A DNA stretch of 53,981 nucleotides, taken from the IMG/VR virus record IMGVR_UViG_2529292919_000008. One strand, 5' to 3'. Every line of letters starts with the position of its first letter. Positions within the stretch are counted from its first letter, which is position 1. The DNA comes from a virus (taxonomy: Duplodnaviria > Heunggongvirae > Uroviricota > Caudoviricetes). This document shows, in pieces, positions 1 through 53,981 of this stretch. The position numbers were made by a program, and so were the translations under genes. The notes below the pieces were generated by a model. The model was not told the origin of the DNA. It saw nothing but the letters and a program-made list of their open reading frames with translations, and searched no databases.

Positions 1-9592: not shown

Positions 9593-10249
9593 TCAGCCGC
9601 CGGACGCACTGCCGTAGTTCACTCCGGTGATCACCGCCACCGCCGCGGTACGGCGACGACGCCAGTTGATCCAGCGCTCCGCACGGATGGCCACGCTGCC
9701 TGTCTGGAACATGGAAACCAGCTCCACCGGGGACGGCGTGGTACTGTCGCCGGTCGGCTCAGACTGCATTTCCAGTGATGCCTCGCGGGACATATCCACT
9801 GCCACGCCTCCGTCATCCGCCAGATAAATATCCGGGGCATTCACCAGCACCAGCTGGTCACCCACGTACTGGGAGACAATCACCGGCAGCCCCTGGAAGG
9901 AGCCACCCAGCAGGGTCATGTCCGGGTATTCCTTCTGACCCAGCGCATTTTTACGCATGGACAGTGCCAGGGCATTGGTGCTGGACATCAGCCAGACCGC
10001 ACCGGTGGGCTGCAGGTTTGCTGCCACAAACTGTCCAAACGCAGCCTCTGCATCCGCATCCGGGTTACCGGTTGATGCCGTGCCCTTCACATCATGGGTG
10101 ATGGACGCCGGGGAGACATCTGCCACTGCGGCTTTTTTCGGGTCCACAAAGTCTGTATCCAGACGCGCCACCACCGCTTCCGCCAGCGCATTACGGACCA
10201 GTGCATCAGCAGCCGGACTGGAAAAACGGATCAATTCTTCCGTCAGTAC
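9593..10249 (-). pseudogene. 3' fragment of the HK97-type major capsid gene, split by the Mu-like insertion
   Basis: Translation ...LTEELIRFSSPAADALVRNALAEAV...FQTGSVAIRAERWINWRRRRTAAVAVITGVNY looks like an HK97-fold capsid C-terminus. The frame continues upstream only into Mu-end sequence and resumes in frame at 46661. Confidence 0.75.
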
Positions 10250-10410
10250 TGTGGGGTAGTGATCAATTCTGGGCGGAGTTAGTGCAGCCTGGTAGAACCG
10301 GCAAGCCTTGTGTGGCGCGGGGTGTGGTGATTTAGCGTGATTCTGGGCGGATTTGTGAGAAATGACCAAAAACGCTTTTTTTTGCGCTTTTTTCTGGGCG
10401 CTTTTGATCT
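10250..10410 (+). promoter_or_regulatory. Left end (attL) with three transposase-binding-like repeats
   Basis: TTCTGGGCG occurs at 10267, 10341 and 10391, and the same motif recurs at the right end. The third copy is preceded by GCGCTTTTT, as in the right terminus. Confidence 0.6.
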
Positions 10411-10561
10411 GGTTCTGCTACAAACTTAACGGGTTTTAAATGCTTTTAAAAAGAGTTTTATCCTTACCCGTTTTCCTCAATTTGTTCTCATCTGTTGTGT
10501 TCGGTTTTGTTGTGGTTATTGCTGATTAGCTAACAGCACACGCCCCGCCAAAACGAGGCGC

Positions 10562-11209
10562 TTATGCTGATTTCTTGTTTACAGGCTTAGTTTCTTGCTC
10601 CGGTGTGACGGGAACGCGATCACCTGGTGTTCCAGCACAGAAAATGGCTTTGGCGCGGCGCAAAATCTCTTTGTCATTTTCCTCATCGCCAGCTAATGCC
10701 ATGCAAACAGCGTCTTTAAGCGATTGCCTGATGTTCAGGCTTTGAATGGCCTTTCTTTGCTCCTCAAGTTCGCTATCGGCTTGCTTAGTTTGCCTGGTGG
10801 GTTGCTGTAGGCGTTCCAAGATTCCTTTAATGCCCATATCGCATATTGCACTTATCAGCTGTTCCTTATCTTCTGTGGACGCTCTTTTCAATAACTCGTT
10901 AACTAGCTCGTTTGTAATATCGGGAGAAGGCTGCGCTGTTTGATTTGATAGAGAACTTTCTTTGGCGATGGGTTCCTCACCGTAAGCGAGCCAATTTAAG
11001 CTCACTTGTTCTTTATCTGATATAAGGCAAGCTATTTTAAAAGAAGGCTCTGTTCCTTTATGAATGTAGTTGTTTAAGGTTGAAGGGGGGATTCCCCAAT
11101 CACTCGCAGCAGTTCTGACACTACGGTTACCTATCAGCTTTACTAAACGCTCTCTGAAACTTTCTTTTTCCCGGTCGACAAAAGAAAAAGCATCATCATT
11201 TCTAGTCAT
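10562..11209 (-). CDS. Putative repressor (Mu c-like position), HTH DNA-binding protein
   Basis: 215 aa, transcribed leftward next to the left end and divergent from ner. HTH-like segment RTAASDWGIPPSTLNNYI...SLNWLAYGE. Confidence 0.5.
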   Translation of the reverse strand: MTRNDDAFSFVDREKESFRERLVKLIGNRSVRTAASDWGIPPSTLNNYIHKGTEPSFKIACLISDKEQVSLNWLAYGEEPIAKESSLSNQTAQPSPDITNELVNELLKRASTEDKEQLISAICDMGIKGILERLQQPTRQTKQADSELEEQRKAIQSLNIRQSLKDAVCMALAGDEENDKEILRRAKAIFCAGTPGDRVPVTPEQETKPVNKKSA

Positions 11210-11231
11210 TTTTTCTTTCCTCTATAACTTA

Positions 11232-11259
11232 TTGATTTTAATTGCAAAAACCATATAAA
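11232..11259 (+). promoter_or_regulatory. Candidate sigma70 early promoter (TTGATT, 16-nt spacer, TATAAA) for ner-A-B
   Basis: Hexamers read directly in the c/ner divergent intergenic region; not validated. Confidence 0.3.
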
Positions 11260-11342
11260 GACCAAAATCAAAAAGAAAATACAAAGAAAGGGCTATTTTT
11301 GCTTTACATGGGCTACATATGGATCAATACTTATATCCGAAG

Positions 11343-11375
11343 GGATAACACGGCGGTGTTATCCGCACGGATAAC
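11343..11375 (+). promoter_or_regulatory. Operator-like palindrome GGATAACAC-N4-GTGTTATCC plus third GGATAAC half-site
   Basis: Perfect 9-bp inverted repeat at 11343-11364 and an extra half-site at 11369-11375, just upstream of the ner start. Confidence 0.45.
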
Positions 11376-11391
11376 TTTTAAGGGTAACCTA

Positions 11392-11628
11392 ATGATGGTT
11401 AGAAATGAAGTAATGAACAAAGACTGGCACCGCGAGTACATCGTTGCCGCTGTGCACACCAAAGGTTTTACATTGCGTGAACTTTCTGAACGCGCTGGTC
11501 TAAAAAAAGACTCTTTAAAAAATGCACTGTATCGCTCATGCCCTAAATATGAACGCATCATAGCCGATGCTATTGGTGTGGAACCTGCGGAGATCTGGCC
11601 AAGCCGGTATGCCAGTAAGGCGGCGTAA
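11392..11628 (+). CDS. ner: Ner-like DNA-binding regulator
   Basis: 78 aa. Matches Mu Ner (...IWPSRY... C-terminus). Stop overlaps the A start (TAATG). Confidence 0.8.
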   Translation: MMVRNEVMNKDWHREYIVAAVHTKGFTLRELSERAGLKKDSLKNALYRSCPKYERIIADAIGVEPAEIWPSRYASKAA

Positions 11629-13670
11629 TGTTTTATTCAGCCAATGAGCTGGCCGGTCTTCCTGGTTTGCCCGGTACAGTTCAGGGGGTGCGCTGGACGC
11701 TCAATCGGATCACAGATACGCACCCGGAATGGAAGCGCAAGCGCGAAGGCACCAAAGCATTCGAGTATCACATCGACTGCCTGCCCGCTGAAGCGCAGAA
11801 AGTTTTACGTAAGCGCCTGACCCATCAGGTTCTGGAAGATGCACAACTGCCCGCCGTGGTTGAGCAGAAGGCAGTTAAAAACGTCGCCGTTCGCGATGAA
11901 CTGGAAGTGATGGTCAAATGCCCGGAACTGGCATTACGCGAAGTCCAGGCACTGACCGACAAGCAAAAGGCCATTGCTGATGCGCGGATATTGCTGGCTA
12001 CTGAAGTGCATAAACTGCGTGAATACGCCGGAATGACCAGGAAGGCCGCGTTAAAGCACATCGTTGATGGTGTGCGCATGGGGGCGTTGCCTGACCGCAT
12101 TATCGAAGCAGCGAATACTGCAAATGCACGTCAGGGAAAGCGAACCGGTGTCAGCACCGGCAGCCTGGATAGCTGGTACTCCAGCTGGGTGATGGCGCGC
12201 GGTGATGCCAATCAGTTACTGGCGTTACTGGCTCCCGGTCATCATAAGGGAACACCGTGGGAGCAGGTCTGGTGGTTGAGCGATTTCTTTATGTTCTATC
12301 GCTCATGGAAGCGCCCGACCGTTGAATACGCTTATCGCGAGTTTTCAGCCTGGTGGCATGAGAAACACGCGAATGATGCGGGAATGCTGGCGGCACTGCC
12401 TTCAGTTCACGCAGTAAGACGGGTGTTAAGCAACGTCCCGGTGATTGTTAAGGAGCGTTTCCGCTCCACCGGTTCAGCCTGGCGTTCGCTCAATCCTTTT
12501 GTGCGGCGCGACTGGAGCACATTACCGGTTAATGCGGTATGGGTCGGGGATGGTCACTGTATGAAAATGACTGCGTTTAACCCACTGACCGGCAATATTT
12601 TCCGGCCAGAAGTGACGCTGGTTATGGATGCGGGTCAACGCTTTGTTGTGGGCTGGTCACTATCCCTGTCGGAGAACGTGATAGCCGTTGCTGATGCGTT
12701 ACGTTACGGCATGGCGCAGCACGGGATACCGCTGATTTATTACTCCGATAACGGGGGCGGTGAAAAAAACCGGGTGCTTGATGCCGATATTACCGGGATT
12801 CTGCCCCGGCTGGGTGTGGAACATCACACGGGGATACCAGGTAACCCGCAGGGGCGCGGGGTGATTGAACGGGCAAACAAAGGAATACCCAAAGACGTGG
12901 CTCTGAGTTTCCAGACGTACTGCGCAAGGGATGCAGACAAGGAAACCGTAATGATGCAGCAACGGATTATGCAGTCAGCCATTAAGGCCACCCACAAAGG
13001 GAAAGAACTGACAAAACGGCAGGTTAAGGCGAGGGATGAAATCCCCACCTTTGAGCAACTGCTGGCAGCCATAGAGCTGGAGGTCAGACGCTATAACAAC
13101 CGGCCACACAGCAGCCTACCCCGCAAAGAGGATGGCGAATATTACAGCCCGGCAGCGTATCGCCGGAAACTGATAAAAGAGCAGAATGTTGAAATTGATT
13201 TCCTGTCGCCGGAAGAACTGCATGAAATGTTCAGACCGGAAGTGACGCGCAAAACATTTCGCGGGGAAATTCAGTTATTCAACAATATTTATTACTCATA
13301 TGAGCTGGCCGCAGAGCACGGGAATGAAGTCAGGGTCAGTTACGATATTCATGATGCAAACAGCGTCATTGTCCGGCGGGCTGATGGCTCTTATATCTGC
13401 GATGCCATCTGGAACGGTAACAAGGTTGATGCCTTCGCTAAACCAGTTATCGAACAAAAACTGGAGAAACGCGTCAGGGGCCGCATTGCACGGGCCACGC
13501 AGAAAATCGAAGAGGCTAAACGCGAGCTTACCCCGGCTATTACGCAGAAGCCTGACTTTAATCTGGGATATGGACTGGAACGCCCGGAGAAAAAGGAAAA
13601 AGAAGAACTTTATTTATTCGCATCTGAACGCGAGCGCAATTTAAAGAAAAACGGCACAAACAACCATTAA
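11628..13670 (+). CDS. A: Mu-type DDE transposase A
   Basis: 680 aa directly after ner. Translation carries WVGDGH and GIPGNPQGRGVIER segments that I read as the MuA-type DDE core; no search run. Confidence 0.9.
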   Translation: MFYSANELAGLPGLPGTVQGVRWTLNRITDTHPEWKRKREGTKAFEYHIDCLPAEAQKVLRKRLTHQVLEDAQLPAVVEQKAVKNVAVRDELEVMVKCPELALREVQALTDKQKAIADARILLATEVHKLREYAGMTRKAALKHIVDGVRMGALPDRIIEAANTANARQGKRTGVSTGSLDSWYSSWVMARGDANQLLALLAPGHHKGTPWEQVWWLSDFFMFYRSWKRPTVEYAYREFSAWWHEKHANDAGMLAALPSVHAVRRVLSNVPVIVKERFRSTGSAWRSLNPFVRRDWSTLPVNAVWVGDGHCMKMTAFNPLTGNIFRPEVTLVMDAGQRFVVGWSLSLSENVIAVADALRYGMAQHGIPLIYYSDNGGGEKNRVLDADITGILPRLGVEHHTGIPGNPQGRGVIERANKGIPKDVALSFQTYCARDADKETVMMQQRIMQSAIKATHKGKELTKRQVKARDEIPTFEQLLAAIELEVRRYNNRPHSSLPRKEDGEYYSPAAYRRKLIKEQNVEIDFLSPEELHEMFRPEVTRKTFRGEIQLFNNIYYSYELAAEHGNEVRVSYDIHDANSVIVRRADGSYICDAIWNGNKVDAFAKPVIEQKLEKRVRGRIARATQKIEEAKRELTPAITQKPDFNLGYGLERPEKKEKEELYLFASERERNLKKNGTNNH

Positions 13671-13688
13671 TTTAAAAGGTATTTAATT

Positions 13689-14582
13689 ATGAGTTTAATT
13701 ACGCAATTAAATGACGTAATGGCCCGTCGCGGCTATACGCAGACCCACGTCGCCCGTGCTATTGGTCGTAGCAGCGCCGTTATCAGCCAGTATTTGCAGG
13801 GTAAATATCAGGGCGATATGTCTGATATTGAAGAACGCATTTCTGCCTTTGTGACCCGTGAGCGGGAAAAAGAAAACAGCCGCCGTATTAAAGCAAAGTT
13901 TGTGACCACCGGTATGGCTGCCAAAGGACTGGAGGTGCTGGCCTACGCTCACCTGGAATGTGAAATCTGTGTGCTGTATGGCGCAGCAGGTCTTGGCAAA
14001 ACAATGATTCTGCGTGAATACGCCGCCAGAAACCGGGATGCGGTCCTGATTGAAGCCGACCCGGGCTATACAGCCAGAACACTGCTTGAGGAGCTGTGCC
14101 GCCAGCTGGGGGTAAAAGTTCGCGGCAATATCCACGAACTGATTGATGCATGTGTGCGAGAACTGCGTGATTCCGGTCGCCTGCTGATGGTGGACGAGGC
14201 TGAACTGCTCCCCTATCGCGCACTGGAGGTTCTGCGCCGTCTGCATGACAAAGCGGGTATCGGGATTGTCCTGGCGGGTATGCCACGCCTTCTGATTAAC
14301 CTCAAGGGACGTCGCGGTGAGTTCGCCCAGTTATACAGCCGTGTGGCGCTGGCGCTTAACCTGGGCGATACGCTGTCGCAGGAAGATTTTAACCAGATAG
14401 CTACCGGGCTGATGCCGGAAGCAGCAGAACCGGAAATCAGCGAGGCGCTCTACGCACGCTCACTGGGTAATGCCCGCCGCCTGTTCAAACTGGCGCGCGG
14501 TGTGTACCGGATTTGTGATATCAGCGATGCACCGGTCAGTGTGCAGGCCATTGATAAATTCGCAGAAATGTTAATTCACTGA
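13689..14582 (+). CDS. B: Mu B-like AAA+ ATPase (transposition target DNA activator)
   Basis: 297 aa. N-terminal HTH region, Walker A GAAGLGKT and Walker B-like LLMVDEAE. Directly downstream of A. Confidence 0.85.
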   Translation: MSLITQLNDVMARRGYTQTHVARAIGRSSAVISQYLQGKYQGDMSDIEERISAFVTREREKENSRRIKAKFVTTGMAAKGLEVLAYAHLECEICVLYGAAGLGKTMILREYAARNRDAVLIEADPGYTARTLLEELCRQLGVKVRGNIHELIDACVRELRDSGRLLMVDEAELLPYRALEVLRRLHDKAGIGIVLAGMPRLLINLKGRRGEFAQLYSRVALALNLGDTLSQEDFNQIATGLMPEAAEPEISEALYARSLGNARRLFKLARGVYRICDISDAPVSVQAIDKFAEMLIH

Positions 14583-14596
14583 TGGAGAACAAGACG

Positions 14597-14821
14597 ATGG
14601 ACAAGCAGACCATTAACGCCGTCCGTTCCCGTGCCCGTGTGGCCATCCACACCACTGGCGGTCGTGTAACGGGACAGCATCACCGTTTACCTGTGGTTTA
14701 TGCCTGCCCGCCCGTGGGTGGTCCTGTATGGCCGGTAACGGAAATCATCCAGACATTCAGCGGCCTGCGCCGCGTGGTTAAAACGTCCTGTATCGACGGC
14801 TGTACCGTCGTATGGCAATGA
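14597..14821 (+). CDS. Hypothetical early-region protein
   Basis: ORF with GGAG about 9 nt upstream of the ATG, in the early operon after B. Confidence 0.35.
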   Translation: MDKQTINAVRSRARVAIHTTGGRVTGQHHRLPVVYACPPVGGPVWPVTEIIQTFSGLRRVVKTSCIDGCTVVWQ

Positions 14822-14833
14822 GAGGAAATCAGA

Positions 14834-15049
14834 ATGGCGGTTAAATTAGAAGTAATTATCTATACCAATGAAAAAGGCGCGACTTTAACCCAGATTACAG
14901 GGAGTTATTCGAAGGACGGCACTTCCGAAAGGGAGTTTCAGGTGGCAACAGGATTACATGATGTTATCAAGGAAGCACTGAGAAATGACTACAACGGCGT
15001 GAATATTTTTTCTGAAAACGTTGCGCCTCGCGCACATAACACAAATTAA
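14834..15049 (+). CDS. Hypothetical early-region protein (AT-rich gene)
   Basis: 71-aa ORF with a ribosome-binding site. Composition visibly more AT-rich than its neighbours. Confidence 0.35.
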   Translation: MAVKLEVIIYTNEKGATLTQITGSYSKDGTSEREFQVATGLHDVIKEALRNDYNGVNIFSENVAPRAHNTN

Positions 15050-15078
15050 TCTGTAAATATCACTGAGGTAATTTAATT

Positions 15079-15723
15079 ATGACGACTGAAAATAAAGTTA
15101 AGCAATACACGAAAACTCAAGCGCCTGAAGGTTACTGGGTGGATGCCCGTGGCGTAATGACACCTGAAAGCCTTATCAAAGATATTGACCGCGACCGCGA
15201 GCAGCTGGTCGGTGAGCTTGTGGAGATGGTGATTGCTGCCTCCGCCTCACTGCGTGAACTGAAACTGCGAGCGTTTGGTGATATTCAGGCGTTTATTGAC
15301 CTGTCGGCAGAGAAATACGGCGCTGTGAAAGGCGGTAAAAAAGGGAATATCACGCTGTACAGCTTTGACGGGCGTTACAAGATTCAGCGCGCCATGCAGG
15401 ACCGTATCGCGCTTGATGAACGCATTCAGACCGCGAAGGCACTGATTGATGACTGTCTGGCTGACTGGACGGAAGGAGCGCGCCCTGAAATTAAAGCCAT
15501 CATCAGTGAAGCATTCAGCACGGACAAGGAAGGCAACATTAACACCGGGCGCGTTCTGGCTCTGCGTCGTCTCGATATTACGGAGGAACGCTGGGATAAC
15601 GCCATGAAACTGATTGGTGAAGCCGTCCAGGTGGTTGGCAGCAGAAGCTATATCCGCGTGTATGAGCGCGTCGGTGATTCTGATGAATACCGCGCAATCC
15701 CGCTTGATATTGCAGGGGTTTAA
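15079..15723 (+). CDS. Mu-like early protein, DUF3164-like
   Basis: 214 aa. Resembles a family I recall from Mu-like prophage early regions; assignment from memory. Confidence 0.4.
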   Translation: MTTENKVKQYTKTQAPEGYWVDARGVMTPESLIKDIDRDREQLVGELVEMVIAASASLRELKLRAFGDIQAFIDLSAEKYGAVKGGKKGNITLYSFDGRYKIQRAMQDRIALDERIQTAKALIDDCLADWTEGARPEIKAIISEAFSTDKEGNINTGRVLALRRLDITEERWDNAMKLIGEAVQVVGSRSYIRVYERVGDSDEYRAIPLDIAGV

Positions 15724-15724
15724 C

Positions 15725-15958
15725 ATGCATCAGGATATCAAAGAGTACAGAGCCGGAAATAGTTGCGCGGCGTATTCGCTGGGCGCGTCCAGAGCAGAAC
15801 AACGCGGCGATTATGCCGAGGCTGAAAAGCTGTGGCGTAAGGCAGCGCAAAGCCCGTGTAGCACCCTGCGCCGCATCTGGGCAGAACACCGGGCACAGTT
15901 CTGTGCCAATGCTCACCAGAAAGGATGGAAGCCGATTCATGAACGCGAAACGCTTTAA
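15725..15958 (+). CDS. Small Cys/Trp-containing early protein (ANR-like?)
   Basis: 77 aa from MHQDIKEYRAG. Weak family recollection only. Confidence 0.3.
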   Translation: MHQDIKEYRAGNSCAAYSLGASRAEQRGDYAEAEKLWRKAAQSPCSTLRRIWAEHRAQFCANAHQKGWKPIHERETL

Positions 15959-16130
15959 TCAGTTATATCCGCCTGGTACTCGTTTCATGCACATTGCACA
16001 TCAGGCGGTGCGTGGTGGTCGGGTGGTAAAAACTGTTGCACCGGCCAGAGATTTTAAATGTGGTTGTGTGGTTGAAATTAATGTCGAGCCTTATTTCGTA
16101 AAAGTCGAAACACTGAAAGCACCGCATTAA
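15939..16130 (+). CDS. Hypothetical small early protein
   Basis: 63 aa from MNAKRFNQLYPPG. Overlaps the upstream stop. Confidence 0.3.
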   Translation: MNAKRFNQLYPPGTRFMHIAHQAVRGGRVVKTVAPARDFKCGCVVEINVEPYFVKVETLKAPH

Positions 16131-16210
16131 TTTAATTTGTTTTTAATTGTTATTTAAAACAGGCGTAAACCCGCCGGGGCTGGCTTACGCCTGAATCTGA
16201 GGGATTCATT

Positions 16211-16927
16211 ATGGAAAATAAAAGCAAATATATCGCCAAAATTAAAAAACTGTTACGCCTTGCCAGAGGAACATCAAGCCCGGAAGAAGCCGCTAACGCT
16301 ATTGCAAAAGCCCAGGCTTATATGCGCCAGCATGGCATCAGCGAAAACGACGCGGAATTGTTCGACATTCAGGAAGCTGCCAGCGCGGGTGCGCCGAGTG
16401 ATGCCAGTACGCCGCCGCGTTATATGCACATCCTGTGTGACCTGGTCTGTAAAGCCTTCGGTGTCGAGTGTTACATCTCAGGTGAATACCGGGCTTCTGG
16501 TTCACTCAAACGTTACGTTCGTTTTTATGGTCCTGACAGCCGCCCGGAAATTGCGGCATACGCGTTTGATGTGCTTTCCCGTCAGATGATGGCTGAACGT
16601 AAAAAATATCAGGATAAACACTGCAAACGTTGCGGTCCGTCCACGCGGGTAGCCCGTGGCGACCAGTTCTGCGAAGGCTGGGTCTTTGGTGCCCGTGATG
16701 TCATTGCGGTGTATGACGTCTCCCCGGAAGAAAAAAGCCGCCTTGAGCTTTACAGAAAGAACCTGCACAGCACTAAGGGGCTGCGCGACGGGGATATGCG
16801 CACAGCTAAAGCGTGCCGGGGTGCAGAGTTTGCCGCTACAGCCGGTTTTATCGCCGGGAAAAACGCCAGGCTGCATCAGGGGGTTAATGGTCAGAGCAAC
16901 AGACCGCTGGCACTGGGGAGGGTGTAA
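16211..16927 (+). CDS. DUF2786-like protein with Cys-rich C-terminal region
   Basis: N-terminus KYIAKIKKLLRLARGTSSPEEAANAIAKAQAYM fits the DUF2786 pattern. Central CKRCGPS...FCEGW cysteines. Confidence 0.45.
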   Translation: MENKSKYIAKIKKLLRLARGTSSPEEAANAIAKAQAYMRQHGISENDAELFDIQEAASAGAPSDASTPPRYMHILCDLVCKAFGVECYISGEYRASGSLKRYVRFYGPDSRPEIAAYAFDVLSRQMMAERKKYQDKHCKRCGPSTRVARGDQFCEGWVFGARDVIAVYDVSPEEKSRLELYRKNLHSTKGLRDGDMRTAKACRGAEFAATAGFIAGKNARLHQGVNGQSNRPLALGRV

Positions 16928-16929
16928 CG

Positions 16930-17157
16930 ATGGCTTTTAAACTTCTCAGTGTTACCGAAGCAATATACCAGCCTCCCGGAGAACGCCACGAATACAGGAT
17001 GAATGACGGTAGCGCAGCGGTTGAGTTCCCTAAATATCCGGGGGCTTCCCGGTGGCGGTTCTATGACAGTGCGGGACGCCGGATTATTAAAAGAACCGTG
17101 CACAACGCCATGAAAGCCGCTGTAGAACGTCACAAAAGGAGGTTTAACTGCAAATGA
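16930..17157 (+). CDS. Hypothetical small early protein
   Basis: 75-aa ORF; start overlaps the upstream stop (translational coupling). Confidence 0.3.
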   Translation: MAFKLLSVTEAIYQPPGERHEYRMNDGSAAVEFPKYPGASRWRFYDSAGRRIIKRTVHNAMKAAVERHKRRFNCK

Positions 17158-17384
17158 ATATTGAATTTTATGACTATGGGGTTACTGCAAAAATCATTGT
17201 CACCTGCTGGTTCTGGGAGTTCCGTCGCTATTGCCGGGTTGTGGATGCGGCGCTGTTTGCGGCCCCTGAAGTGCACCATCAGAGCGGTGGCGGTCTTTTA
17301 ATGAGAACCGTCATCTACGGTAAGACGGTCCCGATGTTACGGGCGTTTAAAGTGGCAAAACAGGAGGCTGGCAATGGTCATTGA
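17154..17384 (+). CDS. Hypothetical small early protein
   Basis: 76-aa ORF with ATGA overlap to the upstream gene. Confidence 0.3.
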   Translation: MNIEFYDYGVTAKIIVTCWFWEFRRYCRVVDAALFAAPEVHHQSGGGLLMRTVIYGKTVPMLRAFKVAKQEAGNGH

Positions 17385-17664
17385 TAAAACGATAACGATA
17401 GATGTGGCCATGAATACAGGTCTGGCGCTTATCGGTTATGGCTATATCACTTTTATGTCATTCAGGTGGTTGATTTCTTCGGTCTTTAAACAATGTGAAA
17501 AACGTCGCTGCAAAGACAAGCGCGTGAAGGCACTAAATGCGTTTAATGACGCTTTTGATATTGACCGTATGCAACAGGGCGACCCGGCACGCGTAATTAC
17601 CCGGGGAGATGTCGTGATTTTGGTATACCGGAGTGAAAAAAATGAGCAGGAGGCGGCGCAGTGA
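17374..17664 (+). CDS. Hypothetical small membrane protein
   Basis: 96 aa with one hydrophobic segment (GLALIGYGYITFMSFRWLISSVF). Confidence 0.3.
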   Translation: MVIDKTITIDVAMNTGLALIGYGYITFMSFRWLISSVFKQCEKRRCKDKRVKALNAFNDAFDIDRMQQGDPARVITRGDVVILVYRSEKNEQEAAQ

Positions 17665-17821
17665 ACCAGCAAACCAGAATAAGCGATAAGAGTCTGACCA
17701 GACTGATTGCCGATGCGGACAAGGTGCTGGAGCGGAACACCCCGGTTGCCGATGAGGAATGGTGGCAGGATTTCCGGGCCGCAATGCTGGAACTTCAGGA
17801 ACGTCGTCGGGAGGAGTTGAA

Positions 17822-18088
17822 GTGAGTGGATCAAATTGTCGAATTAATGGCAATCGAATAAAGCCGTGTGCTGCATTGGCAAAGTCTCTTGAGCGTGATG
17901 CTGAATGCTCAGTAAGAAAAGGCTTACTGCTATACAAAATCTGGAATGAGAGTTTAACCCGTGGACCTGATTTGGTGATGTTGCGTTCCGGTGAGTTTTC
18001 TAAATCACCTATTCGAGTCTCATTTTGCCCGTTTTGTGGTGAAAGTCTGAAAACATGGAAAAAGGAGGCAGCCAGTGAGCGAGATTAA
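17822..18088 (+). CDS. Hypothetical protein with CPFCGE zinc-ribbon-like motif
   Basis: GTG start overlapping the stop of an unlisted 54-codon ORF (17661-17825). Confidence 0.3.
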   Translation: MSGSNCRINGNRIKPCAALAKSLERDAECSVRKGLLLYKIWNESLTRGPDLVMLRSGEFSKSPIRVSFCPFCGESLKTWKKEAASERD

Positions 18089-18932
18089 CTATCAGGCACT
18101 GCGTGAGGCGGCAGAGGCCGCGAAGGGGGATACGACGTGGCAGAACCTACAGGCTTTTCGTGCTGTGGCTACGCCGGAGGTTGTGCAGGCGTTGTTGGAT
18201 GAAAACGAAAGACTGTGTCGCGATCTGATAGCTCGTAATGGTGAGGTTGAAGGGCTTCGGAAGTGGGCAGAAGAACTGGAGGCACGGGAAATAAAACCAG
18301 CCAAAGGCGAAGTTCTTGTCGTTGTATCTGGTTTTACTGGTTGCGGAAAAAGCGCCATTGCCGGGGAAATAGAAATCGCGATGAAGGCTATTGGTGTACC
18401 GGTTAAGTGGACTAATGGCGATGCAGAAAAGCGCATGACTGGCGCTGACTGGCTGACAGCAATTGAGATGTACAAACCAACTGTGCGCATCGTGGAAACT
18501 AATGTGCCACTGCCGCAGGCATTCGCATCAAAGGAGAGTGATATGACCACTATAACCAGAGAAAACGCGGAGATTAAATCATTCATCACTGGTTTCCTGA
18601 GCGACCCGGCGCACGATAACCAATCTTCAAACAGCCTGCTTGCCAATGTGTTTCGTATCGCGCTGGCATCGCTGGAAGCAGAGCCGGTGGCATGGATGCG
18701 TGATGACGCAGATGGTCGTGAGTATAACGCTCGCAACGAATTTTCTTATGGAGGGAGAGGCATTCCACTCTACGCTGCCCCGCCAGCAACGGTGGTGCCG
18801 GAATTTGAAACATGGTTTAACAGCCAGGAGTCAGGGAGGAGTATATGCAGCACACAGATTCGTCGTTCCCTTCAGGAAATTTCATGGAACGCCTGCTGCG
18901 CCGCCATGCTTCAGGGTAAGGGAGGTGAGTAA
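18075..18932 (+). CDS. Ead/Ea22-like protein with Walker A P-loop
   Basis: N-terminus YQALREAAEAAKGDTTW...ATPEVVQALLDENERL resembles the Ea22-like family. It is followed by a beta-strand plus P-loop, EVLVVVSGFTGCGKSAIAGEI (GxxxxGKS). Confidence 0.45.
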   Translation: MSEINYQALREAAEAAKGDTTWQNLQAFRAVATPEVVQALLDENERLCRDLIARNGEVEGLRKWAEELEAREIKPAKGEVLVVVSGFTGCGKSAIAGEIEIAMKAIGVPVKWTNGDAEKRMTGADWLTAIEMYKPTVRIVETNVPLPQAFASKESDMTTITRENAEIKSFITGFLSDPAHDNQSSNSLLANVFRIALASLEAEPVAWMRDDADGREYNARNEFSYGGRGIPLYAAPPATVVPEFETWFNSQESGRSICSTQIRRSLQEISWNACCAAMLQGKGGE

Positions 18933-19290
18933 TGCGTGTGGCATGTATCGGCTTGTTACCGTATCCGACTCGATTTTGGGCTTCTGCGCTAATTGCAAAG
19001 CCGCATGTCCTGATGGCTGACAGCATCATCCCGGCACCGAAACGCCGTACAGGCATTGCGGCGGCGAGACGAGCAGCAAAGAAACGCAGGAGAACAAAAC
19101 GATGAAAAATCGTAAGGCAAAAATTCTGTTAGCTCGCAGAAACGGTGTTGGGGTCTGGCGATGGTTGAGGATTAGTAACAGACGAGTGAGGTTGACGGGG
19201 TGTTGCGGGGTGATGTTGCACAGCTGTTGCAAAAAGCCCAGCGCGGCGCAAAACCGCAGGAAAAATCACGGTATGTAAAGGAGGTGCCAG

Positions 19291-19695
19291 GTGAAGAAAA
19301 TGGTTTTTGTGGCGGCATTGCTGACCGTTACCCAACAGGCTTCAGCAGTTATTGTGGCATCTGCCGCTGCGACTACGGCTGCCGCAGCTGCTGCGAACTC
19401 TGCGAATATCGCAAGCCAACAGGAGCAGGACGCTGCTAACGCATCAGCCAGTGCTCTCCCGATTTTTGTTAAGGGCAGTAAGCTAAATCTGGGGTTCATA
19501 ACGTGCGGTAAGCGTTCTTATGAAGCTGTAGGCTCACTGGGATGTACGGTATATGGCGACAGTGAGAGCAGAGAAATTCCATGGAAAACGTGGCCCGGAT
19601 ACGTTCTTGGTTCGAAGCTCCCGGCCAGTTATGAGGTAAACGCCGTGTCGTTTGATCACTATAACGGCGTGGCAACTGTCTATTTCACATACTGA
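19291..19695 (+). CDS. Secreted protein with signal peptide and Ala/Thr-rich linker
   Basis: MKKMVFVAALLTVTQQASA signal-like N-terminus, then low-complexity AAATTAAAAAANSANIAS and a Cys-containing C-terminal domain. Confidence 0.45.
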   Translation: MKKMVFVAALLTVTQQASAVIVASAAATTAAAAAANSANIASQQEQDAANASASALPIFVKGSKLNLGFITCGKRSYEAVGSLGCTVYGDSESREIPWKTWPGYVLGSKLPASYEVNAVSFDHYNGVATVYFTY

Positions 19696-19736
19696 GTTCC
19701 GGCATGAAATTTTCTGAATCACGGAGTAACAACCTG

Positions 19737-19922
19737 ATGAAAACTATCACCGTAACGGTTGAAATCGACGTTCCTGATAACGCAACGGACAATGATATTG
19801 CTGATTTTGTCGATGTCGAGTACGGGGAGTGCGGAAAAATGGCACTTGATAACCCATGCCGGACAGATGGAACGGAAATACTCGATGCCAGATGGGAGCA
19901 CGGCCCCGATTACGCGGGTTGA
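19737..19922 (+). CDS. Hypothetical small acidic protein
   Basis: 61 aa from MKTITVTVEIDVPDN. Confidence 0.3.
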   Translation: MKTITVTVEIDVPDNATDNDIADFVDVEYGECGKMALDNPCRTDGTEILDARWEHGPDYAG

Positions 19923-19941
19923 TTGAACAGTAATCAAACGC

Positions 19942-19986
19942 AGACCAAAACATGTGTTTTGGTCTGCCAAAAGTAGTGTTTTGGTC
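19942..19986 (+). promoter_or_regulatory. Operator-like palindrome AGACCAAAAC-N4-GTTTTGGTCT plus extra GTTTTGGTC half-site
   Basis: Perfect 10-bp inverted repeat at 19942-19965 and a third half-site at 19978-19986, ending 3 nt before the ATG at 19990. Confidence 0.45.
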
Positions 19987-19989
19987 ATT

Positions 19990-20268
19990 ATGAAGATTGA
20001 ACAAATCGGAATGGCAGCTTTCAGGCAACAGGCTGAAAGCGGTGGCGTGGATGAGTTCGTCGTGCAGCGGTTCGGTGGTGTGTATCACCTCTTCGCTGTG
20101 AATCGCCGCGCTGGGGTGTCCTATTTTCTACAGGAACGCCGTGGCGATTACAAGACGTGGCTGTCTCTTGATCGTGCCGCCGCGTTCTTGTCAGGGATTG
20201 GCGTTTCACGTTTTACCGTACGTTTTGAGGATAACAAACATGCTGAAAAAGATGATCGGGGCCATTAA
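19990..20268 (+). CDS. Hypothetical protein downstream of operator-like palindrome
   Basis: 92 aa from MKIEQIGMAAFRQQ. 3' end overlaps the gemA start. Confidence 0.35.
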   Translation: MKIEQIGMAAFRQQAESGGVDEFVVQRFGGVYHLFAVNRRAGVSYFLQERRGDYKTWLSLDRAAAFLSGIGVSRFTVRFEDNKHAEKDDRGH

Positions 20269-20638
20269 AGCCGGTCAGGCGTATCTGGGGTGGGATGATG
20301 CCCTTTATCGCCAGACGCTGGCCCGCCTGACCGGTAAAACCAGCACCACACGCTGCAATCTCAATGAACTGCGCATCATCCGGGAATACATGCACGAACA
20401 GGGATTCCCGCGCAAGGCACCCGCCGGTAAAGGTCGCCGCCCCCGTGTTGCAATGAGCAGAAAATCGGTATTATCCAAAATTGAAGCGTTGCTGGCTGAT
20501 GCCGGTCGTTCCTGGGGGTATGCGGAAGGACTGGCATCTCACATGTATAAGCAACATGTGATCGAATGGCTGACGGATGAACAGCTTTTCGGGGTGATGG
20601 TGGCGCTGGTTAAAGATTCAAGAAGGAGGAGTAAATGA
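20240..20638 (+). CDS. gemA: GemA-like regulatory protein (Mu gp16 family, DUF1018)
   Basis: ...AGQAYLGWDDALYRQTLARLTGKTSTTRCNLNELRIIREYMHEQGF... resembles Mu GemA. Located just before Mor, as in Mu. Confidence 0.65.
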   Translation: MLKKMIGAIKAGQAYLGWDDALYRQTLARLTGKTSTTRCNLNELRIIREYMHEQGFPRKAPAGKGRRPRVAMSRKSVLSKIEALLADAGRSWGYAEGLASHMYKQHVIEWLTDEQLFGVMVALVKDSRRRSK

Positions 20639-21138
20639 TTAAAAAACGGTATTTTCTTTTAGTAGCGTTCATTTTGTCTTTTCCTGCCGTTGCTGAATGG
20701 CACACATGGGTACAAAAAGATGCTTTTGATGATCAACAAACAGCCATGATGGTGGGTATTGGAACAATGGATTTTGGGATTGCTTTAGACTGTTCGAATG
20801 ACTCACTATTCGCTGGTATTACAAAAGAAACAGATAAAGTTAACATTGCGTTATTCGGTTCATCAAAAGATTTAATATTTAGGATAGACGAATTTCCAGC
20901 AGTAAAGACCACAGGGGTACTCGCTGCACGAAATGAAAAAATGTATATTTATAAAATAGAGGACGAACAAAAAATCAAAGAGTTGTTATCTTATCTTCGA
21001 AAAGCCCAAAAACGTGTTTTAGCTGGTGTAAAAGAACCGAGTGAAGAACGAGGCGCATCGTTTAATGTAACACCGACAGGTTCAACAACCGCTGTTAATA
21101 AATTTATCAAAGCCTGTAACATCAAGATTCCAGAGTAA
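20635..21138 (+). CDS. AT-rich moron: secreted protein with signal peptide
   Basis: ATGA overlap with the gemA stop. Signal-like MIKKRYFLLVAFILSFPAVA then EW. Codon composition visibly AT-rich against GC-rich flanks. Followed by an intrinsic terminator. Confidence 0.5.
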   Translation: MIKKRYFLLVAFILSFPAVAEWHTWVQKDAFDDQQTAMMVGIGTMDFGIALDCSNDSLFAGITKETDKVNIALFGSSKDLIFRIDEFPAVKTTGVLAARNEKMYIYKIEDEQKIKELLSYLRKAQKRVLAGVKEPSEERGASFNVTPTGSTTAVNKFIKACNIKIPE

Positions 21139-21145
21139 CTTAATA

Positions 21146-21174
21146 GCCGCCCCTGCCATGTAGGGGCTTTTTTG
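21146..21174 (+). terminator. Rho-independent terminator after the moron
   Basis: GC stem (GCCGCCCCT / AGGGGC) followed by TTTTTTG. Confidence 0.6.
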
Positions 21175-21236
21175 TGGTCTGTACAGGCGATCATGTATGG
21201 CTATAATAACAGTAAGTTACTACCGGAGACGCCATC

Positions 21237-21704
21237 ATGCAGACCTTCAGTGAAACAGATCTTCGCGATGCGCAGGCACTGCTGCCCGATTCCGTGCAGC
21301 AACTGATTAGCGTGATTGGCTTCCCCGCCCTGACCCGGTTAATCCGTTCTTTTGGTGGCGTGACGTTAAGCGGTAAAACCGGCGCACACGCCGAACGCAC
21401 CGGCGGTGTCCATGCCCTGTTACATGATGTGCTGACCGAAGACGAAATCAACAAACTGATCCGCTTTCTTGGCGGTGCGCCGTTTTACATTCCCCGTTGC
21501 GATCATGCGTTACGTGCCCTGCGTAACACCCGTTTTATGGCAGATTTACAGCAGCATGTAAAAGACGGATGCTCACACCGGCAGGCGCTGGCACTACTCT
21601 GTCCCCGTTACGGGATTTCAGACCGGTACGCATGGCAGCTGATACACCGACGACAAAAGCAGACTTCGCTGAAAAGCCCCACCCAGGTGGGGCTTTTTGA
21701 TTAA
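21237..21704 (+). CDS. mor: Mor/C-family transcriptional activator
   Basis: 155 aa with C-terminal HTH-like RQALALLCPRYGISDRYAWQLI. Position after gemA, as for Mu mor. Confidence 0.55.
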   Translation: MQTFSETDLRDAQALLPDSVQQLISVIGFPALTRLIRSFGGVTLSGKTGAHAERTGGVHALLHDVLTEDEINKLIRFLGGAPFYIPRCDHALRALRNTRFMADLQQHVKDGCSHRQALALLCPRYGISDRYAWQLIHRRQKQTSLKSPTQVGLFD

Positions 21705-21731
21705 TGGGCCTCAGAAAAAAGGAGACACGAA

Positions 21732-22019
21732 ATGATGCGTTCTGACACCGATATCGACTATGCAGTACTCGGTGAATATACCGCATTTTCAGACAAGGCC
21801 CGGGATGCAGCCCGTCGCCGACATGCTGAAATGTGCAGTTTATCCAGTTACCTGGCGAAACAGGCCCAAAGCCCGGAATCAGTAACGAATCATGATGAAG
21901 TGCTGTCAGCCGTAAACAGAATAATTGACGCAGAACGGGAAATGCGTAATGCCGTGGAAAGAGCTAACCTGCTGGCGCGGGCATGTTATAAGCCACCATT
22001 AAAACTCGCTTCTCTTTAA
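21732..22019 (+). CDS. Hypothetical protein
   Basis: 95-aa ORF after mor. Confidence 0.3.
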   Translation: MMRSDTDIDYAVLGEYTAFSDKARDAARRRHAEMCSLSSYLAKQAQSPESVTNHDEVLSAVNRIIDAEREMRNAVERANLLARACYKPPLKLASL

Positions 22020-22207
22020 CCCATCCAGATAATCAACCTGCCGGGGGTGCTGAACACCCCCAGCAGTACCCACCACAGCATACCGTTTACCCTGTCCACT
22101 CAGACCACAAGACACCTTAAGGGATAGCGCCCGGCAAAAGTCATTCTGTGCCTTTGACCGGGTGTTATTTACGGGCCGTCAGTGGCTCAGATTTACAGGA
22201 GAAACTC

Positions 22208-22600
22208 ATGTCTGAACCCTTATCAGGCGGCGGAGCTGTGGCAGTCACCATCGGTGGTGCCAGTGTGTTTGGTCTTCTCACCAATACCGATTTCGGGGTC
22301 GTGGTGGGCGCGTTTGCCGGGGCGCTTTTTGTTGTCACGCAGCAGAAAGAAATCCCGGTATGGCGAATGGCTATTCACCTGCTCGTCGCGTTTGTGGTTG
22401 GCGTTCTGGGGGCTGGCGTGGCTGCGTCACTGATGCAGTGGCTGACCCACTACAACGACAAGCCACTCGATGCATTGTGTGCGGTCGGTGTCTCGGCGTT
22501 ATCCATCAAGATACTGACCTTTCTTTATCAACAGGAAATTTCATCGCTGTTCGGCCTGTTTTCCAGACTGCGCGGCGGAGGGGGTGGAAATGGAAAGTAG
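22208..22600 (+). CDS. Putative holin-like membrane protein
   Basis: AGGAG ribosome-binding site. About three hydrophobic helices. Immediately upstream of the endolysin. Confidence 0.4.
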   Translation: MSEPLSGGGAVAVTIGGASVFGLLTNTDFGVVVGAFAGALFVVTQQKEIPVWRMAIHLLVAFVVGVLGAGVAASLMQWLTHYNDKPLDALCAVGVSALSIKILTFLYQQEISSLFGLFSRLRGGGGGNGK

Positions 22601-22886
22601 CCTTGCCGGTATCGTGAACGTCTGGCTGTGTCTCGCCATTGTGCTGGGGTTGTTTGTGTATCGTCGCCACGGTGCGGCGCATAAACCGATGATTACCTGG
22701 CTGGCGTACTGGCTGATGCTCGGCTACATCATCATCCCGTTCCGCTGGCTGTCCGGTACATACACGCACTCCAGCTGGCTGGTTGTGGCGCTGAATCTGG
22801 TTTTCTGTGCGCTTATCGTGTGGGCGCACGGGAATTTGTCAAAAATCCTTTCGTTACTGAGGCATCCACATGAAATCAAAAGATGA
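22590..22886 (+). CDS. Putative membrane protein (holin/antiholin-like)
   Basis: Two or three hydrophobic segments (IVNVWLCLAIVLGLFVY, ITWLAYWLMLGYIIIPF, WLVVALNLVFCALIVWA). Confidence 0.35.
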   Translation: MESSLAGIVNVWLCLAIVLGLFVYRRHGAAHKPMITWLAYWLMLGYIIIPFRWLSGTYTHSSWLVVALNLVFCALIVWAHGNLSKILSLLRHPHEIKR

Positions 22887-23415
22887 CATTTTTGATGAAG
22901 TCCTGGGCAAAGAAGGCGGTTACGTCAATCACCCGGACGATAAGGGCGGTCCGACCAAATGGGGCATTACGGAAAAAGTCGCCCGCGCCCACGGATATCG
23001 TGGCGATATGCGCGATTTAACCCGCGAACAGGCGCTGGACATCCTTGAAGCCGATTACTGGTATGGCCCGCGATTTGACCAGATCGCCGCATTATCCCCT
23101 GATATTGCCGCAGAGCTGTGTGATACCGGTGTGAATATGGGGCCAACCGTGGCGTCCAGAATGCTTCAGCGCTGGCTGAATGTGTTCAATCTGCGCGGCA
23201 GGCTGTACCCGGATATGGACGCAGACGGACGCATCGGGCCTCGTACCATCAGTGCATTGCGCGCCTTCCTGAATAATCGCGGTCAGGACGGTGAACGGGT
23301 GATGCTGACGGCCCTGAACTGTACGCAGGGGGACCGCTATCTGGAACTGGCGGAGAAACGCGAGGCTAACGAATCGTTTGTTTATGGCTGGCTGAAGGAG
23401 CGCGTGGCGATATGA
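22870..23415 (+). CDS. Endolysin, GH108-type muramidase with peptidoglycan-binding domain
   Basis: N-terminus IFDEVLGKEGGYVNHPDDKGGPTKWGIT is the GH108 signature as I recall it. C-terminal region looks like PG_binding_3. Confidence 0.7.
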   Translation: MKSKDDIFDEVLGKEGGYVNHPDDKGGPTKWGITEKVARAHGYRGDMRDLTREQALDILEADYWYGPRFDQIAALSPDIAAELCDTGVNMGPTVASRMLQRWLNVFNLRGRLYPDMDADGRIGPRTISALRAFLNNRGQDGERVMLTALNCTQGDRYLELAEKREANESFVYGWLKERVAI

Positions 23416-23594
23416 CGCGTCAGCACTGGACCCACAGAACGCCACGTAAAGCCGCGCGCTGTGTTCTGGCCCTGTTTCTGGTGATGTTGCTTCCGGTGGG
23501 ATGCACAGACATTAACAGAACGGGACAGCTGTTAGACGCGGCGGCGCAGGTCTGCCGGATTATTGACGGCATCCGGCAGTGTTCACAGAACTGA
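23412..23594 (+). CDS. Putative lipoprotein (spanin-like)
   Basis: 60 aa with lipobox-like LPVGC after a hydrophobic leader. Directly after the endolysin. Confidence 0.4.
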   Translation: MTRQHWTHRTPRKAARCVLALFLVMLLPVGCTDINRTGQLLDAAAQVCRIIDGIRQCSQN

Positions 23595-23821
23595 TTTTTC
23601 GAAGGTCTGACACAGTGAGCATTATCAGATTTACAGAATACAGAGGTTCAGGAGGTGCTGGCGCTGTCATGGTGCTCGCTGAATGCATCACCCATTTTTA
23701 CCGTCAGTACGGTACACATGATGGCACGGTCATTGAACTGGATACCGGGAAAAACGTGTTTGTTCTTGAAAATCCCGACGAAGTTCGGCGCAGGATTGAA
23801 CAGGCTCAGAAGGACACTTAA
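23579..23821 (+). CDS. Hypothetical protein
   Basis: ORF between the lysis module and the gp27-like gene. Start uncertain (ATG 23579 or GTG 23615). Confidence 0.3.
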   Translation: MFTELIFRRSDTVSIIRFTEYRGSGGAGAVMVLAECITHFYRQYGTHDGTVIELDTGKNVFVLENPDEVRRRIEQAQKDT

Positions 23822-24321
23822 TGGCGTGGTCACAGGATATCAGGGACAAAGTCCGTAACGGGTACATCTTTGACCAGCTTCCGCTGGATATCGTCGCCAT
23901 GAAGTACGCCGTGCCGCACGATACCGCGCGGCGCTGGAAAACGCAGGCAATGAAGAACGGCGACGACTGGGACAAGCTGCGGGCCGCGCACGCGCTCGCC
24001 GGTGACGGGCTGGAAAGTGTCGCCCGCACCGTACTTATCAGTCTGGTGGTGAAGTGTCAGACGACGCTTGAGCGACTGAACCAGAACCCGGACATCCCGC
24101 CGCAAGAGTCCGTCGAACTGCTGGCGAGTCTGTCTGACAGTCTCAGTAAGGCGGTGGCCAGCAGTAAAAAAATCCTGCCGGAAACCGACCGGCTGGCCAC
24201 GGCACTGGAAGTGGTGCAGCGGCTCGGCGCGTTCATCAAGGAGCGTCACCCGGCACAGTATGCCCCGTTTCTTGAGGTGCTCGAAGGCTTCGCTAAAGAG
24301 CTTGAGGATAATTTCAGTTAA
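23821..24321 (+). CDS. Mu gp27-like protein (putative small terminase / DNA-binding, DUF1804-like)
   Basis: 166 aa at the position of Mu gene 27, ahead of TerL. Confidence 0.45.
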   Translation: MAWSQDIRDKVRNGYIFDQLPLDIVAMKYAVPHDTARRWKTQAMKNGDDWDKLRAAHALAGDGLESVARTVLISLVVKCQTTLERLNQNPDIPPQESVELLASLSDSLSKAVASSKKILPETDRLATALEVVQRLGAFIKERHPAQYAPFLEVLEGFAKELEDNFS

Positions 24322-24367
24322 CCACAGCGGCCCGGTTTTCCGGGCCGTCTGATATTCGGGATTTGTA

Positions 24368-25108
24368 ATGCAAAAACAGATTATTGGTAACGCAACGTTG
24401 TATTGCGGTGATGTTCTTGATGTGCTGCCAGCGTTATCCGAACGTTTTGATGCCGTCATTACCGACCCGCCTTACAGCAGTGGTGGCACACATAAATCAG
24501 ACCGCAGCATAGCCCCTTCGGACAAGTATGTCGGTCACACCCAGTATGCCGAGTTCACCGGCGATAACCGCGACCAGCGCAGCTGGGCGTTCTGGTGTTC
24601 CATGTGGATTTCTCATGCATTGCACAGGCTGAATCCCGGCGGTTATTTCATGGTGTTCAGTGACTGGCGACAACTACCGGCGCTTACCGATGCATTTCAG
24701 GCCGGTGGTGTGCTGTGGCGTGGTCTGGTTGTCTGGGATAAAACGCTTGCTTCCCGTGCGCCACACACCGGCTATTTCCGGCATCAGGCCGAGTATGTGG
24801 TCTGGGGCAGCAACGGAAAACTCGACAAATGCCCGCACGGTGGCCCGTTCCCGGGTGTGATTACACAGCGTGTTGTCCCGTCCGAAAAACTGCACATGAC
24901 GGCAAAGCCGGTTCAGTTGATGGCCGAACTGGTTAAACCGCTGGCACCGGATGCGCACGTTCTCGATCCGTTTATGGGAAGCGGCACCACCGCCATCCCG
25001 GTACTTGCCCGTGGCGGACGGTTTACCGGCATTGAAATGACTAACCAGTATTTTGATATCGCCTGCGCACGTCTCGAAAAAGCGCAGGCAGAAGCAGCGC
25101 AGGTGTGA
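24368..25108 (+). CDS. DNA methyltransferase (N6-adenine or N4-cytosine), orphan
   Basis: Catalytic DPPY motif (AVITDPPYSSGG) near the N-terminus and AdoMet-binding FMGSGTT near the C-terminus. No adjacent restriction endonuclease. Confidence 0.8.
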   Translation: MQKQIIGNATLYCGDVLDVLPALSERFDAVITDPPYSSGGTHKSDRSIAPSDKYVGHTQYAEFTGDNRDQRSWAFWCSMWISHALHRLNPGGYFMVFSDWRQLPALTDAFQAGGVLWRGLVVWDKTLASRAPHTGYFRHQAEYVVWGSNGKLDKCPHGGPFPGVITQRVVPSEKLHMTAKPVQLMAELVKPLAPDAHVLDPFMGSGTTAIPVLARGGRFTGIEMTNQYFDIACARLEKAQAEAAQV

Positions 25109-26750
25109 CGTGGCAAAACGTAAACTTTCCATTAAAGAGTTTCAGAGAAGCTTACAGGAGTACATCGCCAACCTCCGCCAGACCATTGAGGCTGAATGTC
25201 TGGGGTTCGATGTTAACCCGCAGGCCACACAGGCCCGTCGGGCGGCAGTCTGTGACCCGGTGACGGGCTACGATTATTTTGTCGAAAACTATTTCCCGCA
25301 TTACGTCCGCAACCCGGCAAAAAGTGAGCTGCATAAATACCTGTTCAGCCGTCTGCCACAGGTTGTGGCAAGCCCGGACCCGGAGAACGACGCCATCGCC
25401 GCCCCCCGTGGTGAAGCAAAATCCACGCTGGTGACTCAGCTGTTTACCCTGTGGACCATTATCCGGGCCATTAAACATTACCCGGTCATCATTATGGACA
25501 GTATCGACCAGGCTTATCCGATGCTGGAAGCCATCAAGGCTGAACTGGAATTTAACCCCCGTTTAAAAAACGATTTCCCGGAAGTGTGCGGACAGGGGCG
25601 CGTCTGGCGTATGGGGACTATTGTCACGGCCAACAATATCAAGGTGACCGTCGCCGGTAGTGGTAAAAAACTGCGTGGTCTGCGCCACGGTCCGTACCGT
25701 CCTGACCTGGTCATCCTCGACGACATCGAGAACGACGAGATGGTGCGTAACCCGGAGCAGCGCGACAAGCTGCATAACTGGCTCACCAAAACCGTGATGC
25801 CGCTGGGCGAGGCTGGCGGTAAAACCGATATTATTTATATCGGAACCATCCTGCATTACGACTCCGTACTCTCGCGCACGCTGAATAACCCGATGTGGAA
25901 AACGGCCCGCTTTAAGGCCGTCATTCAGTGGCCTGCCAATATGAAGCTGTGGGACGAGTGGGAAGAACTCATCCGCAACAAACAGCCGGAAGCGGCGGAG
26001 GCACTTTATCAGCAGAACGAAGCCGATATGCTCGCCGGGTCGGTGGTGTCATGGGCGGCGCGTCCACTGCTGGCACTGATGAAAATCCGTGTCCGTGACG
26101 GTCACGACACCTTTGATTCTGAATACCAGAACGACCCGGTCAGCGGTGAAGATGCGCTGTTTGCGGGCTGCATTAAGTTCTGGGTTAATCGTCTTGATGA
26201 ATGGGTGTTTTATGGTGCTGTTGACCCCAGTCTCGGGAAGAAAAACAAAAACCGCGACCCGTCGGCCATTCTCGTGGGGGGCTTTAACCGTTTTACCGGC
26301 ATTCTGGATGTGGTTGAAGCCGATATCCGCCGACGACTGCCGAATAAAATTATCGAAGACGTGATTAAGTATCAGCGGGAATATCACTGCCTGTGCTGGT
26401 CGTTTGAATCCGTCCAGTTTCAGGAGTTTCTGCGTACCGTGCTGGTTGAGCGTTCGGCGGCGCTGGGTGTGCCGGTTCCGGCGCTGCCGGTCATCCCATT
26501 GGAGGATAAGGCACTGCGTATCGAATCCCTTCAGCCGCATATGGCTAACGGCCTGATTCGTATCAGTCCGGCACATCAGACGCTGATTGACCAGCTGCGC
26601 CACTACCCCAAAGCCGACCACGATGATGGCCCGGACTGTCTGCACATGCTGTGGACGCTGGCGGTTTCGCGCAGCGCAAAATTTCAGATACACACCCCAC
26701 GCAGCACCGGGCGTGACCGTGGCGGGCGTTTTGGTTCAGGAGGATGGTAA
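25053..26750 (+). CDS. Terminase large subunit (Mu gp28-like)
   Basis: 565 aa directly upstream of the portal, with a nuclease-like C-terminal region. True start may be GTG 25110, immediately after the methyltransferase stop. Confidence 0.7.
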   Translation: MISPAHVSKKRRQKQRRCDVAKRKLSIKEFQRSLQEYIANLRQTIEAECLGFDVNPQATQARRAAVCDPVTGYDYFVENYFPHYVRNPAKSELHKYLFSRLPQVVASPDPENDAIAAPRGEAKSTLVTQLFTLWTIIRAIKHYPVIIMDSIDQAYPMLEAIKAELEFNPRLKNDFPEVCGQGRVWRMGTIVTANNIKVTVAGSGKKLRGLRHGPYRPDLVILDDIENDEMVRNPEQRDKLHNWLTKTVMPLGEAGGKTDIIYIGTILHYDSVLSRTLNNPMWKTARFKAVIQWPANMKLWDEWEELIRNKQPEAAEALYQQNEADMLAGSVVSWAARPLLALMKIRVRDGHDTFDSEYQNDPVSGEDALFAGCIKFWVNRLDEWVFYGAVDPSLGKKNKNRDPSAILVGGFNRFTGILDVVEADIRRRLPNKIIEDVIKYQREYHCLCWSFESVQFQEFLRTVLVERSAALGVPVPALPVIPLEDKALRIESLQPHMANGLIRISPAHQTLIDQLRHYPKADHDDGPDCLHMLWTLAVSRSAKFQIHTPRSTGRDRGGRFGSGGW

Positions 26751-26753
26751 TTA

Positions 26754-28349
26754 ATGGCACAGCTTGTTGATATTTACGGACGCCCGCTGAAACGTGAGGT
26801 GCTCAAAACCACGCAGTCGGTCAGAGTGGCAGAACGGCTGCGCATTTATCCCGACCACCCGTCCCGTGGTCTGAATATCAGAAAACTGCCGCGCATTCTG
26901 GAAGCTGCCGAACGCGGTTATCTTCCGGCGCAGGCGATGCTGTTTGCGGATATGGAAGAACGTGATGGCCACCTGTTCGCCGAGATGGAAAAGCGCAAAA
27001 AAGCATTGCTGACGCTGGACTGGTCGGTGGAGCCGCCCCGCAATGCCTCGAAAGCAGAAAAGGAGCTGGCCGCCGCCGTGGATGAATGGCTGCACGGTAT
27101 CCCGGACATGGAGGACATCATCCTCAACGGGATGAGCAGTGTCGGTTACGGCTTCAGCTGTCAGGAAATCAGCTGGGCGTTCGTGGATAAAACGTGGTTA
27201 CCGGATGCGGTGACGCTGCGCCCGCATAACTGGTTTATTACCCTGCCGGAACACAATGACGAACTCCGGCTGGATGACGGCAACCGTGGGGAAGACGGTA
27301 AGGACGGTTCCGCATTGTGGCCGTTCGGCTGGCTGGTTCACCGTTACAACGCCCGGTCGGGGTTCCTGGGTTCATCCGGCCTGTTCCGCGTACTGGTCTG
27401 GCCGTATCTGTTTAAAAACTTTGCGCTGCGTGATATGGCGGAATTTCTGGAGATTTACGGCCTTCCGGCGCGCATTGCGTACTATGCACAGGGCACCAGT
27501 GACGAGGACCGGGACAACATTCTCGAAGCCCTGGTCAATCTGGGCCATGAAGCGGTGGCAGCACTGCCGCAGGGTAACGAGATTGAATTCAAGGAGGCTG
27601 CCTCCGGCGGGCCGGAGGCGTTCATGTCGATGGTGGAATGGGCGGAGCGCACCACCTCAAAAGTGATTCTGGGCAGTACGCTGACCAGCCAGGCTGACGG
27701 TAAAACCTCCACCAACGCACTGGGTAATGTCCATAACGAGGTCCGGCACGACATTCTGACCGCTGATGCACGCCAGCTGTCCGGCATGTTCAGCAGTCTG
27801 ATACAGATGATGGCCAGCCTCAACGGCTGGCAGGATATCCCGTCACGCCGTCTTCCGCGCCTGGTGTTTGATGTGCAGCAGGAAGCTGACATTAAGGGCG
27901 TGGCGGACGCCGTCAGCGTGTTGCTCAACAGTGTGGGTATGAAGGATATCCCGGCGTCGTGGGTACGCAAAAAAACCGGTATCCCCACCCCGAAAGACGG
28001 CGAAGAGGTACTGGTGCCGGCGGCACAGCGTCTCCCTGTGCTGGCGGGCCTCAGCCAGCTGCGTGAGCGACTGAATGTTGCTGCACTCAGTCAGCAGGAC
28101 AACGGAGAGGACGACCCGGCACAACGCGCCATCGACCGGGCAGAACTTCCGGCAGAGGCCATCGCGCAGGGAATGAACGAACTGGTGGCCCCACTGGTGC
28201 AGGCCATACAGGAAGGCCGGGATGCAGACGAGGCCATGAACGTACTGGCGGAAGCATGGCCGGAACTGCCGGATGACACGCTGCGGCAGTTGCTGACGCA
28301 GGCATTCTTTGTGGCGGATATCTGGGGGCGACTGAATGCCGACAGCTGA
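26754..28349 (+). CDS. Portal protein (Mu gp29-like, DUF935)
   Basis: 531 aa; position between TerL and the F-like gene. Confidence 0.75.
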   Translation: MAQLVDIYGRPLKREVLKTTQSVRVAERLRIYPDHPSRGLNIRKLPRILEAAERGYLPAQAMLFADMEERDGHLFAEMEKRKKALLTLDWSVEPPRNASKAEKELAAAVDEWLHGIPDMEDIILNGMSSVGYGFSCQEISWAFVDKTWLPDAVTLRPHNWFITLPEHNDELRLDDGNRGEDGKDGSALWPFGWLVHRYNARSGFLGSSGLFRVLVWPYLFKNFALRDMAEFLEIYGLPARIAYYAQGTSDEDRDNILEALVNLGHEAVAALPQGNEIEFKEAASGGPEAFMSMVEWAERTTSKVILGSTLTSQADGKTSTNALGNVHNEVRHDILTADARQLSGMFSSLIQMMASLNGWQDIPSRRLPRLVFDVQQEADIKGVADAVSVLLNSVGMKDIPASWVRKKTGIPTPKDGEEVLVPAAQRLPVLAGLSQLRERLNVAALSQQDNGEDDPAQRAIDRAELPAEAIAQGMNELVAPLVQAIQEGRDADEAMNVLAEAWPELPDDTLRQLLTQAFFVADIWGRLNADS

Positions 28350-29502
28350 CGATGTTGACCTGGGTTATGCGTACACCCTGAAGCCGGAAGAAGCGATTAA
28401 GTATTTCGAAAGCAAGGGATACGTTATCGGCTTCCGCTGGCACGATGTGAAGGACATCGCCAACGCCCGGGCGTTCACGGTGGCGGGCGTGCTGAAACTG
28501 GATGTGCTGAAGGATATCCGTGATGGCCTGACGGCCGCACTGGCTGACGGCGGGACGTTCCGGGAGTTTGCTGCACAACTGGAACCACTGCTGGAATCAA
28601 AAGGCTGGCTGGGTAAAAAGCTGATTGTGGACGAGGACACCGGCGAACTGCACGGCAGGCAGCTGACGCCGCGCCGGTTGCGCACGATATTTGATACCAA
28701 TATTCAGTCGTCCTACAACGCCGGACGCTATCAGCAGCAGATGGCGAACGTGGCCGACCGGCCTTATTTTGAGCGCGTGGCGGTGATGGACCTTCACACC
28801 CGCCCGAAACACGCCGCCCTGAACGGTTTTACCGCCCGGGCGGATGACCCGGTCTGGGAGTATTTCTACGCGCCGGACGGATACGGATGCCGCTGCCGTA
28901 TCCGGGCGCGTTCGGCGTCTGATGTGGAGAAATATGGCCTGACGGTGCAGAGCAGCGAGGGGCGACTGGTTGAGGTTGAGCAGGAATATGGCCAGCCGGG
29001 CCAGACCATCAGAACAATGGGGCTGAAGATGCCGGATGGCTCCGTATACACCGCTGACCCGGGCTTCGGTTTTAACCCCGGCAAAGTGGCATGGCAGCCG
29101 GAACTGGAAAAATACGATTACCGCAGCGCTCGCCAGTATGTCACCGGCACCCTGACCGGGCCGGATTTTGCCCGGGGACTGGCGAACGTCAGCGAACTGG
29201 ATGCGCGCCAGCGATATCCGCTGGCCATCCGTTCACCAGAACAGGTCGCCGCCACGGGCGCTGCACGGCAGACGGTAAACCTTACGGCTGACGTTATGAA
29301 GCGCCTCAGTGCAACAGACACGCCCCCGACCGCCGCCGATTATGTGCTGATGCAGCAGACCATCGAACGGGCGGAGCATGTCACACAGGACGGCAACGCG
29401 TGGCGGTATGCGTTACAGTCGGGCGACCACTGGTCGGTGGTGACGGTTGAGGATGGCGCGCTGACAGACTGGGTTATGCAGGATACCCCGGAGGCATCAT
29501 GA
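28336..29502 (+). CDS. Head morphogenesis protein (Mu F-like)
   Basis: 388 aa after the portal; overlaps the portal stop. Confidence 0.65.
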   Translation: MPTADDVDLGYAYTLKPEEAIKYFESKGYVIGFRWHDVKDIANARAFTVAGVLKLDVLKDIRDGLTAALADGGTFREFAAQLEPLLESKGWLGKKLIVDEDTGELHGRQLTPRRLRTIFDTNIQSSYNAGRYQQQMANVADRPYFERVAVMDLHTRPKHAALNGFTARADDPVWEYFYAPDGYGCRCRIRARSASDVEKYGLTVQSSEGRLVEVEQEYGQPGQTIRTMGLKMPDGSVYTADPGFGFNPGKVAWQPELEKYDYRSARQYVTGTLTGPDFARGLANVSELDARQRYPLAIRSPEQVAATGAARQTVNLTADVMKRLSATDTPPTAADYVLMQQTIERAEHVTQDGNAWRYALQSGDHWSVVTVEDGALTDWVMQDTPEAS

Positions 29503-30050
29503 GCAACGGTAAACTGGATATTAAGATTGATTTAAGCGCGTATAACACCACGCTGGGGAAACTGATTCGTTCCGTGAAGGACCGGCGCGATCTGATGACG
29601 GCACTTGCGGGTTCCATGCTGGATGCGGTTGAGACTAACTTTGAACAACAGGGCCGCCCGAAATGGATGGGCTGGAGTCCCTCCTATGCGAAGCGACGCG
29701 GCCCCGGGCAAATCCTTCAGAAGTCCGGGCGACTGGCTGCCAGTATCCGCTCTGCGGTTAACAATAACGAGGCCACAGTCGGGACAAACGTCCGTTATGC
29801 CCGGATCCACAACGAAGGCGGCGAAATCCGCCATCAGGCACGGACGCAGAACCTGTATTTTAAACAGTACAAAAACGGCAGCGTCAGCACCCGCTTTGTG
29901 AAAAAGCGCAACAGTAATTTTGTGCAGAGCGCAACGGTCGGAGCGTATACGGTCAACATGCCCGCGCGCCCCTTCCTTCAGCTTGTGCAGGACGACATCG
30001 ACGAGCTGGAGAACACCGCAAACCGCTATTTTGCGCGTGTGATTGACTGA
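29499..30050 (+). CDS. Virion morphogenesis protein (Mu G-like)
   Basis: 183 aa at the Mu G position. Confidence 0.5.
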   Translation: MSNGKLDIKIDLSAYNTTLGKLIRSVKDRRDLMTALAGSMLDAVETNFEQQGRPKWMGWSPSYAKRRGPGQILQKSGRLAASIRSAVNNNEATVGTNVRYARIHNEGGEIRHQARTQNLYFKQYKNGSVSTRFVKKRNSNFVQSATVGAYTVNMPARPFLQLVQDDIDELENTANRYFARVID

Positions 30051-30259
30051 ATGGCGACAAACGCGCTGTAATCGCCTTTGACGACATAAACGCCTCACGG
30101 ATGAGGCATTACAGCACCGCACCCCATAAATGCCGTCAGAATCGTTTTTAAAAGGGTTTTAAAAACGGTTTTATTTTCCCTTTTATCCTTTCCCGTTATG
30201 GCAGGGTGCTGAACACCCTCCACAGTACCCCGTGTTCCCCTTCCGTCATCATACCGCGT

Positions 30260-31375
30260 ATGAAACTGAAAATTGCGGCGTTAAGCCTCGAAATTACTAA
30301 AGCAACCCACAGCGAAATCCAGCTGTTTCCGGCAGGCGAGTTCAGTGCGGTGGATGGTCGCCCACATACCGATGAAGTCGAAAGCGGTAAATGGGTGCTG
30401 ACTGCCGAACTGGCCGCGCAGCTTGTCGCACAGGTGGCAGCCCGTACCACGCCTTTTGTCATTGATTACGAACATCAGACGCTGCGCGCCGTAAACAACG
30501 GCAAGCCCGCCCCGGCGGCGGGCTGGTTCAGCCAGGTGGAATGGCGAGAAGGTTCGGGCCTGTATGCCATCGGTGTGGAGTGGACGGAGAACGCGGCGGC
30601 CATGATTGCCGCCGGTGAGTACAAATTTATTTCCCCGGTATTTGGATACAACCGGCGCGGCGAAGTCATCGAACTGTTACACGCCGCACTGACCAATACC
30701 CCGGCGCTGGACGGTATGGACGCGGTCATGCTGGCTGCGGCCAGCCGTCTGGCGAGTCTGTCAACTGAAACGGAGACCACAACAGTGGATGAAGAACTGT
30801 TAAACGATTTGCTGTCCAGTCTGCGCTGGATGCTTAACCTCCCGGTTACCTCAACGGCGGAAGATATCAAAAACGAGCTGCAAAAGGTCGTTGACATGAT
30901 TTCGAACGGTCAGGGAACGGCGGCGGCATCCGTCAGCCTGCTGGCCCTGCTGAATCAGAAAGACGAGCAAATCGCCAGCCTGTCAGCCAGTGCCTATGAC
31001 CCGTCAAAACACATTTCCCTTGCTGCCTTCGAAGAACTCCAGGGGCGTTATGCCGCACTGGCGCAACAGTCCGGTGAGGCCGAAGCCGGGGCACTGATTC
31101 AGGCGGCGCTGTCTGACGGGCGACTGCTTCCGGCACAGGAAGGCTGGGCGAAAGATTACGCCGGTCGCGATATCAACGGCTTTAAGTCCTGGCTGGAGAA
31201 CGCACCGAAACTTGTTGCGCTCAGTCAGACCCAGACCGGCGGCAAAGCCCCCAAAACGCCGTCGCCTGCCCCGGCGCAGATTAAAACCGGCGATGACGTC
31301 GATGTCGATATCGCCATTTGTTCAATGATGGGCGTTGATCCAGAGGATGTCGCCCGTTACGCAGGAGACGAGTAA
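30260..31375 (+). CDS. Prohead protease / scaffold (Mu I-like)
   Basis: About 371 aa from MKLKIAALSLEI with an Ala/Gln-rich coiled-coil C-terminal half. Upstream of the major head gene. Confidence 0.55.
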   Translation: MKLKIAALSLEITKATHSEIQLFPAGEFSAVDGRPHTDEVESGKWVLTAELAAQLVAQVAARTTPFVIDYEHQTLRAVNNGKPAPAAGWFSQVEWREGSGLYAIGVEWTENAAAMIAAGEYKFISPVFGYNRRGEVIELLHAALTNTPALDGMDAVMLAAASRLASLSTETETTTVDEELLNDLLSSLRWMLNLPVTSTAEDIKNELQKVVDMISNGQGTAAASVSLLALLNQKDEQIASLSASAYDPSKHISLAAFEELQGRYAALAQQSGEAEAGALIQAALSDGRLLPAQEGWAKDYAGRDINGFKSWLENAPKLVALSQTQTGGKAPKTPSPAPAQIKTGDDVDVDIAICSMMGVDPEDVARYAGDE

Positions 31376-31771
31376 ATGGATCGCAATACCCCCTATCGTG
31401 ACGGAGAACTGAACCCGGTGCCGGTTGCCGCTGCGACCGAAATTTTTGGCGGTCATATGGTGGCCGTTAACGCATCCGGTTATGCCGTTCCGGCCAGTGC
31501 CACGGCCTCACAGATTACGCTGGGCGTGTCTGATGGCTGGGCGGATAACAGTACCGGCAGCGATGGCGATGTCACCGTTCTGGTGCGTTGCGGCAAAGAT
31601 TTTCTGATGGTGAACAGCACCTCAGACCCGGTCACACAATCGCAGGTCGGCAAGCTGTGCTACGTGGAAGACAGCGTAACCGTGGCAAAAACCGACAACA
31701 GCAGCGCCCGTCCTGTCGCCGGGAAAGTGATCGGCATCTGTGGCGATGGCGTCTGGGTTCATTTCAGTTAA
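31376..31771 (+). CDS. Hypothetical head protein (Mu Z position)
   Basis: 131 aa between I and the major head gene. Confidence 0.35.
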   Translation: MDRNTPYRDGELNPVPVAAATEIFGGHMVAVNASGYAVPASATASQITLGVSDGWADNSTGSDGDVTVLVRCGKDFLMVNSTSDPVTQSQVGKLCYVEDSVTVAKTDNSSARPVAGKVIGICGDGVWVHFS

Positions 31772-31781
31772 GGAGCAAAAC

Positions 31782-32690
31782 GTGTTAGTCAACGTTAAAA
31801 ACGTCAAACAGATTTTTATCAATCTGAAGGCCACCTTCCAGAAAGCCTTCGACCAGTCGCCAACTGACTGGCAGAAGGTGGCAATGGAAGTGCCATCAAA
31901 CGGCAAGGAAAACGACTACAGCTGGTTAAGTCGTTTCCCGAAAATGCGCGAGTGGATTGGCGACAAGGTCGTTAAATCACTGGCGGCATTTAACTACACC
32001 ATCCGTAACAAGGACTGGGAAGCCACGGTTGAAGTCGATCGTAACGACATCGAGGACGACCAGATTATGGGCTATGCCCTTCAGGCAAAAGGAGCCGGAC
32101 AGTCGGCGGCAGAACTCCCGGCAGATATTGTGGCGTCCCTTATCAGTAACGGTTTTACCAATCCCTGTTACGACGGCCAGATGTTCTTTGATACCGACCA
32201 CCTGGTCGCCGGTAAATCGGTGTCCAATAAAGGCACCAAAAAACTCAAAGTTGGCTCGCTTGCCGAGGCGAAAGCCTCCTACGGTGCCGCCCGTACTGCC
32301 ATGCGCAGCCTGAAAGATGACGAAGGCGCATCCCTCAAAATTCGCCCGAATCTGCTGGTTGTGCCACCGGCGCTGGAAGATGACGCGAACTACCTGATGA
32401 CCGCCGAGAAGTTCCCGGACGGTACGCCGAACCCGTACCGCAGTACCGCCGACGTGCTGGTGATGCCGGAGCTGGCGTCGGATTCTGCGTGGTTCCTGTT
32501 TGACACCACCAAACCGGTGAAACCGCTGATTTATCAGCTGCGTAAAAAGCCTGTTTTTGTGGAGCAGACGGACTACAACAGCGACAACGTGTTCAAGCGT
32601 AAGAAGTTCCTGTTTGGTGCCGAAGCGCGCTGTAACGGCGGTTACGGCTTCTGGCAGATGGCATTTGGTTCTGATGGTACGACGGAGTAA
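31782..32690 (+). CDS. Major head subunit (Mu T-like)
   Basis: AAGGAG then GTG start. About 302 aa at the Mu T position. Confidence 0.6.
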   Translation: MLVNVKNVKQIFINLKATFQKAFDQSPTDWQKVAMEVPSNGKENDYSWLSRFPKMREWIGDKVVKSLAAFNYTIRNKDWEATVEVDRNDIEDDQIMGYALQAKGAGQSAAELPADIVASLISNGFTNPCYDGQMFFDTDHLVAGKSVSNKGTKKLKVGSLAEAKASYGAARTAMRSLKDDEGASLKIRPNLLVVPPALEDDANYLMTAEKFPDGTPNPYRSTADVLVMPELASDSAWFLFDTTKPVKPLIYQLRKKPVFVEQTDYNSDNVFKRKKFLFGAEARCNGGYGFWQMAFGSDGTTE

Positions 32691-32693
32691 TGC

Positions 32694-33035
32694 ATGGAAA
32701 AGGTGATTGAAATTACCGCCCGCCGCGAGGGTTTTCGCCGCTGCGGTGTGGCACACAGCGCAACCACGAAGGCATGGCCTGTGGATGCGTTCACCCCGGA
32801 ACAGCTGGCGGTGCTGAAGGCTGACCCCATGCTGATTGTGGTGGAGCGCGATAAAGCGTCCGGCCAGAACGACGCGGTCCGGGGTGATGAACTGGCCGCA
32901 CAGCTGGATGCCGAACGTCAGAAAGTCAGCGAACTGACGGCGCAGCTGGAAGAAGAACGCCAGAAAGTCAGTGAACTGACCGCACAGCTGAACGCCGCAC
33001 AGAAAACACAAAAAGCGGAGAAAAAGGAGAAGTAA
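32694..33035 (+). CDS. Hypothetical protein with duplicated coiled-coil motif
   Basis: 113 aa with ERQKVSELTAQL repeated twice. Confidence 0.35.
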   Translation: MEKVIEITARREGFRRCGVAHSATTKAWPVDAFTPEQLAVLKADPMLIVVERDKASGQNDAVRGDELAAQLDAERQKVSELTAQLEEERQKVSELTAQLNAAQKTQKAEKKEK

Positions 33036-33038
33036 CCC

Positions 33039-33470
33039 ATGTCTTACGCCACACCGGAACAGTTCATCAGGGCGTTCAGTGAACGCGAGGCGTGCACACT
33101 GACGGATGAAGAGATGACCGGGCTTATCAACGAGGAAAAGCTGGCCTCCGCGCTTGCGCGTGCCAGTGCCCAGATTGATGGCTATCTGGTGGGGCGTTAC
33201 CGGACCCCGTGGCCTGACAGCCCGGGGATTCTGGTGGGTTACTGCTGCGATATCGCCCGTTATCACCTGGCGACCGATTACCGTATCTGCTCAGAAGAAA
33301 TTCAGATGCGCTACCGGGACGCCATCCGCTTTCTGGAGAAAGTCGCGGCAGGACAAATCAACCTCGGGCGGGATACGTCCGGCAGCGTGATCCCGTCATC
33401 GTCACAGGTGCGTATCCGCTCCGGCTCCCGTCAGTTCGGGCGTGAGTCCACGCGGGGAGGTGCATTCTGA
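33039..33470 (+). CDS. Mu gp36-like head-tail connector protein (DUF1320-like)
   Basis: 143 aa from MSYATPEQFIRAFSEREACTL. Position and family recollection. Confidence 0.5.
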   Translation: MSYATPEQFIRAFSEREACTLTDEEMTGLINEEKLASALARASAQIDGYLVGRYRTPWPDSPGILVGYCCDIARYHLATDYRICSEEIQMRYRDAIRFLEKVAAGQINLGRDTSGSVIPSSSQVRIRSGSRQFGRESTRGGAF

Positions 33471-33523
33471 TTACTGAAATTGAACGGGCGCTGGTTGAAC
33501 GTCTGCGTTGTGGTCTGGGGAAA

Positions 33524-34105
33524 ATGGTGCGGGAAGTCCGCACCTATGCCGGTGAACTGGATGAAGACCCGGGCCGGATTGTTCGCAGCCTTCCGGCAGC
33601 CTGGGTGACGTTCGGCGGCATCGCGAAAACCGAACGCTATTCCACGTCACGCCAGAAATACATTGCCACCGGACGCTTTGTGGTTGTGGTGGGTGATTAC
33701 AACACCCGCAGCGAACAGAGCGCCAGACAGGGAGGCACCGTCCGGGATGAGGTCGGTACAAACCTGCTGGTTGAATCCGTCCGTCGCCTGCTGACCGGTC
33801 AGGATTTGGGGCTGGAGATTGATTATTTCGAACCCGGGCGTGTCAGGACGCTGTTTAACACCGGCGTGGCAGAGCGGGCAATGTCCGTGTTTGCCTGTGA
33901 GTTTGATACCCGCTGGGTGGAGCACGCGCTGGAGAACGGCAAATGGCCGGAGCGCGGTGCAGAAGCGGATATGGCTTTCAACCGTTACCACGGCCGTCTG
34001 TCAGACCCCGACCCGGATTTACTGCGAATTGGTACGCAATACGGCGCAGATATCTGTGGTCTGGATGAATTAAGAGAGCAACAGCATGAACAAAATGAAG
34101 GTTAA
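33524..34105 (+). CDS. Mu gp37-like protein
   Basis: Synteny. Real start is probably a non-ATG codon near 33470, since the open frame extends upstream. Confidence 0.4.
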   Translation: MVREVRTYAGELDEDPGRIVRSLPAAWVTFGGIAKTERYSTSRQKYIATGRFVVVVGDYNTRSEQSARQGGTVRDEVGTNLLVESVRRLLTGQDLGLEIDYFEPGRVRTLFNTGVAERAMSVFACEFDTRWVEHALENGKWPERGAEADMAFNRYHGRLSDPDPDLLRIGTQYGADICGLDELREQQHEQNEG

Positions 34106-34319
34106 GGCGGCTCCCGGGATGAAGTTCCCGATGGAGGATAACGCCCGGAAATACATCACCACGGAAGCGGTGATCGTTGAAAACACCGCTTATTACCGGC
34201 GCGCTGTTCAGGATGGTGACCTGATTCTGGTGGCTGAAGAGCCTGAAACGGCAGAACAGGACACCGGACCAGAAAAAGCGAAGGTGAAGAAAGAGAAACA
34301 GGTGGGATCCGATGAGTGA
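34086..34319 (+). CDS. Mu gp38-like small protein
   Basis: 77 aa just upstream of the sheath gene. Confidence 0.4.
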   Translation: MNKMKVKAAPGMKFPMEDNARKYITTEAVIVENTAYYRRAVQDGDLILVAEEPETAEQDTGPEKAKVKKEKQVGSDE

Positions 34320-35733
34320 AATTCAGTTTGACACCATTTCGGGCAGTATCCGTAAGCCCGGTGTGCATTTTGAGTTTAATACCCGGCTGGCCGTTAACAC
34401 GTTGCCGGGTAACGAACAGCGTGTTCTGGTGATTGGCCCGATGCTGCCTGATGGCACCGCCACCCCCCTGAATGCGATTTCTGTGTATTCCGAAGACGAA
34501 GCGGATTTGTATTTCGGGGCCGGTTCACTGGCCGCAGCAATGGCGCGCGCAGCCATTAACGCCAACAGCTATCTGCAACTGGATGTTATCGGTATTGCAG
34601 ACGGTGGTGCAGGAAAAGCAGCAACAGGCGCAGTTAAAGTCACCGGCACTGCAACCAGCAGCGGTACGCTGTCGGTATGGATTGCTGGCGAGCAGATCGC
34701 CATTAATGTGGACGTCGGGGATGAACCGTCGAAAATCATTCCGGCACTGGTGACGGCAATGACGCAGACGCCATCGCTTCTGGTCACGGGGGAATACAAA
34801 TCTGACAGCTCTCAACTGACAGTGACCGCCCGGACCAAAGGTACCTGGGGGAATGATATCACCCTGTCGGTATCCACCACTGCAACCGGCCTTGTAGTGG
34901 CTACCACGCCGATGGCGAGCGGCGAAATGGACCCGGATATTCAGCCCGCACTTGATGCGGTCTTTGCTGCCGGTCACAACATTCTGATTTGTCCGTTCAG
35001 TACCACGCCAGCCCTTGCCGCCCTGAAGCAGCACCTGGAGAAAACCGGGAACGCGATGGAACAGCGTGGCGCGATTGGTTGTGCGGGCTGGACAGGTAGT
35101 CTGGGAAACGGGATCACCCTGGCAGCCGGTGTGAACAGCGGGCGCGTGTCTGTCCCCTGGTATCGTGGTTCTGTGATGCTTCCTGCTGTGCTGGCCGCCA
35201 TCTACGGCGCAGTAATGGCGAGCGAAGAAGACCCGGCACGCCCGCTGAACTCGCTGGCGCTGTCCGGGCTGGATGTGGTCGCCATGTCACAGCGCGAAAG
35301 CCGTAACGAGCAGGAAAGCGCCCTGCATAACGGCCTGACACCGGTTGAGGTTGGACCGGGTAATACGGTGCAGATTGTGCGTGCGGTCAGTACCTACACG
35401 GTGAACGCTCAGGGTGTGGCTGATGTCTCGTTACTGGATATCACGTCCATCAGAACACTGGACTACACCCGCAAGGCGTGCCGCGAACGTATCAGCCTTC
35501 GCTTCCCGCGTGAAAAACTCAGCACCCGAACCATCGCAAAAGTGGAAAGCGAACTGTATGACGTGCTGCTCAAGCTGGAGGAGTCTGAAATTCTGGAGAA
35601 TGTGGAAGCGAATAAGGCAAAACTGCGCGTTCAGCGAAACGGGAAAGATGCAAATCGCCTGGACTGCGCGATCCCTGCCGACGTGGTTAACGGCCTGCAT
35701 GTGTTTGCCGGTCGCATCGACATGATTTTGTAA
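34312..35733 (+). CDS. Contractile tail sheath protein (Mu L-like)
   Basis: 473 aa immediately upstream of the tube gene. Confidence 0.8.
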   Translation: MSEIQFDTISGSIRKPGVHFEFNTRLAVNTLPGNEQRVLVIGPMLPDGTATPLNAISVYSEDEADLYFGAGSLAAAMARAAINANSYLQLDVIGIADGGAGKAATGAVKVTGTATSSGTLSVWIAGEQIAINVDVGDEPSKIIPALVTAMTQTPSLLVTGEYKSDSSQLTVTARTKGTWGNDITLSVSTTATGLVVATTPMASGEMDPDIQPALDAVFAAGHNILICPFSTTPALAALKQHLEKTGNAMEQRGAIGCAGWTGSLGNGITLAAGVNSGRVSVPWYRGSVMLPAVLAAIYGAVMASEEDPARPLNSLALSGLDVVAMSQRESRNEQESALHNGLTPVEVGPGNTVQIVRAVSTYTVNAQGVADVSLLDITSIRTLDYTRKACRERISLRFPREKLSTRTIAKVESELYDVLLKLEESEILENVEANKAKLRVQRNGKDANRLDCAIPADVVNGLHVFAGRIDMIL

Positions 35734-35745
35734 GGAGCCTGATAA

Positions 35746-36120
35746 ATGTCCCTGAAAGAATATATCGGCTCGATTGTGTTGGAAATTGACAGCCAGGAAA
35801 TCGAGATCACCGACCTTGATGTTCAGATCAACACCGGGCGAAAGCTGGTCAAGACCATGAACAAAACCGGCAGGGCTAAAGGCTTTGCCCGTGGCATTGC
35901 CACCTACGAACTGTCCGTTTCGGCGGTTATTCCTGATACCAACGAGCCGGACTGGGAAAATCTGGAAGGTGTGAAAATCTCGCTGTACCCGCTCAGTAAC
36001 AGCGGTAAACGCACCTCTTATCTGGACTGCTTCACAACCGAAGTGGGTGAGAAATACACCGTCGATAATGAAGCGAAAATTGATATCAAAATGGCTGCAC
36101 TCAGGAAGGTGGAAGGATGA
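35746..36120 (+). CDS. Tail tube protein (Mu M-like)
   Basis: 124 aa directly after the sheath. Confidence 0.6.
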   Translation: MSLKEYIGSIVLEIDSQEIEITDLDVQINTGRKLVKTMNKTGRAKGFARGIATYELSVSAVIPDTNEPDWENLEGVKISLYPLSNSGKRTSYLDCFTTEVGEKYTVDNEAKIDIKMAALRKVEG

Positions 36121-36500
36121 CGATTATCGCTACACAGACCGGCGAACTGTCCGATGGCCTGGTTTTTAACGGCACCATTCATAAAAACTTTGAGCTGCGT
36201 CTGCCGGTCATGCGTGATAACGGGCAGGCACTGGAAGAAACTGAAGAACGCTTTCAGACAGTGGACGGCTTCGCGGCGGATTATTACTACCGCTGTGCGG
36301 TAATGGCGGCAACGCTGGTCCGTCTGGGGGATATTCCGCAGGAAGAACTGACGGCGGAGCTGTTGCACGACAACATGACGCCGGAAGATTTTAATATTCT
36401 GCTGGCATCACGCAACGTCCTGAAGGTAAAGCGGAGCGGCGGGAATCCCGGCTCGCCGGACTCCGGCTCGCAGTCCTTATCCTCGGGCGCTACGGAATAA
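36117..36500 (+). CDS. Tail assembly chaperone (Mu gp41-like)
   Basis: 127 aa between tube and tape measure. Confidence 0.45.
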   Translation: MTIIATQTGELSDGLVFNGTIHKNFELRLPVMRDNGQALEETEERFQTVDGFAADYYYRCAVMAATLVRLGDIPQEELTAELLHDNMTPEDFNILLASRNVLKVKRSGGNPGSPDSGSQSLSSGATE

Positions 36501-36514
36501 CTGAAGAACAAATT

Positions 36515-36676
36515 ATGACCATGAGCCGTCCCGAGCTGGACGGCTGGCTTGCCGCCGTTGACAGGCTGAACGGCGGCGGCTCAGGAAGAAAGGACACCTC
36601 ACAGACCACCCGCCAGTCATTTAAATCCCTCAGAAAGAAACGCAGAAAAGGTAAACAGAAAAATGGCCGGTAATTT
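36515..36676 (+). CDS. Small basic protein upstream of tape measure
   Basis: 53 codons, MTMSRPELDGWLAAVDRLNGGGSGRKDTSQTTRQSFKSLRKKRRKGKQKNGR. Overlaps the tape-measure start. Confidence 0.3.
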
Positions 36677-38936
36677 CAAAGTTGGCATGACCCTGACTGC
36701 GAAGGACGAAGCCTCGCAGGTTCTGGAAAAGGGACAAAAACAGGTTATCAAAGCCACCGAAGGTGTAACAAAGGCAACCCGGAAGGCAGGCGCAGAGCAG
36801 ACGCGTACCGGGCAGGAAAGCGTTAACAGCACGAAAAAGGCGGCAAAAGAGATACAGCGTGCCGCCCGTGCCCGGGAAACGCTCGGTATTCGTGCAGAAC
36901 GCGAGATCCGGCGTGAAATTTATCAGACGGTTGCCAGCTATAACCGTCTGGCCCGCGCCGGTTTTGAATCTGCGCAGGAGCAGGAGCGCGCCATGCAGGC
37001 CACCCGGGAAAAAGCCCGGGCACTCAAGCGTGAACTGGATGGCGTCACTCAGGCTCAGATGAAGATGGCGAAAACGCCTGTTATCCCTGAACGGGGGCGT
37101 TTTGCCCGTGCGGCTGCATTTGGCGGGAATGCCGTGACAATAGGTGGTGGTATCGCGGCAGGTGCTGCCATTATGGCGCAGCCGGTCAAAAAGCAGATGA
37201 GCTACGAACGCCAGCTGGCAATGATGGCCAATACCGCCTTCAGTGATGGCGGGCTGGAGGGGCGCAAAGCCGGTCTTGAGCAGATGAAAAGCAGCATCCG
37301 TAACGCGGTGACCTATGGTGGCGGCACAAAAGAGGATGCAGCCGAAACACTGGATGCCCTGCTGAAAGATGGCGGTATTTCATTTGACACAGCCAGCAAG
37401 TGGCTACCTGAACTGATGAAATACGCCACGGCTTCTGGTGCATCAGCGACAGACCTGGCTAATGTGATGCTTAAGGGCAAAAAGACCTTTGGATTCCGGG
37501 ATGAAGATATTTCCACTGTCCTGAATATGGCGATTGCGGCAGGAAAAGAAGGCAGCTTTGAACTGAACGATATGGCCCGCTGGTTATCCCAACAAATGGG
37601 ATCTGCGTCAGCTGCGGGAATGAAAGGCAAGGATGATTTCGTCAAGATTCTTGCGCTGAATGAAGCCGCCGCGATCACGGCTGGTAGCAGTGATGAAGCA
37701 GGGAATAACGTGGTTAACCTGCTGGCTAAACTGACCAGCCATGATATTGAAACTGCGGCAAAGAGCATTGATTACAACGGTAAAGGGATTGATTTTTCAG
37801 GTACGCTGACTGAAGCGCGCAAGCATGGGCTGGATCCGATAGACGCGCTTTCCAGCCTGATAGATAAAATCGTTGCCAACGATAAACGCTATCAGGAGTT
37901 GCAAAAGAAACTGTCATCTGCCCGGGATAAAGGTGAACAGACGGCTGTTTACGATTCGATGGCAAAACTCCTTGAAGGCTTTGGTGTCGGGAAACTGGTT
38001 GCAGACCGTCAGGCGTTGATGGCGTTGTTAGCCTACCGTAACAACCCGGAATACCGTAAGAAGGTTGAAGACGCGATTAATCAGCAACGTACCCTGCCGG
38101 AAGGCCAGCGCGCGGGGGATGTTGATTTCAGATTCATATCCGGCCTCAATGATTTTAAAACCGAACAGGCTAAAAACACGCTTGAATTTTCACAAATGGA
38201 CAGCATGAAAAAGCTGGCTGATGCGTCCGGTACTGTGGCCGATGCCATAAGCTGGGCGGGTGAAAAGTTTCCGGGGCTGACCACGGCGGTGGTGGGTGCC
38301 ACAACTGCGATTGAAGCGATGACCGCAGCGGCTCTGACATGGGCCGGGATCAAAATCCTGACCGGGGGTAAACCCGGTGGCAAGACTGGCGAGGTTGTTG
38401 GTGATGTAATTGAAAACACGGTCAAAAAAGGCAAAGGATTTAAATTCCCCGGTATTGCCGGTGGCCTGCTTTCTTTAGGTGGCACTGTTACGGCACTGGC
38501 CACCGCAACCAGCCCGGAGGAAGACGCCGCCGTCGAAGGAAGCGAAGAACGCTGGAAACGCATCCGCGCCCGATACACCCAGGAAGAAATCGACGCCGCC
38601 CGCAAAAAATACCAGCCATGGTGGCAGTTTGGGGAAGGCTATTCCACCGAAAACGAAGAATGGTTGAGGCGCTGGGAGGAAGACAGGAAAAAAGCCGCAT
38701 CTGATGCCCTGCCATCACCGGCGCAGGTTAACAAAGCCGCAGGAAACACAACGCCTGAACCGGCATCAACGCAACCCGGACGCATCACCCAGCCGGAATA
38801 CCTCACGCACTGGGGGCCACCTGCCAGCCCCATTAATTTCACCACACAACTGGTGCTCGATGGTCAGGTCGTGGCGGAGGCAGTGAACAAATACAACCTT
38901 CAGGACGGTAACAGAGGTACGGGAGGAACTTACTGA
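36663..38936 (+). CDS. Tail tape measure protein
   Basis: 757 aa, Ala/Gly-rich and coiled-coil, between the chaperone and the N-like gene. Confidence 0.7.
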   Translation: MAGNFKVGMTLTAKDEASQVLEKGQKQVIKATEGVTKATRKAGAEQTRTGQESVNSTKKAAKEIQRAARARETLGIRAEREIRREIYQTVASYNRLARAGFESAQEQERAMQATREKARALKRELDGVTQAQMKMAKTPVIPERGRFARAAAFGGNAVTIGGGIAAGAAIMAQPVKKQMSYERQLAMMANTAFSDGGLEGRKAGLEQMKSSIRNAVTYGGGTKEDAAETLDALLKDGGISFDTASKWLPELMKYATASGASATDLANVMLKGKKTFGFRDEDISTVLNMAIAAGKEGSFELNDMARWLSQQMGSASAAGMKGKDDFVKILALNEAAAITAGSSDEAGNNVVNLLAKLTSHDIETAAKSIDYNGKGIDFSGTLTEARKHGLDPIDALSSLIDKIVANDKRYQELQKKLSSARDKGEQTAVYDSMAKLLEGFGVGKLVADRQALMALLAYRNNPEYRKKVEDAINQQRTLPEGQRAGDVDFRFISGLNDFKTEQAKNTLEFSQMDSMKKLADASGTVADAISWAGEKFPGLTTAVVGATTAIEAMTAAALTWAGIKILTGGKPGGKTGEVVGDVIENTVKKGKGFKFPGIAGGLLSLGGTVTALATATSPEEDAAVEGSEERWKRIRARYTQEEIDAARKKYQPWWQFGEGYSTENEEWLRRWEEDRKKAASDALPSPAQVNKAAGNTTPEPASTQPGRITQPEYLTHWGPPASPINFTTQLVLDGQVVAEAVNKYNLQDGNRGTGGTY

Positions 38937-40285
38937 TGGGCTGGGCTGAAAACCTGCAAAACGCTTCCTTTCGTGGCGTGCAGTTTGAGGTGCTGAATAC
39001 TGACGAACAAATCAGCCGCGACCATGCGGTCTATGAATACCCGTTTGTTGACGGGGCGGATTTGCACGACCTCGGACGCAAGGCGCGACCGTTCCGCATG
39101 ACGGCGTTCCTGTGGGGCGATGACTATGAATATAAACTCGGAAAACTGACCGCCGCCCTGGATGAAGGCGGCGATGGTGAACTGATTCATCCGGTTTATG
39201 GCTCTGTGCCGTCGGTGATTGTGACCGGCTACAGCATCCGCCATGACGCAGAAAGCCCGGACAGCTGCACCATTGACATGAGTTTTCTGGAAAACCGCAC
39301 CGGTAGCGCGTTGTTCAGCACCCCGTTACCGGAGCTGTTCGCGCAACAGTTGTTTGATGAACTGGACACTTTACAGGCGCGGTTAAGTGACTTTTTTGAT
39401 GCCGTTACTGCACCTTTAAATACCGTTAACAGCATGATTAAAAAAGCCCAGACAGTGCGTGCCACACTGGTGAATACCCTGCTGTCGTTCAAAAGTGATT
39501 TTGTCTCCACTGTCGATAATATCGTGTCACTGGCAGGCGAACCCGGAAAATTTATCAATGGACTGGCAGAGGTGCTGGAAATCCACACATCAGATGTCGG
39601 GCAACCGGTGCCGGTTCTGCAACGTGTTGATTCTGCCACCCGGACCGGGTTGGCAGGAGAGACGACCGTCGCCAGTTCTGCGACAGTGATGAACTGCTGG
39701 AATAAGGTCATCACTGATATGGATGAATTTGTTGCGCTGCCTGTTGCCCTGGTCAGTGGCGATAAAGTACCGGAGGTGGTACTTCCTGCGGATGCCTCGC
39801 CAGACGATGTGCAGGATGTGAAAGCAGTTTACGCAACACAGGCCGCATCTGAACTGGCCAGTGTTGCAATGGCGATACTGGTTGATGATGCGCAGTCAGA
39901 ACAGCTTATACCGGCGGATATCGGGCGACTGGTCGGGGATGTGCGCACCCGCTTACAGGCTGCCATCACGCTGTTCCGTGAACGCTATGAAGGCGAACGC
40001 GAACGGATAACCGAAACCGCATCACCGCTGGGGCTGATGTACCCGGAAATCATTCAGAGCATGAAAAACGTGGCGGCATCCGTGCAGGATGTCGGCCTGC
40101 TGGTTCTGTCACGCCGCCCACCGCTGACGCAGAAACAGGTGCAGGCGGACAGCTGTCTGCTGTTGCTGGCGTGGCAGTGGTACGGTGATTACAGTCGTGC
40201 GGCAGAACTGCAACGTCTGAACCCGCAGCTGCGTGACCCGAACAACATAACCGCCGGGGTGGTCATTAATGCCTACGCAAAATAA
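38936..40285 (+). CDS. DNA circularisation protein N-like
   Basis: 449 aa at the Mu N position after the tape measure. Confidence 0.6.
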   Translation: MGWAENLQNASFRGVQFEVLNTDEQISRDHAVYEYPFVDGADLHDLGRKARPFRMTAFLWGDDYEYKLGKLTAALDEGGDGELIHPVYGSVPSVIVTGYSIRHDAESPDSCTIDMSFLENRTGSALFSTPLPELFAQQLFDELDTLQARLSDFFDAVTAPLNTVNSMIKKAQTVRATLVNTLLSFKSDFVSTVDNIVSLAGEPGKFINGLAEVLEIHTSDVGQPVPVLQRVDSATRTGLAGETTVASSATVMNCWNKVITDMDEFVALPVALVSGDKVPEVVLPADASPDDVQDVKAVYATQAASELASVAMAILVDDAQSEQLIPADIGRLVGDVRTRLQAAITLFRERYEGERERITETASPLGLMYPEIIQSMKNVAASVQDVGLLVLSRRPPLTQKQVQADSCLLLLAWQWYGDYSRAAELQRLNPQLRDPNNITAGVVINAYAK

Positions 40286-41495
40286 CGAAGACAAAATCAG
40301 CCTGGTCATTGCCGGAAGGTCGCATTCTGACTGGAACAGTTATCGTATTGACAGCGATTTCCTGAAAGCTGCCGACGGCTGGCAGCTTCAGCTGGGGCTG
40401 CCTGAAAAGGTGTTCCCGGCGGATATCGTCCGGGGCGCACAAATCCGGTTGCAGGTGGGAGACGAAACGGTGCTCAGTGGGCGCATAGACAGCGTGCGCC
40501 GCAGTGTATCCCGTCAGAGCTGCACGCTGACCCTGTCCGGGCGTGATGATGCCGCCATCCTGGTGGACTGTGCCGCGCCAGTGTTCAGCGCCAACCAGCT
40601 GACGCTGGACGAGGTCATCGACAGGATTGTCAGACCGCTGGGGATACAGCGCATCCGTATTCAGGCGTCCGGTGTGTCACGTAATGACAAAGTCGTTATT
40701 GAGCCGGGGATGCGTGCGTGGGATGCACTGGCCAAAGCTGCCGCCGGTCGCGGCTTATGGCCGTGGTTTGAGCCTGACGGGACGCTGGTTGTGGGTGGCC
40801 CTGACTACACCACCACGCCGGTGGATACGCTGATTCTGAAGCTGAACGGCACCGGGAACAACGTGATGGAGCTGGACGATACCCGGTCCATTAACGGCTG
40901 TTTCTCCGAACTTACTGTGCTGGCCCAGAGCCACGCCCGCCGCGCAGACAGCAAGAAACAGGTGGCCGTGGTGCCGCTGGATATCTGGAACGAGGACGGC
41001 AGCGTGCGCACATTGTCCGGGCAGGACAGCGGTAATACGGACAGTGGCCAGACAGGCATTCATAACATGAAAGCCGTTGCCACCGACCCCACCGTGGATT
41101 ATTACCGCCCGCAGATAATCACCCAGGGCGACACCAGCAATCTGGAGCAGGTGAACTGGCGCGCAAAAAAAATGATGAGTGATGCCCGCCTGTCGGGGCT
41201 GGATATCGTCGCGCTGGTTGCAGGTCATCGCACGGCAGATGGTGTTCTGTGGCAGCCCGGCCAGCGGGTGCGGATTGTCAGCGAACTCCACGGCATTGAT
41301 GCCATCTTTTTCCTGATGGGGCGTGAGTTCAGCGGAGGCCGGAACGGGCAGACAACCCGGCTCCGCTTTAAGGAGGACGGCGTGTGGATACCTGATGCCT
41401 TCCCGCGCGAGAAGAAACGCCATCACCGCAGGGGCAAAAAGAAAAAGAGGTCGCCATTGTTAAGGTCTGGGAGAAATGATGTGGGACAAAGTTAA
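40269..41495 (+). CDS. Tail / baseplate hub protein (Mu P-like)
   Basis: 408 aa at the Mu P position. Confidence 0.6.
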   Translation: MPTQNNEDKISLVIAGRSHSDWNSYRIDSDFLKAADGWQLQLGLPEKVFPADIVRGAQIRLQVGDETVLSGRIDSVRRSVSRQSCTLTLSGRDDAAILVDCAAPVFSANQLTLDEVIDRIVRPLGIQRIRIQASGVSRNDKVVIEPGMRAWDALAKAAAGRGLWPWFEPDGTLVVGGPDYTTTPVDTLILKLNGTGNNVMELDDTRSINGCFSELTVLAQSHARRADSKKQVAVVPLDIWNEDGSVRTLSGQDSGNTDSGQTGIHNMKAVATDPTVDYYRPQIITQGDTSNLEQVNWRAKKMMSDARLSGLDIVALVAGHRTADGVLWQPGQRVRIVSELHGIDAIFFLMGREFSGGRNGQTTRLRFKEDGVWIPDAFPREKKRHHRRGKKKKRSPLLRSGRNDVGQS

Positions 41496-42129
41496 TCAGC
41501 GCGTACAGCAGGCACTGGCCGCCGTTCGCCAGGCATTCAGGGTGGTGACCGGTACGGTGGACAGTTCGACCAAAGTACAGCTGCTTCAGCTTAACGGGCT
41601 GGCAGGCGAACAGCTGGACGGTGCGGAGTATTTTCAGCATTACGGCCTCACCACATCCCCGCCGCCCGGCTCAATGGGTATTGCCGTTCCGCTGAACGGC
41701 AATACCTCTCATACTGTCGTGGTGGCCACAGAGCACGGCGCATATCGTCTGACGGAACTGAAACCCGGGGAAGTGGCCCTGTATACCGATGAAGGCGCGA
41801 AAATCGTACTGAAGCGCGGACGGGTTATTGAAACCGAATGTGACGTTTATCGCGTGAAATGCAAACGCTACGAGGTTGAGGCAGAGGAGAACGCCACATT
41901 CACGACACCGTTACTGACAGCCAGTGACAGGCTGACGGTGGAAGGCAAAATCACCGGCAACGGTGGCATGGCCATCAGTGGGGGCAAGGGATACACTGCC
42001 ACCTTTGAAGGCAATATCAACCATGTGGGTGGAGTGATTACCTCCGTTGACGTCACCATTAATGGCGTTAAAATCGGAACGCACAAACATCCAACCCCAC
42101 ACGGCATGTCTGACACGCCGGTTAATTAA
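41476..42129 (+). CDS. Baseplate assembly protein (Mu gp45 / V-like spike)
   Basis: 217 aa; synteny. Confidence 0.55.
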   Translation: MMWDKVNQRVQQALAAVRQAFRVVTGTVDSSTKVQLLQLNGLAGEQLDGAEYFQHYGLTTSPPPGSMGIAVPLNGNTSHTVVVATEHGAYRLTELKPGEVALYTDEGAKIVLKRGRVIETECDVYRVKCKRYEVEAEENATFTTPLLTASDRLTVEGKITGNGGMAISGGKGYTATFEGNINHVGGVITSVDVTINGVKIGTHKHPTPHGMSDTPVN

Positions 42130-42182
42130 GTGCTGAACACCCTCACCTGATTCTGACCTGTCCATGCTGCCAGACTGGCGGC

Positions 42183-42533
42183 ATGGACCAGACGATTTCA
42201 CCTGCAACCGGCGACTACGAACGCCGTCGGATTTTTACCCTTCATAACGCGGTTTATCTGCGACTGGCGACGCCGCTTGGCAGTTACTGGGCGGATGCGT
42301 CGCTGGGGTCACGCCTGCACGAGCTGAAGCGGGAAAAAGACGTTTCCCGTGTTCATAAGCTTGCGGCGCAGTATGCCAGCCAGGCACTTCAGCCCCTGCT
42401 CGATGACGGGCGGGCAAAATCCATTACCGTTGACACAAAACCGGGGCAGCGCGGCTGGTTGTTGCTGTTAATCACCGTCACGGATAACGCGGGCACACCG
42501 CAGACGTTTGAACACCCTGTGAGGATTATGTAA
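42183..42533 (+). CDS. Baseplate wedge protein (Mu gp46, W/gp25-like)
   Basis: 116 aa; synteny. Confidence 0.5.
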   Translation: MDQTISPATGDYERRRIFTLHNAVYLRLATPLGSYWADASLGSRLHELKREKDVSRVHKLAAQYASQALQPLLDDGRAKSITVDTKPGQRGWLLLLITVTDNAGTPQTFEHPVRIM

Positions 42534-43612
42534 TGCCGTTTCCTGTTCCGGGCGTTGCTGAAAACACAGAACGCCAGCTACGTGATATCGCTAACGCCCT
42601 GCCGGGCGAAACCATCGACACCGGCGCTGACAGCGATTACCGCATTCGTGCAAATGCCGTATCCGGCGTGGCGGACGGACTGTATATGCATCAGGGGTGG
42701 ATACTCCGTCAGGTGTTTCCTGATACGGCAGACCCTGAATATCTGGAGTTGCACTGCCGCACGCGCAATGTTTTTCGTAAAAAAGCAACGGCCTCATCCG
42801 GTCCGGCAGTGATTACCGGCACACCCGGTAAGACGCTGCCAGCCGGTGCGGAAATTCGTGGTGAAGGTGTCAGCGTGGCCACCGCAGCAGACTGCACCGT
42901 CGGTGATGAAGGCAGCGCAGAGGTGACGGTAAAAAGCACTGCCACGGGTGCACAGACGAATGCATCCACGACGCAGACGGCAACGCTGGTCAGCCCACCT
43001 GAAGGCATCAACAGCACGGTGACGATTAAATCCCTGACCGGCGGAACGGACAGGGAAAGCGACGCCGACCTGCTGGCGCGTTATCTGGATATTCTGCGCA
43101 GGCCGCCCGCTGGCGGTAATAAATATGATTACAAACGCTGGGCGCTGGAAGTGGATGGCGTTACGTCTGCGTATGTGGAGCCGTTGCGTCGTGGACTGGG
43201 GACGGTTGATGTGGCCATTACGTCAGCCAATGACCTCCCTTCGCAGGAACTGATTAATGCCGTGCTGGCACATATTGAGGAAGTCCGCCCGGTGACAGCG
43301 AAGGACACGATGGTGCTGGCCCCGACGAAAAAAGCCGTTGATTTCGTTGTCCGGGTAAAAACCAGTGGTCTTACTGTTGAACAGATAAAACCACAGATAA
43401 CTGAAGTTATCACGGATTTTATGAACCGGCTGGAGCCGGGGCAGGAATTAATTATTTCACAACTGGAAACTCAGATTTCATTAATTTCTGGCGTCAGTGA
43501 CCGGCGAATTATTATGCCGTCAGATAATGTAAAAGCAGTTGTCAATGAATCCACATGGGAGTGGCTGCGTCCGGGGAGTATTGATATCCAGCCATTTCCC
43601 CGGGAGAGTTAA
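42533..43612 (+). CDS. Baseplate J-like protein (Mu gp47)
   Basis: 359 aa; synteny. Confidence 0.65.
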   Translation: MPFPVPGVAENTERQLRDIANALPGETIDTGADSDYRIRANAVSGVADGLYMHQGWILRQVFPDTADPEYLELHCRTRNVFRKKATASSGPAVITGTPGKTLPAGAEIRGEGVSVATAADCTVGDEGSAEVTVKSTATGAQTNASTTQTATLVSPPEGINSTVTIKSLTGGTDRESDADLLARYLDILRRPPAGGNKYDYKRWALEVDGVTSAYVEPLRRGLGTVDVAITSANDLPSQELINAVLAHIEEVRPVTAKDTMVLAPTKKAVDFVVRVKTSGLTVEQIKPQITEVITDFMNRLEPGQELIISQLETQISLISGVSDRRIIMPSDNVKAVVNESTWEWLRPGSIDIQPFPRES

Positions 43613-43615
43613 TAC

Positions 43616-44188
43616 ATGAATACGGTTGATTTATTTCGTGCCATGTTACCACCGGTCAGCTATGACCCGAACGGGAAATATATTTCAGCAGAACTGAACG
43701 CAGAAGCAGCCATTATGGATGAAGTAAAAGCGTCAGCTGCACGAGTGCTTGCATCTGTCACACCATTTTACGCATCCATGACGCTGTCTGACTGGGAACG
43801 AGTGTATGGAGTAATACCCCGCGACGGTGCCACACAGCAGGAACGCCGAGAAAATATTCTTATAAAGATGGCTGCAACTGGTGGGTTATCTATCCCTTAT
43901 TTTAAACAACTTGCAGCCAGCCTCGGGTACACCATAACAATTACTGAACTTCATCCATTCAGAGCGGGGATAAACCGATGTGGTGATCGTCTCTATATAA
44001 CAGATGCCCGATGGATTTGGCAGGTTAATGTCACAGGAAGCAGAACGCCAGCCTACAGATTCAGAACCGGAGTATCTGCTGCCGGGGAGCCGTTACTTTC
44101 CTTTGGTGCCCCTGTACTGGAAGAAACATTTAAAGACCTTAAACCCGCTTTTACTTATTGCCATTTCACATATAAGGAGGAGCAGTAA
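43616..44188 (+). CDS. Tail protein (Mu gp48, DUF2313-like)
   Basis: 190 aa; synteny. Confidence 0.5.
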
Positions 44189-45012
44189 TGCAAAATCTGA
44201 TGCCCCCGATAAATACACCGGATCAATTGTTTCATGATGGTGACCCCACTCAGGGGATAGAAGGAACCCTCGTGACTGCTGGTTATTTAAACAATCAGCA
44301 GGGAGCAACCCGTGATTTACAGCAGGAACTCCTTAATGTTCTTGGTGGTGCACATATTCAACCTGACCCCAAAAAAACGGATCAGCTACTTACCGCGCTT
44401 CGCGCGTTGCTGTTAAGCCGCAAAAATCCGTTTGGCGATATCAAATCGGACGGCACAGTACCAACGGCTCTCGAAAACCTTGGTTTGGGAGAAGGAGCTC
44501 CAGCTATTGGCGTTCCGTTCTTCTGGCCGTCCGCTGCAATGCCAGATACCGTAATCGATAGCTGGTCCGGTATGGTGTTTTTGAAGTTCAACGGCGCGAA
44601 ATTCTCTGCCACTGATTACCCTGTGCTGGCGAAAGTGTTTCCGGCGCTGGCATTACCTGACGCACGCGGTGATTTCATTCGTATCTGGGATGATGGGCGC
44701 GGGATTGATGTCGGACGTACCCTACTTTCAGGGCAATCACACACAATTATGGATCATGCACACAATATGGAATTGTGGACGGGGGACGGGCTTGCCGCAG
44801 GAAGTGCACGGGAAGGAGTAAACCCAGGAATACTGGCTACATATGGTGACGGGGGAATAGTTAAAACGGACGAACCCGGTCTTAATGTGCCTTCCTCACT
44901 ACGAGCTCTTAGCTCTCGTAGTGTTAAACGTTATGGTGACATTAGTGGAAATGTAGGTACAGAAACCCGTCCACGAAATATTGCATTTAACTTTCTGGTG
45001 AGGGCTAAATAA
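44188..45012 (+). CDS. S: Tail fibre protein S (constant Sc region plus currently expressed variable Sv region)
   Basis: 274 aa. A gix-like crossover site lies inside it at codons about 94-102 ([10 protein letters not shown]). Confidence 0.65.
44468..44493 (+). promoter_or_regulatory. gix-like recombination site (left)
   Basis: CTCTCGAAAACC-TT-GGTTTGGGAGAA: 12-2-12 dyad that resembles Mu gix and Salmonella hix as recalled. Confidence 0.55.
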
Positions 45013-45605
45013 TGAAACCTGTTTTTGATGAAAATGGGCTGGCTACAGTGCCGGGCGATATGCGTTGTTTTTATTATAATGCAGTAACGTATGAATATAC
45101 CGGCTGGTCTGATGAATATATTAATACTGGCGTAAGTATGCCCGCCTGTTCCACTGGTATTGACCCGGGCGAAAACATTCCGGGAAAAGTGGCAGTATTT
45201 ACGGGTAAGGGATGGAGCCATGAAGAAGACCATCGCAATGAGACCGTTTACTCAACTGAAAATGGCGCAGCTGTTACAGTGGATTATATCGGTGCCATCA
45301 AAGACGGTTATGTCACGCTTTCACCGTTAACGCCATACGATAAATGGGATGGTGAGAAATGGGTGACGGATACCGAGGCACAGCATAGCGCCGCAGTAGA
45401 AGCGGCAGAAGCACAGCGCCAGTCGCTGATTGATGCTGCAATGGCTTCCATCAGTCTGATTCAACTGAAATTACAGGCCGGGCGGAAGCTGACGCAGCCA
45501 GAAAACACCCGACTTAACGCTGTGCTGGATTATATTGACGCGGTGACGGCAACAGATACCAGCACAGCGCCGGACGTCATCTGGCCTGAACTGCCGGAGG
45601 CGTAG
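45012..45605 (+). CDS. U: Tail fibre assembly protein U
   Basis: C-terminal ...LNAVLDYIDAVTATDTSTAPDVIWPELPEA, which I recognise as a tail-fibre-assembly (Tfa) C-terminus. Confidence 0.65.
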   Translation: MKPVFDENGLATVPGDMRCFYYNAVTYEYTGWSDEYINTGVSMPACSTGIDPGENIPGKVAVFTGKGWSHEEDHRNETVYSTENGAAVTVDYIGAIKDGYVTLSPLTPYDKWDGEKWVTDTEAQHSAAVEAAEAQRQSLIDAAMASISLIQLKLQAGRKLTQPENTRLNAVLDYIDAVTATDTSTAPDVIWPELPEA

Positions 45606-46017
45606 GCCATTCAATATCTGGCGCACCGGAAGTATCGACCAGCTCCAGTGCGTCCAGATAATCCAGCCACAAATTATATTGCGCCAGTTCCTCACCTTTC
45701 AGGCGACCAATCGCCGCTTTACCAGGCCATTGCTTACTGTTTATGTATTCGTTGACCTGATTAATCAATTGCTGCTTTTCCAGTTCGGCTGCGGCAATTT
45801 GTTCCTCATGAGTTGGCGGTGGAATATCAATCCATGCAGGCATTCCGTCGATGACACCTCTGTATTTTCCTTCTGGTGCTTCCTTCATAAATTCGGCGGC
45901 AACAGTGTCGTCAATTTCGATTCCATCACCGGGCCATTCGCCGGATTCCTGATAAGCGATTTTAAGCTCCACAGGGAAAAACGCATTTTTATCGGCACTG
46001 AAAATATATTTCTGCAT
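45577..46017 (-). CDS. Alternative tail fibre assembly protein U' (inverted orientation)
   Basis: MQKYIFSADKNAFF... with Tfa-type C-terminus ...LWLDYLDALELVDTSGAPDIEWPTPP. Convergent with and overlapping U. Confidence 0.6.
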   Translation of the reverse strand: MQKYIFSADKNAFFPVELKIAYQESGEWPGDGIEIDDTVAAEFMKEAPEGKYRGVIDGMPAWIDIPPPTHEEQIAAAELEKQQLINQVNEYINSKQWPGKAAIGRLKGEELAQYNLWLDYLDALELVDTSGAPDIEWPTPPAVQAR

Positions 46018-46019
46018 TT

Positions 46020-46378
46020 CTACCGTCCTATCGAAATATAACTGAATCTGTATTGCTGTGAGATATCACTGGTTGCCACACGCCACGCTGAATTACTGAT
46101 ATGTTCAAAATTTACAGACAAAACCTGCGGGGCAGGATTCGACGGGTCTGACTGAACGGCATCAGACATAACACTGACTGAAACCATCGGCTGATTAGGG
46201 AATGGTATAGGGAAGTGTCCACTGATAAAGCGGGTCGTGTTTCCTGAAAAAGTGCCAAACTGAACAATATATCCACCTGGTAGCCTGAACCATCCCGAAC
46301 CAGAAGCGAATGCTCCCATATCCGGTATCTGATTATCTCCTGTGCCCACATCCCTTTTCGCCGCTTCTCCTAAACCAA
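46020..46378 (-). CDS. Alternative tail fibre variable segment S'v (promoterless cassette)
   Basis: Reading frame continues through the right gix-like site (...GLGEAAKRDVGTGDNQ...), matching the GLGE junction in S. Has no upstream constant region in this orientation. Confidence 0.5.
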
Positions 46379-46390
46379 CGTTTATGAAAA
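46365..46390 (+). promoter_or_regulatory. gix-like recombination site (right, inverted)
   Basis: TTCTCCTAAACC-AA-CGTTTATGAAAA. Its reverse complement shares TTGGTTT(G/A)GGAGAA with the left site, and the central dinucleotide is inverted (AA vs TT). Confidence 0.55.
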
Positions 46391-46444
46391 TGCAGAAATA
46401 ACGAGCAAATGGCATCATTCCTGCTTTTGTCAGGGTGATCTACC

Positions 46445-46540
46445 ATGTTTATAGGCTATGTACGCGCATCAACAAATGACCAGGACACCGATTTACAACG
46501 CAATGCGTTGAACTGTGCAGGATACGAGCTGATTTTTTGA
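46445..46540 (+). pseudogene. gin: Truncated gin-type serine invertase (N-terminal 31 codons only)
   Basis: MFIGYVRASTNDQDTDLQRNALNCAGYELIF then stop. Matches the Gin/Hin/Pin N-terminus including the catalytic-serine region (YVRxST). A full invertase is about 190 aa. Confidence 0.8.
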
Positions 46541-46569
46541 GGGTAAATCATCAGCATGAGACTAATAAT

Positions 46570-46655
46570 TTAGCGTCCAATTCTGGGCTTTTTGGTTGCG
46601 CTCTCTCCGCCCAGAATTGTGCGCCAATTAGCCCAGAAAAAAACGCGAAGTTACA
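46570..46655 (+). promoter_or_regulatory. Right end (attR) with transposase-binding-like repeats
   Basis: TTCTGGGC at 46581-46588, inverted CGCCCAGAATTG at 46608-46619 and GCCCAGAAAAAAACGCG at 46631-46647. Element ends ...TTACA at 46655. Confidence 0.6.

Positions 46656-53981: not shown

Follow-up and report, generated by a model that had tools for sequence, protein, structure and literature searches.

Boundaries and gene content of the insert

The window, by which we mean the whole 53,981-nt stretch of viral DNA analyzed here, carries a lambdoid (Stx-phage-like) prophage whose major capsid/prohead-protease gene is split in two by a Mu-like phage, the two parts lying at 9593 to 10249 and 46656 to 47941 on the − strand. 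The main features of the inserted element, apart from the end sites detailed below, are as follows.

10245 to 10249, no strand: left target-site duplication AGTAC, from the junction sequence and the empty site
10250 to 46655, + strand, 36,406 bp: complete Mu-like transposable prophage, 5'-TGT...ACA-3', running from TGTGGGGT to AAGTTACA
10562 to 11209, − strand: c-like repressor (Pfam Phage_CI_repr; position as Mu c)
11392 to 11628, + strand: Ner-like early regulator (Pfam HTH_35, E 9e-26)
11628 to 13670, + strand: MuA-type DDE transposase, 680 aa (Pfam HTH_Tnp_Mu_1, rve, and Mu-transpos_C)
13689 to 14582, + strand: MuB-type AAA+ ATPase, target-DNA activator (Pfam AAA_22 and TniB; N-terminal HTH)
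46656 to 46660, no strand: right target-site duplication AGTAC, from the junction sequence and the empty site

Similarity to the major head/prohead-protease genes of Stx/lambdoid phages ends exactly at position 10249. An unoccupied lambdoid capsid gene was found in E. coli E2348/69, reading ...GTCAGTACCGCAATGG... with a single AGTAC, and this empty site therefore fixes both junctions and defines the insert as 10250 to 46655. The paired TG...CA ends proposed in the first-pass annotation were thereby borne out, in that TGTGGGGT starts at 10250 and AAGTTACA ends at 46655. The split gene flanking the insert is 100% identical to the intact E. coli E2348/69 gene.

The genes for the transposase and the ATPase are located 1.4 kb from the left end, and Pfam matches to Mor, Portal_Mu, Phage_Mu_F, Mu-like_Pro, Mu-like_gpT, a tail sheath, DNA_circ_N, and Baseplate_J were obtained inside the element, the interior of which also holds a tape measure gene. 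The termini, the target duplication, the MuA/MuB-type genes, three sites per end, and the virion genes make up the full set of structural properties of a Mu-like transposable phage. Judged from its sequence, the element is a Mu-like transposable prophage which inactivated another prophage. The ends of the element are defined by the motif copies, as had been annotated, but what they enclose is a phage and not a plain transposon.

Several minor features were also recorded. Between the repressor gene and ner lie two palindromic 16-mers, TATCCGAAGGGATAAC and TATCCGCACGGATAAC, 26 nt apart at 11334 to 11375; these are likely operators and perhaps constitute a transposition enhancer too. Toward the right end (44188 to 46418) there is a tail-fibre segment with gene pairs on opposite strands. 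The Gin/Hin-type invertase at 46445 to 46540, just inside site R3, is a 31-codon remnant, and since this adjoining invertase has been cut to 31 codons, the segment is probably locked in a single orientation. Four relatives (L003, L004, L008, and L138) have the same stump, listed there as a partial gene, and no com/mom-like genes follow the remnant in the window.

Six repeated sites at the two termini

The first-pass annotation had described one shared motif in three direct copies at the left end and three copies in mixed orientation at the right end. All six copies are present, but the third left copy starts at 10392 rather than 10391. The 9-mer TTCTGGGCG is exact in four of them, whereas the last base is T instead of G in the other two (TTCTGGGCT), and it is therefore the 8-mer core TTCTGGGC that is common to all six sites, which are arranged as follows.

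10257 to 10275, + strand: L1, TAGTGATCAA-TTCTGGGCG, 9-mer at 10267 to 10275, core at nt 18-26 from the left terminus
10331 to 10349, + strand: L2, TTTAGCGTGA-TTCTGGGCG, 9-mer at 10341 to 10349, core at nt 92-100
10382 to 10400, + strand: L3, TTGCGCTTTT-TTCTGGGCG, 9-mer at 10392 to 10400, core at nt 143-151
46571 to 46589, + strand: R3, TAGCGTCCAA-TTCTGGGCT, 9-mer at 46581 to 46589, core at nt 67-75 from the right terminus, inverted relative to R1 and R2
46608 to 46626, − strand: R2, TGGCGCACAA-TTCTGGGCG, 9-mer at 46608 to 46616, core at nt 40-48, exactly 22 bp inside R1
46630 to 46648, − strand: R1, TCGCGTTTTT-TTCTGGGCT, 9-mer at 46630 to 46638, core at nt 18-26 from the right terminus

L1, L2, and L3 are conserved in relatives, as is R1, which is conserved in right ends from IMG/VR as well. 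The outermost core occupies nt 18-26 from both termini alike.

The clustering of these copies is far from random. The 9-mer TTCTGGGCG occurs 4 times in the 54-kb window versus 0.61 expected, a count that none of 100 shuffles reached, and the 8-mer TTCTGGGC occurs 9 times versus 2.4 expected. Six of these nine 8-mers fall within the terminal 151 + 75 nt (226 nt), where 0.013 would be expected from the background rate (Poisson P ~6e-15). In an unbiased count of 8-mers over both ends, TTCTGGGC ranked first, and a repeat search returned the left family at spacings of 74 and 51 nt, together with inverted pairs at the right end.

Alignment of the six sites revealed a two-part structure of ~19 bp, in which an upstream T-N-G-C/T-G is located ~5 nt before the core TTCTGGGC(G/T). 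The upstream half is present in five of the six aligned sites, and the half-site of L2 is 2 nt out of register. A GCG(C)TTTTTT prefix had been assigned to the outer copies at both termini. This is correct at the right end, where it belongs to the outermost copy R1, but on the left the prefix (GCGCTTTTTT) is carried by L3, the innermost copy at 10392, and not by the copy at 10267; the GCG nevertheless captures part of the conserved upstream half-site. Likeness also extends beyond the core in pairs of sites: L1 and R2 share CAATTCTGGGCGGAG, L2 and R3 share ATTTAGCGT, and L3 and R1 share the GCG-T-run.

A further copy of the motif, at 27663 to 27674, falls within the portal gene, close to the genome center (17.4 kb in from the left end), where 12 nt match L2 (GTGATTCTGGGC). 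It is kept in close relatives and reads CCATTCTTGGC in the GGAC-type element of E. coli C5. As a candidate site it was rejected: it drifts as coding sequence, and since it does not follow the core switch in C5, we treated it as a match that probably arose by chance.

Between the left sites (10300 to 10335 and 10360 to 10391), short blocks are conserved from E. coli to Sodalis, namely, AAGCC(C)TT, GGCGCGG, AAATGA, and a T-run before GC-CT, and a tandem CGCTTTTTTTTG / CGCTTTTTTCTG is present at 10373 to 10396. These may be host-factor, bending, or packaging signals.

Ends, insertions, and transposases of relatives

It had been suggested that the motif could be used to find related elements. We searched IMG/VR with the pattern TTCTGGRC-N14-TTCTGGRC and obtained 82 matches, with ~100 expected by chance on a rough estimate of the collection size. 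TGT is present 17 nt upstream (position −17) in 24 of the 82, versus ~1.3 expected (P ~6e-24), and these 24 matches represent 16 distinct ends, nearly all of them credible Mu-like right ends and each set in different flanking DNA. The two-site matches that do not have TGT at −17 were rejected as ends: they are not credible, and the total is near the chance level. The suggestion thus holds when the geometry is included (TGT-N14-TTCTGGRC-N14-TTCTGGRC), but the exact motif, which is lineage-specific, retrieves close relatives only. TGT-N14-core-N14-core provides a simple signature for annotating such ends.

Among 5,426 complete E. coli genomes, 51 contain left-end sequence, 76% to >99% identical where aligned, and in 15 of those genomes most of the 1.4-kb query is present, with 85-99% identity. 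The closest copy is the prophage in eutC of E. coli E2348/69, which is 99.4% identical over the left 1.4 kb and separate from the intact capsid gene of that strain; our literature search on this Mu-like prophage returned nothing specific. Relatives were found in eutC, trg-hokB, PAAR, aga, phnJ, chbG, mel, ypdF, a TonB-dependent receptor gene, and another capsid gene. Their insertion sites are scattered across the copies examined, with no fixed attachment site.

The junctions of these relatives were then compared with those of the window copy, whose 5-bp duplication AGTAC is the sole 5-bp case among the 11 insertions examined. Ten independent E. coli insertions with identical TGT...ACA termini (L003, L004, L005, L007, and L138 to L143) are flanked by 4-bp duplications: CACT, TTTG, AGTA, CCCT, GAGA, ACTT, CTGG, CATT, ACTT, and CGCT. 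Six of the 10 have an A immediately before the left copy, which would also permit a 5-bp reading; the other 4 have a different base there. Several ways of reassigning the termini so as to give the relatives 5 bp were tried, and none of them fits all cases. In E2348/69, the two eutC fragments sum to 892 nt; eutC is presumably an 888-nt gene, so that the sum would represent a net gain of 4.

Some of the relatives have been decayed by insertion sequences. The element of E. coli C5 (L006; 22752 to 23966 and 38315 to 40617) carries an IS3-family element and ISEc12, and its right end is unreadable past R3, ISEc12 having removed R1 and R2. The element of RM9088 (L009) carries IS66-family elements, ISEc12, and IS1 copies. 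A different kind of change was seen in the phnJ insertion of E. coli F163 (L008; locus 500 to 2200 versus window 10850 to 11850), in which the N-terminal part of the repressor, the operator region, ner, and the first ~75 transposase residues have been swapped as one block. Its transposase is 53% identical to that of the window over the first 75 residues and 98-99% identical over residues 76-290. This block exchange resembles the immunity swap between Mu and D108. The right flank of this copy shows a deletion and no duplication.

To reach beyond E. coli, 40 loci with transposase relatives, mostly ~45% identical, were fetched from species-representative genomes, and the region upstream of each transposase gene was scanned, blind to the motif, for any 7-mer with three copies in a 220-nt span. 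In Sodalis and Pantoea the scan returned three copies of TTCTGGACT, spaced 73 and 51 nt apart; in Klebsiella, Raoultella, Pluralibacter, and Limnobaculum the repeated word was ATTTGATAC, with spacings of 71 and 42 nt. The first of the three copies is located ~18 nt from a TG terminus in either group. Allowing one mismatch added Serratia H1w (TTCTGGAC) and Serratia PL17; the terminus of the latter, TGTGGGGGAGTGATCAA, almost equals that of the window element, but the cores differ, reading TTTTACAT, TTTTGCAT, and TTTTGCAC and spaced 74 and 51 nt apart. Scan matches at two further loci (L017 and L037) were discarded as coding repeats 2 kb from the transposase. The core types by lineage are TTCTGGAC in Sodalis, Pantoea, and Serratia; TTTGATAC in Klebsiella, Raoultella, and Limnobaculum; TTTTGCAY in Serratia PL17; and TTCTGGGC for the window type.

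Right ends could be read in two phages. In Pseudomonas phage VW-6B, the record of which lacks the left end, TTCTGGACT, TTTTGGACT, and TTCTGGACA are positioned at nt 18, 40, and 73, and in Yersinia phage vB_YpM_5, TTTGATAC is found at approximately nt 18, 40, and 75. The third right site is direct in both of these phages and inverted in the window element and in Mu, and for this reason the role of R3 may not be conserved. Klebsiella phage ST405-OXA48phi1.1 was dropped from the comparison, its record beginning inside the repressor gene and containing no ends. As for vB_YpM_5 itself (L052, MT374853; 4560 to 4930), the phage is filed under Muvirus and has a Mu-like gene order; its transposase, however, belongs to the family of the window enzyme (45% identical, versus 21% for MuA), and each of its ends has three TTTGATAC copies in direct orientation. 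From this record, Mu-like phages appear able to exchange the transposition module.

Taken together, the alignments indicated that the end geometry is family-wide and the core lineage-specific. Core changes in relatives are concerted, affecting every site available in a given element, and cores are conserved while spacers diverge. Across 15 aligned left ends, the invariant blocks include the terminal TGTGGGGT, TCTGG in each core, and a few other short inter-site blocks. Core positions 7-9 are GCG in seven E. coli elements (one G-to-T change apart) and ACT in Sodalis and Pantoea, and no element among the 15 mixes GGGCG and GGACT cores. The GGAC type is also found in the element of E. coli C5, with left cores TTCTGGACT, TTCTGGATC, and ATCTGGACT and the surviving R3 reading TTCTGGATT, and in an IMG/VR right end (L102) that shares the first 23 nt of the window's end, TGTAACTTCGCGTTTTTTTCTGG, and has GGAC at R1, R2, and an inverted R3.

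The transposase was examined for the segment that would read these sites. No phage record with a transposase at least 50% identical was found, and the nearest transposase cluster has 1,450 member sequences. A profile search of the PDB matched the enzyme to 1TNS and 4FCY, residues 1-61 also matching the Mu repressor 1G4D. When the PDB was queried with the protein and with a profile of 12 sequences, matches were confined to the N-terminal winged helix and the catalytic core. Neither of the solved MuA domains I-beta and I-gamma was detectably similar in sequence to residues 76-258, for which reason a structure was predicted. The AlphaFold2 model, built from 27 homologues (mean pLDDT 73; 85-90 over residues 100-200), has the Mu transpososome 4FCY as its best PDB match (E 8e-16 over ~550 aligned columns), with TnsB next.

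Compared with six GGGCG-type E. coli enzymes, the transposase of the GGAC-type C5 element has 11 private substitutions, 10 of which fall at aa 137-188, and its residues V142, Q181, E182, and L188 match the Sodalis enzyme. In the model, the 10 clustered substitutions map to predicted helices 138-151, 156-165, and 177-190, part of an all-helical region that separates the catalytic core from the N-terminal winged helix. This single covarying variant, placed on a medium-confidence model, suggests that residues 76-258 act as site readers. That the DNA-binding segment coevolved with its sites is likewise suggestive, on the basis of one natural variant, whose prophage is itself IS-degraded, and a clade-level correlation.

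Putative transposase sites, rival readings, and known systems

We consider it highly probable (about 0.88) that the motif is the conserved core of six predicted binding sites for the MuA-type transposase of the element itself, which together form attL and attR. The first-pass annotation had likewise called the repeats presumptive transposase-binding sites, and the computational tests all agree with this, namely, geometry, enrichment, conservation, and the presence of MuA- and MuB-type genes. Transposase binding, the match of half-sites to subdomains, and the role of each site are what we infer by analogy with Mu. Transposase protomers would bind the sites by tandem helix-turn-helix subdomains that follow an N-terminal enhancer-binding domain. 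The L1 and R1 cores at nt 18-26 would position the catalytic domains at the terminal CA-3', and R2, 22 bp (~two helical turns) inside R1, would, together with the distant L2 and L3 and the inverted R3, help to pair the ends into a transpososome. Nicking at the 3' ends would be followed by their joining to target DNA that the MuB-type ATPase has captured, and a short duplication, here AGTAC, would result.

Proteins other than the transposase were considered as ligands of the repeats. Operators for the phage repressor or for Ner, controlling early transcription or end accessibility, would suit a repressor gene that ends ~160 bp inside L3, and the Mu repressor and the N-terminal domain of MuA are homologous, in line with the profile match of residues 1-61 to 1G4D. 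However, the repressor-ner intergenic region lacks the motif and has palindromic repeats of its own (TATCCGNNNGGATAAC), and there is no reason for a promoter operator to be present at both ends at equal distance from the termini. Moreover, in the F163 element the end sites are unchanged despite the swap of the immunity region and of the transposase N-terminal domain; that swap fits an N-terminal domain that would read the operator/enhancer and not the ends. We regard the operator reading as very improbable. Packaging (a pac site for terminase) or binding of a host architectural protein (IHF, HU, or Fis) is equally improbable. The pac site of Mu is located at the left end, between L1 and L2, and in the window, A/T-rich runs flank several copies and other conserved blocks occur between sites. 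A pac site, however, is needed at one end only, whereas the motif occurs at both, with mirror-image polarity and an identical distance to the terminus, and variation in the core tracks the transposase lineage across genera rather than host or terminase. The G+C-rich core TTCTGGGCG is not known to resemble the IHF or Fis consensus sequences, which speaks against these host factors.

Two further alternatives have even smaller chances. The element could be a Tn7-like or other cargo transposon, with TnsB-type sites and no phage: as in Tn7/CAST systems, it has TGT...ACA ends, a 5-bp duplication, asymmetric arrays of multiple ~20-bp sites, and a transposase of MuA/TnsB fold paired with an AAA+ ATPase, the latter matching Pfam TniB. 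Its interior is nevertheless a full Mu-type myovirus genome (Mor, portal, F, protease I, gpT, sheath, tape measure, DNA circularization, and baseplate J), the best structural match of the transposase is MuA rather than TnsB, insertions are scattered with no fixed attachment site, and no TnsA, TniQ, TnsD, or other target selector is annotated in the gene tables of the relatives. Finally, the copies could be nonfunctional leftovers of end duplication, or a chance cluster. The likeness of L1/R2, L2/R3, and L3/R1 beyond the core could indeed reflect a duplication history, but chance is excluded by the Poisson estimate (P ~6e-15), the cores are conserved while the spacers have diverged, and the same geometry recurs with different cores in distant relatives.

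Read as transposase sites, the ends of the element can be set beside those of Mu. Both have TG...CA termini, three direct left sites with L1 set apart from L2 and L3, an inverted R3, terminal sites equidistant from both ends, and a 22-bp step from R1 to R2, which recurs in VW-6B and vB_YpM_5. In Mu, the left-end CGAAA half-sites start at nt 22, 127, and 167 and the right-end ones at nt 22, 44, and (inverted) 57, compared with element cores at 18, 92, and 143 and at 18, 40, and (inverted) 67, so that the L1-L2/L2-L3 spacings are 105/40 nt in Mu and 74/51 nt here. Both types of site are bipartite, spanning 22 bp in Mu and ~19 bp in the element, but they are unrelated (...TTTCAYT...RCGAAAR versus TNGCG-N5-TTCTGGGCK). 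The two phages also share the gene order c, ner, A, B by the left end, a genome of ~36 kb, and an invertible tail-fibre segment with an invertase at the right end. Unlike in Mu, the invertase is truncated with no com/mom after it, and the relatives mostly have 4-bp duplications. The element lies outside phage Mu sensu stricto (Muvirus, MuA specificity), its sites being unlike the MuA consensus and its transposase being 21% identical to MuA.

Reading six end repeats as putative transposase-binding sites is standard for Mu-like prophages and has been applied to Mu, FluMu, Pnm1, and Sp18 (PMC2628397); the last three (Sp18 being from E. coli O157 Sakai) are prophages of the same kind as ours, with six repeat-inferred sites. 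In KS10, BcepMu, D3112, and B3, the end repeats differ from those of Mu along with divergent transposases (PMC2628397), and KS10 has four sites where our element has six; the transposases of these four phages are ~31% identical or less to the window enzyme. Six end sites are thus an ordinary feature for Mu-like phages, of which this is a clear example, and it is the lineage itself that is new. The Mu paradigm is extended to a new lineage and current understanding is not overturned.

Two joint departures of this lineage from Mu can be put forward tentatively, as a proposal that we hold to be somewhat less probable than even. Target duplications of 5 bp in Mu and 6 bp in B3 have been described (PMC8705779); here the target cut would normally be staggered by 4 bp, outside that range, the 5-bp window copy being the exception. 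At the same time, recognition would be modular, with a ~50-residue segment (aa 137-188) reading core positions 7-9 and natural swaps (GGGCG, GGACT, TTTTGCAY, and TTTGATAC) occurring on a fixed end geometry. If this is true, Mu-type transposition systems that are mutually orthogonal would be available ready-made.

A widespread uncharacterized lineage of Mu-like prophages, occurring in E. coli, Salmonella, Serratia, Sodalis, and other Enterobacterales, now has its cis-acting ends and exact boundaries fixed. The core variants on a constant geometry, together with the clustered substitutions, give a cheap start for mapping the specificity determinants of MuA/TnsB-type enzymes, which is relevant to the engineering of orthogonal transposition tools. 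The locus is also an example of one prophage knocked out by another. Insertion of a Mu-like phage into a lambdoid/Stx prophage has been documented, the inserted phages being Sp18-like (PMC10132054; records LC727881 and LC727895); the transposase of the Mu-like phage in LC727881 is 44.5% identical to that of the window, which places it in a different lineage. In the flanking lambdoid prophage of the window, a long open reading frame on the − strand (6796 to 9477) contains approximately four tandem copies of a ~54-residue unit (PVPRDGRDYDP-VLQ-AVNDAVANIPQPADGKSLTPDDVRPMLEQMVKEAVSHI) and overlaps a gene annotated as the portal protein in E2348/69.

Follow-up and report, generated by a model that had tools for sequence, protein, structure and literature searches.

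The Mu-like prophage in the window (the whole stretch of 53,981 nucleotides that was analysed) carries, between its predicted early promoter and ner, an array of four GGATA/TATCC-type sites that alternate in orientation with a period of 13 bp (11332-11377). This array is probably the operator of Ner, a Cro-like early regulator, and would serve to throttle early transcription; we put the probability of this reading at about 0.65. The GGATAAC palindrome within the array is real and conserved and, judged from the way in which the sites are conserved among relatives, the array is functional. We infer Ner as the binder, its stoichiometry and its effect on transcription from comparison of sequences. 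The proposal provides a concrete candidate operator for the Ner of a widespread group of Enterobacterales Mu-like prophages, which includes those of E. coli (among them EPEC E2348/69 and O157 strains), the Yersinia phages vB_YpM_5/6, and relatives in Edwardsiella and Sodalis. To our knowledge, no dissection of the regulatory regions in this group has been reported to date.

The early control region

The flanking genes confirm the preliminary description: the locus is a regulatory region of a Mu-like prophage, with the repressor gene on one side and ner on the other. Position 10250 is the left end of the prophage (TGTGGGGTAGTG..., TGTGGGG...), and the same prophage, 99.5% identical over the region, is found in eutC of E. 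coli E2348/69. In the window it interrupts a capsid-like ORF (9593-10369, minus strand) that belongs to another prophage, and an ORF of 893 aa upstream of the prophage (6796-9477, minus strand) contains several near-identical segments of ~65 aa in tandem (DGRDYDP..VNDAVANIPQPADGKSLTPDDVRPMLEQMVKEAVSHIPVPR). Three TTCTGGGCGGA-type repeats at 10262-10420 are probably transposase end-binding sites. The GGATAAC sites themselves were rejected as end-binding (attL-type) sites of the transposase, because the TTCTGGGCGGA-type end repeats are unrelated to GGATAAC.

The repressor gene (10562-11209, minus strand) encodes a protein of 215 aa with a CI-type helix-turn-helix that matches PF07022 (E = 2e-6) and no other family; we treat it as context and not as the inferred binder. 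On the plus strand, ner runs from the ATG at 11392 (not 11393) to the stop at 11628, is preceded by a ribosome binding site AAGGGT at 11380-11385, and encodes 78 aa assigned to PF13693 (HTH_35, E = 9e-26). Downstream of ner lie the transposase gene, whose product comprises a Mu N-terminal DNA-binding domain (PF02316), an rve core and a Mu C-terminal domain, and then a gene for a MuB-like AAA ATPase. The array thus adjoins a Ner-family gene that heads the order ner, transposase, MuB. The DNA-binding domain of the repressor is not homologous to the PF02316 domain of the transposase; for an operator/enhancer of the Mu type, such homology would be expected.

The predicted early promoter Pe (11303-11331, plus strand) consists of a -35 hexamer TTTACA at 11303-11308, a 17-nt spacer and a -10 hexamer AATACT at 11326-11331, and its start is predicted (not mapped) at ~11338-11340. 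It is the sole sigma-70-like site that a promoter scan returned in 10380-11700. The -10 block GATCAATACT hardly varies, and a -35 hexamer 17 nt upstream is retained in all lineages examined. The palindrome had been placed in the divergent region; it is actually downstream of the predicted Pe start, in the ner leader, and the array as a whole lies between this start and the ner start codon. No face-to-face, Mu-like sigma-70 promoter for the repressor was found to the right of the palindrome, either by the scan or by eye. A possible -10 of a repressor promoter, the weak TAAAAT at 11240-11235 on the minus strand, sits in a conserved TTGATTnTAA block and is a perfect TATAAT in two relatives (L156/L157). 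Beside the repressor ribosome binding site there is a (T/A)TAAC element (11223-11228), which many lineages also have and which may represent an additional half-site of the Ner type.

Sequence and geometry of the array

By direct reading and pattern searches, positions 11332-11375 read TATATCC-GAAG-GGATAACAC-GGCG-GTGTTATCC-GCAC-GGATAAC. The perfect 9-bp inverted repeat of the preliminary description is present as claimed: it spans 11343-11364 and is formed by GGATAACAC (site b, 11343-11351, the left arm) and GTGTTATCC (site c, 11356-11364, the right arm) around the GGCG spacer at 11352-11355. A third GGATAAC had been reported 5 bp downstream; the copy does exist, at 11369-11375 and with 0 mismatches, and the gap that separates it from the palindrome is 4 nt (GCAC), not 5. 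This copy is part of site d, GGATAACTT (11369-11377), the first G of which is variable, being replaced by A in E2348/69 and the Yersinia phages. Sites c and d form a second inverted pair, GTTATCC-GCAC-GGATAAC. On the other side of the palindrome, site a (TATATCC, 11332-11338) is a weak right-half site (TATCC) that overlaps the early promoter at about -7 to -1. A repeat finder reports a 40-nt imperfect palindrome with 18-nt arms that are 83% complementary, within which site a falls, as well as a 26-nt direct repeat of TATCC-N4-GGATAAC. Relative to the predicted early start, the array spans ~ -7 to +38, and it ends 14 nt 5' of the ner start codon.

How improbable is such an arrangement? The full pattern, which was chosen post hoc, has a single match in the window when up to 3 mismatches are allowed, where 0.01 would be expected. 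The window contains 15 perfect inverted repeats with arms of at least 9 and a spacer of at most 10, compared to 2.2 in dinucleotide shuffles, so that in the 182-bp intergenic region ~0.0075 would be expected from the shuffles and ~0.05 from the window's own rate. For this reason the palindrome by itself is only moderately improbable, and we regard it as suggestive, not compelling. The heptamer GGATAAC is found 17 times in the window, whereas dinucleotide shuffles predict 4.4; apart from those in the operator, 14 copies lie singly and scattered, mostly in coding sequence and mixed in strand and phase. A search of the window for a second cluster of the motif returned none, only matches with 3 mismatches at chance level and the scattered single GGATAAC copies. 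Elsewhere in the window, two perfect palindromes of another sequence (AATGTTAAC-N9-GTTAACATT at 50333-50359 and CAGTTAACATGTTAACTG at 50440-50457), ~80 bp apart, share GTTAACAT/ATGTTAAC and could be another operator pair. For the GGATAAC array, what decides the matter is that other genera conserve it, as judged from the alignments described below.

Conservation among related prophages

Relatives were gathered via Ner, via an alignment of the repressor N-domain, and from E. coli genomes and phage records, which gave ~25 distinct relatives from E. coli, Yersinia, Edwardsiella, Sodalis and metagenomic phages. Their promoter-to-ATG segments, 24 of them distinct, align in register, and column information was computed over 18 lineages. 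The TATCC columns of site a hold 1.09 bits, the GGATAAC columns of site b 1.34 bits, and the columns of sites c and d 1.38 and 1.26 bits, respectively, compared to 0.64, 0.67 and 0.46 bits for the intervening stretches a-b, b-c and c-d. Conserved sites separated by drifting spacers are the pattern of a protein-binding array. The comparison with relatives that the preliminary description had proposed, with absence of the motif as its refutation, therefore came out in favor of the motif, the sites being conserved across the ~25 relatives; its wording "operator-like" is likewise supported by this conservation, by the drifting spacers and by the position at the early promoter.

Individual lineages illustrate the point. 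In Edwardsiella hoshinae all four sites are kept while GAAG, GGCG and GCAC have become GTAG, GCAG and GCGC; one relative (L029) keeps sites b and c around a CGCC spacer, and the Yersinia phage vB_YpM_5 keeps sites c and d. The TTATC core of site c is the best conserved of the four sites in the clades nearest to the window, and in one more distant clade GGATAAC replaces site c. Several flavours of the sites can be distinguished. The Sodalis flavour is TACCGATAACAC-N4-GTGTTATCGGTA, that of clade Q is AAAYTTGATAAC-N8-GTTATCAAATTT, and clade K has CGGATAACCC-type units, with three direct GGATAAC repeats (L164, L165) at which position and period are kept. In E. coli, Yersinia and Sodalis the sites are thus inverted, whereas every one of them is direct in clade K. 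The E. coli mcr-10 plasmid pMCR10_2641_2 also carries a remnant of the repressor-ner region of this family (L185, locus 596-1638), which has sites like those of clade K and is truncated by IS26 directly after ner.

Exchange of the repressor and ner modules

Among E. coli prophages, identical Ner and sites are found with repressor N-domains that are either ~97% or ~47% identical to that of the window, the palindrome being common to prophages with the window-type and with the LPYSTINNYFEK-type repressor. The block that remains co-identical with ner when the repressor module is exchanged is 11318-11391, and it meets the exchanged DNA within the Pe spacer; in many E. coli genomes, query positions 109-182 or 111-182 are matched at 97-100% (most at 100%), with the left part diverged. 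Conversely, the intergenic DNA that varies with the repressor lies to the left of ~11318, inside the spacer between -35 and -10. Position ~11318 appears as a recurrent recombination junction between immunity modules, and O157:H7 Z1825, among others, matches the left part of the window's region only. Because identical Ner and palindrome accompany repressor N-domains of only ~47% identity, and because the converse recombinant exists, the palindrome goes with ner.

The same association is seen between the flavours. Those designated E, Yersinia-type, Sodalis, K and Q are each paired with a distinct helix-turn-helix sequence of Ner; the clade Q Ner and flavour occur with three repressor classes (L166, L168, L182), and one clade Q locus has the window's recognition-helix segment STLNNYIHKGTEPSFK in its repressor together with a different Ner. 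The flavour differences are symmetric on both arms, which argues that they are selected. Site sequence therefore tracks the Ner helix and not the repressor, an association that is confounded by the physical linkage of the sites to ner, and the sites do not co-vary with the repressor (immunity) module as operators of the Mu type would. Towards the edge of the family, the TTATCC/GGATAAC sites are still present in a lineage with a Ner identity of only 40% (L172), and in Phytobacter, the Ner helix of which is quite different (61% identity), the promoter block persists and the GATAAC sites are absent. The recognition-helix motif STLNNY is found in every repressor of the family, and the GATAAC/TTATC core in every flavour.

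From the motif, the preliminary description had concluded that the phage probably has its own immunity specificity. This inference does not hold, given that the palindrome is unchanged beside both kinds of repressor N-domain and that a window-type helix occurs with another flavour: a motif that prophages have in common in spite of differing repressor modules does not attest to any one immunity specificity. Immunity surely does differ from that of Mu, because the CI-type repressor is unrelated to Mu c and not because of the palindrome. The array is best read, on this comparative evidence, as a Ner (Cro-like) operator and not as an immunity determinant. The lysis-lysogeny switch in this group consists of two exchangeable modules joined inside the early promoter, one comprising the repressor and the left operators and the other the promoter -10, the Ner sites and ner. 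Such a layout should help to annotate immunity groups and to predict cross-regulation between prophages.

Where might the repressor itself bind? Five copies of (A)AAGAAA(G)/CTTTCTTT were observed in alternating orientation, two in the 5' end of the repressor gene (11161-11169 and 11181-11189, coding FSF...KES), one at its ribosome binding site (11210-11218) and two upstream of the Pe -35 (11270-11278 and 11283-11290). The AAAGAAAG that abuts the Pe -35 is kept in every lineage, with every repressor class. We consider the AAAGAAAG repeats a candidate for the real repressor operator and/or for an enhancer bound by the N-domain of the transposase.

A Ner operator and its alternatives

If the array is the Ner operator, transcription from Pe after induction or infection would lead to Ner being made first; Ner would then fill the sites at about -7 to +38 of the predicted start, its occupancy would hinder RNA polymerase binding or promoter escape, and expression of ner, the transposase gene and the MuB-like gene would be throttled through negative autoregulation. 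Negative autoregulation of the early genes by Ner has been described for Mu and D108. The position of the array between the predicted Pe start and the ner ribosome binding site, like that of the Mu and D108 inverted repeats, speaks for this reading, as do the conservation of the sites over their spacers, the pairing of flavours with Ner clades across repressor classes, the high conservation of Ner among loci that keep the sites and the absence of GATAAC sites in Phytobacter. Against it, the sites adjoin ner, so that their co-inheritance is partly plain linkage, the geometry departs from that of the Mu and D108 repeats, sites persist in L172 at a Ner identity of only 40%, and a repressor that reads the core only would be compatible with the shared STLNNY and GATAAC/TTATC.

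This last point bears on the view that the array serves the CI-type repressor as an operator, exclusively or jointly with Ner, by analogy to the common use of OR by CI and Cro in lambda; in the lysogen, dimers of the repressor would then block Pe. A perfect palindrome that overlaps the predicted Pe start would suit a dimeric CI-type repressor, and with an unvarying STLNNY in every repressor class and the same core in each flavour, module shuffling need not break repressor recognition. We nevertheless consider this rather unlikely: the selected, symmetric flank differences follow the Ner clade independently of repressor class, the intergenic sequence that diverges along with the repressor is left of ~11318, the AAAGAAAG abutting the -35 and repeated around the start of the repressor gene is a better-placed candidate, and three direct repeats in one clade would be unusual for a symmetric dimer. 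Alternatively, the array could be an internal transposition enhancer bound by the N-terminal winged-helix domain (PF02316) of the transposase. In Mu, the N-terminal domain of the transposase recognises the operator region. The transposase encoded here has the Mu-type N-terminal DNA-binding domain, its gene is a linked neighbour of ner and segregates together with the sites, and, the repressor not being homologous to the PF02316 domain, an enhancer need not coincide with repressor operators. Since the two genes are adjacent and co-inherited, covariation separates Ner from the transposase N-domain only in part. The transposase N-terminus is, however, far less conserved than Ner between loci with the same sites (69%, 72% and 53% identity versus 91%, 97% and 82% for Ner in three site-sharing pairs), and the N-termini of the Yersinia-type and clade Q transposases are 68% similar although the flavours differ. 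The end repeats TTCTGGGCGGA are without similarity to the sites, even if they are read by a different subdomain, and the T-rich CTTTCTTTT repeats further left presumably resemble the Mu operator/enhancer motif more than the array does. We hold an enhancer in place of a Ner operator to be quite improbable.

Could the palindrome instead act as RNA, either as a 9-bp stem-loop that stabilises the early mRNA or as a c/d hairpin followed by UUUU that attenuates before ner? The leader is predicted to fold into a b/c hairpin (-18 kcal/mol, z = -3.0), b and c are paired in 89.7% of cells with three double-sided changes, and TTTT follows the c/d stem. Symmetric changes are, however, equally expected from a DNA palindrome, sequence conservation exceeds what pairing requires, the b/c pairing is largely broken in the Yersinia group and that of c/d in L029, and neither hairpin is possible with the direct GGATAAC repeats of clade K (L164, L165). 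The latter led us to reject an RNA hairpin as the general function. An intrinsic terminator or attenuator was rejected as well, because the terminator scan made no call at the array, c/d is without covariation, and clade K is unpaired; no Rfam family matches the leader. A function as RNA is thus very improbable, and the hairpin of some phages may be a by-product and not a conserved feature. Least probable of all, in our judgment, is that the array is a host-factor site such as a DnaA box, or a repeat that arose by chance and has no function. Site c with its spacer (TTATCCGCA) does match the strong DnaA box (consensus TTATCCACA) at 8/9 positions, and the window has many perfect inverted repeats (15). 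The bases that complete the box fall in the variable spacer (GCAC, GCGC, GTCC, AAAT), so that the 9-mer TTATNCACA is not conserved as a unit, only TTATCC being kept while the last three positions vary, and the DnaA box was rejected on these grounds; chance is at odds with four phased sites conserved across genera.

Within the Ner operator reading, a more specific version would have the array built from ~GGATWATCC pseudo-palindromic units of 9 bp at a fixed 13-bp period, the orientation of which can be flipped in evolution without loss of function, perhaps with an additional role as transposition enhancer. Such an enhancer role is conceivable in this lineage, where repressor and transposase N-domain are unrelated. 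We regard this version as unlikely. If it were true, Ner monomers would polymerise along the DNA and take their register from spacing, not from dimer symmetry. D108 Ner is reportedly a monomer that oligomerises on DNA, which would fit an array of several sites.

Comparison with Mu, D108 and lambda

The array represents a known kind of element with a new sequence, and the general understanding of such switches is unchanged by it. In the Mu record, an inverted repeat AGCTAGCTAAGT-TTTTAC-ACTTAGTTAAAT (~1029-1058) directly follows the annotated early promoter (991-1028), which the GenBank annotation describes as "part of Ner binding region", and ner starts at 1099. The D108 record contains a perfect inverted repeat, CCGTGAGCTAC-TTTATAGC-GTAGCTCACGG (N8), that ends 25 nt 5' of the ner ATG. 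The GGATAAC motif is absent from the equivalent regions of both phages, in agreement with the earlier remark that it is not the Mu sequence. The Mu and D108 inverted repeats reportedly correspond to the Ner sites defined by footprinting (Tolias & DuBow 1986; Kukolj et al. 1989). The geometry of these two phages (two inverted repeats of 11-12 bp, 6-8 nt apart, over ~30 bp) is not found here, and the repeats of clade K are even direct. The geometry of Ner sites may be variable in the family, as Mu and D108 already differ from each other.

As in D108, the Ner of which is 50% identical, the window has a perfect inverted repeat just 5' of the ner ribosome binding site and 3' of the early promoter. 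The sequences are unrelated, and two 11-bp arms with an 8-nt spacer and a 19-bp period in D108 compare with 9-bp sites, 4-nt spacers, a 13-bp period and 3-4 sites in the window; moreover, the D108 repressor is of the Mu c type while that of the window is CI-type (PF07022). With Mu, the window shares the placement of an inverted repeat after the early promoter and before ner, as well as the gene order repressor, ner, transposase A, B. It differs in that the Mu repeats are 12 bp long with a 6-nt spacer and another sequence, and Mu Ner is only 43% identical to the Ner of the window. Mu Ner has also been reported to repress the repressor promoter, whereas the putative repressor promoter of the window is ~100 bp away from the array and such dual control is not evident.

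A final parallel is with Cro and OR of lambda, where, as proposed here for Ner, a small early helix-turn-helix protein acts on repeated, pseudo-symmetric sites at its own promoter and early transcription is lowered. The Ner family (PF13693) is unlike lambda Cro, and while Cro and CI share their operators in lambda, the evidence here points to separate sets of sites for Ner and the repressor.

Follow-up and report, generated by a model that had tools for sequence, protein, structure and literature searches.

Introduction

In phage Mu, the interval between the transposition gene B and gemA is occupied by the semi-essential region, which extends from kil to gemA, includes gam, and consists of small, coupled and mostly non-essential early genes, with Kil first and GemA last. 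Pseudomonas phage B3 and Burkholderia phage BcepMu have GemA and Mor at the end of their early regions and encode a DUF3164 protein, with no Gam; in B3 the DUF3164 gene is directly followed by a DUF2786-type gene. In the Mu-like prophage inserted in eutC of EPEC O127:H6 strain E2348/69, and in similar E. coli prophages, genes are ordered as repressor, ner, A, B, kil, DUF3164, rnr, g5, DUF2786, g7, g8 and, after further genes, g17, gemA and mor (g numbers are those of the locus described below). Outside the transposable phages, the exo-xis (ea/b) region of lambdoid and Stx phages contains an Ea22-like gene accompanied by two small ORFs, a triad that recurs as p48-p50 of phiV10 and around L0069-L0068 of 933W.

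One gene of the E2348/69 prophage, rnr, belongs to the ANR family (AraC negative regulators, Rnr/Aar; Santiago et al., 2014, 2016, 2017; Rodriguez-Valverde et al., 2023), whose literature treats Rnr as a virulence regulator: in EPEC, Rnr (RegA-negative regulator) interacts with H-NS and Ler in two-hybrid assays, rnr represses the LEE virulence island, and Rnr acts against AraC-type activators. The 2014 paper (Santiago et al.) located the C. rodentium copy in a "predicted phage-encoded region", while the 2023 EPEC paper (PMC10148876) makes no mention of phage.

In this work, we characterize the genes lying between B and gemA of an E. coli prophage contained in a window of 53,981 nt, i.e., the whole stretch of DNA analysed. 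The locus proved to be a real and ordinary kind of accessory region, providing one testable new idea, namely that a DUF3164 protein sits in the slot of Gam.

Results and discussion

The region forms part of a prophage distantly related to Mu

The window harbors a transposable (Mu-like) E. coli prophage of 36,406 bp (10250-46655), with TG...CA termini flanked by a 5-bp target duplication (AGTAC); its in silico excision restores a 645-aa ORF with Peptidase_S78 and Phage_capsid domains. The element is only distantly related to Mu (identity of the ner, A and B products to their counterparts, 43%, 21% and 33%, respectively), and its early module resembles those of BcepMu, B3 and the EPEC E2348/69 prophage rather than that of Mu itself. 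E. coli genomes often harbor near-identical prophages. Of 5,426 complete genomes, 1,568 contained a DNA match that was at least partial, although no E. coli record clearly exceeded 80% coverage of the 5.66-kb region (best, about 80% at 93.6% identity).

Between the stop codon of B (14582) and the start codon of gemA (20240-20638, plus strand; PF06252, E 7.9e-18), a landmark just past the right end of the region, we resolved 17 tightly packed plus-strand genes (g1 to g17; 14582-20268), from 54 aa (g10) to 285 aa (g12); GemA and Mor Pfam domains follow downstream. All 17 matched a PHROG family (E 4e-27 to 3e-91), which excludes chance ORFs and indicates real phage genes. At least nine of the junctions from B to gemA overlap, by 1 nt (B/g1, TGATG; g12/g13, TAATG), 4 nt (g7/g8, g9/g10, g10/g11, g13/g14) or 11-29 nt (g4/g5, g8/g9, g11/g12, g17/gemA), and only three intergenic gaps are larger than 40 nt. 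The absence of any strong plus-strand terminator between 14582 and 20268 (the first lies at 21149), together with the mostly translationally coupled genes, suggests that the 17 genes following A and B would most likely be made as one polycistronic early transcript upon induction or infection; both this operon structure and the timing of expression are what we infer from the sequence of this element.

The region comprises 5.66 kb and 17 genes, whereas Mu has 11 genes in 3.94 kb. The interval bounded by the ends of DUF3164 and gemA amounts to 4,915 bp, larger than in 98.6% of 70 related loci (median 2,185 bp); since the same span covers 3.9-5.0 kb in the five closest E. coli relatives, this size is typical of the lineage. 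These results agree with an earlier note on this DNA, which had described an accessory early region of a Mu-like element, larger than in Mu, with at least 14 small coupled ORFs of 54-285 aa and an AT-rich segment at 14834-15049 (41.2% GC vs. about 51% regionally; g5, g9 and g11 are likewise low, 43-45%): it does lie between B and gemA, and it does not copy the semi-essential genes of Mu. With the integration of these findings, we consider that the region very probably corresponds to the accessory, or "semi-essential", portion of the early operon in this 36.4-kb E. coli transposable prophage, constituted by a conserved backbone and a recombination-prone island. This division was based on an identity matrix against five E. 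coli prophages, and on the similarity of g12-g14 DNA to that of phiV10, Stx, P1 and RCS47 phages.

Conserved backbone

The backbone, as delimited by sequence conservation, consists of kil, DUF3164, the ANR-family rnr, g5, DUF2786/DUF7168, g7, g8 and g17; these proteins are 76-100% identical to those of E2348/69-type prophages, where backbone and gene order are the same. The first gene, g1 (14582-14821), encodes a 79-aa member of the Kil family (74 aa with an alternative start at 14597) that is 99-100% identical in the five relatives and lies directly after B, the position of Kil in Mu. It matched phrog_2679, "Kil protein for bacterial septation inhibition" (E 8e-38), with a cross-match to phrog_2743 (0.005), the family of Mu Kil, which in turn cross-matched phrog_2679 (9e-5); by BLASTP, g1 and Mu Kil are remotely similar (E 7e-4). 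From family annotation and position, g1 is likely a septation inhibitor that would block host cell division. Next to it lies g2 (14834-15049; 71 aa; phrog_7438, E 1.5e-48), with 85% identity in four relatives; E2348/69 has a variant of 38% identity in its place. The following gene, g3 (15079-15723; 214 aa), encodes the DUF3164 protein (PF11363, E 4.6e-79).

Downstream of the ANR gene g4, which it overlaps by 20 nt, g5 (15939-16130; 63 aa; phrog_5591, E 5.9e-41) shows identities of 81-98% in the five relatives and of 47% in a Mu-like phage of Klebsiella, and has homologues in 34 of 80 DUF3164 loci. The basic protein g6 (16211-16927; 238 aa; pI 9.4) combines DUF2786 and DUF7168 and is 34% identical to the B3 gene product, and another basic protein, g7 (16930-17157; 75 aa; phrog_9400, E 2.8e-40), is 93-99% identical among relatives, compared to 76-95% for g8 (17154-17384; 76 aa; phrog_1001, E 1.1e-35). 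The backbone resumes at g17 (19990-20268; 92 aa; phrog_7844, E 4.5e-62; 99-100% identical in five relatives), which overlaps gemA by 29 nt and displays a weak, sub-threshold match to ParC (17 bits; cut-off, 95).

The earlier note had expected host-interaction genes of uncharacterised function here; g1 and g4 fit the first part of this expectation, and g4 belongs to a characterized family. Gene g4 (15725-15958; 77 aa) passes the ANR family model (NF033650; 57.3 bits, cut-off 32) and is 95% identical over its full length to an E2348/69 CDS at 2721409-2721642, exactly the published coordinates of the rnr locus (PMC10148876); on this correspondence of sequence and position, g4 is the orthologue of EPEC Rnr. 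As shown for this orthologue, the protein would bind H-NS-family and AraC-type regulators, rewiring host transcription, and it may additionally lift H-NS silencing of the phage itself. The ANR literature describes a virulence regulator, whereas in our comparison the ANR gene recurs among the early genes of Mu-like prophages, beside DUF3164 or Gam, in Enterobacterales and Pasteurellaceae: of 80 species-level loci, 28 have an ANR gene close to DUF3164, and all 10 genes tested against the curated cut-off passed it.

The reported Rnr phenotypes were obtained in uninduced EPEC lysogens, a poor fit with a strictly repressed early operon, which implies leaky or separate expression of rnr.

A variable island and its possible roles

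The segment from g9 to g16 is hypervariable, and its DNA matches indicate an exchange of cassettes between it and lambdoid, P1 and phiV10 phages; as a recombination-prone site, it would acquire them from unrelated phages, both temperate and virulent. In this prophage, the cargo includes DUF4752, the Ea22-like triad and two further proteins, one exported and the other small and acidic. The island of E2348/69 lacks g15 and g16 and carries a shorter Ea22-like gene, and that prophage has an additional gene, on the minus strand, lying between g5 and g6. The island starts with g9 (17374-17664; 96 aa; DUF4752, PF15944, E 4.4e-41), missing from strain F163, whose product has an N-terminal hydrophobic helix (hydropathy peak at residues 16-34). 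It continues with g10 (17661-17825; 54 aa; phrog_14672, E 6e-34), which in relatives is either missing or 65% to 98% identical, and with g11 (17822-18088; 88 aa; Cys-rich; GC 43%; phrog_4030, E 7e-37), with a homologue in one of the five relatives only (50% identity).

The mosaic Ead/Ea22-like protein g12 (18075-18932; 285 aa; PF13935 at residues 2-71, E 9.6e-11) displays an N-terminal coiled coil, a GFTGCGKS motif resembling Walker A in its middle part, and, at the C terminus, a domain common to other phages; fourteen PHROGs match separate segments of it, and its middle and C-terminal part (from 18273) shares 94% DNA identity with phiV10 and O157 typing phages. Two very basic proteins (both pI 12), g13 (18932-19105; 57 aa; phrog_13831, E 4.5e-37) and g14 (19102-19278; 58 aa; phrog_1380, E 3.6e-28), accompany Ea22-like genes, with size-matched genes at the same positions in phiV10 (p49 and p50, respectively). 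DNA identity of g13 to Stx, P1 and RCS47 phages is 79-85%, the Stx-phage match at g14 extends into L0068 of 933W, and the g12-g14 triad as a whole is 79-95% identical to phiV10/Stx-type phages. Compared to the exo-xis region, the triad is placed here inside the early operon of a transposable phage instead of between exo and xis, and a different combination of segments makes up its mosaic Ea22-like protein. The last island gene, g16 (19737-19922; 61 aa, or 72 aa from a start at 19704; phrog_8773, E 8e-47, residues 12-71), is strongly acidic (pI 4.1) and occurs in only one of the five relatives. The right edge of the island is marked by a hairpin with a near-perfect 12-bp stem (19940-19967; RNA fold -30.1 kcal/mol, z -4.5), which is kept in all five E. 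coli relatives despite differing upstream genes. A third copy of TTTTGGTC adjoins the start codon of g17.

As an alternative, the region could be mainly a counter-defence island, with the acidic g16, the basic g13 and g14, g2, g11 and the Ea22-like g12 as candidates acting against restriction, abortive-infection or other anti-phage systems. The variation of g9-g16 between near-identical prophages is typical of anti-defence loci, the composition of g16 is common among DNA-mimic inhibitors, and the cassettes are common to unrelated phages. Composition by itself, however, is weak evidence; no ORF had a functional match in the libraries searched, which comprised no anti-defence set, no known defence system was matched in the region by PADLOC (a defence-system library), and conserved backbone, as opposed to variable cargo, makes up about half of the genes, all of which makes this role for the region as a whole rather unlikely. 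The same division bears on the earlier proposal of a site of gene accumulation, which holds for the hypervariable island and does not apply to the backbone.

The predicted secretion of the 19291-19695 product was corroborated by reading of the sequence and a hydropathy scan, by which g15 (134 aa; phrog_8805, E 6.5e-79) carries a predicted Sec-type signal peptide (MKKMVFVAALLTVTQQASA|V; hydropathy of up to 1.88 over 19 residues), then a linker rich in Ala and Thr and a C-terminal domain with two cysteines. Its family comprises only 69 protein clusters, all enterobacterial, and the gene is present in three of five relatives. Together with g19, just outside the region, g15 could serve in superinfection exclusion or receptor masking, in which case part of the region would shield the lysogen or the infected cell rather than serve phage replication. 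Both proteins have signal peptides and paired cysteines, one source names a g15 relative "Prophage exported protein", the C-terminal domain of g15 recurs in virulent coliphages (Av-05, KW1E_UTAR, KLB16/22), and g19, with 36% GC, missing from the five relatives and unique to this prophage among the loci compared, resembles a recently acquired moron. Nevertheless, neither protein has homology to known exclusion proteins, a search upstream of g15 detected no promoter of its own, and early-operon genes are normally silent in lysogens; hence, we regard this function as quite improbable.

That the region is simply the canonical semi-essential region of Mu, with the same genes and order diverged beyond easy recognition, is extremely improbable and is contradicted by the data: Kil first and GemA last recall Mu and are the only homologous genes (Kil remotely), but BLASTP revealed no counterpart of Mu gp6-gp15 in the region, none of its genes matches the PHROGs of gp6-gp14 (the PHROG comparison extended to gp14), Gam is absent, and the DUF3164, ANR, DUF2786/DUF7168, DUF4752 and Ea22-like genes are all missing from Mu. 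The outcome that the earlier note had named as refuting its reading, i.e., all ORFs matching well-characterised semi-essential genes of Mu in conserved order, was thus not observed, with Kil as the only (remote) match.

DUF3164 occupies the slot of Gam

The accessory early region with backbone and island thus stands as the preferred reading, and within it the missing Gam deserves attention. The earlier note had recognised no Gam-like protein, and every search concurred: no match to PF07352 or a Gam PHROG was obtained with any of the 17 ORFs of the region, nor did gemA, g19 and mor (searched with Pfam) or g21 (NCBIfam and PADLOC only) match Gam, and tblastn of Mu Gam against the whole window gave nothing below E 0.3. 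DUF3164 and Gam were mutually exclusive, with Gam in 0 of 80 DUF3164 loci and DUF3164 in 0 of 80 Gam loci, counts that do not represent 80 independent observations since the Gam set consists mostly of close Mu and D3112 relatives; the survey covered the early region, as GemA was found in 70 and 69 of the 80 loci, respectively. The g3 protein is 68% identical to BcepMu gp05 and 60% to B3 ORF6, phages whose early regions are much shorter and lack ANR, Kil, DUF4752 and the Ea22-like module, in place of which BcepMu carries SSB and HU genes. No fold or profile similarity of DUF3164 to Gam was found.

Mutual exclusion and slot swaps taken together better explain the missing Gam by the presence of DUF3164 in its slot, suggesting replacement by an unrelated protein, which, going by the slot replacement, would take over the role of Gam in Mu, most simply by shielding the ends of linear phage DNA against host exonuclease. 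Since each swap involves a cassette of two or three genes, the equivalence might reside in a neighbouring gene. Such exchanges between conserved flanks were observed in three phage pairs, namely B3 vs. H72, HKPH_J3 vs. JBD30, and Mannheimia 3927AP2 vs. Haemophilus SuMu.

Genomic context and ends of the prophage

The accessory early region (14582-20268) lies in the early operon of a Mu-like transposable prophage, as established both by its flanking genes and by the ends of the element. The repressor, Ner, transposase A and ATPase B are encoded upstream, and GemA and Mor downstream. In BLASTP comparisons with Mu, identity was 43% for Ner (E 1e-17), 21% over 616 aa for transposase A (E 7e-8) and 33% for B (E 8e-21); GemA and Mor matched Pfam families PF06252 (E 8e-18) and PF08765 (E 1e-6), respectively, and the RefSeq names of the counterpart genes in close E. 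coli prophages agree with these assignments. Judging by these protein comparisons, the element is only distantly related to Mu; by transposase, its closest sequenced phages are Pseudomonas phage VW-6B and Mu-like phages of Klebsiella, Yersinia and Pasteurellaceae, with 40-49% identity. Many E. coli genomes harbour near-identical prophages, and a partial DNA match to the region was present in 1,568 of 5,426 complete genomes of this species.

The prophage ends were placed by alignment of the window to related prophages. The left end, TGTGGGG at 10250, marks exactly where related E. coli prophages begin to align, and the right end is ...GTTACA at 46655; both are of the TG...CA type, delimit a prophage of 36,406 bp (10250-46655), and are flanked by a 5-bp target duplication, AGTAC, at 10245-10249 and 46656-46660. 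In silico removal of 10250-46660 restored an intact ORF of 645 aa on the minus strand, encoding Peptidase_S78 and Phage_capsid domains, indicating that another prophage had its protease-capsid fusion gene interrupted by the transposition of this phage. The target, a prohead-protease/major-capsid fusion gene whose flanks remain at 9593-10249 and 46661-47941 on the minus strand, belongs to a second prophage of higher GC content, which was probably disabled by this phage-into-phage transposition. The insertion sites of relatives vary, being located inside hyfB, phnJ and eutC, the last corresponding to the prophage of EPEC E2348/69, with one further element adjoining yfcC. Two Stx-converting phage records (LC727881.1 and LC727895.1) are annotated with an inserted Mu-like phage whose transposase is 44.5% identical to that of the window; together with the window, these records suggest that Mu-like phages landing in other prophages are not rare.

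Gene layout and size of the region

Seventeen plus-strand genes (g1-g17) were resolved between the B stop (14582) and the gemA start (20240). They encode proteins of 54-285 aa, overlap at 9 junctions and leave gaps larger than 40 nt at only 3, in keeping with the small coupled ORFs described in the earlier note. The B-to-gemA interval comprises 5.66 kb and 17 genes, and is therefore larger than that of Mu (3.94 kb, 11 genes), as had been anticipated. Size was also assessed in 80 DUF3164-containing loci from species-representative genomes, 70 of which were measurable from the end of the DUF3164 gene to the end of gemA; the window, with 4,915 bp, exceeded 98.6% of these 70 loci (median 2,185 bp), and a span of 3.9-5.0 kb is normal for the E. 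coli lineage.

Profile searches returned a PHROG family for each of the 17 genes (E 4e-27 to 3e-91), so that the long ORFs antisense to g3 and g12 are regarded as shadows. The proposal of an accessory early region with gene content unlike that of Mu was upheld: the ORFs are not a set of Mu semi-essential genes in conserved order, as no BLASTP match to Mu gp6-gp15 was obtained at E < 0.05, and no PHROG was common to Mu gp6-gp14 and the window genes. The region is ordinary, since a cluster of small accessory genes in the early region is what one expects of a Mu-like prophage; its most interesting leads extend beyond the window, namely the alternation of DUF3164 with Gam and the phage context of the ANR regulators.

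The first gene, g1 (14582-14821, 79 aa), directly follows B and matched phrog_2679 (E 8e-38). Mu Kil, with 74 aa, falls in phrog_2743, a sister family, and the two proteins cross-match each other's families. By family, size and position, g1 is assigned as a predicted Kil protein, of the septation inhibitor family of Mu-like phages.

A promoter scan of the region found fewer sigma-70-like sites than in shuffled sequence, and none could be convincingly placed for g4 (rnr) or g15.

DUF3164 and the absence of Gam

The gene g3 (15079-15723, 214 aa) encodes a protein of the PF11363 (DUF3164) family, with a match of 265 bits (E 4.6e-79) covering profile positions 1-193 of 194, and displays 68% identity to BcepMu gp05 and 60% to B3 ORF6. 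Among Mu-like phages, the sequence of DUF3164 has diverged far less than that of the transposase. The absence of a Gam-like protein, already pointed out in the earlier note, was corroborated: none of the 20 ORFs scanned between B and mor inclusive had a Pfam (PF07352) or PHROG (phrog_491) match to Gam, the DNA-end protector of Mu, and the best tblastn match of Mu Gam in the whole window had an E of 0.3.

Mutual exclusion of both families was evaluated with local HMMs on 80 DUF3164 loci and 80 Gam loci, the latter being a phylogenetically narrow set. DUF3164 was detected in 78 of its own 80 loci and in none of the 80 Gam loci; conversely, Gam was detected in 79 of its own 80 loci and in none of the 80 DUF3164 loci. 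Coverage of the early region is shown by GemA, present in 70 loci of the DUF3164 set and 69 of the Gam set. Further, three pairs of related phages carry swapped units of two or three genes between shared flanks: in B3, ORF6 (DUF3164), ORF7 and ORF8 stand against gp07 (Gam), gp08 and gp09 of H72, with flanks 98% and 83% identical; in HKPH_J3, genes 11 (DUF3164), 12 and 13 stand against gp13 (Gam), gp14 and gp15 of JBD30, with flanks 96-100% identical; and in Mannheimia phage 3927AP2, gp07 (DUF3164) and gp08 stand against gp07 and gp08 (Gam) of Haemophilus phage SuMu, flanked by a shared 63-aa gene (61%) and a shared ANR gene.

Homology between DUF3164 and Gam was considered and rejected, since hhalign against the Gam alignment returned a probability of 0.3%. 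For a Ku-like or Gam-like fold the test was weak, as the AF2 model of DUF3164 was of only moderate confidence (pLDDT 76, pTM 0.49), and its Foldseek comparison with BFVD retrieved nothing at E <= 0.001, family members included. In an independent study of roseophages, the Mu-like phages with DUF3164 were also observed to have no Gam, and the DUF3164 protein was detected in virion preparations; our literature search found no functional study of DUF3164 or DUF2786. The exchange pattern suggests that DUF3164 occupies the slot of Gam and may replace its function, a reading under which the alternation would explain the many Mu-like phages described as lacking Gam. DUF3164 is a widespread family, its members numbering in the thousands among proteobacterial transposable phages and prophages, and this alternation provides a concrete functional hypothesis for them.

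The DUF3164-bearing phage HKPH_J3 also carries a DUF2786-type gene (L093 8491-9162), 32% identical to g6 (16211-16927, 238 aa), which its close relative JBD30 (L094) does not have. Phage H72 combines Gam with a DUF2786-type gene, and hence the latter and DUF3164 are not strictly linked. Small ORFs of 63-92 aa adjoining the DUF3164/Gam slot are labelled 'host nuclease inhibitor' in the Pasteurellaceae phage pair (63 aa each; L175 4546-4737 and L176 4928-5119) and in HKPH_J3 (L093 7151-7429). The HKPH_J3 ORF matched no Pfam family and had no BLASTP match to JBD30 Gam, and the label on these small ORFs may be an annotation carry-over.

g4 and the ANR family of regulators

The 77-aa product of g4 (15725-15958) matched the ANR family (NF033650) with 57.3 bits, above the curated cut-off of 32, and shares 95% identity along its entire length with the product of E2348/69 CDS 2721409-2721642, which has the same neighbours. 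Exactly these coordinates are given by Rodriguez-Valverde et al., 2023 (PMC10148876) for the rnr locus (E2348C_2635) that they deleted, identifying g4 as the orthologue of Rnr. Their study of EPEC reports two-hybrid interactions of Rnr with H-NS and Ler, repression of the LEE type-3 secretion island, and altered expression of more than 500 genes; phage is never mentioned in that paper. The 2014 paper on ANR places the Citrobacter rodentium copy in a 'predicted phage-encoded region' and says nothing further on phage. By analogy with the EPEC orthologue, for which such binding was shown by two-hybrid assay, the window allele of g4 is predicted to bind H-NS-family and AraC-family regulators.

In 28 of the 80 loci (L012-L091, each from a different species), of both Enterobacterales and Pasteurellaceae, an ANR gene follows DUF3164 at a short distance, and all 10 that were re-scanned scored above the curated cut-off; ANR genes thus recur in the early regions of Mu-like prophages. 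The Pasteurellaceae phage pair likewise carries ANR-family genes (L175 5686-5832 and L176 6006-6254); that of Haemophilus phage SuMu, gp09, adjoins Gam and is annotated merely as hypothetical. The reported spread of ANR in 'Enterobacteriaceae and Pasteurellaceae' may consequently reflect, in large part, Mu-like prophages.

H-NS represses the Mu early promoter, and Rnr could help the phage by neutralising silencing of the H-NS type. It is possible, if somewhat improbable, that DUF3164 constitutes an unrelated functional replacement of Gam, and with it a third, structurally new type of DNA-end-protecting or nuclease-inhibiting phage protein besides λ Gam and Mu Gam, and that the 'anti-virulence' regulators of the ANR family, Rnr among them, are in essence Mu-like phage early genes, perhaps serving the phage primarily against silencers of the H-NS family, with their virulence effects as a by-product.

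Rnr, studied as a virulence regulator of EPEC and Citrobacter, belongs to the early operon of a transposable prophage, a context that bears on the reading of deletion phenotypes, strain-to-strain differences and horizontal spread. Moreover, g4 overlaps g5 (15939-16130, 63 aa, family phrog_5591) by 20 nt (15939-15958), as does rnr its next gene (L007 5857-5876), and so the published start-to-stop replacement of rnr in EPEC also deletes the start of the g5 homologue.

Conserved backbone, variable island and remaining genes

Comparison of the window with five E. coli relatives separated a backbone from a variable island. The genes g1, g3-g8 and g17, together with gemA, were conserved at 76-100% identity, including the small g7 (16930-17157, 75 aa) and g8 (17154-17384, 76 aa). 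Divergent, replaced or missing were g2 (14834-15049, 71 aa), which is indeed AT-rich (GC 41% against approximately 51% for the region), and g9-g16, beginning with g9 (17374-17664, 96 aa) and g10 (17661-17825, 54 aa). Counterparts of g11 (17822-18088, 88 aa) and g16 (19737-19922, 61 aa) were each present in one of the five relatives, and that of g15 (19291-19695, 134 aa) in three.

DNA-level matches to sequenced phages were confined to g12-g14 (18075-18932, 285 aa; 18932-19105, 57 aa; 19102-19278, 58 aa), with 94% identity to phiV10 and the O157 typing phages, and 79-85% to Stx phages, P1 and RCS47. In phiV10 the same triad corresponds to p48 (Ea22-like), p49 and p50, and in 933W the match straddles the L0069/L0068 junction in the exo-xis region. 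The g12 product matched PF13935 (Ead/Ea22-like) with 42.8 bits (cut-off 27) over only residues 2-71 of its 285 aa; it is a mosaic of an Ea22-like coiled coil, a segment of approximately 70 aa with a Walker-A-like GFTGCGKS motif, and a shared C-terminal domain, with the part beyond the Pfam match made up of other PHROG segments. Its identity as a P-loop NTPase was rejected, as the AAA_16 and APS_kinase matches fell far below cut-off and the segment is too short. The g13 and g14 products are very basic (pI 12) and that of g16 strongly acidic (pI 4.1). The g15 product, for which secretion had been predicted, carries a predicted N-terminal Sec-type signal peptide and belongs to a narrow enterobacterial family (69 clusters) whose C-terminal domain is shared by a few virulent phages.

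The right edge of the island is a near-perfect hairpin with a 12-bp stem at 19940-19967 (GCAGACCAAAAC...GTTTTGGTCTGC; -30.1 kcal/mol, z -4.5), kept in all five E. coli relatives despite their different upstream genes; Rfam retrieved no family in the whole window. A third copy of the hairpin motif, TTTTGGTC, abuts the start codon of g17 (19990-20268, 92 aa), which has no Shine-Dalgarno sequence. For the segment 19940-19990, a role in processing, attenuation or the control of translation is conceivable, as is that of a boundary for recombination.

The earlier note had regarded the region as a place where host-interaction and counter-defence genes accumulate. The former is supported by at least two host-directed genes, and the region also contains a cassette-exchange island; for counter-defence there was no evidence, and PADLOC-DB v2 recognized no defence system among 20 proteins, its sole match being a stray one of g7 to 'E2' (E 0.003). 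No function could be assigned to g12-g16, among others, and g4, one of the genes regarded as uncharacterised, is already published as Rnr. In NCBIfam, none of the 16 ORFs other than g4 scored above cut-off, a ParC match of g17 falling far below it, and a PDB sequence search of g3, g6 and g12 yielded nothing below E 0.2. The island constitutes a defined site of cassette exchange for transposable, lambdoid, P1-like and even virulent phages, and a sensible place for activity screens of host takeover and anti-defence.

The interval between gemA and mor

Located between gemA and mor, g19 (20635-21138) encodes a 167-aa protein with a predicted signal peptide and two cysteines, has a GC content of 36%, and matched phrog_19473 (E 1e-85). 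It was not found in the five related E. coli prophages nor in the phage collection; g19 resembles a moron of recent acquisition, and relatives have other genes in its slot. Directly 3' of g19 lies a strong terminator hairpin with a T-run (21149-21167), followed just upstream of mor by a promoter-like TGTACA-16-TATAAT (21180-21207). Given this terminator and promoter-like site, mor may be excluded here from the early transcript, to which it belongs in Mu.

Follow-up and report, generated by a model that had tools for sequence, protein, structure and literature searches.

The open reading frame (ORF) at positions 18075 to 18932 of the DNA analyzed here is not one native gene; it consists of two neighboring early genes that have been joined by a one-base deletion. 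The upstream gene encodes an Ea22-like protein that ends in a module of about 65 amino acids (aa) with an invariant GKS motif, and the downstream gene encodes an Eaa-like protein. Taking the evidence together, we consider it probable that the ORF is a fusion of coupled early genes specific to Escherichia coli DEC1D and that the native Ea22-like protein carries a minimal P-loop-type binding head, rather than being a kinase, another NTPase, or a toxin. The Ea22-like gene type is known; what is new is the module, a large phage domain family that has so far gone unannotated. The ORF itself is ordinary, being a common prophage accessory gene to which a one-base deletion has joined a neighbor, and the fusion is incidental.

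Two early genes in one reading frame

The window, by which we mean the whole stretch of 53,981 nucleotides that was analyzed, is contig AIEY01000039.1 of E. coli DEC1D (GCA_000249115.2). The 285-aa product of the ORF, which has a GTG start, is EHU24204.1 and is annotated as hypothetical. Its gene is one of the early-region genes of a transposable, Mu-like prophage, in which the MuB-like ATPase gene is followed, in order, by DUF3164, DUF2786/DUF7168, DUF4752, ORF 18075-18932, GemA, Mor, holins, endolysin, and the late genes; the genes directly adjoining the ORF are small coupled ORFs without known function. The features used below are the following:

10562-11209, minus strand: CI-type repressor
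11628-13670: Mu transposase
13689-14582: MuB-like AAA ATPase
16930-18088, plus strand: upstream chain of five small ORFs, overlapping or adjacent (75, 76, 96 [DUF4752], 54, and 88 aa)
18062-18068, plus strand: Shine-Dalgarno sequence AAGGAGG, 7 bases 5' of the GTG at 18075 and within the 3' end of ORF 17822-18088
18075-18932, plus strand: composite ORF of 285 aa, an Ea22-like gene and a downstream Eaa-like gene joined by a frameshift
18075-18287, plus strand: N-terminal Ead/Ea22 segment (aa 1-71; Pfam PF13935), including a presumed coiled-coil stretch
18306-18509, plus strand: GKS module (aa 78-145), a mobile mini-domain of ~65 aa
18330-18353, plus strand: Walker-A-like GFTGCGKS (aa 86-93), which fits GxxxxGK[ST]
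18483-18497, plus strand: V-R-I-V-E141, hydrophobic and ending in an invariant Glu, a candidate Walker-B-like element
18510-18511, plus strand: point at which a single nt, a G, has been deleted; putting it back between the two positions restores ...NVPRAAGIRIKGE* (155 aa)
18510-18542, plus strand: frameshifted linker LPQAFASKESD (aa 146-156), in place of the native tail RAAGIRIKGE
18531-18541, plus strand: Shine-Dalgarno sequence AAGGAG (18531-18536), which serves the downstream gene, followed by the ancestral Ea22 stop TGA (18539-18541), which is no longer in frame
18543-18932, plus strand: Eaa-like gene of 129 aa with an ATG start, its own Shine-Dalgarno sequence and ATG intact, forming the C-terminal part of the fusion
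18932-19278, plus strand: downstream continuation of the coupled chain, ORFs of 57 and 58 aa with TAATG and ATGA overlaps

A first-pass annotation, made from the sequence alone, had placed the ORF at the end of a chain of translationally coupled small ORFs (16930-18088). This chain is present and is in fact longer, reaching 19278, and each junction from 16930 to 19278 is either an overlap of 1 to 14 nt or a 2-nt gap, with a Shine-Dalgarno sequence at every start. Scans of positions 15500-21500 gave fewer promoter-like sites than were found in shuffled sequences and no informative terminator between the coupled ORFs.

The same annotation had treated 18075-18932 as a single gene, and although the ORF itself stands, it is composite, with its last 129 codons belonging to a separate downstream gene. 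Searches with PHROG, Pfam, and BLAST divided the 285-aa protein into three parts (aa 1-71, ~73-148, and ~157-285), and each of the best 120 homologues covered 72% of it or less. The Ead/Ea22-like character proposed earlier for the N terminus was upheld, since aa 2-71 matched the Pfam family Ead_Ea22 (PF13935; IPR025153) above its curated threshold (E=9.6e-11; 42.8 bits versus a cut-off of 27; model positions 1-93 of 139), and the homologues of the ORF are named ead/Ea22-like at NCBI. AlphaFold modeled residues 65-77 with low pLDDT. The C-terminal half had no Pfam or NCBIfam model and matched phrog_660 (E=2e-19); in most genomes the Eaa-like protein is free-standing, and its free-standing homologues (115-141 aa, 50-79% identity, 98-100% coverage) were similar to this half over their full length, which places it among the Eaa-like/DUF551 N-terminal modules. 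It is found, too, as the N-terminal portion of proteins that bear the names DUF551-containing or Eaa. The separate origin of the two halves was likewise apparent within the 90% cluster of the window protein, in which the ead/Ea22-like P0400 and P0401 (155-156 aa) were near-identical to residues 1-145 and the free-standing P0399 (121 aa) was identical to the last ~90 residues.

The junction was compared by alignment with a Mu-like prophage of E. coli STEC346, which is the closest relative. A single base was missing in the window (GTGCCAC-TGCC versus GTGCTACGTGCC), and both flanks were near-identical to STEC346, over ~330 nt on the 5' side, where there were 3 differences, all in the last 14 nt, and over ~770 nt on the 3' side. 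In STEC346 the Ea22-like gene ends in ...VNVLRAAGIRIKGE-TGA, and this stop lies within GGAGAGTGATATG, whose AAGGAG serves the next gene; the ATG of the next gene comes after it, and the frame of that gene is open for 29 codons 5' of the ATG. The native Ea22-like stop lies 10 codons 3' of the deletion point, and the repaired 155-aa protein ends in NVPRAAGIRIKGE (...PRAAGIRIKGE), the commonest native tail in the database. Ea22 proteins natively end in K/R-G-E directly before a coupled downstream gene (PMC7093339). This ending is absent from the DEC1D ORF, having been lost through the 1-nt deletion; the ...IRIKGE end is regained if a G is inserted after 18510 and is present in close relatives. 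In its place, the ORF reads across the junction as ...NVP-LPQAFASKESD-MTTITRE... and on to the downstream stop.

Loss of one G after 18510 shifts the Ea22-like frame into that of the next gene, and because the latter is open 5' of its ATG, translation continues through the linker into the Eaa-like protein. The native product of the upstream gene is a 155-aa protein composed of the Ea22 N terminus and presumed coiled coil followed by the C-terminal GKS module; in DEC1D this module has lost its native tail and is extended at its C terminus by the Eaa-like protein. The gene for the latter can probably still be expressed separately from its own Shine-Dalgarno sequence and ATG. With translational coupling and a downstream frame that is open before its start codon, an indel of 1 nt close to the 3' end is enough to give an in-frame fusion, and the junction gives a base-resolution view of how mosaic Ea22 proteins may gain new C-terminal domains. 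The so far unexplained "+GE" at the end of Ea22 proteins would also have a simple cause in this coupling, namely, that it is the translated Shine-Dalgarno sequence of the next gene.

The GKS module and its P-loop likeness

The GKS module usually stands at the C terminus of Ea22-like proteins. In the 285-aa protein it contains VLVVVSGFTGCGKS at aa 80-93, which the first-pass annotation had called a textbook Walker A motif. The bare GxxxxGK[ST] string is weak evidence, as translating the window in all six frames gave 8 occurrences, including the genuine Walker A of the MuB-like ATPase (at 13980); in shuffled versions of the 285-aa protein it appeared with P=0.007, and with a hydrophobic strand before it with P=0.0002. 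Rather, it is conservation that shows that the motif is not due to chance. Residues G86, G89, G91, K92, S93, and A94 were invariant in 150 representatives of 50%-identity clusters as well as in distant homologues (35-40% identity), and in 24 diverse copies the only invariant columns were these six, G107, E118, and E141. Indeed, GxxGxGKSA, E118, and E141 remained invariant down to 35% identity. These results support the conclusion that the GKS motif, judged by its sequence conservation, is a functionally constrained element, and the invariant residues are those that would be expected for binding of phosphate and Mg.

The module is an autonomous, mobile phage mini-domain. More than 100 Ea22-like proteins of E. 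coli carry it at 95-99% identity, and a 91-nt stretch with its 3' end matched ~14% of complete E. coli genomes. An exhaustive search of 1.84 billion cluster representatives returned 442 clusters (50% identity) at E<=1e-3, 349 of them at E<=1e-10. Both temperate and jumbo phages are carriers. They include phiV10, the P1-like phages D6 and JL22, and Yersinia and Burkholderia phages; copies of 35-40% identity were found as parts of large proteins in jumbo phages of Ralstonia and Burkholderia and, at the N terminus, in a Stenotrophomonas phage protein. When the four copies that had diverged most were combined into a profile, it recovered stand-alone proteins, 72-78 aa long, that comprise the module and nothing else. 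Their genes are situated in accessory regions of phages: one, in a Burkholderia gladioli prophage, adjoins a DNA methylase gene, a Lar-like gene, and an integrase gene, and another lies among small ORFs on a 219-kb phage-like contig. Only 8-10 aa separate the end of the module from the stop in more than 100 homologues, and since the tails that follow it vary freely, its end can be placed at E-x-N-[VI]-P. The pattern of the module is an extended segment, the GxxGxGKSA loop, a helix, an extended segment, a second helix, and an extended segment ending in E, with E118-K119, D125-W126, and Y133-x-P135 as further conserved elements. We considered the possibility that the native tail RAAGIRIKGE is a structural fourth strand, and discarded it because tails differ widely among homologues; that the fused C-terminal half supplies a missing part of a P-loop domain was likewise discarded, because most carriers stop after the module and stand-alone forms exist. 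Neither Pfam nor NCBIfam has a model for the module, and the PHROG families that contain it are without known function. In the Ea22 papers searched, we found no mention of the module or of Walker, P-loop, or ATP, and the literature search found no newer functional work on Ea22-like proteins.

Profile searches related the region around the motif to P-loop proteins. A profile of the module only was compared with the PDB, since a profile of full-length homologues was diluted by the N-terminal regions and a single-sequence search with the whole ORF against PDB sequences gave nothing significant. There were 259 matches at E<=10, and all 60 of those listed were P-loop proteins. Among them were gluconate kinase, APS kinase, ArsA, a de novo ATPase, and the phosphate-loop design 6c2u (E=1.3e-3); the nucleotide-binding domain of ABCC9 scored 2.4e-5 over the whole sequence and 0.14 per domain. 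The matches were limited to the first strand, the loop, and the first helix, in some cases reaching into the second strand. In Pfam, 19 to 23 of 24 module members matched APS_kinase, AAA_16, or AAA_18 (best APS_kinase match, E=3.2e-5), and the stand-alone forms matched the same P-loop families as the other members. No match to any curated P-loop family was above threshold; every Pfam or NCBIfam P-loop match fell below its curated cut-off and spanned the first ~40 positions of profiles of 128-250 positions. These comparisons support the view that, at the level of sequence, the neighborhood of the motif resembles the first strand, the loop, and the first helix of P-loop NTPases, above all of nucleotide kinases.

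The structural models departed from the P-loop fold. AlphaFold gave three helices and no strand (DSSP) both for the module of the window (pLDDT 79) and for the stand-alone P0385 (pLDDT 91.9; pTM 0.77), and Foldseek searches of the two models against the PDB returned only noise, with no P-loop NTPase among the structural neighbors. In both models, helix 1 starts exactly at the Lys of the motif; hence, the invariant motif lies in a loop with a helix after it, as in a Walker A (GxxxxGK[ST]). The segments VLVVVS, VPVKW, and TVRIVE are hydrophobic and were modeled as extended yet unpaired, and the one before the motif was not assigned as a strand. The three-layer alpha/beta/alpha fold of P-loop NTPases has a central, mostly parallel sheet of at least five strands, and the models contained no sheet, nor did they predict one that would place the segment V-R-I-V-E141, with its invariant Glu, beside strand 1. 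Thus, of the marks of the P-loop NTPase superfamily, the Walker A motif is the only one clearly present in the module, V-R-I-V-E141 is a candidate for Walker B, and neither the fold nor an above-threshold match to a curated family was found. The earlier claim of a textbook Walker A therefore holds for the GFTGCGKS string, which is real and invariant, and not for a P-loop fold, which is absent from the models; the first-pass annotation had named a predicted structure lacking a nucleotide-binding fold around the GKS motif as the outcome that would speak against it, and two models without a beta-sheet come close to this. Moreover, because the module is ~65 residues long and complete on its own, it cannot be a canonical P-loop NTPase domain.

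Unpaired extended segments are what would be expected if a sheet formed between subunits. This suggestion draws on the findings that Ea22 proteins are tetramers with dimeric C-terminal domains, that the central coiled coil underlies the tetramer, and that AlphaFold is reported to be unreliable for Ea22 proteins in monomer or context-dependent runs (PMC10834534). There is a serious rival, in which the Gly-rich motif is a structural relic and the module is a dimerization or protein-protein interaction domain with a host or phage partner and without a phosphate ligand. Three helices with no sheet and no P-loop neighbors would suit such a domain, as would the description of Ea22 C-terminal domains as interchangeable, dimeric modules of unique fold and unknown function (PMC10834534), and among close relatives it is the whole module, not the motif alone, that is highly conserved. 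Distant homologues, however, keep GxxGxGKS and the two Glu residues while most of the module has diverged, an invariant Lys-Ser pair is rarely demanded by a purely structural turn, and the 60 PDB profile matches listed (of 259) were all P-loop proteins. We therefore regard a structural or protein-binding role as a serious contender, and an unlikely one.

Under the preferred reading, that of a minimal P-loop-type binding head, an Ea22-type coiled-coil oligomer would display the head, which may bind a phosphate-bearing ligand such as a nucleotide, polyphosphate, or nucleic acid. Formation of the sheet and the binding site would require oligomerization, either through the coiled coil or, in the stand-alone forms, through self-association. 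The head could then sense or sequester its ligand as part of an early accessory protein by which the phage adjusts its development or its interaction with the host, by analogy with the Ea22 proteins of lambda and Stx phages, which favor lysogeny (PMC7093339). A module that binds nucleotides or other phosphate ligands would be a new class of early accessory ligand binder in phages and, as a natural minimal P-loop, would be of interest for protein evolution.

The first-pass annotation had proposed a small P-loop kinase or NTPase, possibly a zeta-toxin-like toxin, and a catalytically active enzyme of this kind now appears improbable. What speaks for it is that GxxxxGKS is perfect and invariant and follows a hydrophobic segment, that the Walker-B-like VRIVE ends in an acidic residue that is likewise invariant, and that nucleotide-kinase families were matched consistently, though below threshold (with APS_kinase the best). 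The module, however, is less than half the smallest canonical P-loop domain and is complete in itself at 72-78 aa, compared with kinase profiles of 128-180 positions; its matches are confined to profile positions ~1-40, it has no lid or substrate domain, and its models have no P-loop fold. The size of 285 aa had made an enzyme look plausible, and that size results from the frameshift fusion with the next gene. As for a toxin, Zeta_toxin was never matched in any scan (E<=1), the PADLOC defense models gave no match, and no antitoxin-like partner gene was noted among the neighbors; moreover, the stretch with the 3' end of the module occurs in ~14% of complete E. coli genomes with no sign of an immunity gene.

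Origin of the deletion

The deletion is very probably real, because the same 285-aa product was called in two separately assembled read sets as well as in the NCBI assembly and because the missing base lies outside any homopolymer run (CAC[G]TGCC). A sequencing or assembly artifact, the true DEC1D genome having two separate genes, would have in its favor that the assembly is a draft of the early 2010s, that the whole fusion rests on one base, and that no other complete genome has it: the junction was found in none of 5,426 complete E. coli genomes, in which the best full-length match to the 91-nt junction was 95.7% and had the extra base. Against these points stand the recovery of the product from separate assemblies, the sequence context of the missing base, and the nearby GTT -> ACT substitutions, which are a genuine divergence of the region, and we consider an artifact very improbable. 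Programmed +1 ribosomal frameshifting that normally links both genes, with the DEC1D allele hard-wiring a natural fusion product, was dropped as unnecessary and seems extremely improbable: the AAGGAG 2 nt 5' of the TGA stop, the 29 open codons 5' of the downstream ATG, and the recurrence of independent fusions in the database would fit it, but ordinary translational coupling accounts fully for the arrangement, no conserved slippery or hungry codon was identified, the positions of the indels differ between fusions as random mutations would, and the tails after the module are highly variable.

The independent fusions just mentioned (P0031, P0101, and P0121) are in the same frame and have differing junction sequences. 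Together with the one-versus-two-gene precedent of phages Phi24B and 933W, they make indel-driven read-through into a coupled neighbor look like a recurrent route to mosaic Ea22 proteins.

Comparison with known systems

The Zeta/PezT toxins (UNAG kinases) share with the window ORF the presence of a Walker A motif only. Zeta domains are ~200 aa or more and have a cognate epsilon antitoxin, whereas the window ORF had no Zeta_toxin match and no such partner. The likeness to P-loop nucleotide kinases (APS kinase, gluconate kinase, CoaE, and AAA_18/AAA_33-type proteins) goes further, as the order of a hydrophobic strand, GxxGxGKS, an amphipathic helix, and a G-hPh strand is common to both. In these kinases an acidic residue often follows the G-hPh strand, as in the LDGD motif of APS kinase, and the module has W-x-N-G-D. 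The module nevertheless corresponds to only the first third of a kinase domain and lacks a lid or substrate site, its scores are below the cut-offs, and its models are not recognized as a kinase fold.

The closest counterparts of the upstream gene as a whole are Ea22 of lambda and the Ea22 variants V1 to V3 of Stx phages. The N-terminal Ea22 signature is also present in the window ORF, and both are early accessory genes in a chain of small ORFs. The mosaic plan, a shared N terminus and coiled coil with an exchangeable C-terminal domain, is the same, and the native allele of the window gene ends in the K/R-G-E typical of the family (PMC7093339, PMC10834534). [quoted passage not shown] Also unlike its counterparts, the window gene has lost its native end and has a second gene fused on, and it is located not in a lambdoid exo-xis region but in a transposable, Mu-like prophage, with the MuA/MuB, DUF3164, DUF2786, and DUF4752 genes on one side and GemA/Mor on the other. 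For the fusion itself, there is a precedent in which Ea22 and a downstream module occur fused or separate, as one gene in Phi24B and as two, ea22 and L0065, in 933W (PMC8614690). There, an insertion event was invoked (PMC8614690), whereas in the window the Eaa-like gene has been fused on by a single-base deletion in one strain only.

The designed phosphate-loop prototypes (PDB 6c2u/6c2v; the beta-(P-loop)-alpha polypeptides of Tawfik and colleagues) are laboratory constructs from consensus P-loop NTPases, whereas the GKS module is a natural phage family with the extra conserved elements E118-K119, D125-W126, and Y133-x-P135. They share its size range (40-110 aa), and 6c2u was among its better profile matches. 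Such polypeptides bind NTPs, polyphosphate, and single-stranded DNA (ssDNA) only as oligomers (bioRxiv 10.1101/2020.07.30.228619), and by analogy binding by the GKS module may likewise depend on oligomerization. As a tentative extension of the preferred reading, one that we would presently rate as doubtful, the module may be a natural minimal P-loop family of 65-75 aa whose oligomers bind phosphorylated ligands, serving in ligand sensing or sequestering or in ssDNA binding. If this were true, no smaller self-contained Walker-A proteins would be known, as the unit is half as large as any canonical P-loop domain, and phages would deploy it free or tethered to Ea22 coiled coils; NTPs, polyphosphate, (p)ppGpp, immune signaling nucleotides (as for anti-defense "sponges"), and ssDNA would be candidate ligands. 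The module would then be the living equivalent of the beta-(P-loop)-alpha prototypes made in the laboratory, which have been proposed as ancestors of P-loop NTPases.

Read-through fusions and the Ea22 ending

In three database proteins (P0031, P0101 and P0121), the GKS module, a mobile mini-domain with a Walker-A-like motif, was joined to different downstream proteins in independent fusions that share the frame ...AFASKES[DE]M... and differ in their junction sequences. From these sequences, it appears that read-through fusions have arisen more than once through indels in the final codons of Ea22-like genes. Among the relatives of the Eaa-like protein encoded downstream in the window (18543-18929), many, including P0106, P0288 and P0327, are named "dTDP-6-deoxy-L-hexose 3-O-methyltransferase" by NCBI and UniRef. 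A methyltransferase domain was not detected in the window's copy, which had no Pfam or NCBIfam match, and the name looks like a propagated misannotation.

All Ea22 proteins are reported to end in a C-terminal "+GE" tripeptide (K/R-G-E), the significance of which was given as unknown (PMC7093339). Its codons, AAA-GGA-GAG-TGA, are found in the window at 18530-18545 (AAAGGAGAGTGATATG) and in relatives (locus L001, 8750-8770). Since these codons include AAGGAG, the Shine-Dalgarno sequence from which the next gene, translationally coupled to this one, is read, the "+GE" motif may reflect a constraint at the nucleotide level rather than at the protein level.

Stand-alone GKS modules

The GKS module alone also constitutes entire proteins of 72 to 78 amino acids (P0378, P0383-P0386, P0389 and P0393-P0395), one of which carries the JGI label "adenylylsulfate kinase-like enzyme." Two loci from other genomes encode the module in this form:

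L010, 5001-5225, stand-alone GKS module
L011, 5001-5234, stand-alone GKS module

In a Burkholderia gladioli prophage, the stand-alone module adjoins a DNA methylase, a Lar-like restriction-alleviation gene and the integrase, and a 219-kb phage-like metagenomic contig encodes such a protein as well.

Early-region neighbors and prophage flanks

Two further ORFs of the early region, neither with a Pfam match, were considered:

17822-18088, +, 88-aa ORF directly upstream of the Ea22-like gene
19291-19695, +, 134-aa ORF with a signal-peptide-like N terminus and an Ala/Thr-rich stretch (MKKMVFVAALLTVTQQASAVIVASAAATTAAAAAANS...)

In the former, a C-x10-C pair close to the N terminus and a C-P-F-C pair close to the C terminus are suggestive of a zinc ribbon. 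STEC346, the closest relative, lacks the latter, and its alignment to the window breaks at ~19280; this ORF may be a moron-like insertion into the early region. The start of ORF 19954-20268 is overlapped by a near-perfect palindrome (19940-19967; GCAGACCAAAACACATGTTTTGGTCTGC), whose stem measures 12 bp. Given its place just before the GemA/Mor genes, it could be an operator or terminator-like element; STEC346 has a similar palindrome (GACCAAAACATATGTTTTGGTC).

Minus-strand structural genes of another phage lie on both sides of the Mu-like prophage (564-10369 and 46628-49666):

564-3806, -, tape measure
4548-5399, -, Ig-domain tail protein
6796-9477, -, portal-containing 893-aa ORF
46628-47941, -, S78 prohead protease ORF
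48005-49666, -, TerL

This gene arrangement points to insertion of the Mu-like element into a resident prophage or next to one.

Follow-up and report, generated by a model that had tools for sequence, protein, structure and literature searches.

The window, that is, the whole 53,981-nucleotide stretch of DNA that was analysed, carries a Mu-like transposable prophage, whose landmark genes are listed in Table 1 together with the features of the locus considered here. A rightward polycistronic early unit of about 10 kb runs from an early promoter near 11.2 kb; it opens with MuA and MuB, continues with DUF3164, DUF2786 and Ead/Ea22-like genes and then with small ORFs, and its closing genes are ORF92, gemA, a 167-aa ORF (ORF167) between gemA and mor, and mor, downstream of which lie the holins. 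The strong intrinsic terminator overlapping the end of mor, a perfect GC-rich palindrome of 12 bp between A4 and T4 that is bidirectional in form, is probably that of the early operon and the counterpart of Mu t9.2; some terminator-type Rfam sRNA matches, sub-threshold and spurious, map to it. Directly after ORF167 there is a further terminator-like hairpin, downstream of which a promoter-like TGTACA-16-TATAAT (10/12) stands just 5' of mor, which suggests that mor may be served by a promoter of its own, or else that ORF167 forms a self-contained moron. No Pfam family was found for ORF72, ORF134 or ORF167.

Table 1. Positions of the early-region genes and of the elements preceding ORF92, in window coordinates
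Feature	Position	Strand or direction	Description
CI-type repressor gene (c)	10562-11209	minus	
MuA	11628-13670	rightward	Early operon; Mu-transpos_C, HTH_Tnp_Mu_1
MuB	13689-14582	rightward	Early operon
43-nt motif shared with other phages	19227-19269		3' end of a small ORF (..AQLLQKAQRGAKPQE)
ORF134 and ORF72	19291-19922		
Pre-leader	19923-19939	plus	TTGATTGAACAGTAATCAAAC; weakly conserved, ~17-30 nt
Hairpin 1 (H1)	19940-19967	plus	GCAGACCAAAACA-TG-TGTTTTGGTCTGC; 13+13 perfect inverted repeat, arms 19940-19952 and 19955-19967; folds as a 12-bp stem with a 4-nt loop (loop 1, 19952-19955)
Unused reading frame	19943-19993	plus	DQNMCFGLPKVVFWSL, then stop; homologous to the ..NQMNTFGEPK-stop tail; remnant; TGA overlaps the ORF92 ATG
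Tandem duplication, 22 nt	19945-19986	plus	Unit 1 19945-19964, unit 2 19967-19986; 85% identical
Hairpin 2 (H2)	19967-19984	plus	Imperfect palindrome CCAAAAGTAGTGTTTTGG, CCAAAA-GTAGTG-TTTTGG; folds as a 5-6 bp stem (loop 2, 19973-19978)
ORF92 (phrog_7844)	19990-20268	plus	Conserved small protein, 92 aa
gemA (PF06252)	20240-20638	plus	Start overlaps the ORF92 3' end by 29 nt
Terminator-like hairpin	21149-21207		GCCCCTGCCATGTAGGGGC and T-rich tail TTTTTTGTGG, followed by the promoter-like TGTACA-16-TATAAT
mor	21237-21704	plus	Mor transcription activator family; last early-operon gene
Intrinsic terminator	21672-21697	plus	AAAAGCCCCACC-CA-GGTGGGGCTTTT; at the mor 3' end

The early unit continues for about 1.7 kb beyond the element of interest, which lies in the 67-nt gap between a cargo ORF (stop codon at 19920-19922) and ORF92. 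A sequence-only reading of the locus had described a perfect 10-bp inverted repeat, AGACCAAAAC-ATGT-GTTTTGGTCT at 19942-19965, and, after a gap of 12 nt, a third half-site, GTTTTGGTC at 19978-19986, which stops 3 nt short of the ATG at 19990. The letters and the spacing are exactly as described, and both the inverted repeat and the third half-site are real; the perfect repeat is longer, however, at 13+13 nt, and the third half-site belongs to a second palindrome, so that there are four arms rather than three half-sites. These arms are alternating copies of CCAAAA and TTTTGG (a1 AGACCAAAAC, a2 GTTTTGGTCT, a3 GCCAAAAG and a4 GTTTTGGTC), which could also pair in the alternative combination a1:a4 plus a2:a3. 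The motif ACCAAA-N8-TTTGGT is accordingly present twice in the window, and likewise in the loci L046 and L047, at a distance of 22 bp and always with 8 bp between its half-sites. H2 covers positions -23 to -6 relative to the ORF92 ATG, and its 3' arm, at -12 to -6, occupies the usual position of a Shine-Dalgarno sequence (SD). The pre-leader contains a TAAT box resembling a -10 element, which is a good hexamer in other upstream contexts and not in that of the window.

Chance can be excluded as the origin of this arrangement because the exact 9-mer has three copies in 54 kb, all within the element, because the window has four perfect inverted repeats of 12 bp or more where 0.03 are expected (200 Markov simulations), and because CCAAA-N(2-14)-TTTGG occurs in the window only as the two units; copies of the 9-mer with one mismatch are at background level (20 observed, 14.7 +/- 3.9 expected). 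Other long perfect inverted repeats in the window lie at 9557-9578, 30143-30167, 41677-41706, 50330-50362 and 50440-50457, and include an 11-bp repeat rich in A and T (CGTTTTTAAAA GGG TTTTAAAAACG) that lies between genes in the late region, a 13-bp repeat within a tail-region gene, and two with GTTAAC some 50.3-50.5 kb into the window.

Linkage to ORF92 and origin of the element

A search for further copies of the motif, suggested by the sequence-only reading, found none elsewhere in the window or the prophage, and in viral contigs it found them almost exclusively at the ORF92 locus. The exact palindrome pattern is present at 13 places in 2.9 million IMG/VR contigs, 12 of which are directly upstream of ORF92, and the remaining one (L020) is a chance match within an unrelated Gly/Pro-rich gene. 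With an 80-nt query the element is found in 58 of 5426 complete E. coli genomes, at a median of one place per genome. E. coli E2348/69 carries it at 2,724,974-2,725,052 of NC_011601.1. A dispersed family of the REP or MITE type was considered and rejected on this count and on that of the single locus in the window. GenBank phage records, including that of Mu, contain neither an ORF92 homologue nor the element, and Rfam covariance models give no match at 19900-20000 even at E <= 1.

The stretch from AGACC to the ATG is kept across 53 loci, among which the 55-nt element has 22 haplotypes, while the DNA to its left differs among them in at least four ways: a 61-72-aa ORF is present, as in the window, or is present with an internal deletion, or there is an extra 83-aa ORF, or ORF134 and ORF72 are missing. 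All that the contexts have in common on the left is a loose pre-leader of about 30 nt with the TAAT box, and it is here, just 5' of H1, that the recombination junction with the variable upstream genes falls in every context. Because the stretch from AGACC to the ATG is conserved in spite of the differing upstream DNA, the element belongs to the ORF92-gemA block. In the context-C prophages, which comprise E2348/69 and many others, the pre-leader of the palindrome is directly preceded by the 43-nt motif of 19227-19269, which in the window is 95-97% identical to sequences in P1, RCS47, Stx2c-converting phages, Yersinia phage vB_YpM_39 and others, and since this motif adjoins the pre-leader there, ORF134 and ORF72 of the window are an insertion relative to those prophages.

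The gene to which the element is tied encodes a member of a narrow family: large protein collections contain 13 clusters of it at 90% identity and 11 at 50%, and a profile search of 1.8 billion representatives yielded 11 clusters; single-protein scans for deeper homologues found none. Its structural model has an alpha/beta fold with neither a helix-turn-helix nor a ribbon-helix-helix, and its sole structural neighbours are the rRNA-binding protein eL38 and FtsH periplasmic domains.

The origin of the element is indicated by three relatives, L006 (Leminorella), L046 and L047, in which a Cys-rich upstream gene of 124-134 aa extends into the homologue of H1 and of the 5' half of H2, this stretch coding for its final 11-12 residues (..LNQMNTFGEPK, then stop). 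In all three the stop codon of this gene and a GGA Shine-Dalgarno lie inside loop 2, with the ATG of ORF92 13-16 nt further on. Peptide tail and hairpin coincide because the codons for F-G (TTTGG) and those for P-K (CCAAA) are mutually complementary. The corresponding frame of the window still reads ..DQNMCFGLPK.. and is closed upstream, and no homologue of the Cys-rich or C-terminal domain of the relatives' upstream gene was found in the window. The same tail remnants occur in L004, L008 and L010, which carry other upstream genes. By sequence comparison, then, some 45 nt before ORF92 have survived loss of that upstream gene at least four times (in the window lineage, L004, L008 and L010), and in the E. 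coli lineage the stretch has become a perfect palindrome in which a copy of arm 2 replaces the SD.

This history raises the possibility that the element is a functionless scar of recombination, in which the 3' end of a lost gene, its FGxPK codons self-complementary by accident, was duplicated and homogenised by slippage or gene conversion and has been kept only by its position against the start of ORF92, possibly also serving as a hot spot or a short patch of homology in the exchange of upstream cargo genes. The homology to the codons with which the relatives' upstream gene ends and the mosaic junction immediately 5' of H1 are both as this explanation predicts. It has difficulty, however, with a remnant independently retained in at least four lineages that have replaced the upstream gene, and with a palindrome that in the window lineage has been perfected instead of decaying.

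An ATG or GTG at the apex of H1 was tried as a start of ORF92 or of a leader peptide and was rejected, since this start is missing in E2348/69, L053 and L058, its frame differs among haplotypes, and the 12 "codons" are invariant at third positions. In the window and the other haplotypes with an ATGT loop, the ATG begins a mini-ORF of 13 codons, MCFGLPKVVFWSL (19952-19993 in the window), and the TGA that closes it overlaps the ATG of ORF92 (as ATGA). In some records, L025 and L027 (1033-1347 in each), an apex ATG or GTG is annotated as the start of a 104-aa ORF92, and these 104-aa annotations are probably wrong.

Variation, base pairing and folding

Variation in the element was analysed over 27 haplotypes. 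None of the 16 sites in the stems of H2 and the 6 nt preceding the ATG is variable (mean pi 0.000); variable sites number 6 of 24 in the stems of H1 (mean pi 0.044), 7 of 10 in the loops (mean pi 0.15-0.19) and 30 of 93 (32%; mean pi 0.069) among the third codon positions of ORF92. Loops are thus variable at far more of their sites than stems are (7/10 as against 6/34; Fisher p = 0.003) and vary more than synonymous sites do (p = 0.03), and in H2 the arms are the same in all 27 haplotypes whereas four of the six loop sites differ. For the H1 stems the difference in conservation from third codon positions is not significant (p = 0.12). Relative to the window, the variants of loop 2 and two of the three variants of loop 1 carry transitions only, and loop 1 of E2348/69 adds transversions. 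The loops may be a mutational hot spot, created by hairpin extrusion or by template switching between the units.

The two units evolve in concert within each lineage, a pattern that fits two sites for one protein, alternative RNA pairing and gene conversion equally well. Concerted units with loops more variable than synonymous sites are what template switching at a quasi-palindrome is expected to leave, and together with the non-significant result for the H1 stems they speak for a scar; gene conversion between the units and loop mutation by template switching probably do contribute to the pattern of variation. The invariance of the H2 arms and the tail against 32% variable synonymous sites, and the preservation of pairing in H1 by compensatory changes, are not what a scar would show, and on balance we regard this explanation as quite improbable.

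The compensatory changes themselves are as follows. In E2348/69 a C-G pair of stem 1 has become A-T, with both sides changed, and in L046, a lineage of about 70% identity, AC/GT has become TG/CA, giving the arms ACCAAATG/CATTTGGT instead of ACCAAAAC/GTTTTGGT and hence two compensated pairs. In alignment A5, five of the 12 pairs of H1 are changed on both sides, the covariation score is 0.132 compared with 0.071 in shuffles (none of 500 shuffles reaches 0.132) and clearly exceeds that of every slid control, and 89% of cells can pair, compared with 28-55% when the partner is slid. No covariation is found for H2 in this alignment, the CCA/UGG core being invariant. Single-sided changes in the interior of stem 1 (L002; L031 and L053) give U.G or G.U on the sense strand, and wobbles compatible with the sense strand are also found at terminal pairs, namely at the loop-closing pair in L025 and at the base pair in L062. 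Mismatches of the A.C, C.A and C.U kinds occur only at the base pair and the loop-closing pair of stem 1. The signal as to strand, with four sense-compatible wobbles (two interior, two terminal) versus two or three antisense-compatible A.C or C.A (terminal), is a weak one. The compensatory events are few, from about three independent lineages, and constitute moderate rather than decisive evidence of selection for pairing; compensatory changes would likewise be expected of a palindromic operator that evolves together with the protein it binds. The double substitutions in stem 1 and the interior changes to G.U on the sense strand nevertheless fit base pairing better than they fit recognition by a protein.

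Folding of the sense RNA from 19915 to 20020 (106 nt) gives H1 (12 bp) abutting H2 (5 bp) at -32.1 kcal/mol (z = -3.5). For the 62-nt core (z = -5.3), the minimum free energy structure is a1:a4 enclosing a2:a3, at -22.1 kcal/mol, and the centroid is H1 alone, at -19.2 kcal/mol. Arm 4, directly before the ATG, is paired in both folds. The leaders of distant relatives (55-76% identity) fold no better than shuffled sequences (z -0.1 to -2.1, and +1.0 for the most distant), and by these predictions only the E. coli lineage has the strong structure; what is deeply conserved is the ACCAAA/TTTGG sequence, partly because it is coding in the distant relatives. ORF92 is essentially without an SD, its anti-SD duplex of -2.2 kcal/mol ranking 36 of 40 prophage genes, and the mean unpaired probability of its positions -14 to -4 is 0.29, the fifth lowest of the 40, with the ATG outside both H1 and H2. 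Occlusion of the ribosome-binding site is predicted to be moderate and not extreme.

Promoters, operators and terminators

The sequence-only reading took the element for a dedicated operator and deduced from it an internal regulated transcription unit within the early region. A dedicated element it is, to the extent that it is single-copy, linked to ORF92 in every context and constrained, and sequence comparison supports a selected cis-element tied to the downstream gene. Its nature as an operator is not borne out here, since the window contains neither a promoter nor an identifiable DNA-binding partner for it and the motif has no second copy, and the internal unit fares no better, the best sigma-70-like -35/-10 pair upstream of the element in the window scoring 4/12. 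No sigma-70-like promoter lies within reach of the element on either strand of the window. By eye, no fit is apparent to a sigma-54 promoter or to consensus sites for LexA, CRP, FNR, FadR, Cra or IHF.

We consider unlikely, though several observations speak for it, a tandem DNA operator at which a regulator from the phage or the host, bound as two dimers to the same face of the helix, would repress a promoter into ORF92-gemA by occlusion or as a roadblock, with a unit like the gem operon inside the early region. The four half-sites with their fixed 8-bp inner spacing are found both in the E. coli lineage and in L046/L047, the units are 22 bp apart, which is two helical turns, and evolve in concert, in the commonest haplotype, whose loop is ATAT, the palindrome is perfect over 26 bp and has no spacer, and the outer half-site ACCAAA/TTTGGT is conserved in sequence and does not covary. 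In context C, moreover, ATCACA-17-AATAAT (9/12) would start an RNA at the base of the hairpin, and promoter-like sites scoring 9/12 are also present in L045 and L008. These sites end 7-10 nt before the element or inside it, and such promoters would place the palindrome at about +1 to +26, a position like that of lacO. In L008 (2915-2971) a terminator-like hairpin precedes the element and is followed by TTAACC-16/18-TATATT/TATTAT overlapping unit 1, an order of signals which suggests that ORF92-gemA may be transcribed separately in that phage. An internal unit is not far-fetched, but nothing shows one in this prophage. Against an operator stand the promoterless context of the window, the context-C loci L028 and L051, in which the -10 is broken and the palindrome is still kept, and the missing second copy of the motif in the prophage. 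In addition, the inner "spacer" stays complementary with different bases in E2348/69 and L046, as a spacer need not, and the site is part of a coding region in L006, L046 and L047.

Transcription termination was considered on both strands. A terminator on the plus strand was rejected, as the hairpin is followed there by CAAAAGUAG, without a U tract. Read on the minus strand, the hairpin has GUUUGAUUAC behind it, and an intrinsic terminator in this orientation might stop antisense RNA from entering the variable cargo region or, in a variant of the same idea, might form the 3' end of an antisense RNA covering the start of ORF92. A terminator scan does flag the window (12 pairs, tail GTTTGATTAC) and E2348/69 (tail TTGGTTATTA), and the T-rich tail is present on the minus strand in all upstream contexts. 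The U tract is a poor one, however, there is no minus-strand gene and no minus-strand promoter of at least 8/12 within 300 nt to the right, the single-sided changes in the interior of the stem become A.C mismatches on that strand, and unit 2 is left unexplained. We consider such a terminator very unlikely.

A structured leader of the early mRNA and its counterparts

We tentatively propose, with a probability of roughly 0.45, that the element is a cis-acting structured leader within the early mRNA, which masks the SD-less ribosome-binding site of ORF92 and/or protects or insulates the ORF92-gemA block. We infer that RNA rather than DNA is the active form, as well as the specific effect on translation or stability. 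The leader would stand at the 5' edge of a conserved ORF92-gemA(-mor) block, and in the long early transcript from the promoter near 11.2 kb, arms 1 and 2 would form the very stable 12-bp H1 while arms 3 and 4 would form the weaker H2 over -23 to -6 of ORF92, where the SD has been lost in the window lineage. H2, or the a1:a4 alternative, could hold initiation at ORF92 low or make it conditional, with a possible effect on gemA too through the 29-nt overlap of the two genes. H1 might serve as a fixed structural boundary that insulates the initiation region from the upstream cargo genes and/or, after processing, as a 5' stem-loop that shields the RNA downstream. In the ancestral layout, ribosomes finishing the upstream gene would melt both hairpins and terminate in loop 2 beside a real SD, which would amount to classical translational coupling, and the window lineage would have lost the gene while keeping and sharpening the structure.

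A bolder form of this proposal, which we hold to be distinctly doubtful, is that the four-arm element is a two-state RNA switch or translational operator or, at the level of DNA, forms part of a new repressor/operator pair. The H1+H2 and a1:a4/a2:a3 states are predicted to be nearly isoenergetic, and a trans-acting factor, perhaps ORF92 itself, would select between them. If true, the switch would set the level of ORF92-GemA(-Mor) and with it early-to-middle timing or lysogenic conversion of the gem type, and the DNA version would provide a new repressor/operator pair for expression of the gem block in the prophage state. The probability left over from the leader, the operator, the scar and the antisense terminator falls to something else.

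The proposed leader has partial counterparts in several well-known systems. [quoted passage not shown] The resemblance to the com-mom leader and to gene C is that of a hairpin at or 5' of the initiation region of a regulatory block, limiting translation, in the same phage family. In contrast to these, the element shares no sequence similarity with them and is at another locus, no Com-like zinc-finger activator was identified, and the strong hairpin, H1, lies upstream of the ribosome-binding site and not over it. Mu itself, which is without ORF92, has an unrelated GC hairpin (GGCGGTG TTGCAG CACCGCC; Mu 8193-8212, L064 2694-2713) immediately 5' of the gemA SD, in a position analogous to that of the element and within a gap of about 275 nt in which the sole annotation is a doubtful minus-strand ORF (Mup15). 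A search of the literature on structure in the Mu early transcript found nothing useful.

The layout in L006, L046 and L047, where the upstream ORF ends in loop 2, is like the coupling of MS2 coat to replicase and lysis, and like many operon junctions, in that the last codons form hairpins and a terminating ribosome would unmask the next start; it differs from that of the window lineage, in which there is no upstream ORF, the hairpins are untranslated and the SD has been lost. In phage T4, the long upstream-initiated transcripts of e and soc fold a hairpin that sequesters the ribosome-binding site, and the internally started transcript escapes it. The promoter-like site inside unit 1 of L008 recalls this arrangement by analogy only, and the window, unlike T4 e and soc, has no internal promoter. 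With lacO and operator arrays of the lambdoid or P22 type the element shares dyad half-sites, two sites about two helical turns apart and a position immediately 5' of a gene, and in context C also a location just downstream of a promoter-like sequence, but the window has no promoter, no identifiable cognate repressor and no other sites, and the inner positions keep complementarity, not sequence. The 5' hairpin of ompA and REP elements are 5'-terminal or intercistronic stem-loops that stabilise RNA. A stable, GC-closed stem-loop between cistrons, linked to the block downstream, is like these stabilisers, and unlike REP it is single-copy and not part of a REP-like family.

The element is real and is undescribed within the libraries searched; it is of modest general interest and leaves the current view of phage regulation unchanged. 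The gem operon is described as uncharacterised at the molecular level (Gabija preprint, PMC12407980). It is the gemA-mor end of the Mu early operon that governs the passage to middle and late transcription, and this end has been linked to lysogenic conversion as well; a cis-element tied to the gene would be a handle on expression of the block that is independent of the upstream cargo genes. The locus would also be a natural example of hairpin loops that vary faster than synonymous sites, and of a coding sequence that outlives its gene by doubling as the structure of the next.

Follow-up and report, generated by a model that had tools for sequence, protein, structure and literature searches.

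An orphan beta-class DNA methyltransferase gene as an optional late-operon cassette in Mu-like prophages of Escherichia coli

An orphan methyltransferase gene in a Mu-like prophage

A gene for an orphan, stand-alone DNA methyltransferase (MTase) of the beta class was present in a Mu-like prophage of Escherichia coli, between the genes for a DUF1804 protein and the large terminase (TerL), and among closely related prophages the same position was occupied in some copies and empty in others. The analysis covered a window of 53,981 bp, that is, the whole stretch of E. coli DNA that was analysed, inside which the prophage lies complete with its termini (Table 1). On balance, the combined evidence makes it rather probable that the enzyme methylates the phage DNA before packaging and guards the progeny against restriction. 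The protein is an experimentally uncharacterised phage-borne orphan beta-class MTase, a kind of enzyme that is already known.

Table 1. Coordinates of the prophage, the methyltransferase cassette and the neighbouring features in the window
Feature	Position	Strand	Basis or remark
Whole Mu-like transposable prophage, 36,406 bp, TG...CA ends	10250..46655	+	Termini and target duplication
5-bp target duplication AGTAC flanking the prophage	10245-10249 and 46656-46660		
Mor/C-family late transcription activator	21237..21704	+	Pfam Mor, PHROG 836; weak match to Mu C and Mor
DUF1804 protein (PHROG 756 'DNA binding protein'; D3112 orf24-like)	23821..24321	+	Pfam PF08822, PHROG
GC-rich hairpin after the DUF1804 stop, 9-bp stem, TTTT loop	24327..24348	+	Fold prediction; within the 46-nt gap 5' of the MTase
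Presence/absence cassette, 743 bp (MTase ribosome-binding site and nearly the whole ORF)	24357..25099	+	Genome survey, junction alignment
Orphan beta-class DNA amino-methyltransferase CDS	24368..25108	+	ATG to TGA, 246 aa; ORF, PF01555, PHROG 67, fold
Catalytic motif IV DPPY, residues 33-36	24464..24475	+	Read off the sequence; inside invariant TDPPYSSG (30-sequence alignment)
AdoMet-binding motif I FMGSGTT, residues 202-208	24971..24991	+	Read off the sequence; inside invariant LDPFMGS (30-sequence alignment)
Large terminase, GTG start	25110..26750	+	PHROG 38, E = 6.8e-143; RefSeq terL start in sibling prophages
Mu-type portal (Portal_Mu)	start 26754		Profile match
Mu F	start 28336		Profile match
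gin/pin invertase gene remnant	46445..46540	+	31 codons (46445-46537), 77% identical to the Mu Gin N-terminus, then stop

Motifs, family assignment and predicted fold

The MTase carries motif IV towards the N-terminal end and motif I towards the C-terminal end, which is the order of the beta class. The initial annotation had described the gene as an orphan MTase of this class from the two motifs and had proposed a profile search for assigning the family; the description held, and all three profile collections agreed. The protein matched Pfam N6_N4_Mtase PF01555 (E = 7.6e-24, 85.3 bits against a gathering cutoff of 26.7), PHROG 67 'DNA methyltransferase' (E = 8e-54) and, over its full length, the PADLOC 'MTase_II' model PDLC03321 (E = 9.8e-64), which was the best-matching PADLOC model and is labelled Type II MTase. 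The family match is far above the chance level. The protein remained below the cutoff of the plasmid leading-region methylase family NF010253 (PRK13699; 78.2 bits against 244, NCBIfam), to which M.EcoGIX presumably belongs.

An AlphaFold2 model, for which a 30-sequence alignment was the input, reached a mean pLDDT of 84.5 and a pTM of 0.84, with loops 34-70 and 131-137 as the only weakly predicted parts, and no discrete target-recognition domain could be seen in it. Foldseek comparison of the model against the PDB returned best matches that were all beta-class enzymes (E 1e-16 to 1e-10, TM about 0.65-0.76), headed by CcrM (6pbd), M.BceJIV (8urk), M1.HpyAVI (5hek/5hfj), M.MboIIA, M.RsrI and M.PvuII, the first three at E of about 1e-15. 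The same set of enzymes was recovered by a phmmer sequence search of the PDB, with E of about 1e-14 for CcrM, M.BceJIV and M1.HpyAVI. Motif order, Pfam score and a Rossmann-type fold superimposable on solved enzymes all agree with the beta class. The DPPY motif, rather than SPPY/F, suggests N6-adenine as the target base, following a rule of thumb.

The exact protein was already present in the databases as WP_001171798.1 / EHU24218.1, 'DNA-methyltransferase [Escherichia coli]', and its 90%-identity cluster comprised 440 sequences, mostly of full length. The literature search revealed no paper on the accessions or locus tags of the MTase or characterising any close homologue, and nothing specific on the methylase of the E2348/69 Mu-like prophage or on E. 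coli methylomes naming Mu-like prophage MTases.

The gene is kept by purifying selection. Comparison with six homologues gave dN/dS values of 0.07-0.27, and the segments TDPPYSSG, DWRQLP, RAPHTGYFRHQxEY and LDPFMGS were invariant, or nearly so, down to 55% identity in the 30-sequence alignment. Between the window allele and that of E2348/69, 38 of the 49 nucleotide differences fell within nt 181-360. Positive selection at residues 75-94, where the allele differences are clustered, was considered and rejected because synonymous changes share the same tract, and nt 181-360 is a recombination mosaic.

Position in the late operon

The MTase gene is located 21.5 kb away from the right end of the prophage, in a tightly spaced block of genes on the same strand, which comprises the Mor/C-family activator, two holins, a GH108 endolysin, small ORFs, DUF1804, the MTase, TerL, the portal and F. 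The activator was the sole member of the Mor/C family found, and it lies upstream of this lysis-packaging operon. The MTase stop had been described as abutting the probable GTG start of terL, and this is correct: the TGA occupies 25106-25108, the GTG comes 1 nt later at 25110, and sibling prophages in RefSeq use the same start. Because the terL Shine-Dalgarno sequence AGGTG (25101-25105) falls within the final MTase codons and the stop is 1 nt from the GTG, translational coupling of the two genes is likely.

A crude promoter scan of positions 20500-27000 gave a single sigma-70-like match, at 21180-21207 ahead of the Mor-family gene, and no promoter-like site near or upstream of the MTase. The hairpin downstream of DUF1804 has no T-run and was not called as a terminator. 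It is conserved in E. coli, Yersinia and Citrobacter, including the MTase-less E. coli copy tcmA_3; its interpretation as a terminator or regulatory element specific to the cassette was rejected, since it also occurs in MTase-less copies and is devoid of a T-run in E. coli, and it was assigned to the prophage backbone. A Com-like regulator ahead of the MTase, as found in phage Chuche, was likewise rejected, as there was no tblastn match and the two small upstream ORFs had no paired cysteines. The GC content (0.556) and GC3 (0.583) of the MTase gene were similar to those of the neighbouring genes.

A Type II restriction-modification system has an endonuclease gene adjacent to the MTase gene, whereas this MTase is flanked by DUF1804 and TerL. 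Searches for nuclease and defence families gave nothing in these two genes, among the prophage ORFs scanned (structural ORFs, flank ORFs and the majority of the unannotated ORFs in the early region) or in the sibling prophages as annotated by RefSeq. The statement that no restriction endonuclease is adjacent was thus borne out, and the MTase is an orphan.

Presence and absence among sibling prophages

The sibling set consisted of 55 complete E. coli genomes carrying DUF1804 and terL at 95% identity or higher; 36 of these carried the MTase and 19 did not. The matched span measured 2194 bp in the 19 MTase-less genomes compared to 2930 bp in those with the MTase. Among 5,426 complete E. coli genomes, 36 had MTase DNA at a minimum of 90% identity, under the annotation DNA methyltransferase, and it lay between DUF1804 and terL in every examined E. 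coli copy (B1172, E2348/69 and the records listed in the survey of siblings). The enteropathogenic (EPEC) strain E2348/69 (CP059840) carries the MTase prophage, which interrupts its eutC gene; RM9088 and STEC316 are further carriers of the MTase gene.

The junction alignment defined the cassette precisely. In the MTase-less tcmA_3, the hairpin is followed by GATATT, the 7 nt TGCATAC, CAGGTGTGAC and then the GTG of terL, and in the window the 743 nt at 24357-25099 stand where tcmA_3 has TGCATAC. Both forms, with or without the MTase, retain the hairpin and an intact terL ribosome-binding site.

The genes com and mom were absent from the examined siblings, both those with the MTase (B1172, E2348/69) and the one without it (tcmA_3). 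The idea that mom takes the place of the MTase in MTase-less siblings was rejected, as tcmA_3 has none. Because the siblings examined all lack mom, whether or not they carry the MTase, there has been no one-for-one Mom swap, and the MTase is an optional extra in a lineage without Mom, not a reciprocal replacement. The initial annotation had proposed a packaged-genome methylase in place of Mom; the element does lack mom, but the methylase is a 743-bp optional cassette (36 genomes with it, 19 without), and its siblings are without mom either way.

The DUF1804-MTase-TerL order was also present with an MTase of 80% identity in Citrobacter braakii, of 79% in Yersinia enterocolitica and of 68% in viral contigs. 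Because this order recurs in Citrobacter, Yersinia and viral contigs, presence of the MTase is probably ancestral in the clade, and its absence would be a secondary deletion. Since 19 of the 55 near-identical prophages are without the gene, its benefit, if any, is conditional.

Comparison with bacteriophage Mu

In canonical Mu (NC_000929), gp27 (12316-12891) and gp28 (12899-14554) are separated by only 7 nt, which hold no gene, and the right end carries gin-com-mom, in agreement with the initial description of Mu as having no gene at the MTase position and mom at its right end. When Mu Com and Mom were compared with the whole window by tblastn, chance matches only were obtained (E > 0.7), which supports the earlier statement that the element is without mom. 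[quoted passage not shown]

The gene upstream of the MTase had been called gp27-like, which is appropriate by position but not by homology. Mu gp27 matched PF11985 (E = 1.3e-52), whereas the DUF1804 protein of the window matched only PF08822 (E = 2.8e-52), and neither Mu gp27 (tblastn) nor gp28 had a BLAST match in the window. Identity of the DUF1804 protein to D3112 orf24 and related proteins was about 50%, and the packaging module can be assigned by sequence comparison to the D3112 orf24 type. The portal was 38% identical to that of Mu. A nucleotide search with a 3.3-kb region against 50,697 deposited phage genomes returned no match; the lineage is known as prophages only.

Homologues and related modification systems

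The MTase belongs to a very large family (more than 5,600 database matches at E ≤ 1e-20), and 151 of 162 related loci were without Mu-like neighbours (two annotated E. coli prophages included). In Mu-like prophages of Salmonella, a 62% homologue occupies another site in the late operon, the holin-lysozyme interval, while a lambdoid prophage of Methyloversatilis carries a 59% homologue in the early region. The P2-like phage Chuche has a 54% homologue immediately 3' of a Com-like translational regulator, and the arrangement in Smp131 is similar.

That mom-less Mu-like prophages carry an adenine methylase is not a new idea, as it dates from a paper of 2012. Drozdz et al. (2012) reported that FluMu, Pnm1 and a Haemophilus aegyptius prophage are without mom and carry the adenine MTases Hin1523, Nma1821 and Hia5 instead; MTases of this type protect DNA against many restriction enzymes, Hia5 and Hin1523 show almost no sequence specificity, and B3 ORF48 was also noted (PMC3299994). 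The window MTase resembles Hin1523, Hia5 and B3 ORF48 as a putative orphan adenine MTase of a Mu-like phage without mom, with restriction protection presumed or shown. The motif order is different, as the window MTase has DPPY at residue 33, whereas motif I precedes DPPY in Hin1523 and Hia5 (D191/D194) and DPPY is at 178-181 in B3 ORF48, an alpha/Dam-like order. The gene positions also differ. The MTases of FluMu, Pnm1 and H. aegyptius lie behind com at the mom position, and B3 ORF48 lies behind com in the tail-gene cluster, while the window MTase has no com and occupies the DUF1804-terL position; it is set apart from the Hia5/Hin1523 type by the motif positions given in PMC3299994. B3 ORF48 was rejected as a member of the same family on account of its DPPY position and the absence of BLAST similarity to the window MTase. 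Because the Hia5-type MTases of Mu-like phages differ in class, sequence and position behind com, the window MTase appears to be a convergent case of a known strategy, outside the Hia5/Hin1523 subfamily. The initial annotation had suggested an anti-restriction strategy different from that of Mom; such a strategy, with adenine MTases in the place of mom, had already been published in 2012 (PMC3299994).

True homologues were found in Escherichia phage Chuche (PP925824) and in Bordetella phage BPP-1 (Bpm), with 54% and 53% identity, respectively, over about 94% of the length. Both share the PHROG 67 / PF01555 subfamily and, like the window MTase, are phage-borne orphans; they belong, however, to other phage types (a P2-like myovirus and a podovirus) and occupy other genome positions. 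No experimental characterisation of the Chuche MTase or BPP-1 Bpm was found in the literature. M.EcoGII and M.EcoGI are likewise beta-class, orphan adenine MTases of E. coli prophages (PMC5778455, PMC7544214). Compared by description, they differ from the window MTase in length (349 aa versus 246 aa), in their non-Mu-like prophage and in being proven non-specific. Escherichia phages were outside the ten most frequent genera of the tblastn matches, and this scarcity suggests a distant relationship between M.EcoGII / M.EcoGI and the window MTase.

The cellular enzymes CcrM, M.BceJIV and M1.HpyAVI have the fold and motif order of the window MTase, and M1.HpyAVI is of similar size; unlike it, they are not phage late genes. 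Because they are only 20-23% identical to the window MTase, their specificities are not transferable. Mu Mom, which is regulated by C and Com and also via Dam/OxyR, is like the window MTase in the proposed role, namely a late adenine modification before packaging that blocks restriction. It differs in its regulation by C and Com and in its right-end location, and nothing homologous to it is present in the window. Mom is an enzyme of the acyltransferase superfamily that makes N6-carbamoylmethyl-adenine (PMC3299994).

Proposed role and alternative explanations

In the preferred reading, the cassette would supply an active-looking N6-adenine enzyme, the base being suggested by DPPY, as a single optional gene with no promoter of its own. 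Transcription would most likely occur only after induction, under the Mor/C-family activator, a late timing to which the gene order and the crude promoter scan point. The MTase would be translated just before the large terminase, probably coupled to terL, and may act as a homodimer by analogy with other beta-class enzymes, of which dimeric action is a general property (PMC7544214). Replicated phage DNA would then be methylated at the MTase target shortly ahead of headful packaging, and the progeny genomes would arrive in a new host with protection in place against those restriction enzymes whose recognition sites overlap the target. A site-specific MTase would shield only against such enzymes, which is far narrower than the protection conferred by Mom. 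Prophage MTases such as M.EcoGII and related E. coli enzymes are silent in lysogens and are thought to be activated at induction (PMC5778455, PMC4659465). Because the MTase lies in a late operon and lacks its own promoter, and because similar prophage enzymes stay silent in the lysogenic state, the methylomes of a lysogen and a cured strain are probably alike even if the MTase is functional.

A bolder version, which we regard as unlikely, is that the MTase has relaxed or near-absent sequence specificity, like Hia5, Hin1523 and M.EcoGII, and truly takes over the function of Mom, with protection that is broad and a toxicity that requires strictly late expression. Non-specific adenine MTases of phages are known in Mu-like and lambdoid prophages (PMC3299994, PMC5778455). 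The MTase is compact, its model has no discrete target-recognition domain, and the Chuche homologue lies behind a Com-like regulator, as mom does in Mu, with Smp131 similar, which suggests that the family needs tight control. The window, however, has no com gene, and the MTase has no sequence relationship to Hia5 and Hin1523 (by published motif positions) or to B3 ORF48 (by BLAST), all of which have DPPY at about residues 180-194 in an alpha-type order. Furthermore, the nearest solved structures by fold, CcrM, M.BceJIV and M1.HpyAVI, are enzymes that we take to be site-specific, and small beta-class MTases are mostly site-specific. It is accordingly doubtful that a minimal beta-class adenine MTase of very relaxed specificity functionally replaces Mom here and is tolerated only by virtue of being made minutes before lysis. 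The adjacency to the terminase would be explained if methylation served the phage life cycle instead of restriction evasion, by marking the terminase or pac site, as Dam methylation marks the pac site of P1, or by tuning late genes. The gene does lie between DUF1804, in the putative small-terminase position, and terL, to which it is probably coupled, and this position is conserved across three genera. Packaging cannot depend on the MTase, however, because 19 of the 55 siblings, otherwise at least 95% identical, do without it, their junction being clean and their terL ribosome-binding site preserved; nor is its position bound to the terminase, because homologues sit in the lysis cassette of Salmonella prophages or in the early regions of other phages. 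A life-cycle role is thus considered improbable.

An accessory cassette with presence/absence polymorphism is typical of morons, and orphan MTases can serve as epigenetic regulators; a lysogenic-conversion gene would be expressed from the prophage and would alter the host methylome for regulation or 'vaccinate' the chromosome against incoming restriction-modification systems. Such a role is decidedly improbable, given that there is no promoter-like site upstream of the MTase, that the nearby hairpin belongs to the backbone, that the gene is tightly packed in the same orientation amid essential late genes with GC and GC3 close to those of its neighbours, and that prophage MTases of a similar kind are kept silent during lysogeny (PMC5778455, PMC4659465). 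Very improbable is the view of the MTase as an inactive or decaying passenger, or as one half of a restriction-modification system with an unrecognised nuclease, even though the gene is dispensable in 19 siblings and its best PADLOC model is labelled Type II MTase. The low dN/dS, the catalytic and AdoMet motifs that stay invariant down to 55% identity and the 440-member cluster of mostly full-length proteins speak against a passenger, while an indel that spans the MTase alone, between two conserved phage genes, speaks against half of a system.

Significance for Mu-like prophages

The natural siblings with and without the MTase, at 97% backbone identity, constitute a ready isogenic pair for gauging the anti-restriction value of an orphan methylase. 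The MTase is small, identification of its target would extend the catalogue of specificities by one, and the enzyme might be a compact tool if its specificity proved relaxed. In the latter case, it would represent a new 'methylate-everything' enzyme of very small size, its family would be unrelated to that of Hia5, and P2-like phages would carry a Com-controlled sister gene. Neither the isogenic pair nor the small enzyme alters the present understanding of phage anti-restriction. If the proposed role is true, the MTase would be a further case of a temperate phage that protects its own DNA in advance, in a Mu-like lineage often found in pathogenic E. coli, EPEC E2348/69 among them.

Insertion of the Mu-like element into a second prophage

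The sequence flanking the Mu-like transposable prophage on both sides belongs to a second, HK97/lambda-like prophage on the minus strand, which is split by the element. When the 36,406-bp element and one copy of its AGTAC target duplication were removed in silico, a 666-aa prohead protease-major capsid ORF was regained; therefore, transposition of the Mu-like prophage inactivated the capsid gene of the resident prophage. The features of both prophages are listed in the table.

Features of the Mu-like prophage and of its flanks
Feature	Position (nt)	Strand	Location or remark
HK97/lambda-like prophage genes (tape measure, tail tube, portal, protease, TerL)	1-10249 and 46661-53981	minus	both flanks
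AGTAC target duplication copies	10245-10249 and 46656-46660		flanking the Mu-like prophage (10250-46655)
Putative ORFs, 134 and 113 aa	17533-17937 and 19747-20088	minus	early/semi-essential region
167-aa ORF, signal-peptide-like N-terminus (MIKKRYFLLVAFILSFPAVAEW...)	within 20635-21207		between GemA-like and Mor-family genes
Strong terminator-like hairpin	21149-21167		3' of 167-aa ORF
Predicted near-consensus sigma-70 promoter	21180-21207		3' of 167-aa ORF and hairpin
GC-rich hairpin, GCGGCCCGG-TTTT-CCGGGCCGT	24327-24348		shortly 3' of DUF1804 stop
Tail-fibre region, G-segment-like (opposed tail-fibre and assembly genes)	44188-46418		adjoins invertase remnant
gin/pin-type invertase remnant	46445-46540		31 codons, then stop

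Early region and late operon

The two putative minus-strand ORFs had no match in Pfam or PADLOC, and no family match was obtained for the 167-aa ORF, the product of which may be a secreted moron; the sibling prophage of E2348/69 carries a different gene at this spot. Only one activator of the Mor/C family could be detected (21237-21704), whereas Mu possesses both Mor and C. In this respect the prophage resembles SuMu and the Mannheimia Mu-like phages, for which absence of the middle gene C has been reported (PMC4553209).

The core stem of the hairpin after DUF1804 (GGCCCGG/CCGGGCC) was unchanged among the relatives from E. coli, Yersinia, and Citrobacter and was shared by copies devoid of the methyltransferase (MTase) gene, while the loop varied (TTTT, TTAT, or ACCT). 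The Citrobacter copy is followed by TTTT. Such a hairpin could act in the late operon by attenuating transcription, by stabilizing the RNA, or as a site of processing.

Inversion of the tail-fibre segment

The sibling prophage of strain tcmA_3 contains the same invertase remnant, yet its G-segment-like segment is reversed compared to that of the window; therefore, the segment has been inverted without any resident invertase. A Pin-type enzyme supplied in trans, such as e14 pinE, was perhaps the driver; the first 158 nt match the pinE region in approximately 900 genomes.

Mosaic structure and homologues of the methyltransferase

Two allelic forms of the beta-class MTase were found, differing almost wholly in a 180-nt tract (24548-24727; residues ~61-120), where 38 of the 49 differences from the E2348/69 allele are located. 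This clustering of synonymous and non-synonymous changes together indicates a recombination mosaic. In the predicted structure model, the tract spans helix 70-85 and strand 88-98.

Two Salmonella enterica contigs with Mu-like prophages encode a 62% MTase homologue (4001-4753) between the holin and lysozyme genes, whereas the gene precedes terL in the present prophage. Related phages have acquired this same cassette at no fewer than two different points of the late operon. The P2-like Escherichia phage Chuche (PP925824) carries at 8794-9736 a Com-like gene ('control of modification') that overlaps a 54% homologue of the beta-class MTase, an arrangement resembling the com/mom overlap in Mu. Com-type translational control therefore serves at least three unrelated modification enzymes, namely Mom, alpha-class MTases, and the beta-class MTase family.

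Follow-up and report, generated by a model that had tools for sequence, protein, structure and literature searches.

Can a tail-fibre inversion cassette still switch when the invertase gene beside it has been reduced to a stub of 31 codons? The question is raised by the right end of a Mu-like prophage within the 53,981-base stretch of DNA analysed here (the window). The first-pass annotation had left two answers, a locked cassette or one that depends on an invertase supplied in trans.

The prophage and its fibre cassette

The element is inserted within the capsid gene of another prophage (Table 1): in-silico excision of the element and one AGTAC copy restored a 645-aa protease-capsid ORF in the surrounding prophage. 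Pfam searches identified a 680-aa transposase (ORF 11628–13670; Mu-transpos_C, E = 5e-17; HTH_Tnp_Mu_1, E = 1e-10) and a MuB-like AAA protein (ORF 13689–14582; AAA_22 and TniB), and also matched Phage_Mu_Gp48 and Baseplate_J in the prophage. Three TTCTGGGC motifs are located at each prophage end, accounting for six of the nine occurrences in the window (2.4 expected); those at the left end (10267, 10341 and 10392) mirror the right-end trio, and these terminal motifs are candidate binding sites of the transposase. As a Mu-like transposable element, the prophage is apparently complete. When 24.7 kb of it were compared by megablast with 50,697 phage records, coverage did not exceed 3% for any of them, and no cultured Mu-type phage was among the matches listed. 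By nucleotide similarity, the prophage falls outside the genus Muvirus (Mu, D108, SfMu).

Table 1. Position of the prophage, its fibre cassette and its right end in the window
Feature	Position	Strand	Remarks
Target-site duplication, left copy	10245..10249		AGTAC (5 bp)
Mu-like transposable prophage	10250..46655	+	36,406 bp (36.4 kb); ends TGT...ACA
S, tail-fibre gene, present state	44188..45012	+	274 aa; constant part 44188-~44480, variable Sv from ~44482
Left crossover site	44468..44493	+	CTCTCGAAAACC TT GGTTTGGGAGAA; inside S; 26/26 vs left e14 P-segment site
Invertible segment	44481..46377	.	~1.9 kb between both core dinucleotides; from simulated inversion and natural inversions of homologous segments in relatives
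U, tail-fibre assembly chaperone, present orientation	45012..45605	+	197 aa; Pfam Caudo_TAP, E = 1.6e-27
U', chaperone for alternative orientation	45577..46017	-	146 aa; Pfam Caudo_TAP, E = 4.6e-34
S'v, alternative fibre C-terminus	46020..46376	-	Open frame 46020-46418; Pfam Gp53-like_C
Right crossover site	46365..46390	+	TTCTCCTAAACC AA CGTTTATGAAAA; 25/26 vs right e14 site
Invertase stub	46445..46540	+	31 codons + stop, MFIGYVRASTNDQDTDLQRNALNCAGYELIF; stop from extra T in T run
Predicted Fis-dependent recombinational enhancer	46466..46529	.	Two 15-bp G...C cores, GCATCAACAAATGAC (46466-80) and GTGCAGGATACGAGC (46515-29)
Junction, invertase remnant / conserved right-end block	46540..46560	.	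Identical in all stub-bearing relatives
attR, conserved right-end block	46561..46655	.	95 bp; three TTCTGGGC motifs, 46581-88 (+), 46609-16 (-), 46631-38 (-)
Target-site duplication, right copy	46656..46660		AGTAC (5 bp)

All 53,981 bases were searched for the 12-2-12 pattern TTCTCNNAAACCNNGGTTTNNGAGAA with up to three mismatches, using 100 shuffled sequences as control. Exactly two matches were found, namely the left and right crossover sites, and none was expected from the shuffles. The sites form an inverted repeat (20 nt, 90% complementary) with core dinucleotides that agree, TT on the plus strand of the left site and AA in the right one, so that the window contains the two inverted 26-bp sites with matching cores required of a Gin/Pin/Cin/Hin-type segment. 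A T at position 46371 of the right site was found in the window alone. The pair of gix-like sites bracketing about 1.9 kb is thus present where the first-pass annotation had placed it, and in relatives the inverted segment ends precisely at these sites, a point on which that reading had been made to depend. Its label "gin" is a loose one, the sites and the stub being of the e14 pin/pix type.

The left site is read through by the S frame and the right site by the S'v frame, there as GLGE followed by AAKRDVG. S'v has no separate start codon and is predicted to be expressed solely after inversion, as a 216-aa Sc-S'v fusion; U and U' overlap tail to tail by 29 nt. Simulated inversion of the segment yielded an intact 216-aa S', compared to 274 aa in the present state, with both ORFs running through NLGLGE. 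Relatives that naturally occur in either state likewise have intact S ORFs through this motif in both (253 vs 227 aa, and 249 vs 253 aa). Inversion therefore swaps fibre C-termini and chaperones with the frame kept, in simulation for the window and in natural states for its relatives, and the arrangement proposed earlier (S and U rightward, U' and S'v leftward, a shared GLGE junction) agrees with the frames and with the simulation. The constant part of S is 92–99% identical among relatives, while the variable parts differ.

The invertase remnant and its counterparts in e14 and Mu

The invertase gene ends after approximately 100–110 bp and is fused directly to attR, with weak invertase-derived homology extending to about position 46555. 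The right end lies 115 bp past the stop codon of the stub, where homology with all other family members stops at GTTACA. A tblastn search with Mu Gin, Com and Mom over the whole 54-kb window returned the stub only, with no other Gin/Pin/Hin/Cin-type invertase, no com and no mom; together with the ORFs, this upholds the description of gin as cut to a 31-codon stub close to a right end that lacks com and mom. The segment is hence not flanked by the intact serine invertase gene that is a hallmark of Gin/Pin/Cin/Hin-type segments, and the 115 bp do not hold the gin-com-mom right-end module of Mu, D108 and SfMu.

In sequence, the stub resembles pinE more than it does Mu gin. With PinE it has 27 of 31 residues in common (90% nucleotide identity), and the right site plus the invertase 5' region are 90% identical to e14 over 174 nt. 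The match to Mu Gin comprises 24 of 31 residues (Gin residues 1–31, 77%, tblastn), and the region from site to stub is approximately 69% identical at the nucleotide level. One of the four amino-acid changes relative to PinE adjoins the catalytic serine.

The P segment of e14 in E. coli K-12 (stfP-tfaP-tfaE-stfE-pinE) is matched by the window in its crossover sites (Table 1) and in gene order, which in both runs baseplate J, YmfQ/gp48, fibre (Stf), chaperone (Tfa), chaperone in reverse (Tfa), fibre C-terminus in reverse (Stf) and invertase (Pin). However, e14 encodes the full 184-aa PinE, followed by mcrA, whereas the stub in the window is fused to a transposition end; e14 is a defective integrase-type element at icd and not a transposable prophage, and the variable fibre and chaperone genes of the two are mostly different alleles. 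With the G segment of Mu, D108 and SfMu, the window shares a transposable phage as carrier, an invertible S/U-U'/S' arrangement at the right end, a left site inside S that joins a constant N-terminus to alternative C-termini, 5-bp target duplications, and an invertase gene just outside the right site, with its ATG at a distance of 67–68 bp from the centre of that site. In contrast, gin is intact in the Mu-type phages and com and mom come after it, and the fibre of the window is far shorter than that of Mu (274 vs 504 aa).

The retained piece of the invertase gene, approximately 100 bp, probably still carries a Fis-dependent enhancer. Its alignment with the 5' region of Mu gin is free of gaps, the stretch at 46466–46529 being kept in full, and the two most conserved blocks of the alignment are the predicted Fis cores, whose midpoints lie about 95 and 144 bp away from that of the right crossover site. 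The published enhancer measures 65 bp, is bounded by two Fis sites, lies at a distance of about 100 bp from a crossover site, and is needed by the wild-type invertase, which is inactive without it; in the words of one paper's title, the Mu enhancer site lies "within the invertase gene". Retention of the putative enhancer is no proof of selection, since most random breakpoints in an invertase gene of 555–580 bp would likewise keep this 5'-proximal element.

Stub-bearing relatives and the orientation of their cassettes

The invertase/attR junction recurs in identical form in 22 further loci. A sequencing or frameshift artefact, considered as an explanation of the stub, was rejected on this ground. 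Counting that of the window, the 23 stub-bearing loci represent 14 distinct insertion sites with different flanks, several of them inside genes (phn, eutC, scpC, mhpT and a capsid gene); such insertion at many unrelated chromosomal sites is a Mu-like trait. Since the junction is identical at all 14 sites, the truncation predates the spread by transposition, and the stub is a trait of the family rather than a one-off. All five IMG/VR matches carry it, whereas neither the junction nor attR had matches in GTDB species-representative genomes. attR was found in 72 E. coli genomes; the three whose region upstream of attR was inspected carry the stub or fixed fibres. Among the relatives examined, including these, none has an intact invertase adjoining this attR. 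Two relatives (L015 and L016) share attR but have fixed fibres, with neither cassette nor invertase.

In spite of the missing invertase, both orientations of the cassette occur in otherwise identical prophages, as read from public assemblies rather than from sequencing reads. L008 and L009, both inserted at the yeiP site, agree completely in their flanks (100% identity over 1.6 and 3.8 kb); the 1,874-bp segment in between is likewise 100% identical but inverted, with an overlap of 15 bp at each site. L017 and L021, which have the window's own cassette type and share one insertion site, are in opposite orientations and 99.95–99.97% identical. The same holds for L002 and L020 (99.9–100% identical), the latter being the eutC insertion of strain E2348/69, a separate IMG/VR record with flanks 100% identical to those of L002; L006 and L011, at other insertion sites, are in the state opposite to L002. 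Altogether, three same-site pairs were found, with flanks 99.9–100% identical and breakpoints inside the crossover sites, so that the presence of both orientations, typical of a Gin/Pin/Cin/Hin-type segment, is established in relatives of the window. These pairs show that the cassette is not frozen in the family as a whole, and favour its flipping by something other than an invertase of its own. Of the two answers posed at the outset, the evidence for the prophage family favours inversion in trans over a locked state.

Proposed inversion in trans, rival explanations and origin

We consider it quite probable that the cassette is a non-autonomous host-range switch of the Pin/Gin type, carried by a Mu-like prophage and inverted in trans. 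The prophage would have kept the cis signals, i.e., two 26-bp sites in frame within the fibre gene and the putative Fis enhancer, and lost the invertase. A serine invertase from another resident element, with PinE-, PinQ/PinR- or Gin/Cin-type enzymes as candidates, would bind both sites, form a complex with Fis at the enhancer and carry out strand exchange at the central dinucleotide. Sv plus U would thereby be replaced by S'v plus U', and virions released after induction would presumably carry a different receptor-binding tip and might differ in host range. Enzymes of this kind are available: PinE, PinQ and PinR have been reported to invert the e14 P segment, and PinE also the Mu G segment (PMC12529663). 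Among 5,426 complete E. coli genomes, 1,179 contain a pinE-like gene at a coverage of at least 80%. A second pin-5'-like locus was found in seven of 14 stub-bearing clones, compared to a background of about 17% (binomial p ~0.004); this count includes strains related to each other and excludes divergent invertases, and offers a weak hint at donors acting in trans.

A cassette frozen since the loss of the invertase, with stub, sites and the silent U' and S'v as functionless, decaying leftovers, appears improbable. Such a relic would account for the absence of an invertase from the 54-kb window, the changes in the stub relative to PinE (consistent with a dead gene), and the scrambled and frameshifted cassette of L010, which indicates decay in part of the family. 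It would also suit E2348/69, where all four complete assemblies show one orientation and no second close pin-5' match was found, suggesting that flipping is rare or absent in some hosts. However, it does not explain three near-identical same-site pairs that differ by precise inversion alone, nor the intact state of both sites and both alternative ORFs in nearly all stub-bearing loci tested. A locked state can nevertheless hold in individual hosts without a compatible invertase, possibly including that of the window. Still less credible, indeed very unlikely, is that the orientation differences reflect choices made in assembly, or RecA-dependent homologous recombination at the short inverted repeats, with no site-specific recombination involved. 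The two sites do share 15–20 bp of inverted identity, the orientations derive from assemblies, and the acting invertase is one that we infer. Yet efficient homologous recombination requires identity over much more than 15–20 bp, and the same clean event occurred in three independent lineages without other change. Moreover, the breakpoints are located precisely inside sites whose sequence is that of proven Pin substrates (PMC12529663).

A further alternative concerns the origin of the stub: a Mu-like ancestor with fixed fibres may have captured an e14-like inversion module whose right breakpoint happened to lie inside pin, so that no gene of its own was ever deleted. We regard this as quite possible, while leaning slightly away from it. 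The fixed-fibre relatives L015 and L016 and the gene order shared with e14 fit a capture, as does the finding that high similarity to non-Mu prophages is confined to the two sites, the DNA between them and flanks of about 60 bp on the left and about 170 bp on the right. Module exchange is evidently frequent, because cassettes differ widely among prophages that are otherwise 97–99% identical. On the other hand, a single in-situ deletion accounts equally well for the direct fusion to attR, and no intermediate of either kind was found. Whether the module was captured or the gene deleted makes no change to how the module works today.

A broader interpretation, which we put forward tentatively and hold to be rather doubtful, is that a spreading family of transposable phages ceded its host-range switch to resident prophages, and that the remnant of about 100 bp was selected as a purely cis-acting Fis enhancer, i.e., coding DNA turned regulatory, and as a right-hand homology arm for cassette swaps with e14-like elements. 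The receptor used by the released virions would then be set by the Pin-type invertases of the current lysogen. By analogy to PinQ and e14, a flipped fibre might also protect the lysogen by blocking adsorption.

The mechanism itself is not new, as invertible fibre cassettes and invertases acting across elements were already known in the 1980s. In the known cases of inversion in trans, as proposed for the window, the invertase of one element flips the segment of another at compatible sites: PinE complements Mu gin mutants, PinQ and PinR act on e14, and Fin of Fels-2 acts on the Salmonella H segment (PMC12529663). In those cases, however, the target has an invertase gene of its own or is a laboratory mutant, whereas the family described here spreads naturally without the gene and would depend wholly on other elements of the host. 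New is thus a natural counterpart of the laboratory situation "Mu gin-minus on a Pin-plus host", a phage family at 14 insertion sites that has only the cis parts of the switch, yet still flips. The family offers a clean natural system for studying the enhancer requirement and the donor specificity of Pin-family invertases. If inversion in trans is correct, the lack of a neighbouring recombinase is no reason to count an inverton as dead, and short 5' invertase pseudogenes, automatically annotated as "hypothetical protein, incomplete", may represent enhancers that have been kept. Unrelated elements in the same cell could then influence the host range of an induced prophage.

Right end of the Mu-like prophage

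A Mu-like transposable prophage, flanked on both sides by the 5-bp direct repeat AGTAC, carries the cassette under study at its right end. In-silico excision of the element together with one AGTAC copy yields an uninterrupted 645-aa protease-capsid frame of a surrounding second prophage (about 57% G+C, with HK97-like head genes), indicating that this outer prophage was inactivated by the transposition. Pfam matches within the Mu-like element include a MuA-type transposase (Mu-transpos_C, HTH_Tnp_Mu_1), a MuB-like AAA protein, Phage_Mu_Gp48, and Baseplate_J. Three copies of the motif TTCTGGGC occur within 150 bp of each prophage end (six of the nine copies in the window, as compared to 2.4 expected), a pattern expected for predicted terminal transposase-binding sites. 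Mu, D108 and SfMu are not closely related to this prophage, since coverage of its first 24.7 kb reaches at most 3% in any phage record.

Features of the prophage right end and its surroundings (window coordinates)
Feature	Position	Strand	Remarks
Mu-like transposable prophage	10250-46655		36,406 bp; ends TGT...ACA
Interrupted protease-capsid fusion gene, outer prophage	9593-10249 and 46656-47941	minus	restored by in-silico excision
S	44188-45012	+	reading frame
Left crossover site	44468-44493		12-2-12 pattern
U	45012-45605	+	reading frame; Pfam tail-fibre assembly protein
U'	45577-46017	minus	reading frame; Pfam tail-fibre assembly protein
S'v frame	46020-46418	minus	Pfam Gp53-like fibre C-terminus
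Right crossover site	46365-46390		12-2-12 pattern
Invertase frame (stub)	46445-46540	+	stop after 31 codons

When reading frames, crossover sites, stub and right end were re-checked, all coordinates of the first-pass annotation were confirmed. The 12-2-12 pattern has exactly two matches in the window, none being expected by chance. The S frame passes through the left site, and simulated inversion fuses the constant part of S with S'v to an intact 216-aa protein, bearing out the proposal that inversion swaps fibre C-termini. U and U', the two chaperone genes, converge and share 29 nt at their 3' ends (45577-45605); an overlap of 28-29 nt is likewise annotated in relatives and in e14, a cryptic prophage of E. 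coli K-12.

Judged from sequence and gene order, the inversion module belongs with that of e14 and not with that of Mu. Its two crossover sites agree with those of the e14 P segment at 26/26 and 25/26 positions, the stub shares 27 of 31 residues with PinE of e14 as compared to 24 of 31 with Mu Gin, and both elements have the order baseplate J, YmfQ, fibre, chaperone, reversed chaperone, reversed fibre end, invertase. At 46371, the right crossover site has a T in place of the C present in e14 and in the other stub-bearing loci examined (TTCTCCTAAACC vs TTCTCCCAAACC), the sole mismatch within the inner half-sites; little effect would be expected, as the site consensus varies at this position.

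The invertase remnant as a family trait

As described in the first-pass annotation, the invertase is reduced to a stub that stops 115 bp from the prophage end; automatic annotation labels it an incomplete pseudogene. Searching the 54-kb window by tblastn with Gin, Com and Mom of Mu revealed nothing beyond this stub, in agreement with the reported absence of com/mom. Recognizable invertase homology fades between 46540 and 46556, and the conserved right-end block (attR) begins at 46561, so that the DNA from the right crossover site to the prophage end would be almost wholly cis-acting, consisting of spacer, predicted enhancer and attR.

Of 5,426 complete E. coli genomes, 19 contain the whole 272-bp stretch between right site and prophage end; strain 210221272 holds a more divergent copy, and five more are found in IMG/VR. 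This comparison with related Mu-like phages, which had been proposed in the first-pass annotation, revealed an identical stub/right-end junction: in every copy, the remnant ends at the same point, fused to one conserved attR block. The 23 loci (window included) represent 14 different insertion sites, among them sites within phn, eutC (strain E2348/69), scpC, mhpT and the capsid gene of the window; the invertase loss is therefore older than the spread of the lineage by transposition. The stub may have originated through an in-place deletion or through the capture of an e14-like module whose breakpoint fell within pin. Among the attR-family members inspected, which cover fewer than half of the 72 genomes carrying this attR, none was found to have an intact invertase. 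Relatives with a similar right end and other fibres are without any cassette, and prophages otherwise 97-99% identical carry very different cassettes, indicating that modules are exchanged often.

In E. coli Ec55 (L015) and STEC313 (L016), whose attR blocks are 88-93% identical, fixed fibre genes nearly reach a right end devoid of invertible cassette and invertase remnant; the former keeps a 300-nt piece of the constant fibre part. In E. coli OkiPb01676 (L004, locus 1-4800), stub and right end (93% identity) are preceded by a different baseplate/fibre module of the DUF2612 type, matching that of phage vB_EcoM-611R5, and about 1 kb from the end to pphA is unannotated. The invertase of vB_EcoM-611R5 has only 104 codons, and its "phage" record extends into host genes. 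Two IMG/VR copies, L017 and L021, have a clearly different allele of the spacer between right site and stub start (window 46391-46450) and an almost identical stub and attR, pointing to a mosaic joint where the promoter of the former invertase gene lay. The cassette of E. coli 160-11H1 (L010, locus 1990-3530) is scrambled: chaperone fragments, frameshifted and partial, lie in both orientations, and the fibre end is truncated. In this one family member, decay or further rearrangement may have occurred. Several of the short fibre genes or fragments left of the cassette in the related loci L006, L007, L009, L010 and L011 are named "integrase" by NCBI automatic annotation, which looks like a naming error spread through a protein family.

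Wild-type enzymes of this recombinase family are inactive without a 65-bp enhancer, which has a Fis site at either end and is usually separated by about 100 bp from one of the crossover sites (PMC3798978); for Mu, Kahmann et al. (1985) place the stimulating site within the invertase gene. The stub aligns with the 5' region of Mu gin without gaps, the two best-conserved blocks being GCATCAACAAATGAC (46466-80) and GTGCAGGATACGAGC (46515-29), whose centres lie about 95 and 144 bp from that of the right site. A predicted Fis enhancer may account for the roughly 100 bp of invertase gene still present; breakpoints falling at random within the gene would mostly leave such a 5'-proximal element in place as well.

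Cassette orientation and probable invertase supply in trans

Three prophage pairs, each sharing a chromosomal site, differ solely in segment orientation. Next to yeiP, L008 (strain 20KM0223N) and L009 (strain MEI148-20EC) have flanks identical at 100% over 1.6 kb and 3.8 kb and an inverted segment identical at 100% over 1,874 bp, with 15-bp overlaps between the alignment pieces at both crossover sites. L017 and L021, which carry the window's own cassette type at one shared site, show 99.97% identity in the flanks and 99.95% in the inverted segment; for L020 (IMG/VR) and L002 (E2348/69 reference) at eutC, the values are 100% and 99.9%. At other sites, L006 and L011 are oriented opposite to E2348/69. 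In both orientations, the fibre frame continues through NLGLGE to an intact C-terminus.

The first-pass annotation had considered host-range switching to be either locked or dependent on an invertase supplied in trans; the opposite orientations among relatives with the same stub favour the latter. Efficient homologous recombination needs more than a 15-20-bp repeat, and the inversion breakpoints fall within sites identical to known Pin substrates; the orientation differences are therefore best explained by site-specific inversion through an enzyme encoded elsewhere. Published precedent for cross-element action exists: the e14 segment is a substrate of PinQ and PinR from the Qin and Rac prophages, PinE flips the Salmonella H segment and can stand in for Gin in Mu gin mutants, and the H segment is also a target of Fin from Fels-2 (PMC12529663). 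Possible invertase donors are common: among the 5,426 complete E. coli genomes, 1,179 carry a pinE-like gene (at least 80% coverage). Of 14 distinct stub-bearing clones, 7 have a second locus that matches the right-site/pin-5' region, as compared to about 17% for genomes overall (binomial p about 0.004, strain relatedness ignored), a possible hint that the family is better maintained in hosts with a related invertase. Four complete assemblies of E2348/69 share a single orientation, and no further close match to pin-5' is present in this strain. Inversion may be infrequent or vary with the host; in the absence of a compatible enzyme from its host, the copy in the window may be locked. The Pin/Gin-type inversion module of this prophage thus departs from its kind in one defining feature, an invertase of its own, and most likely still works by means of an enzyme acting in trans.
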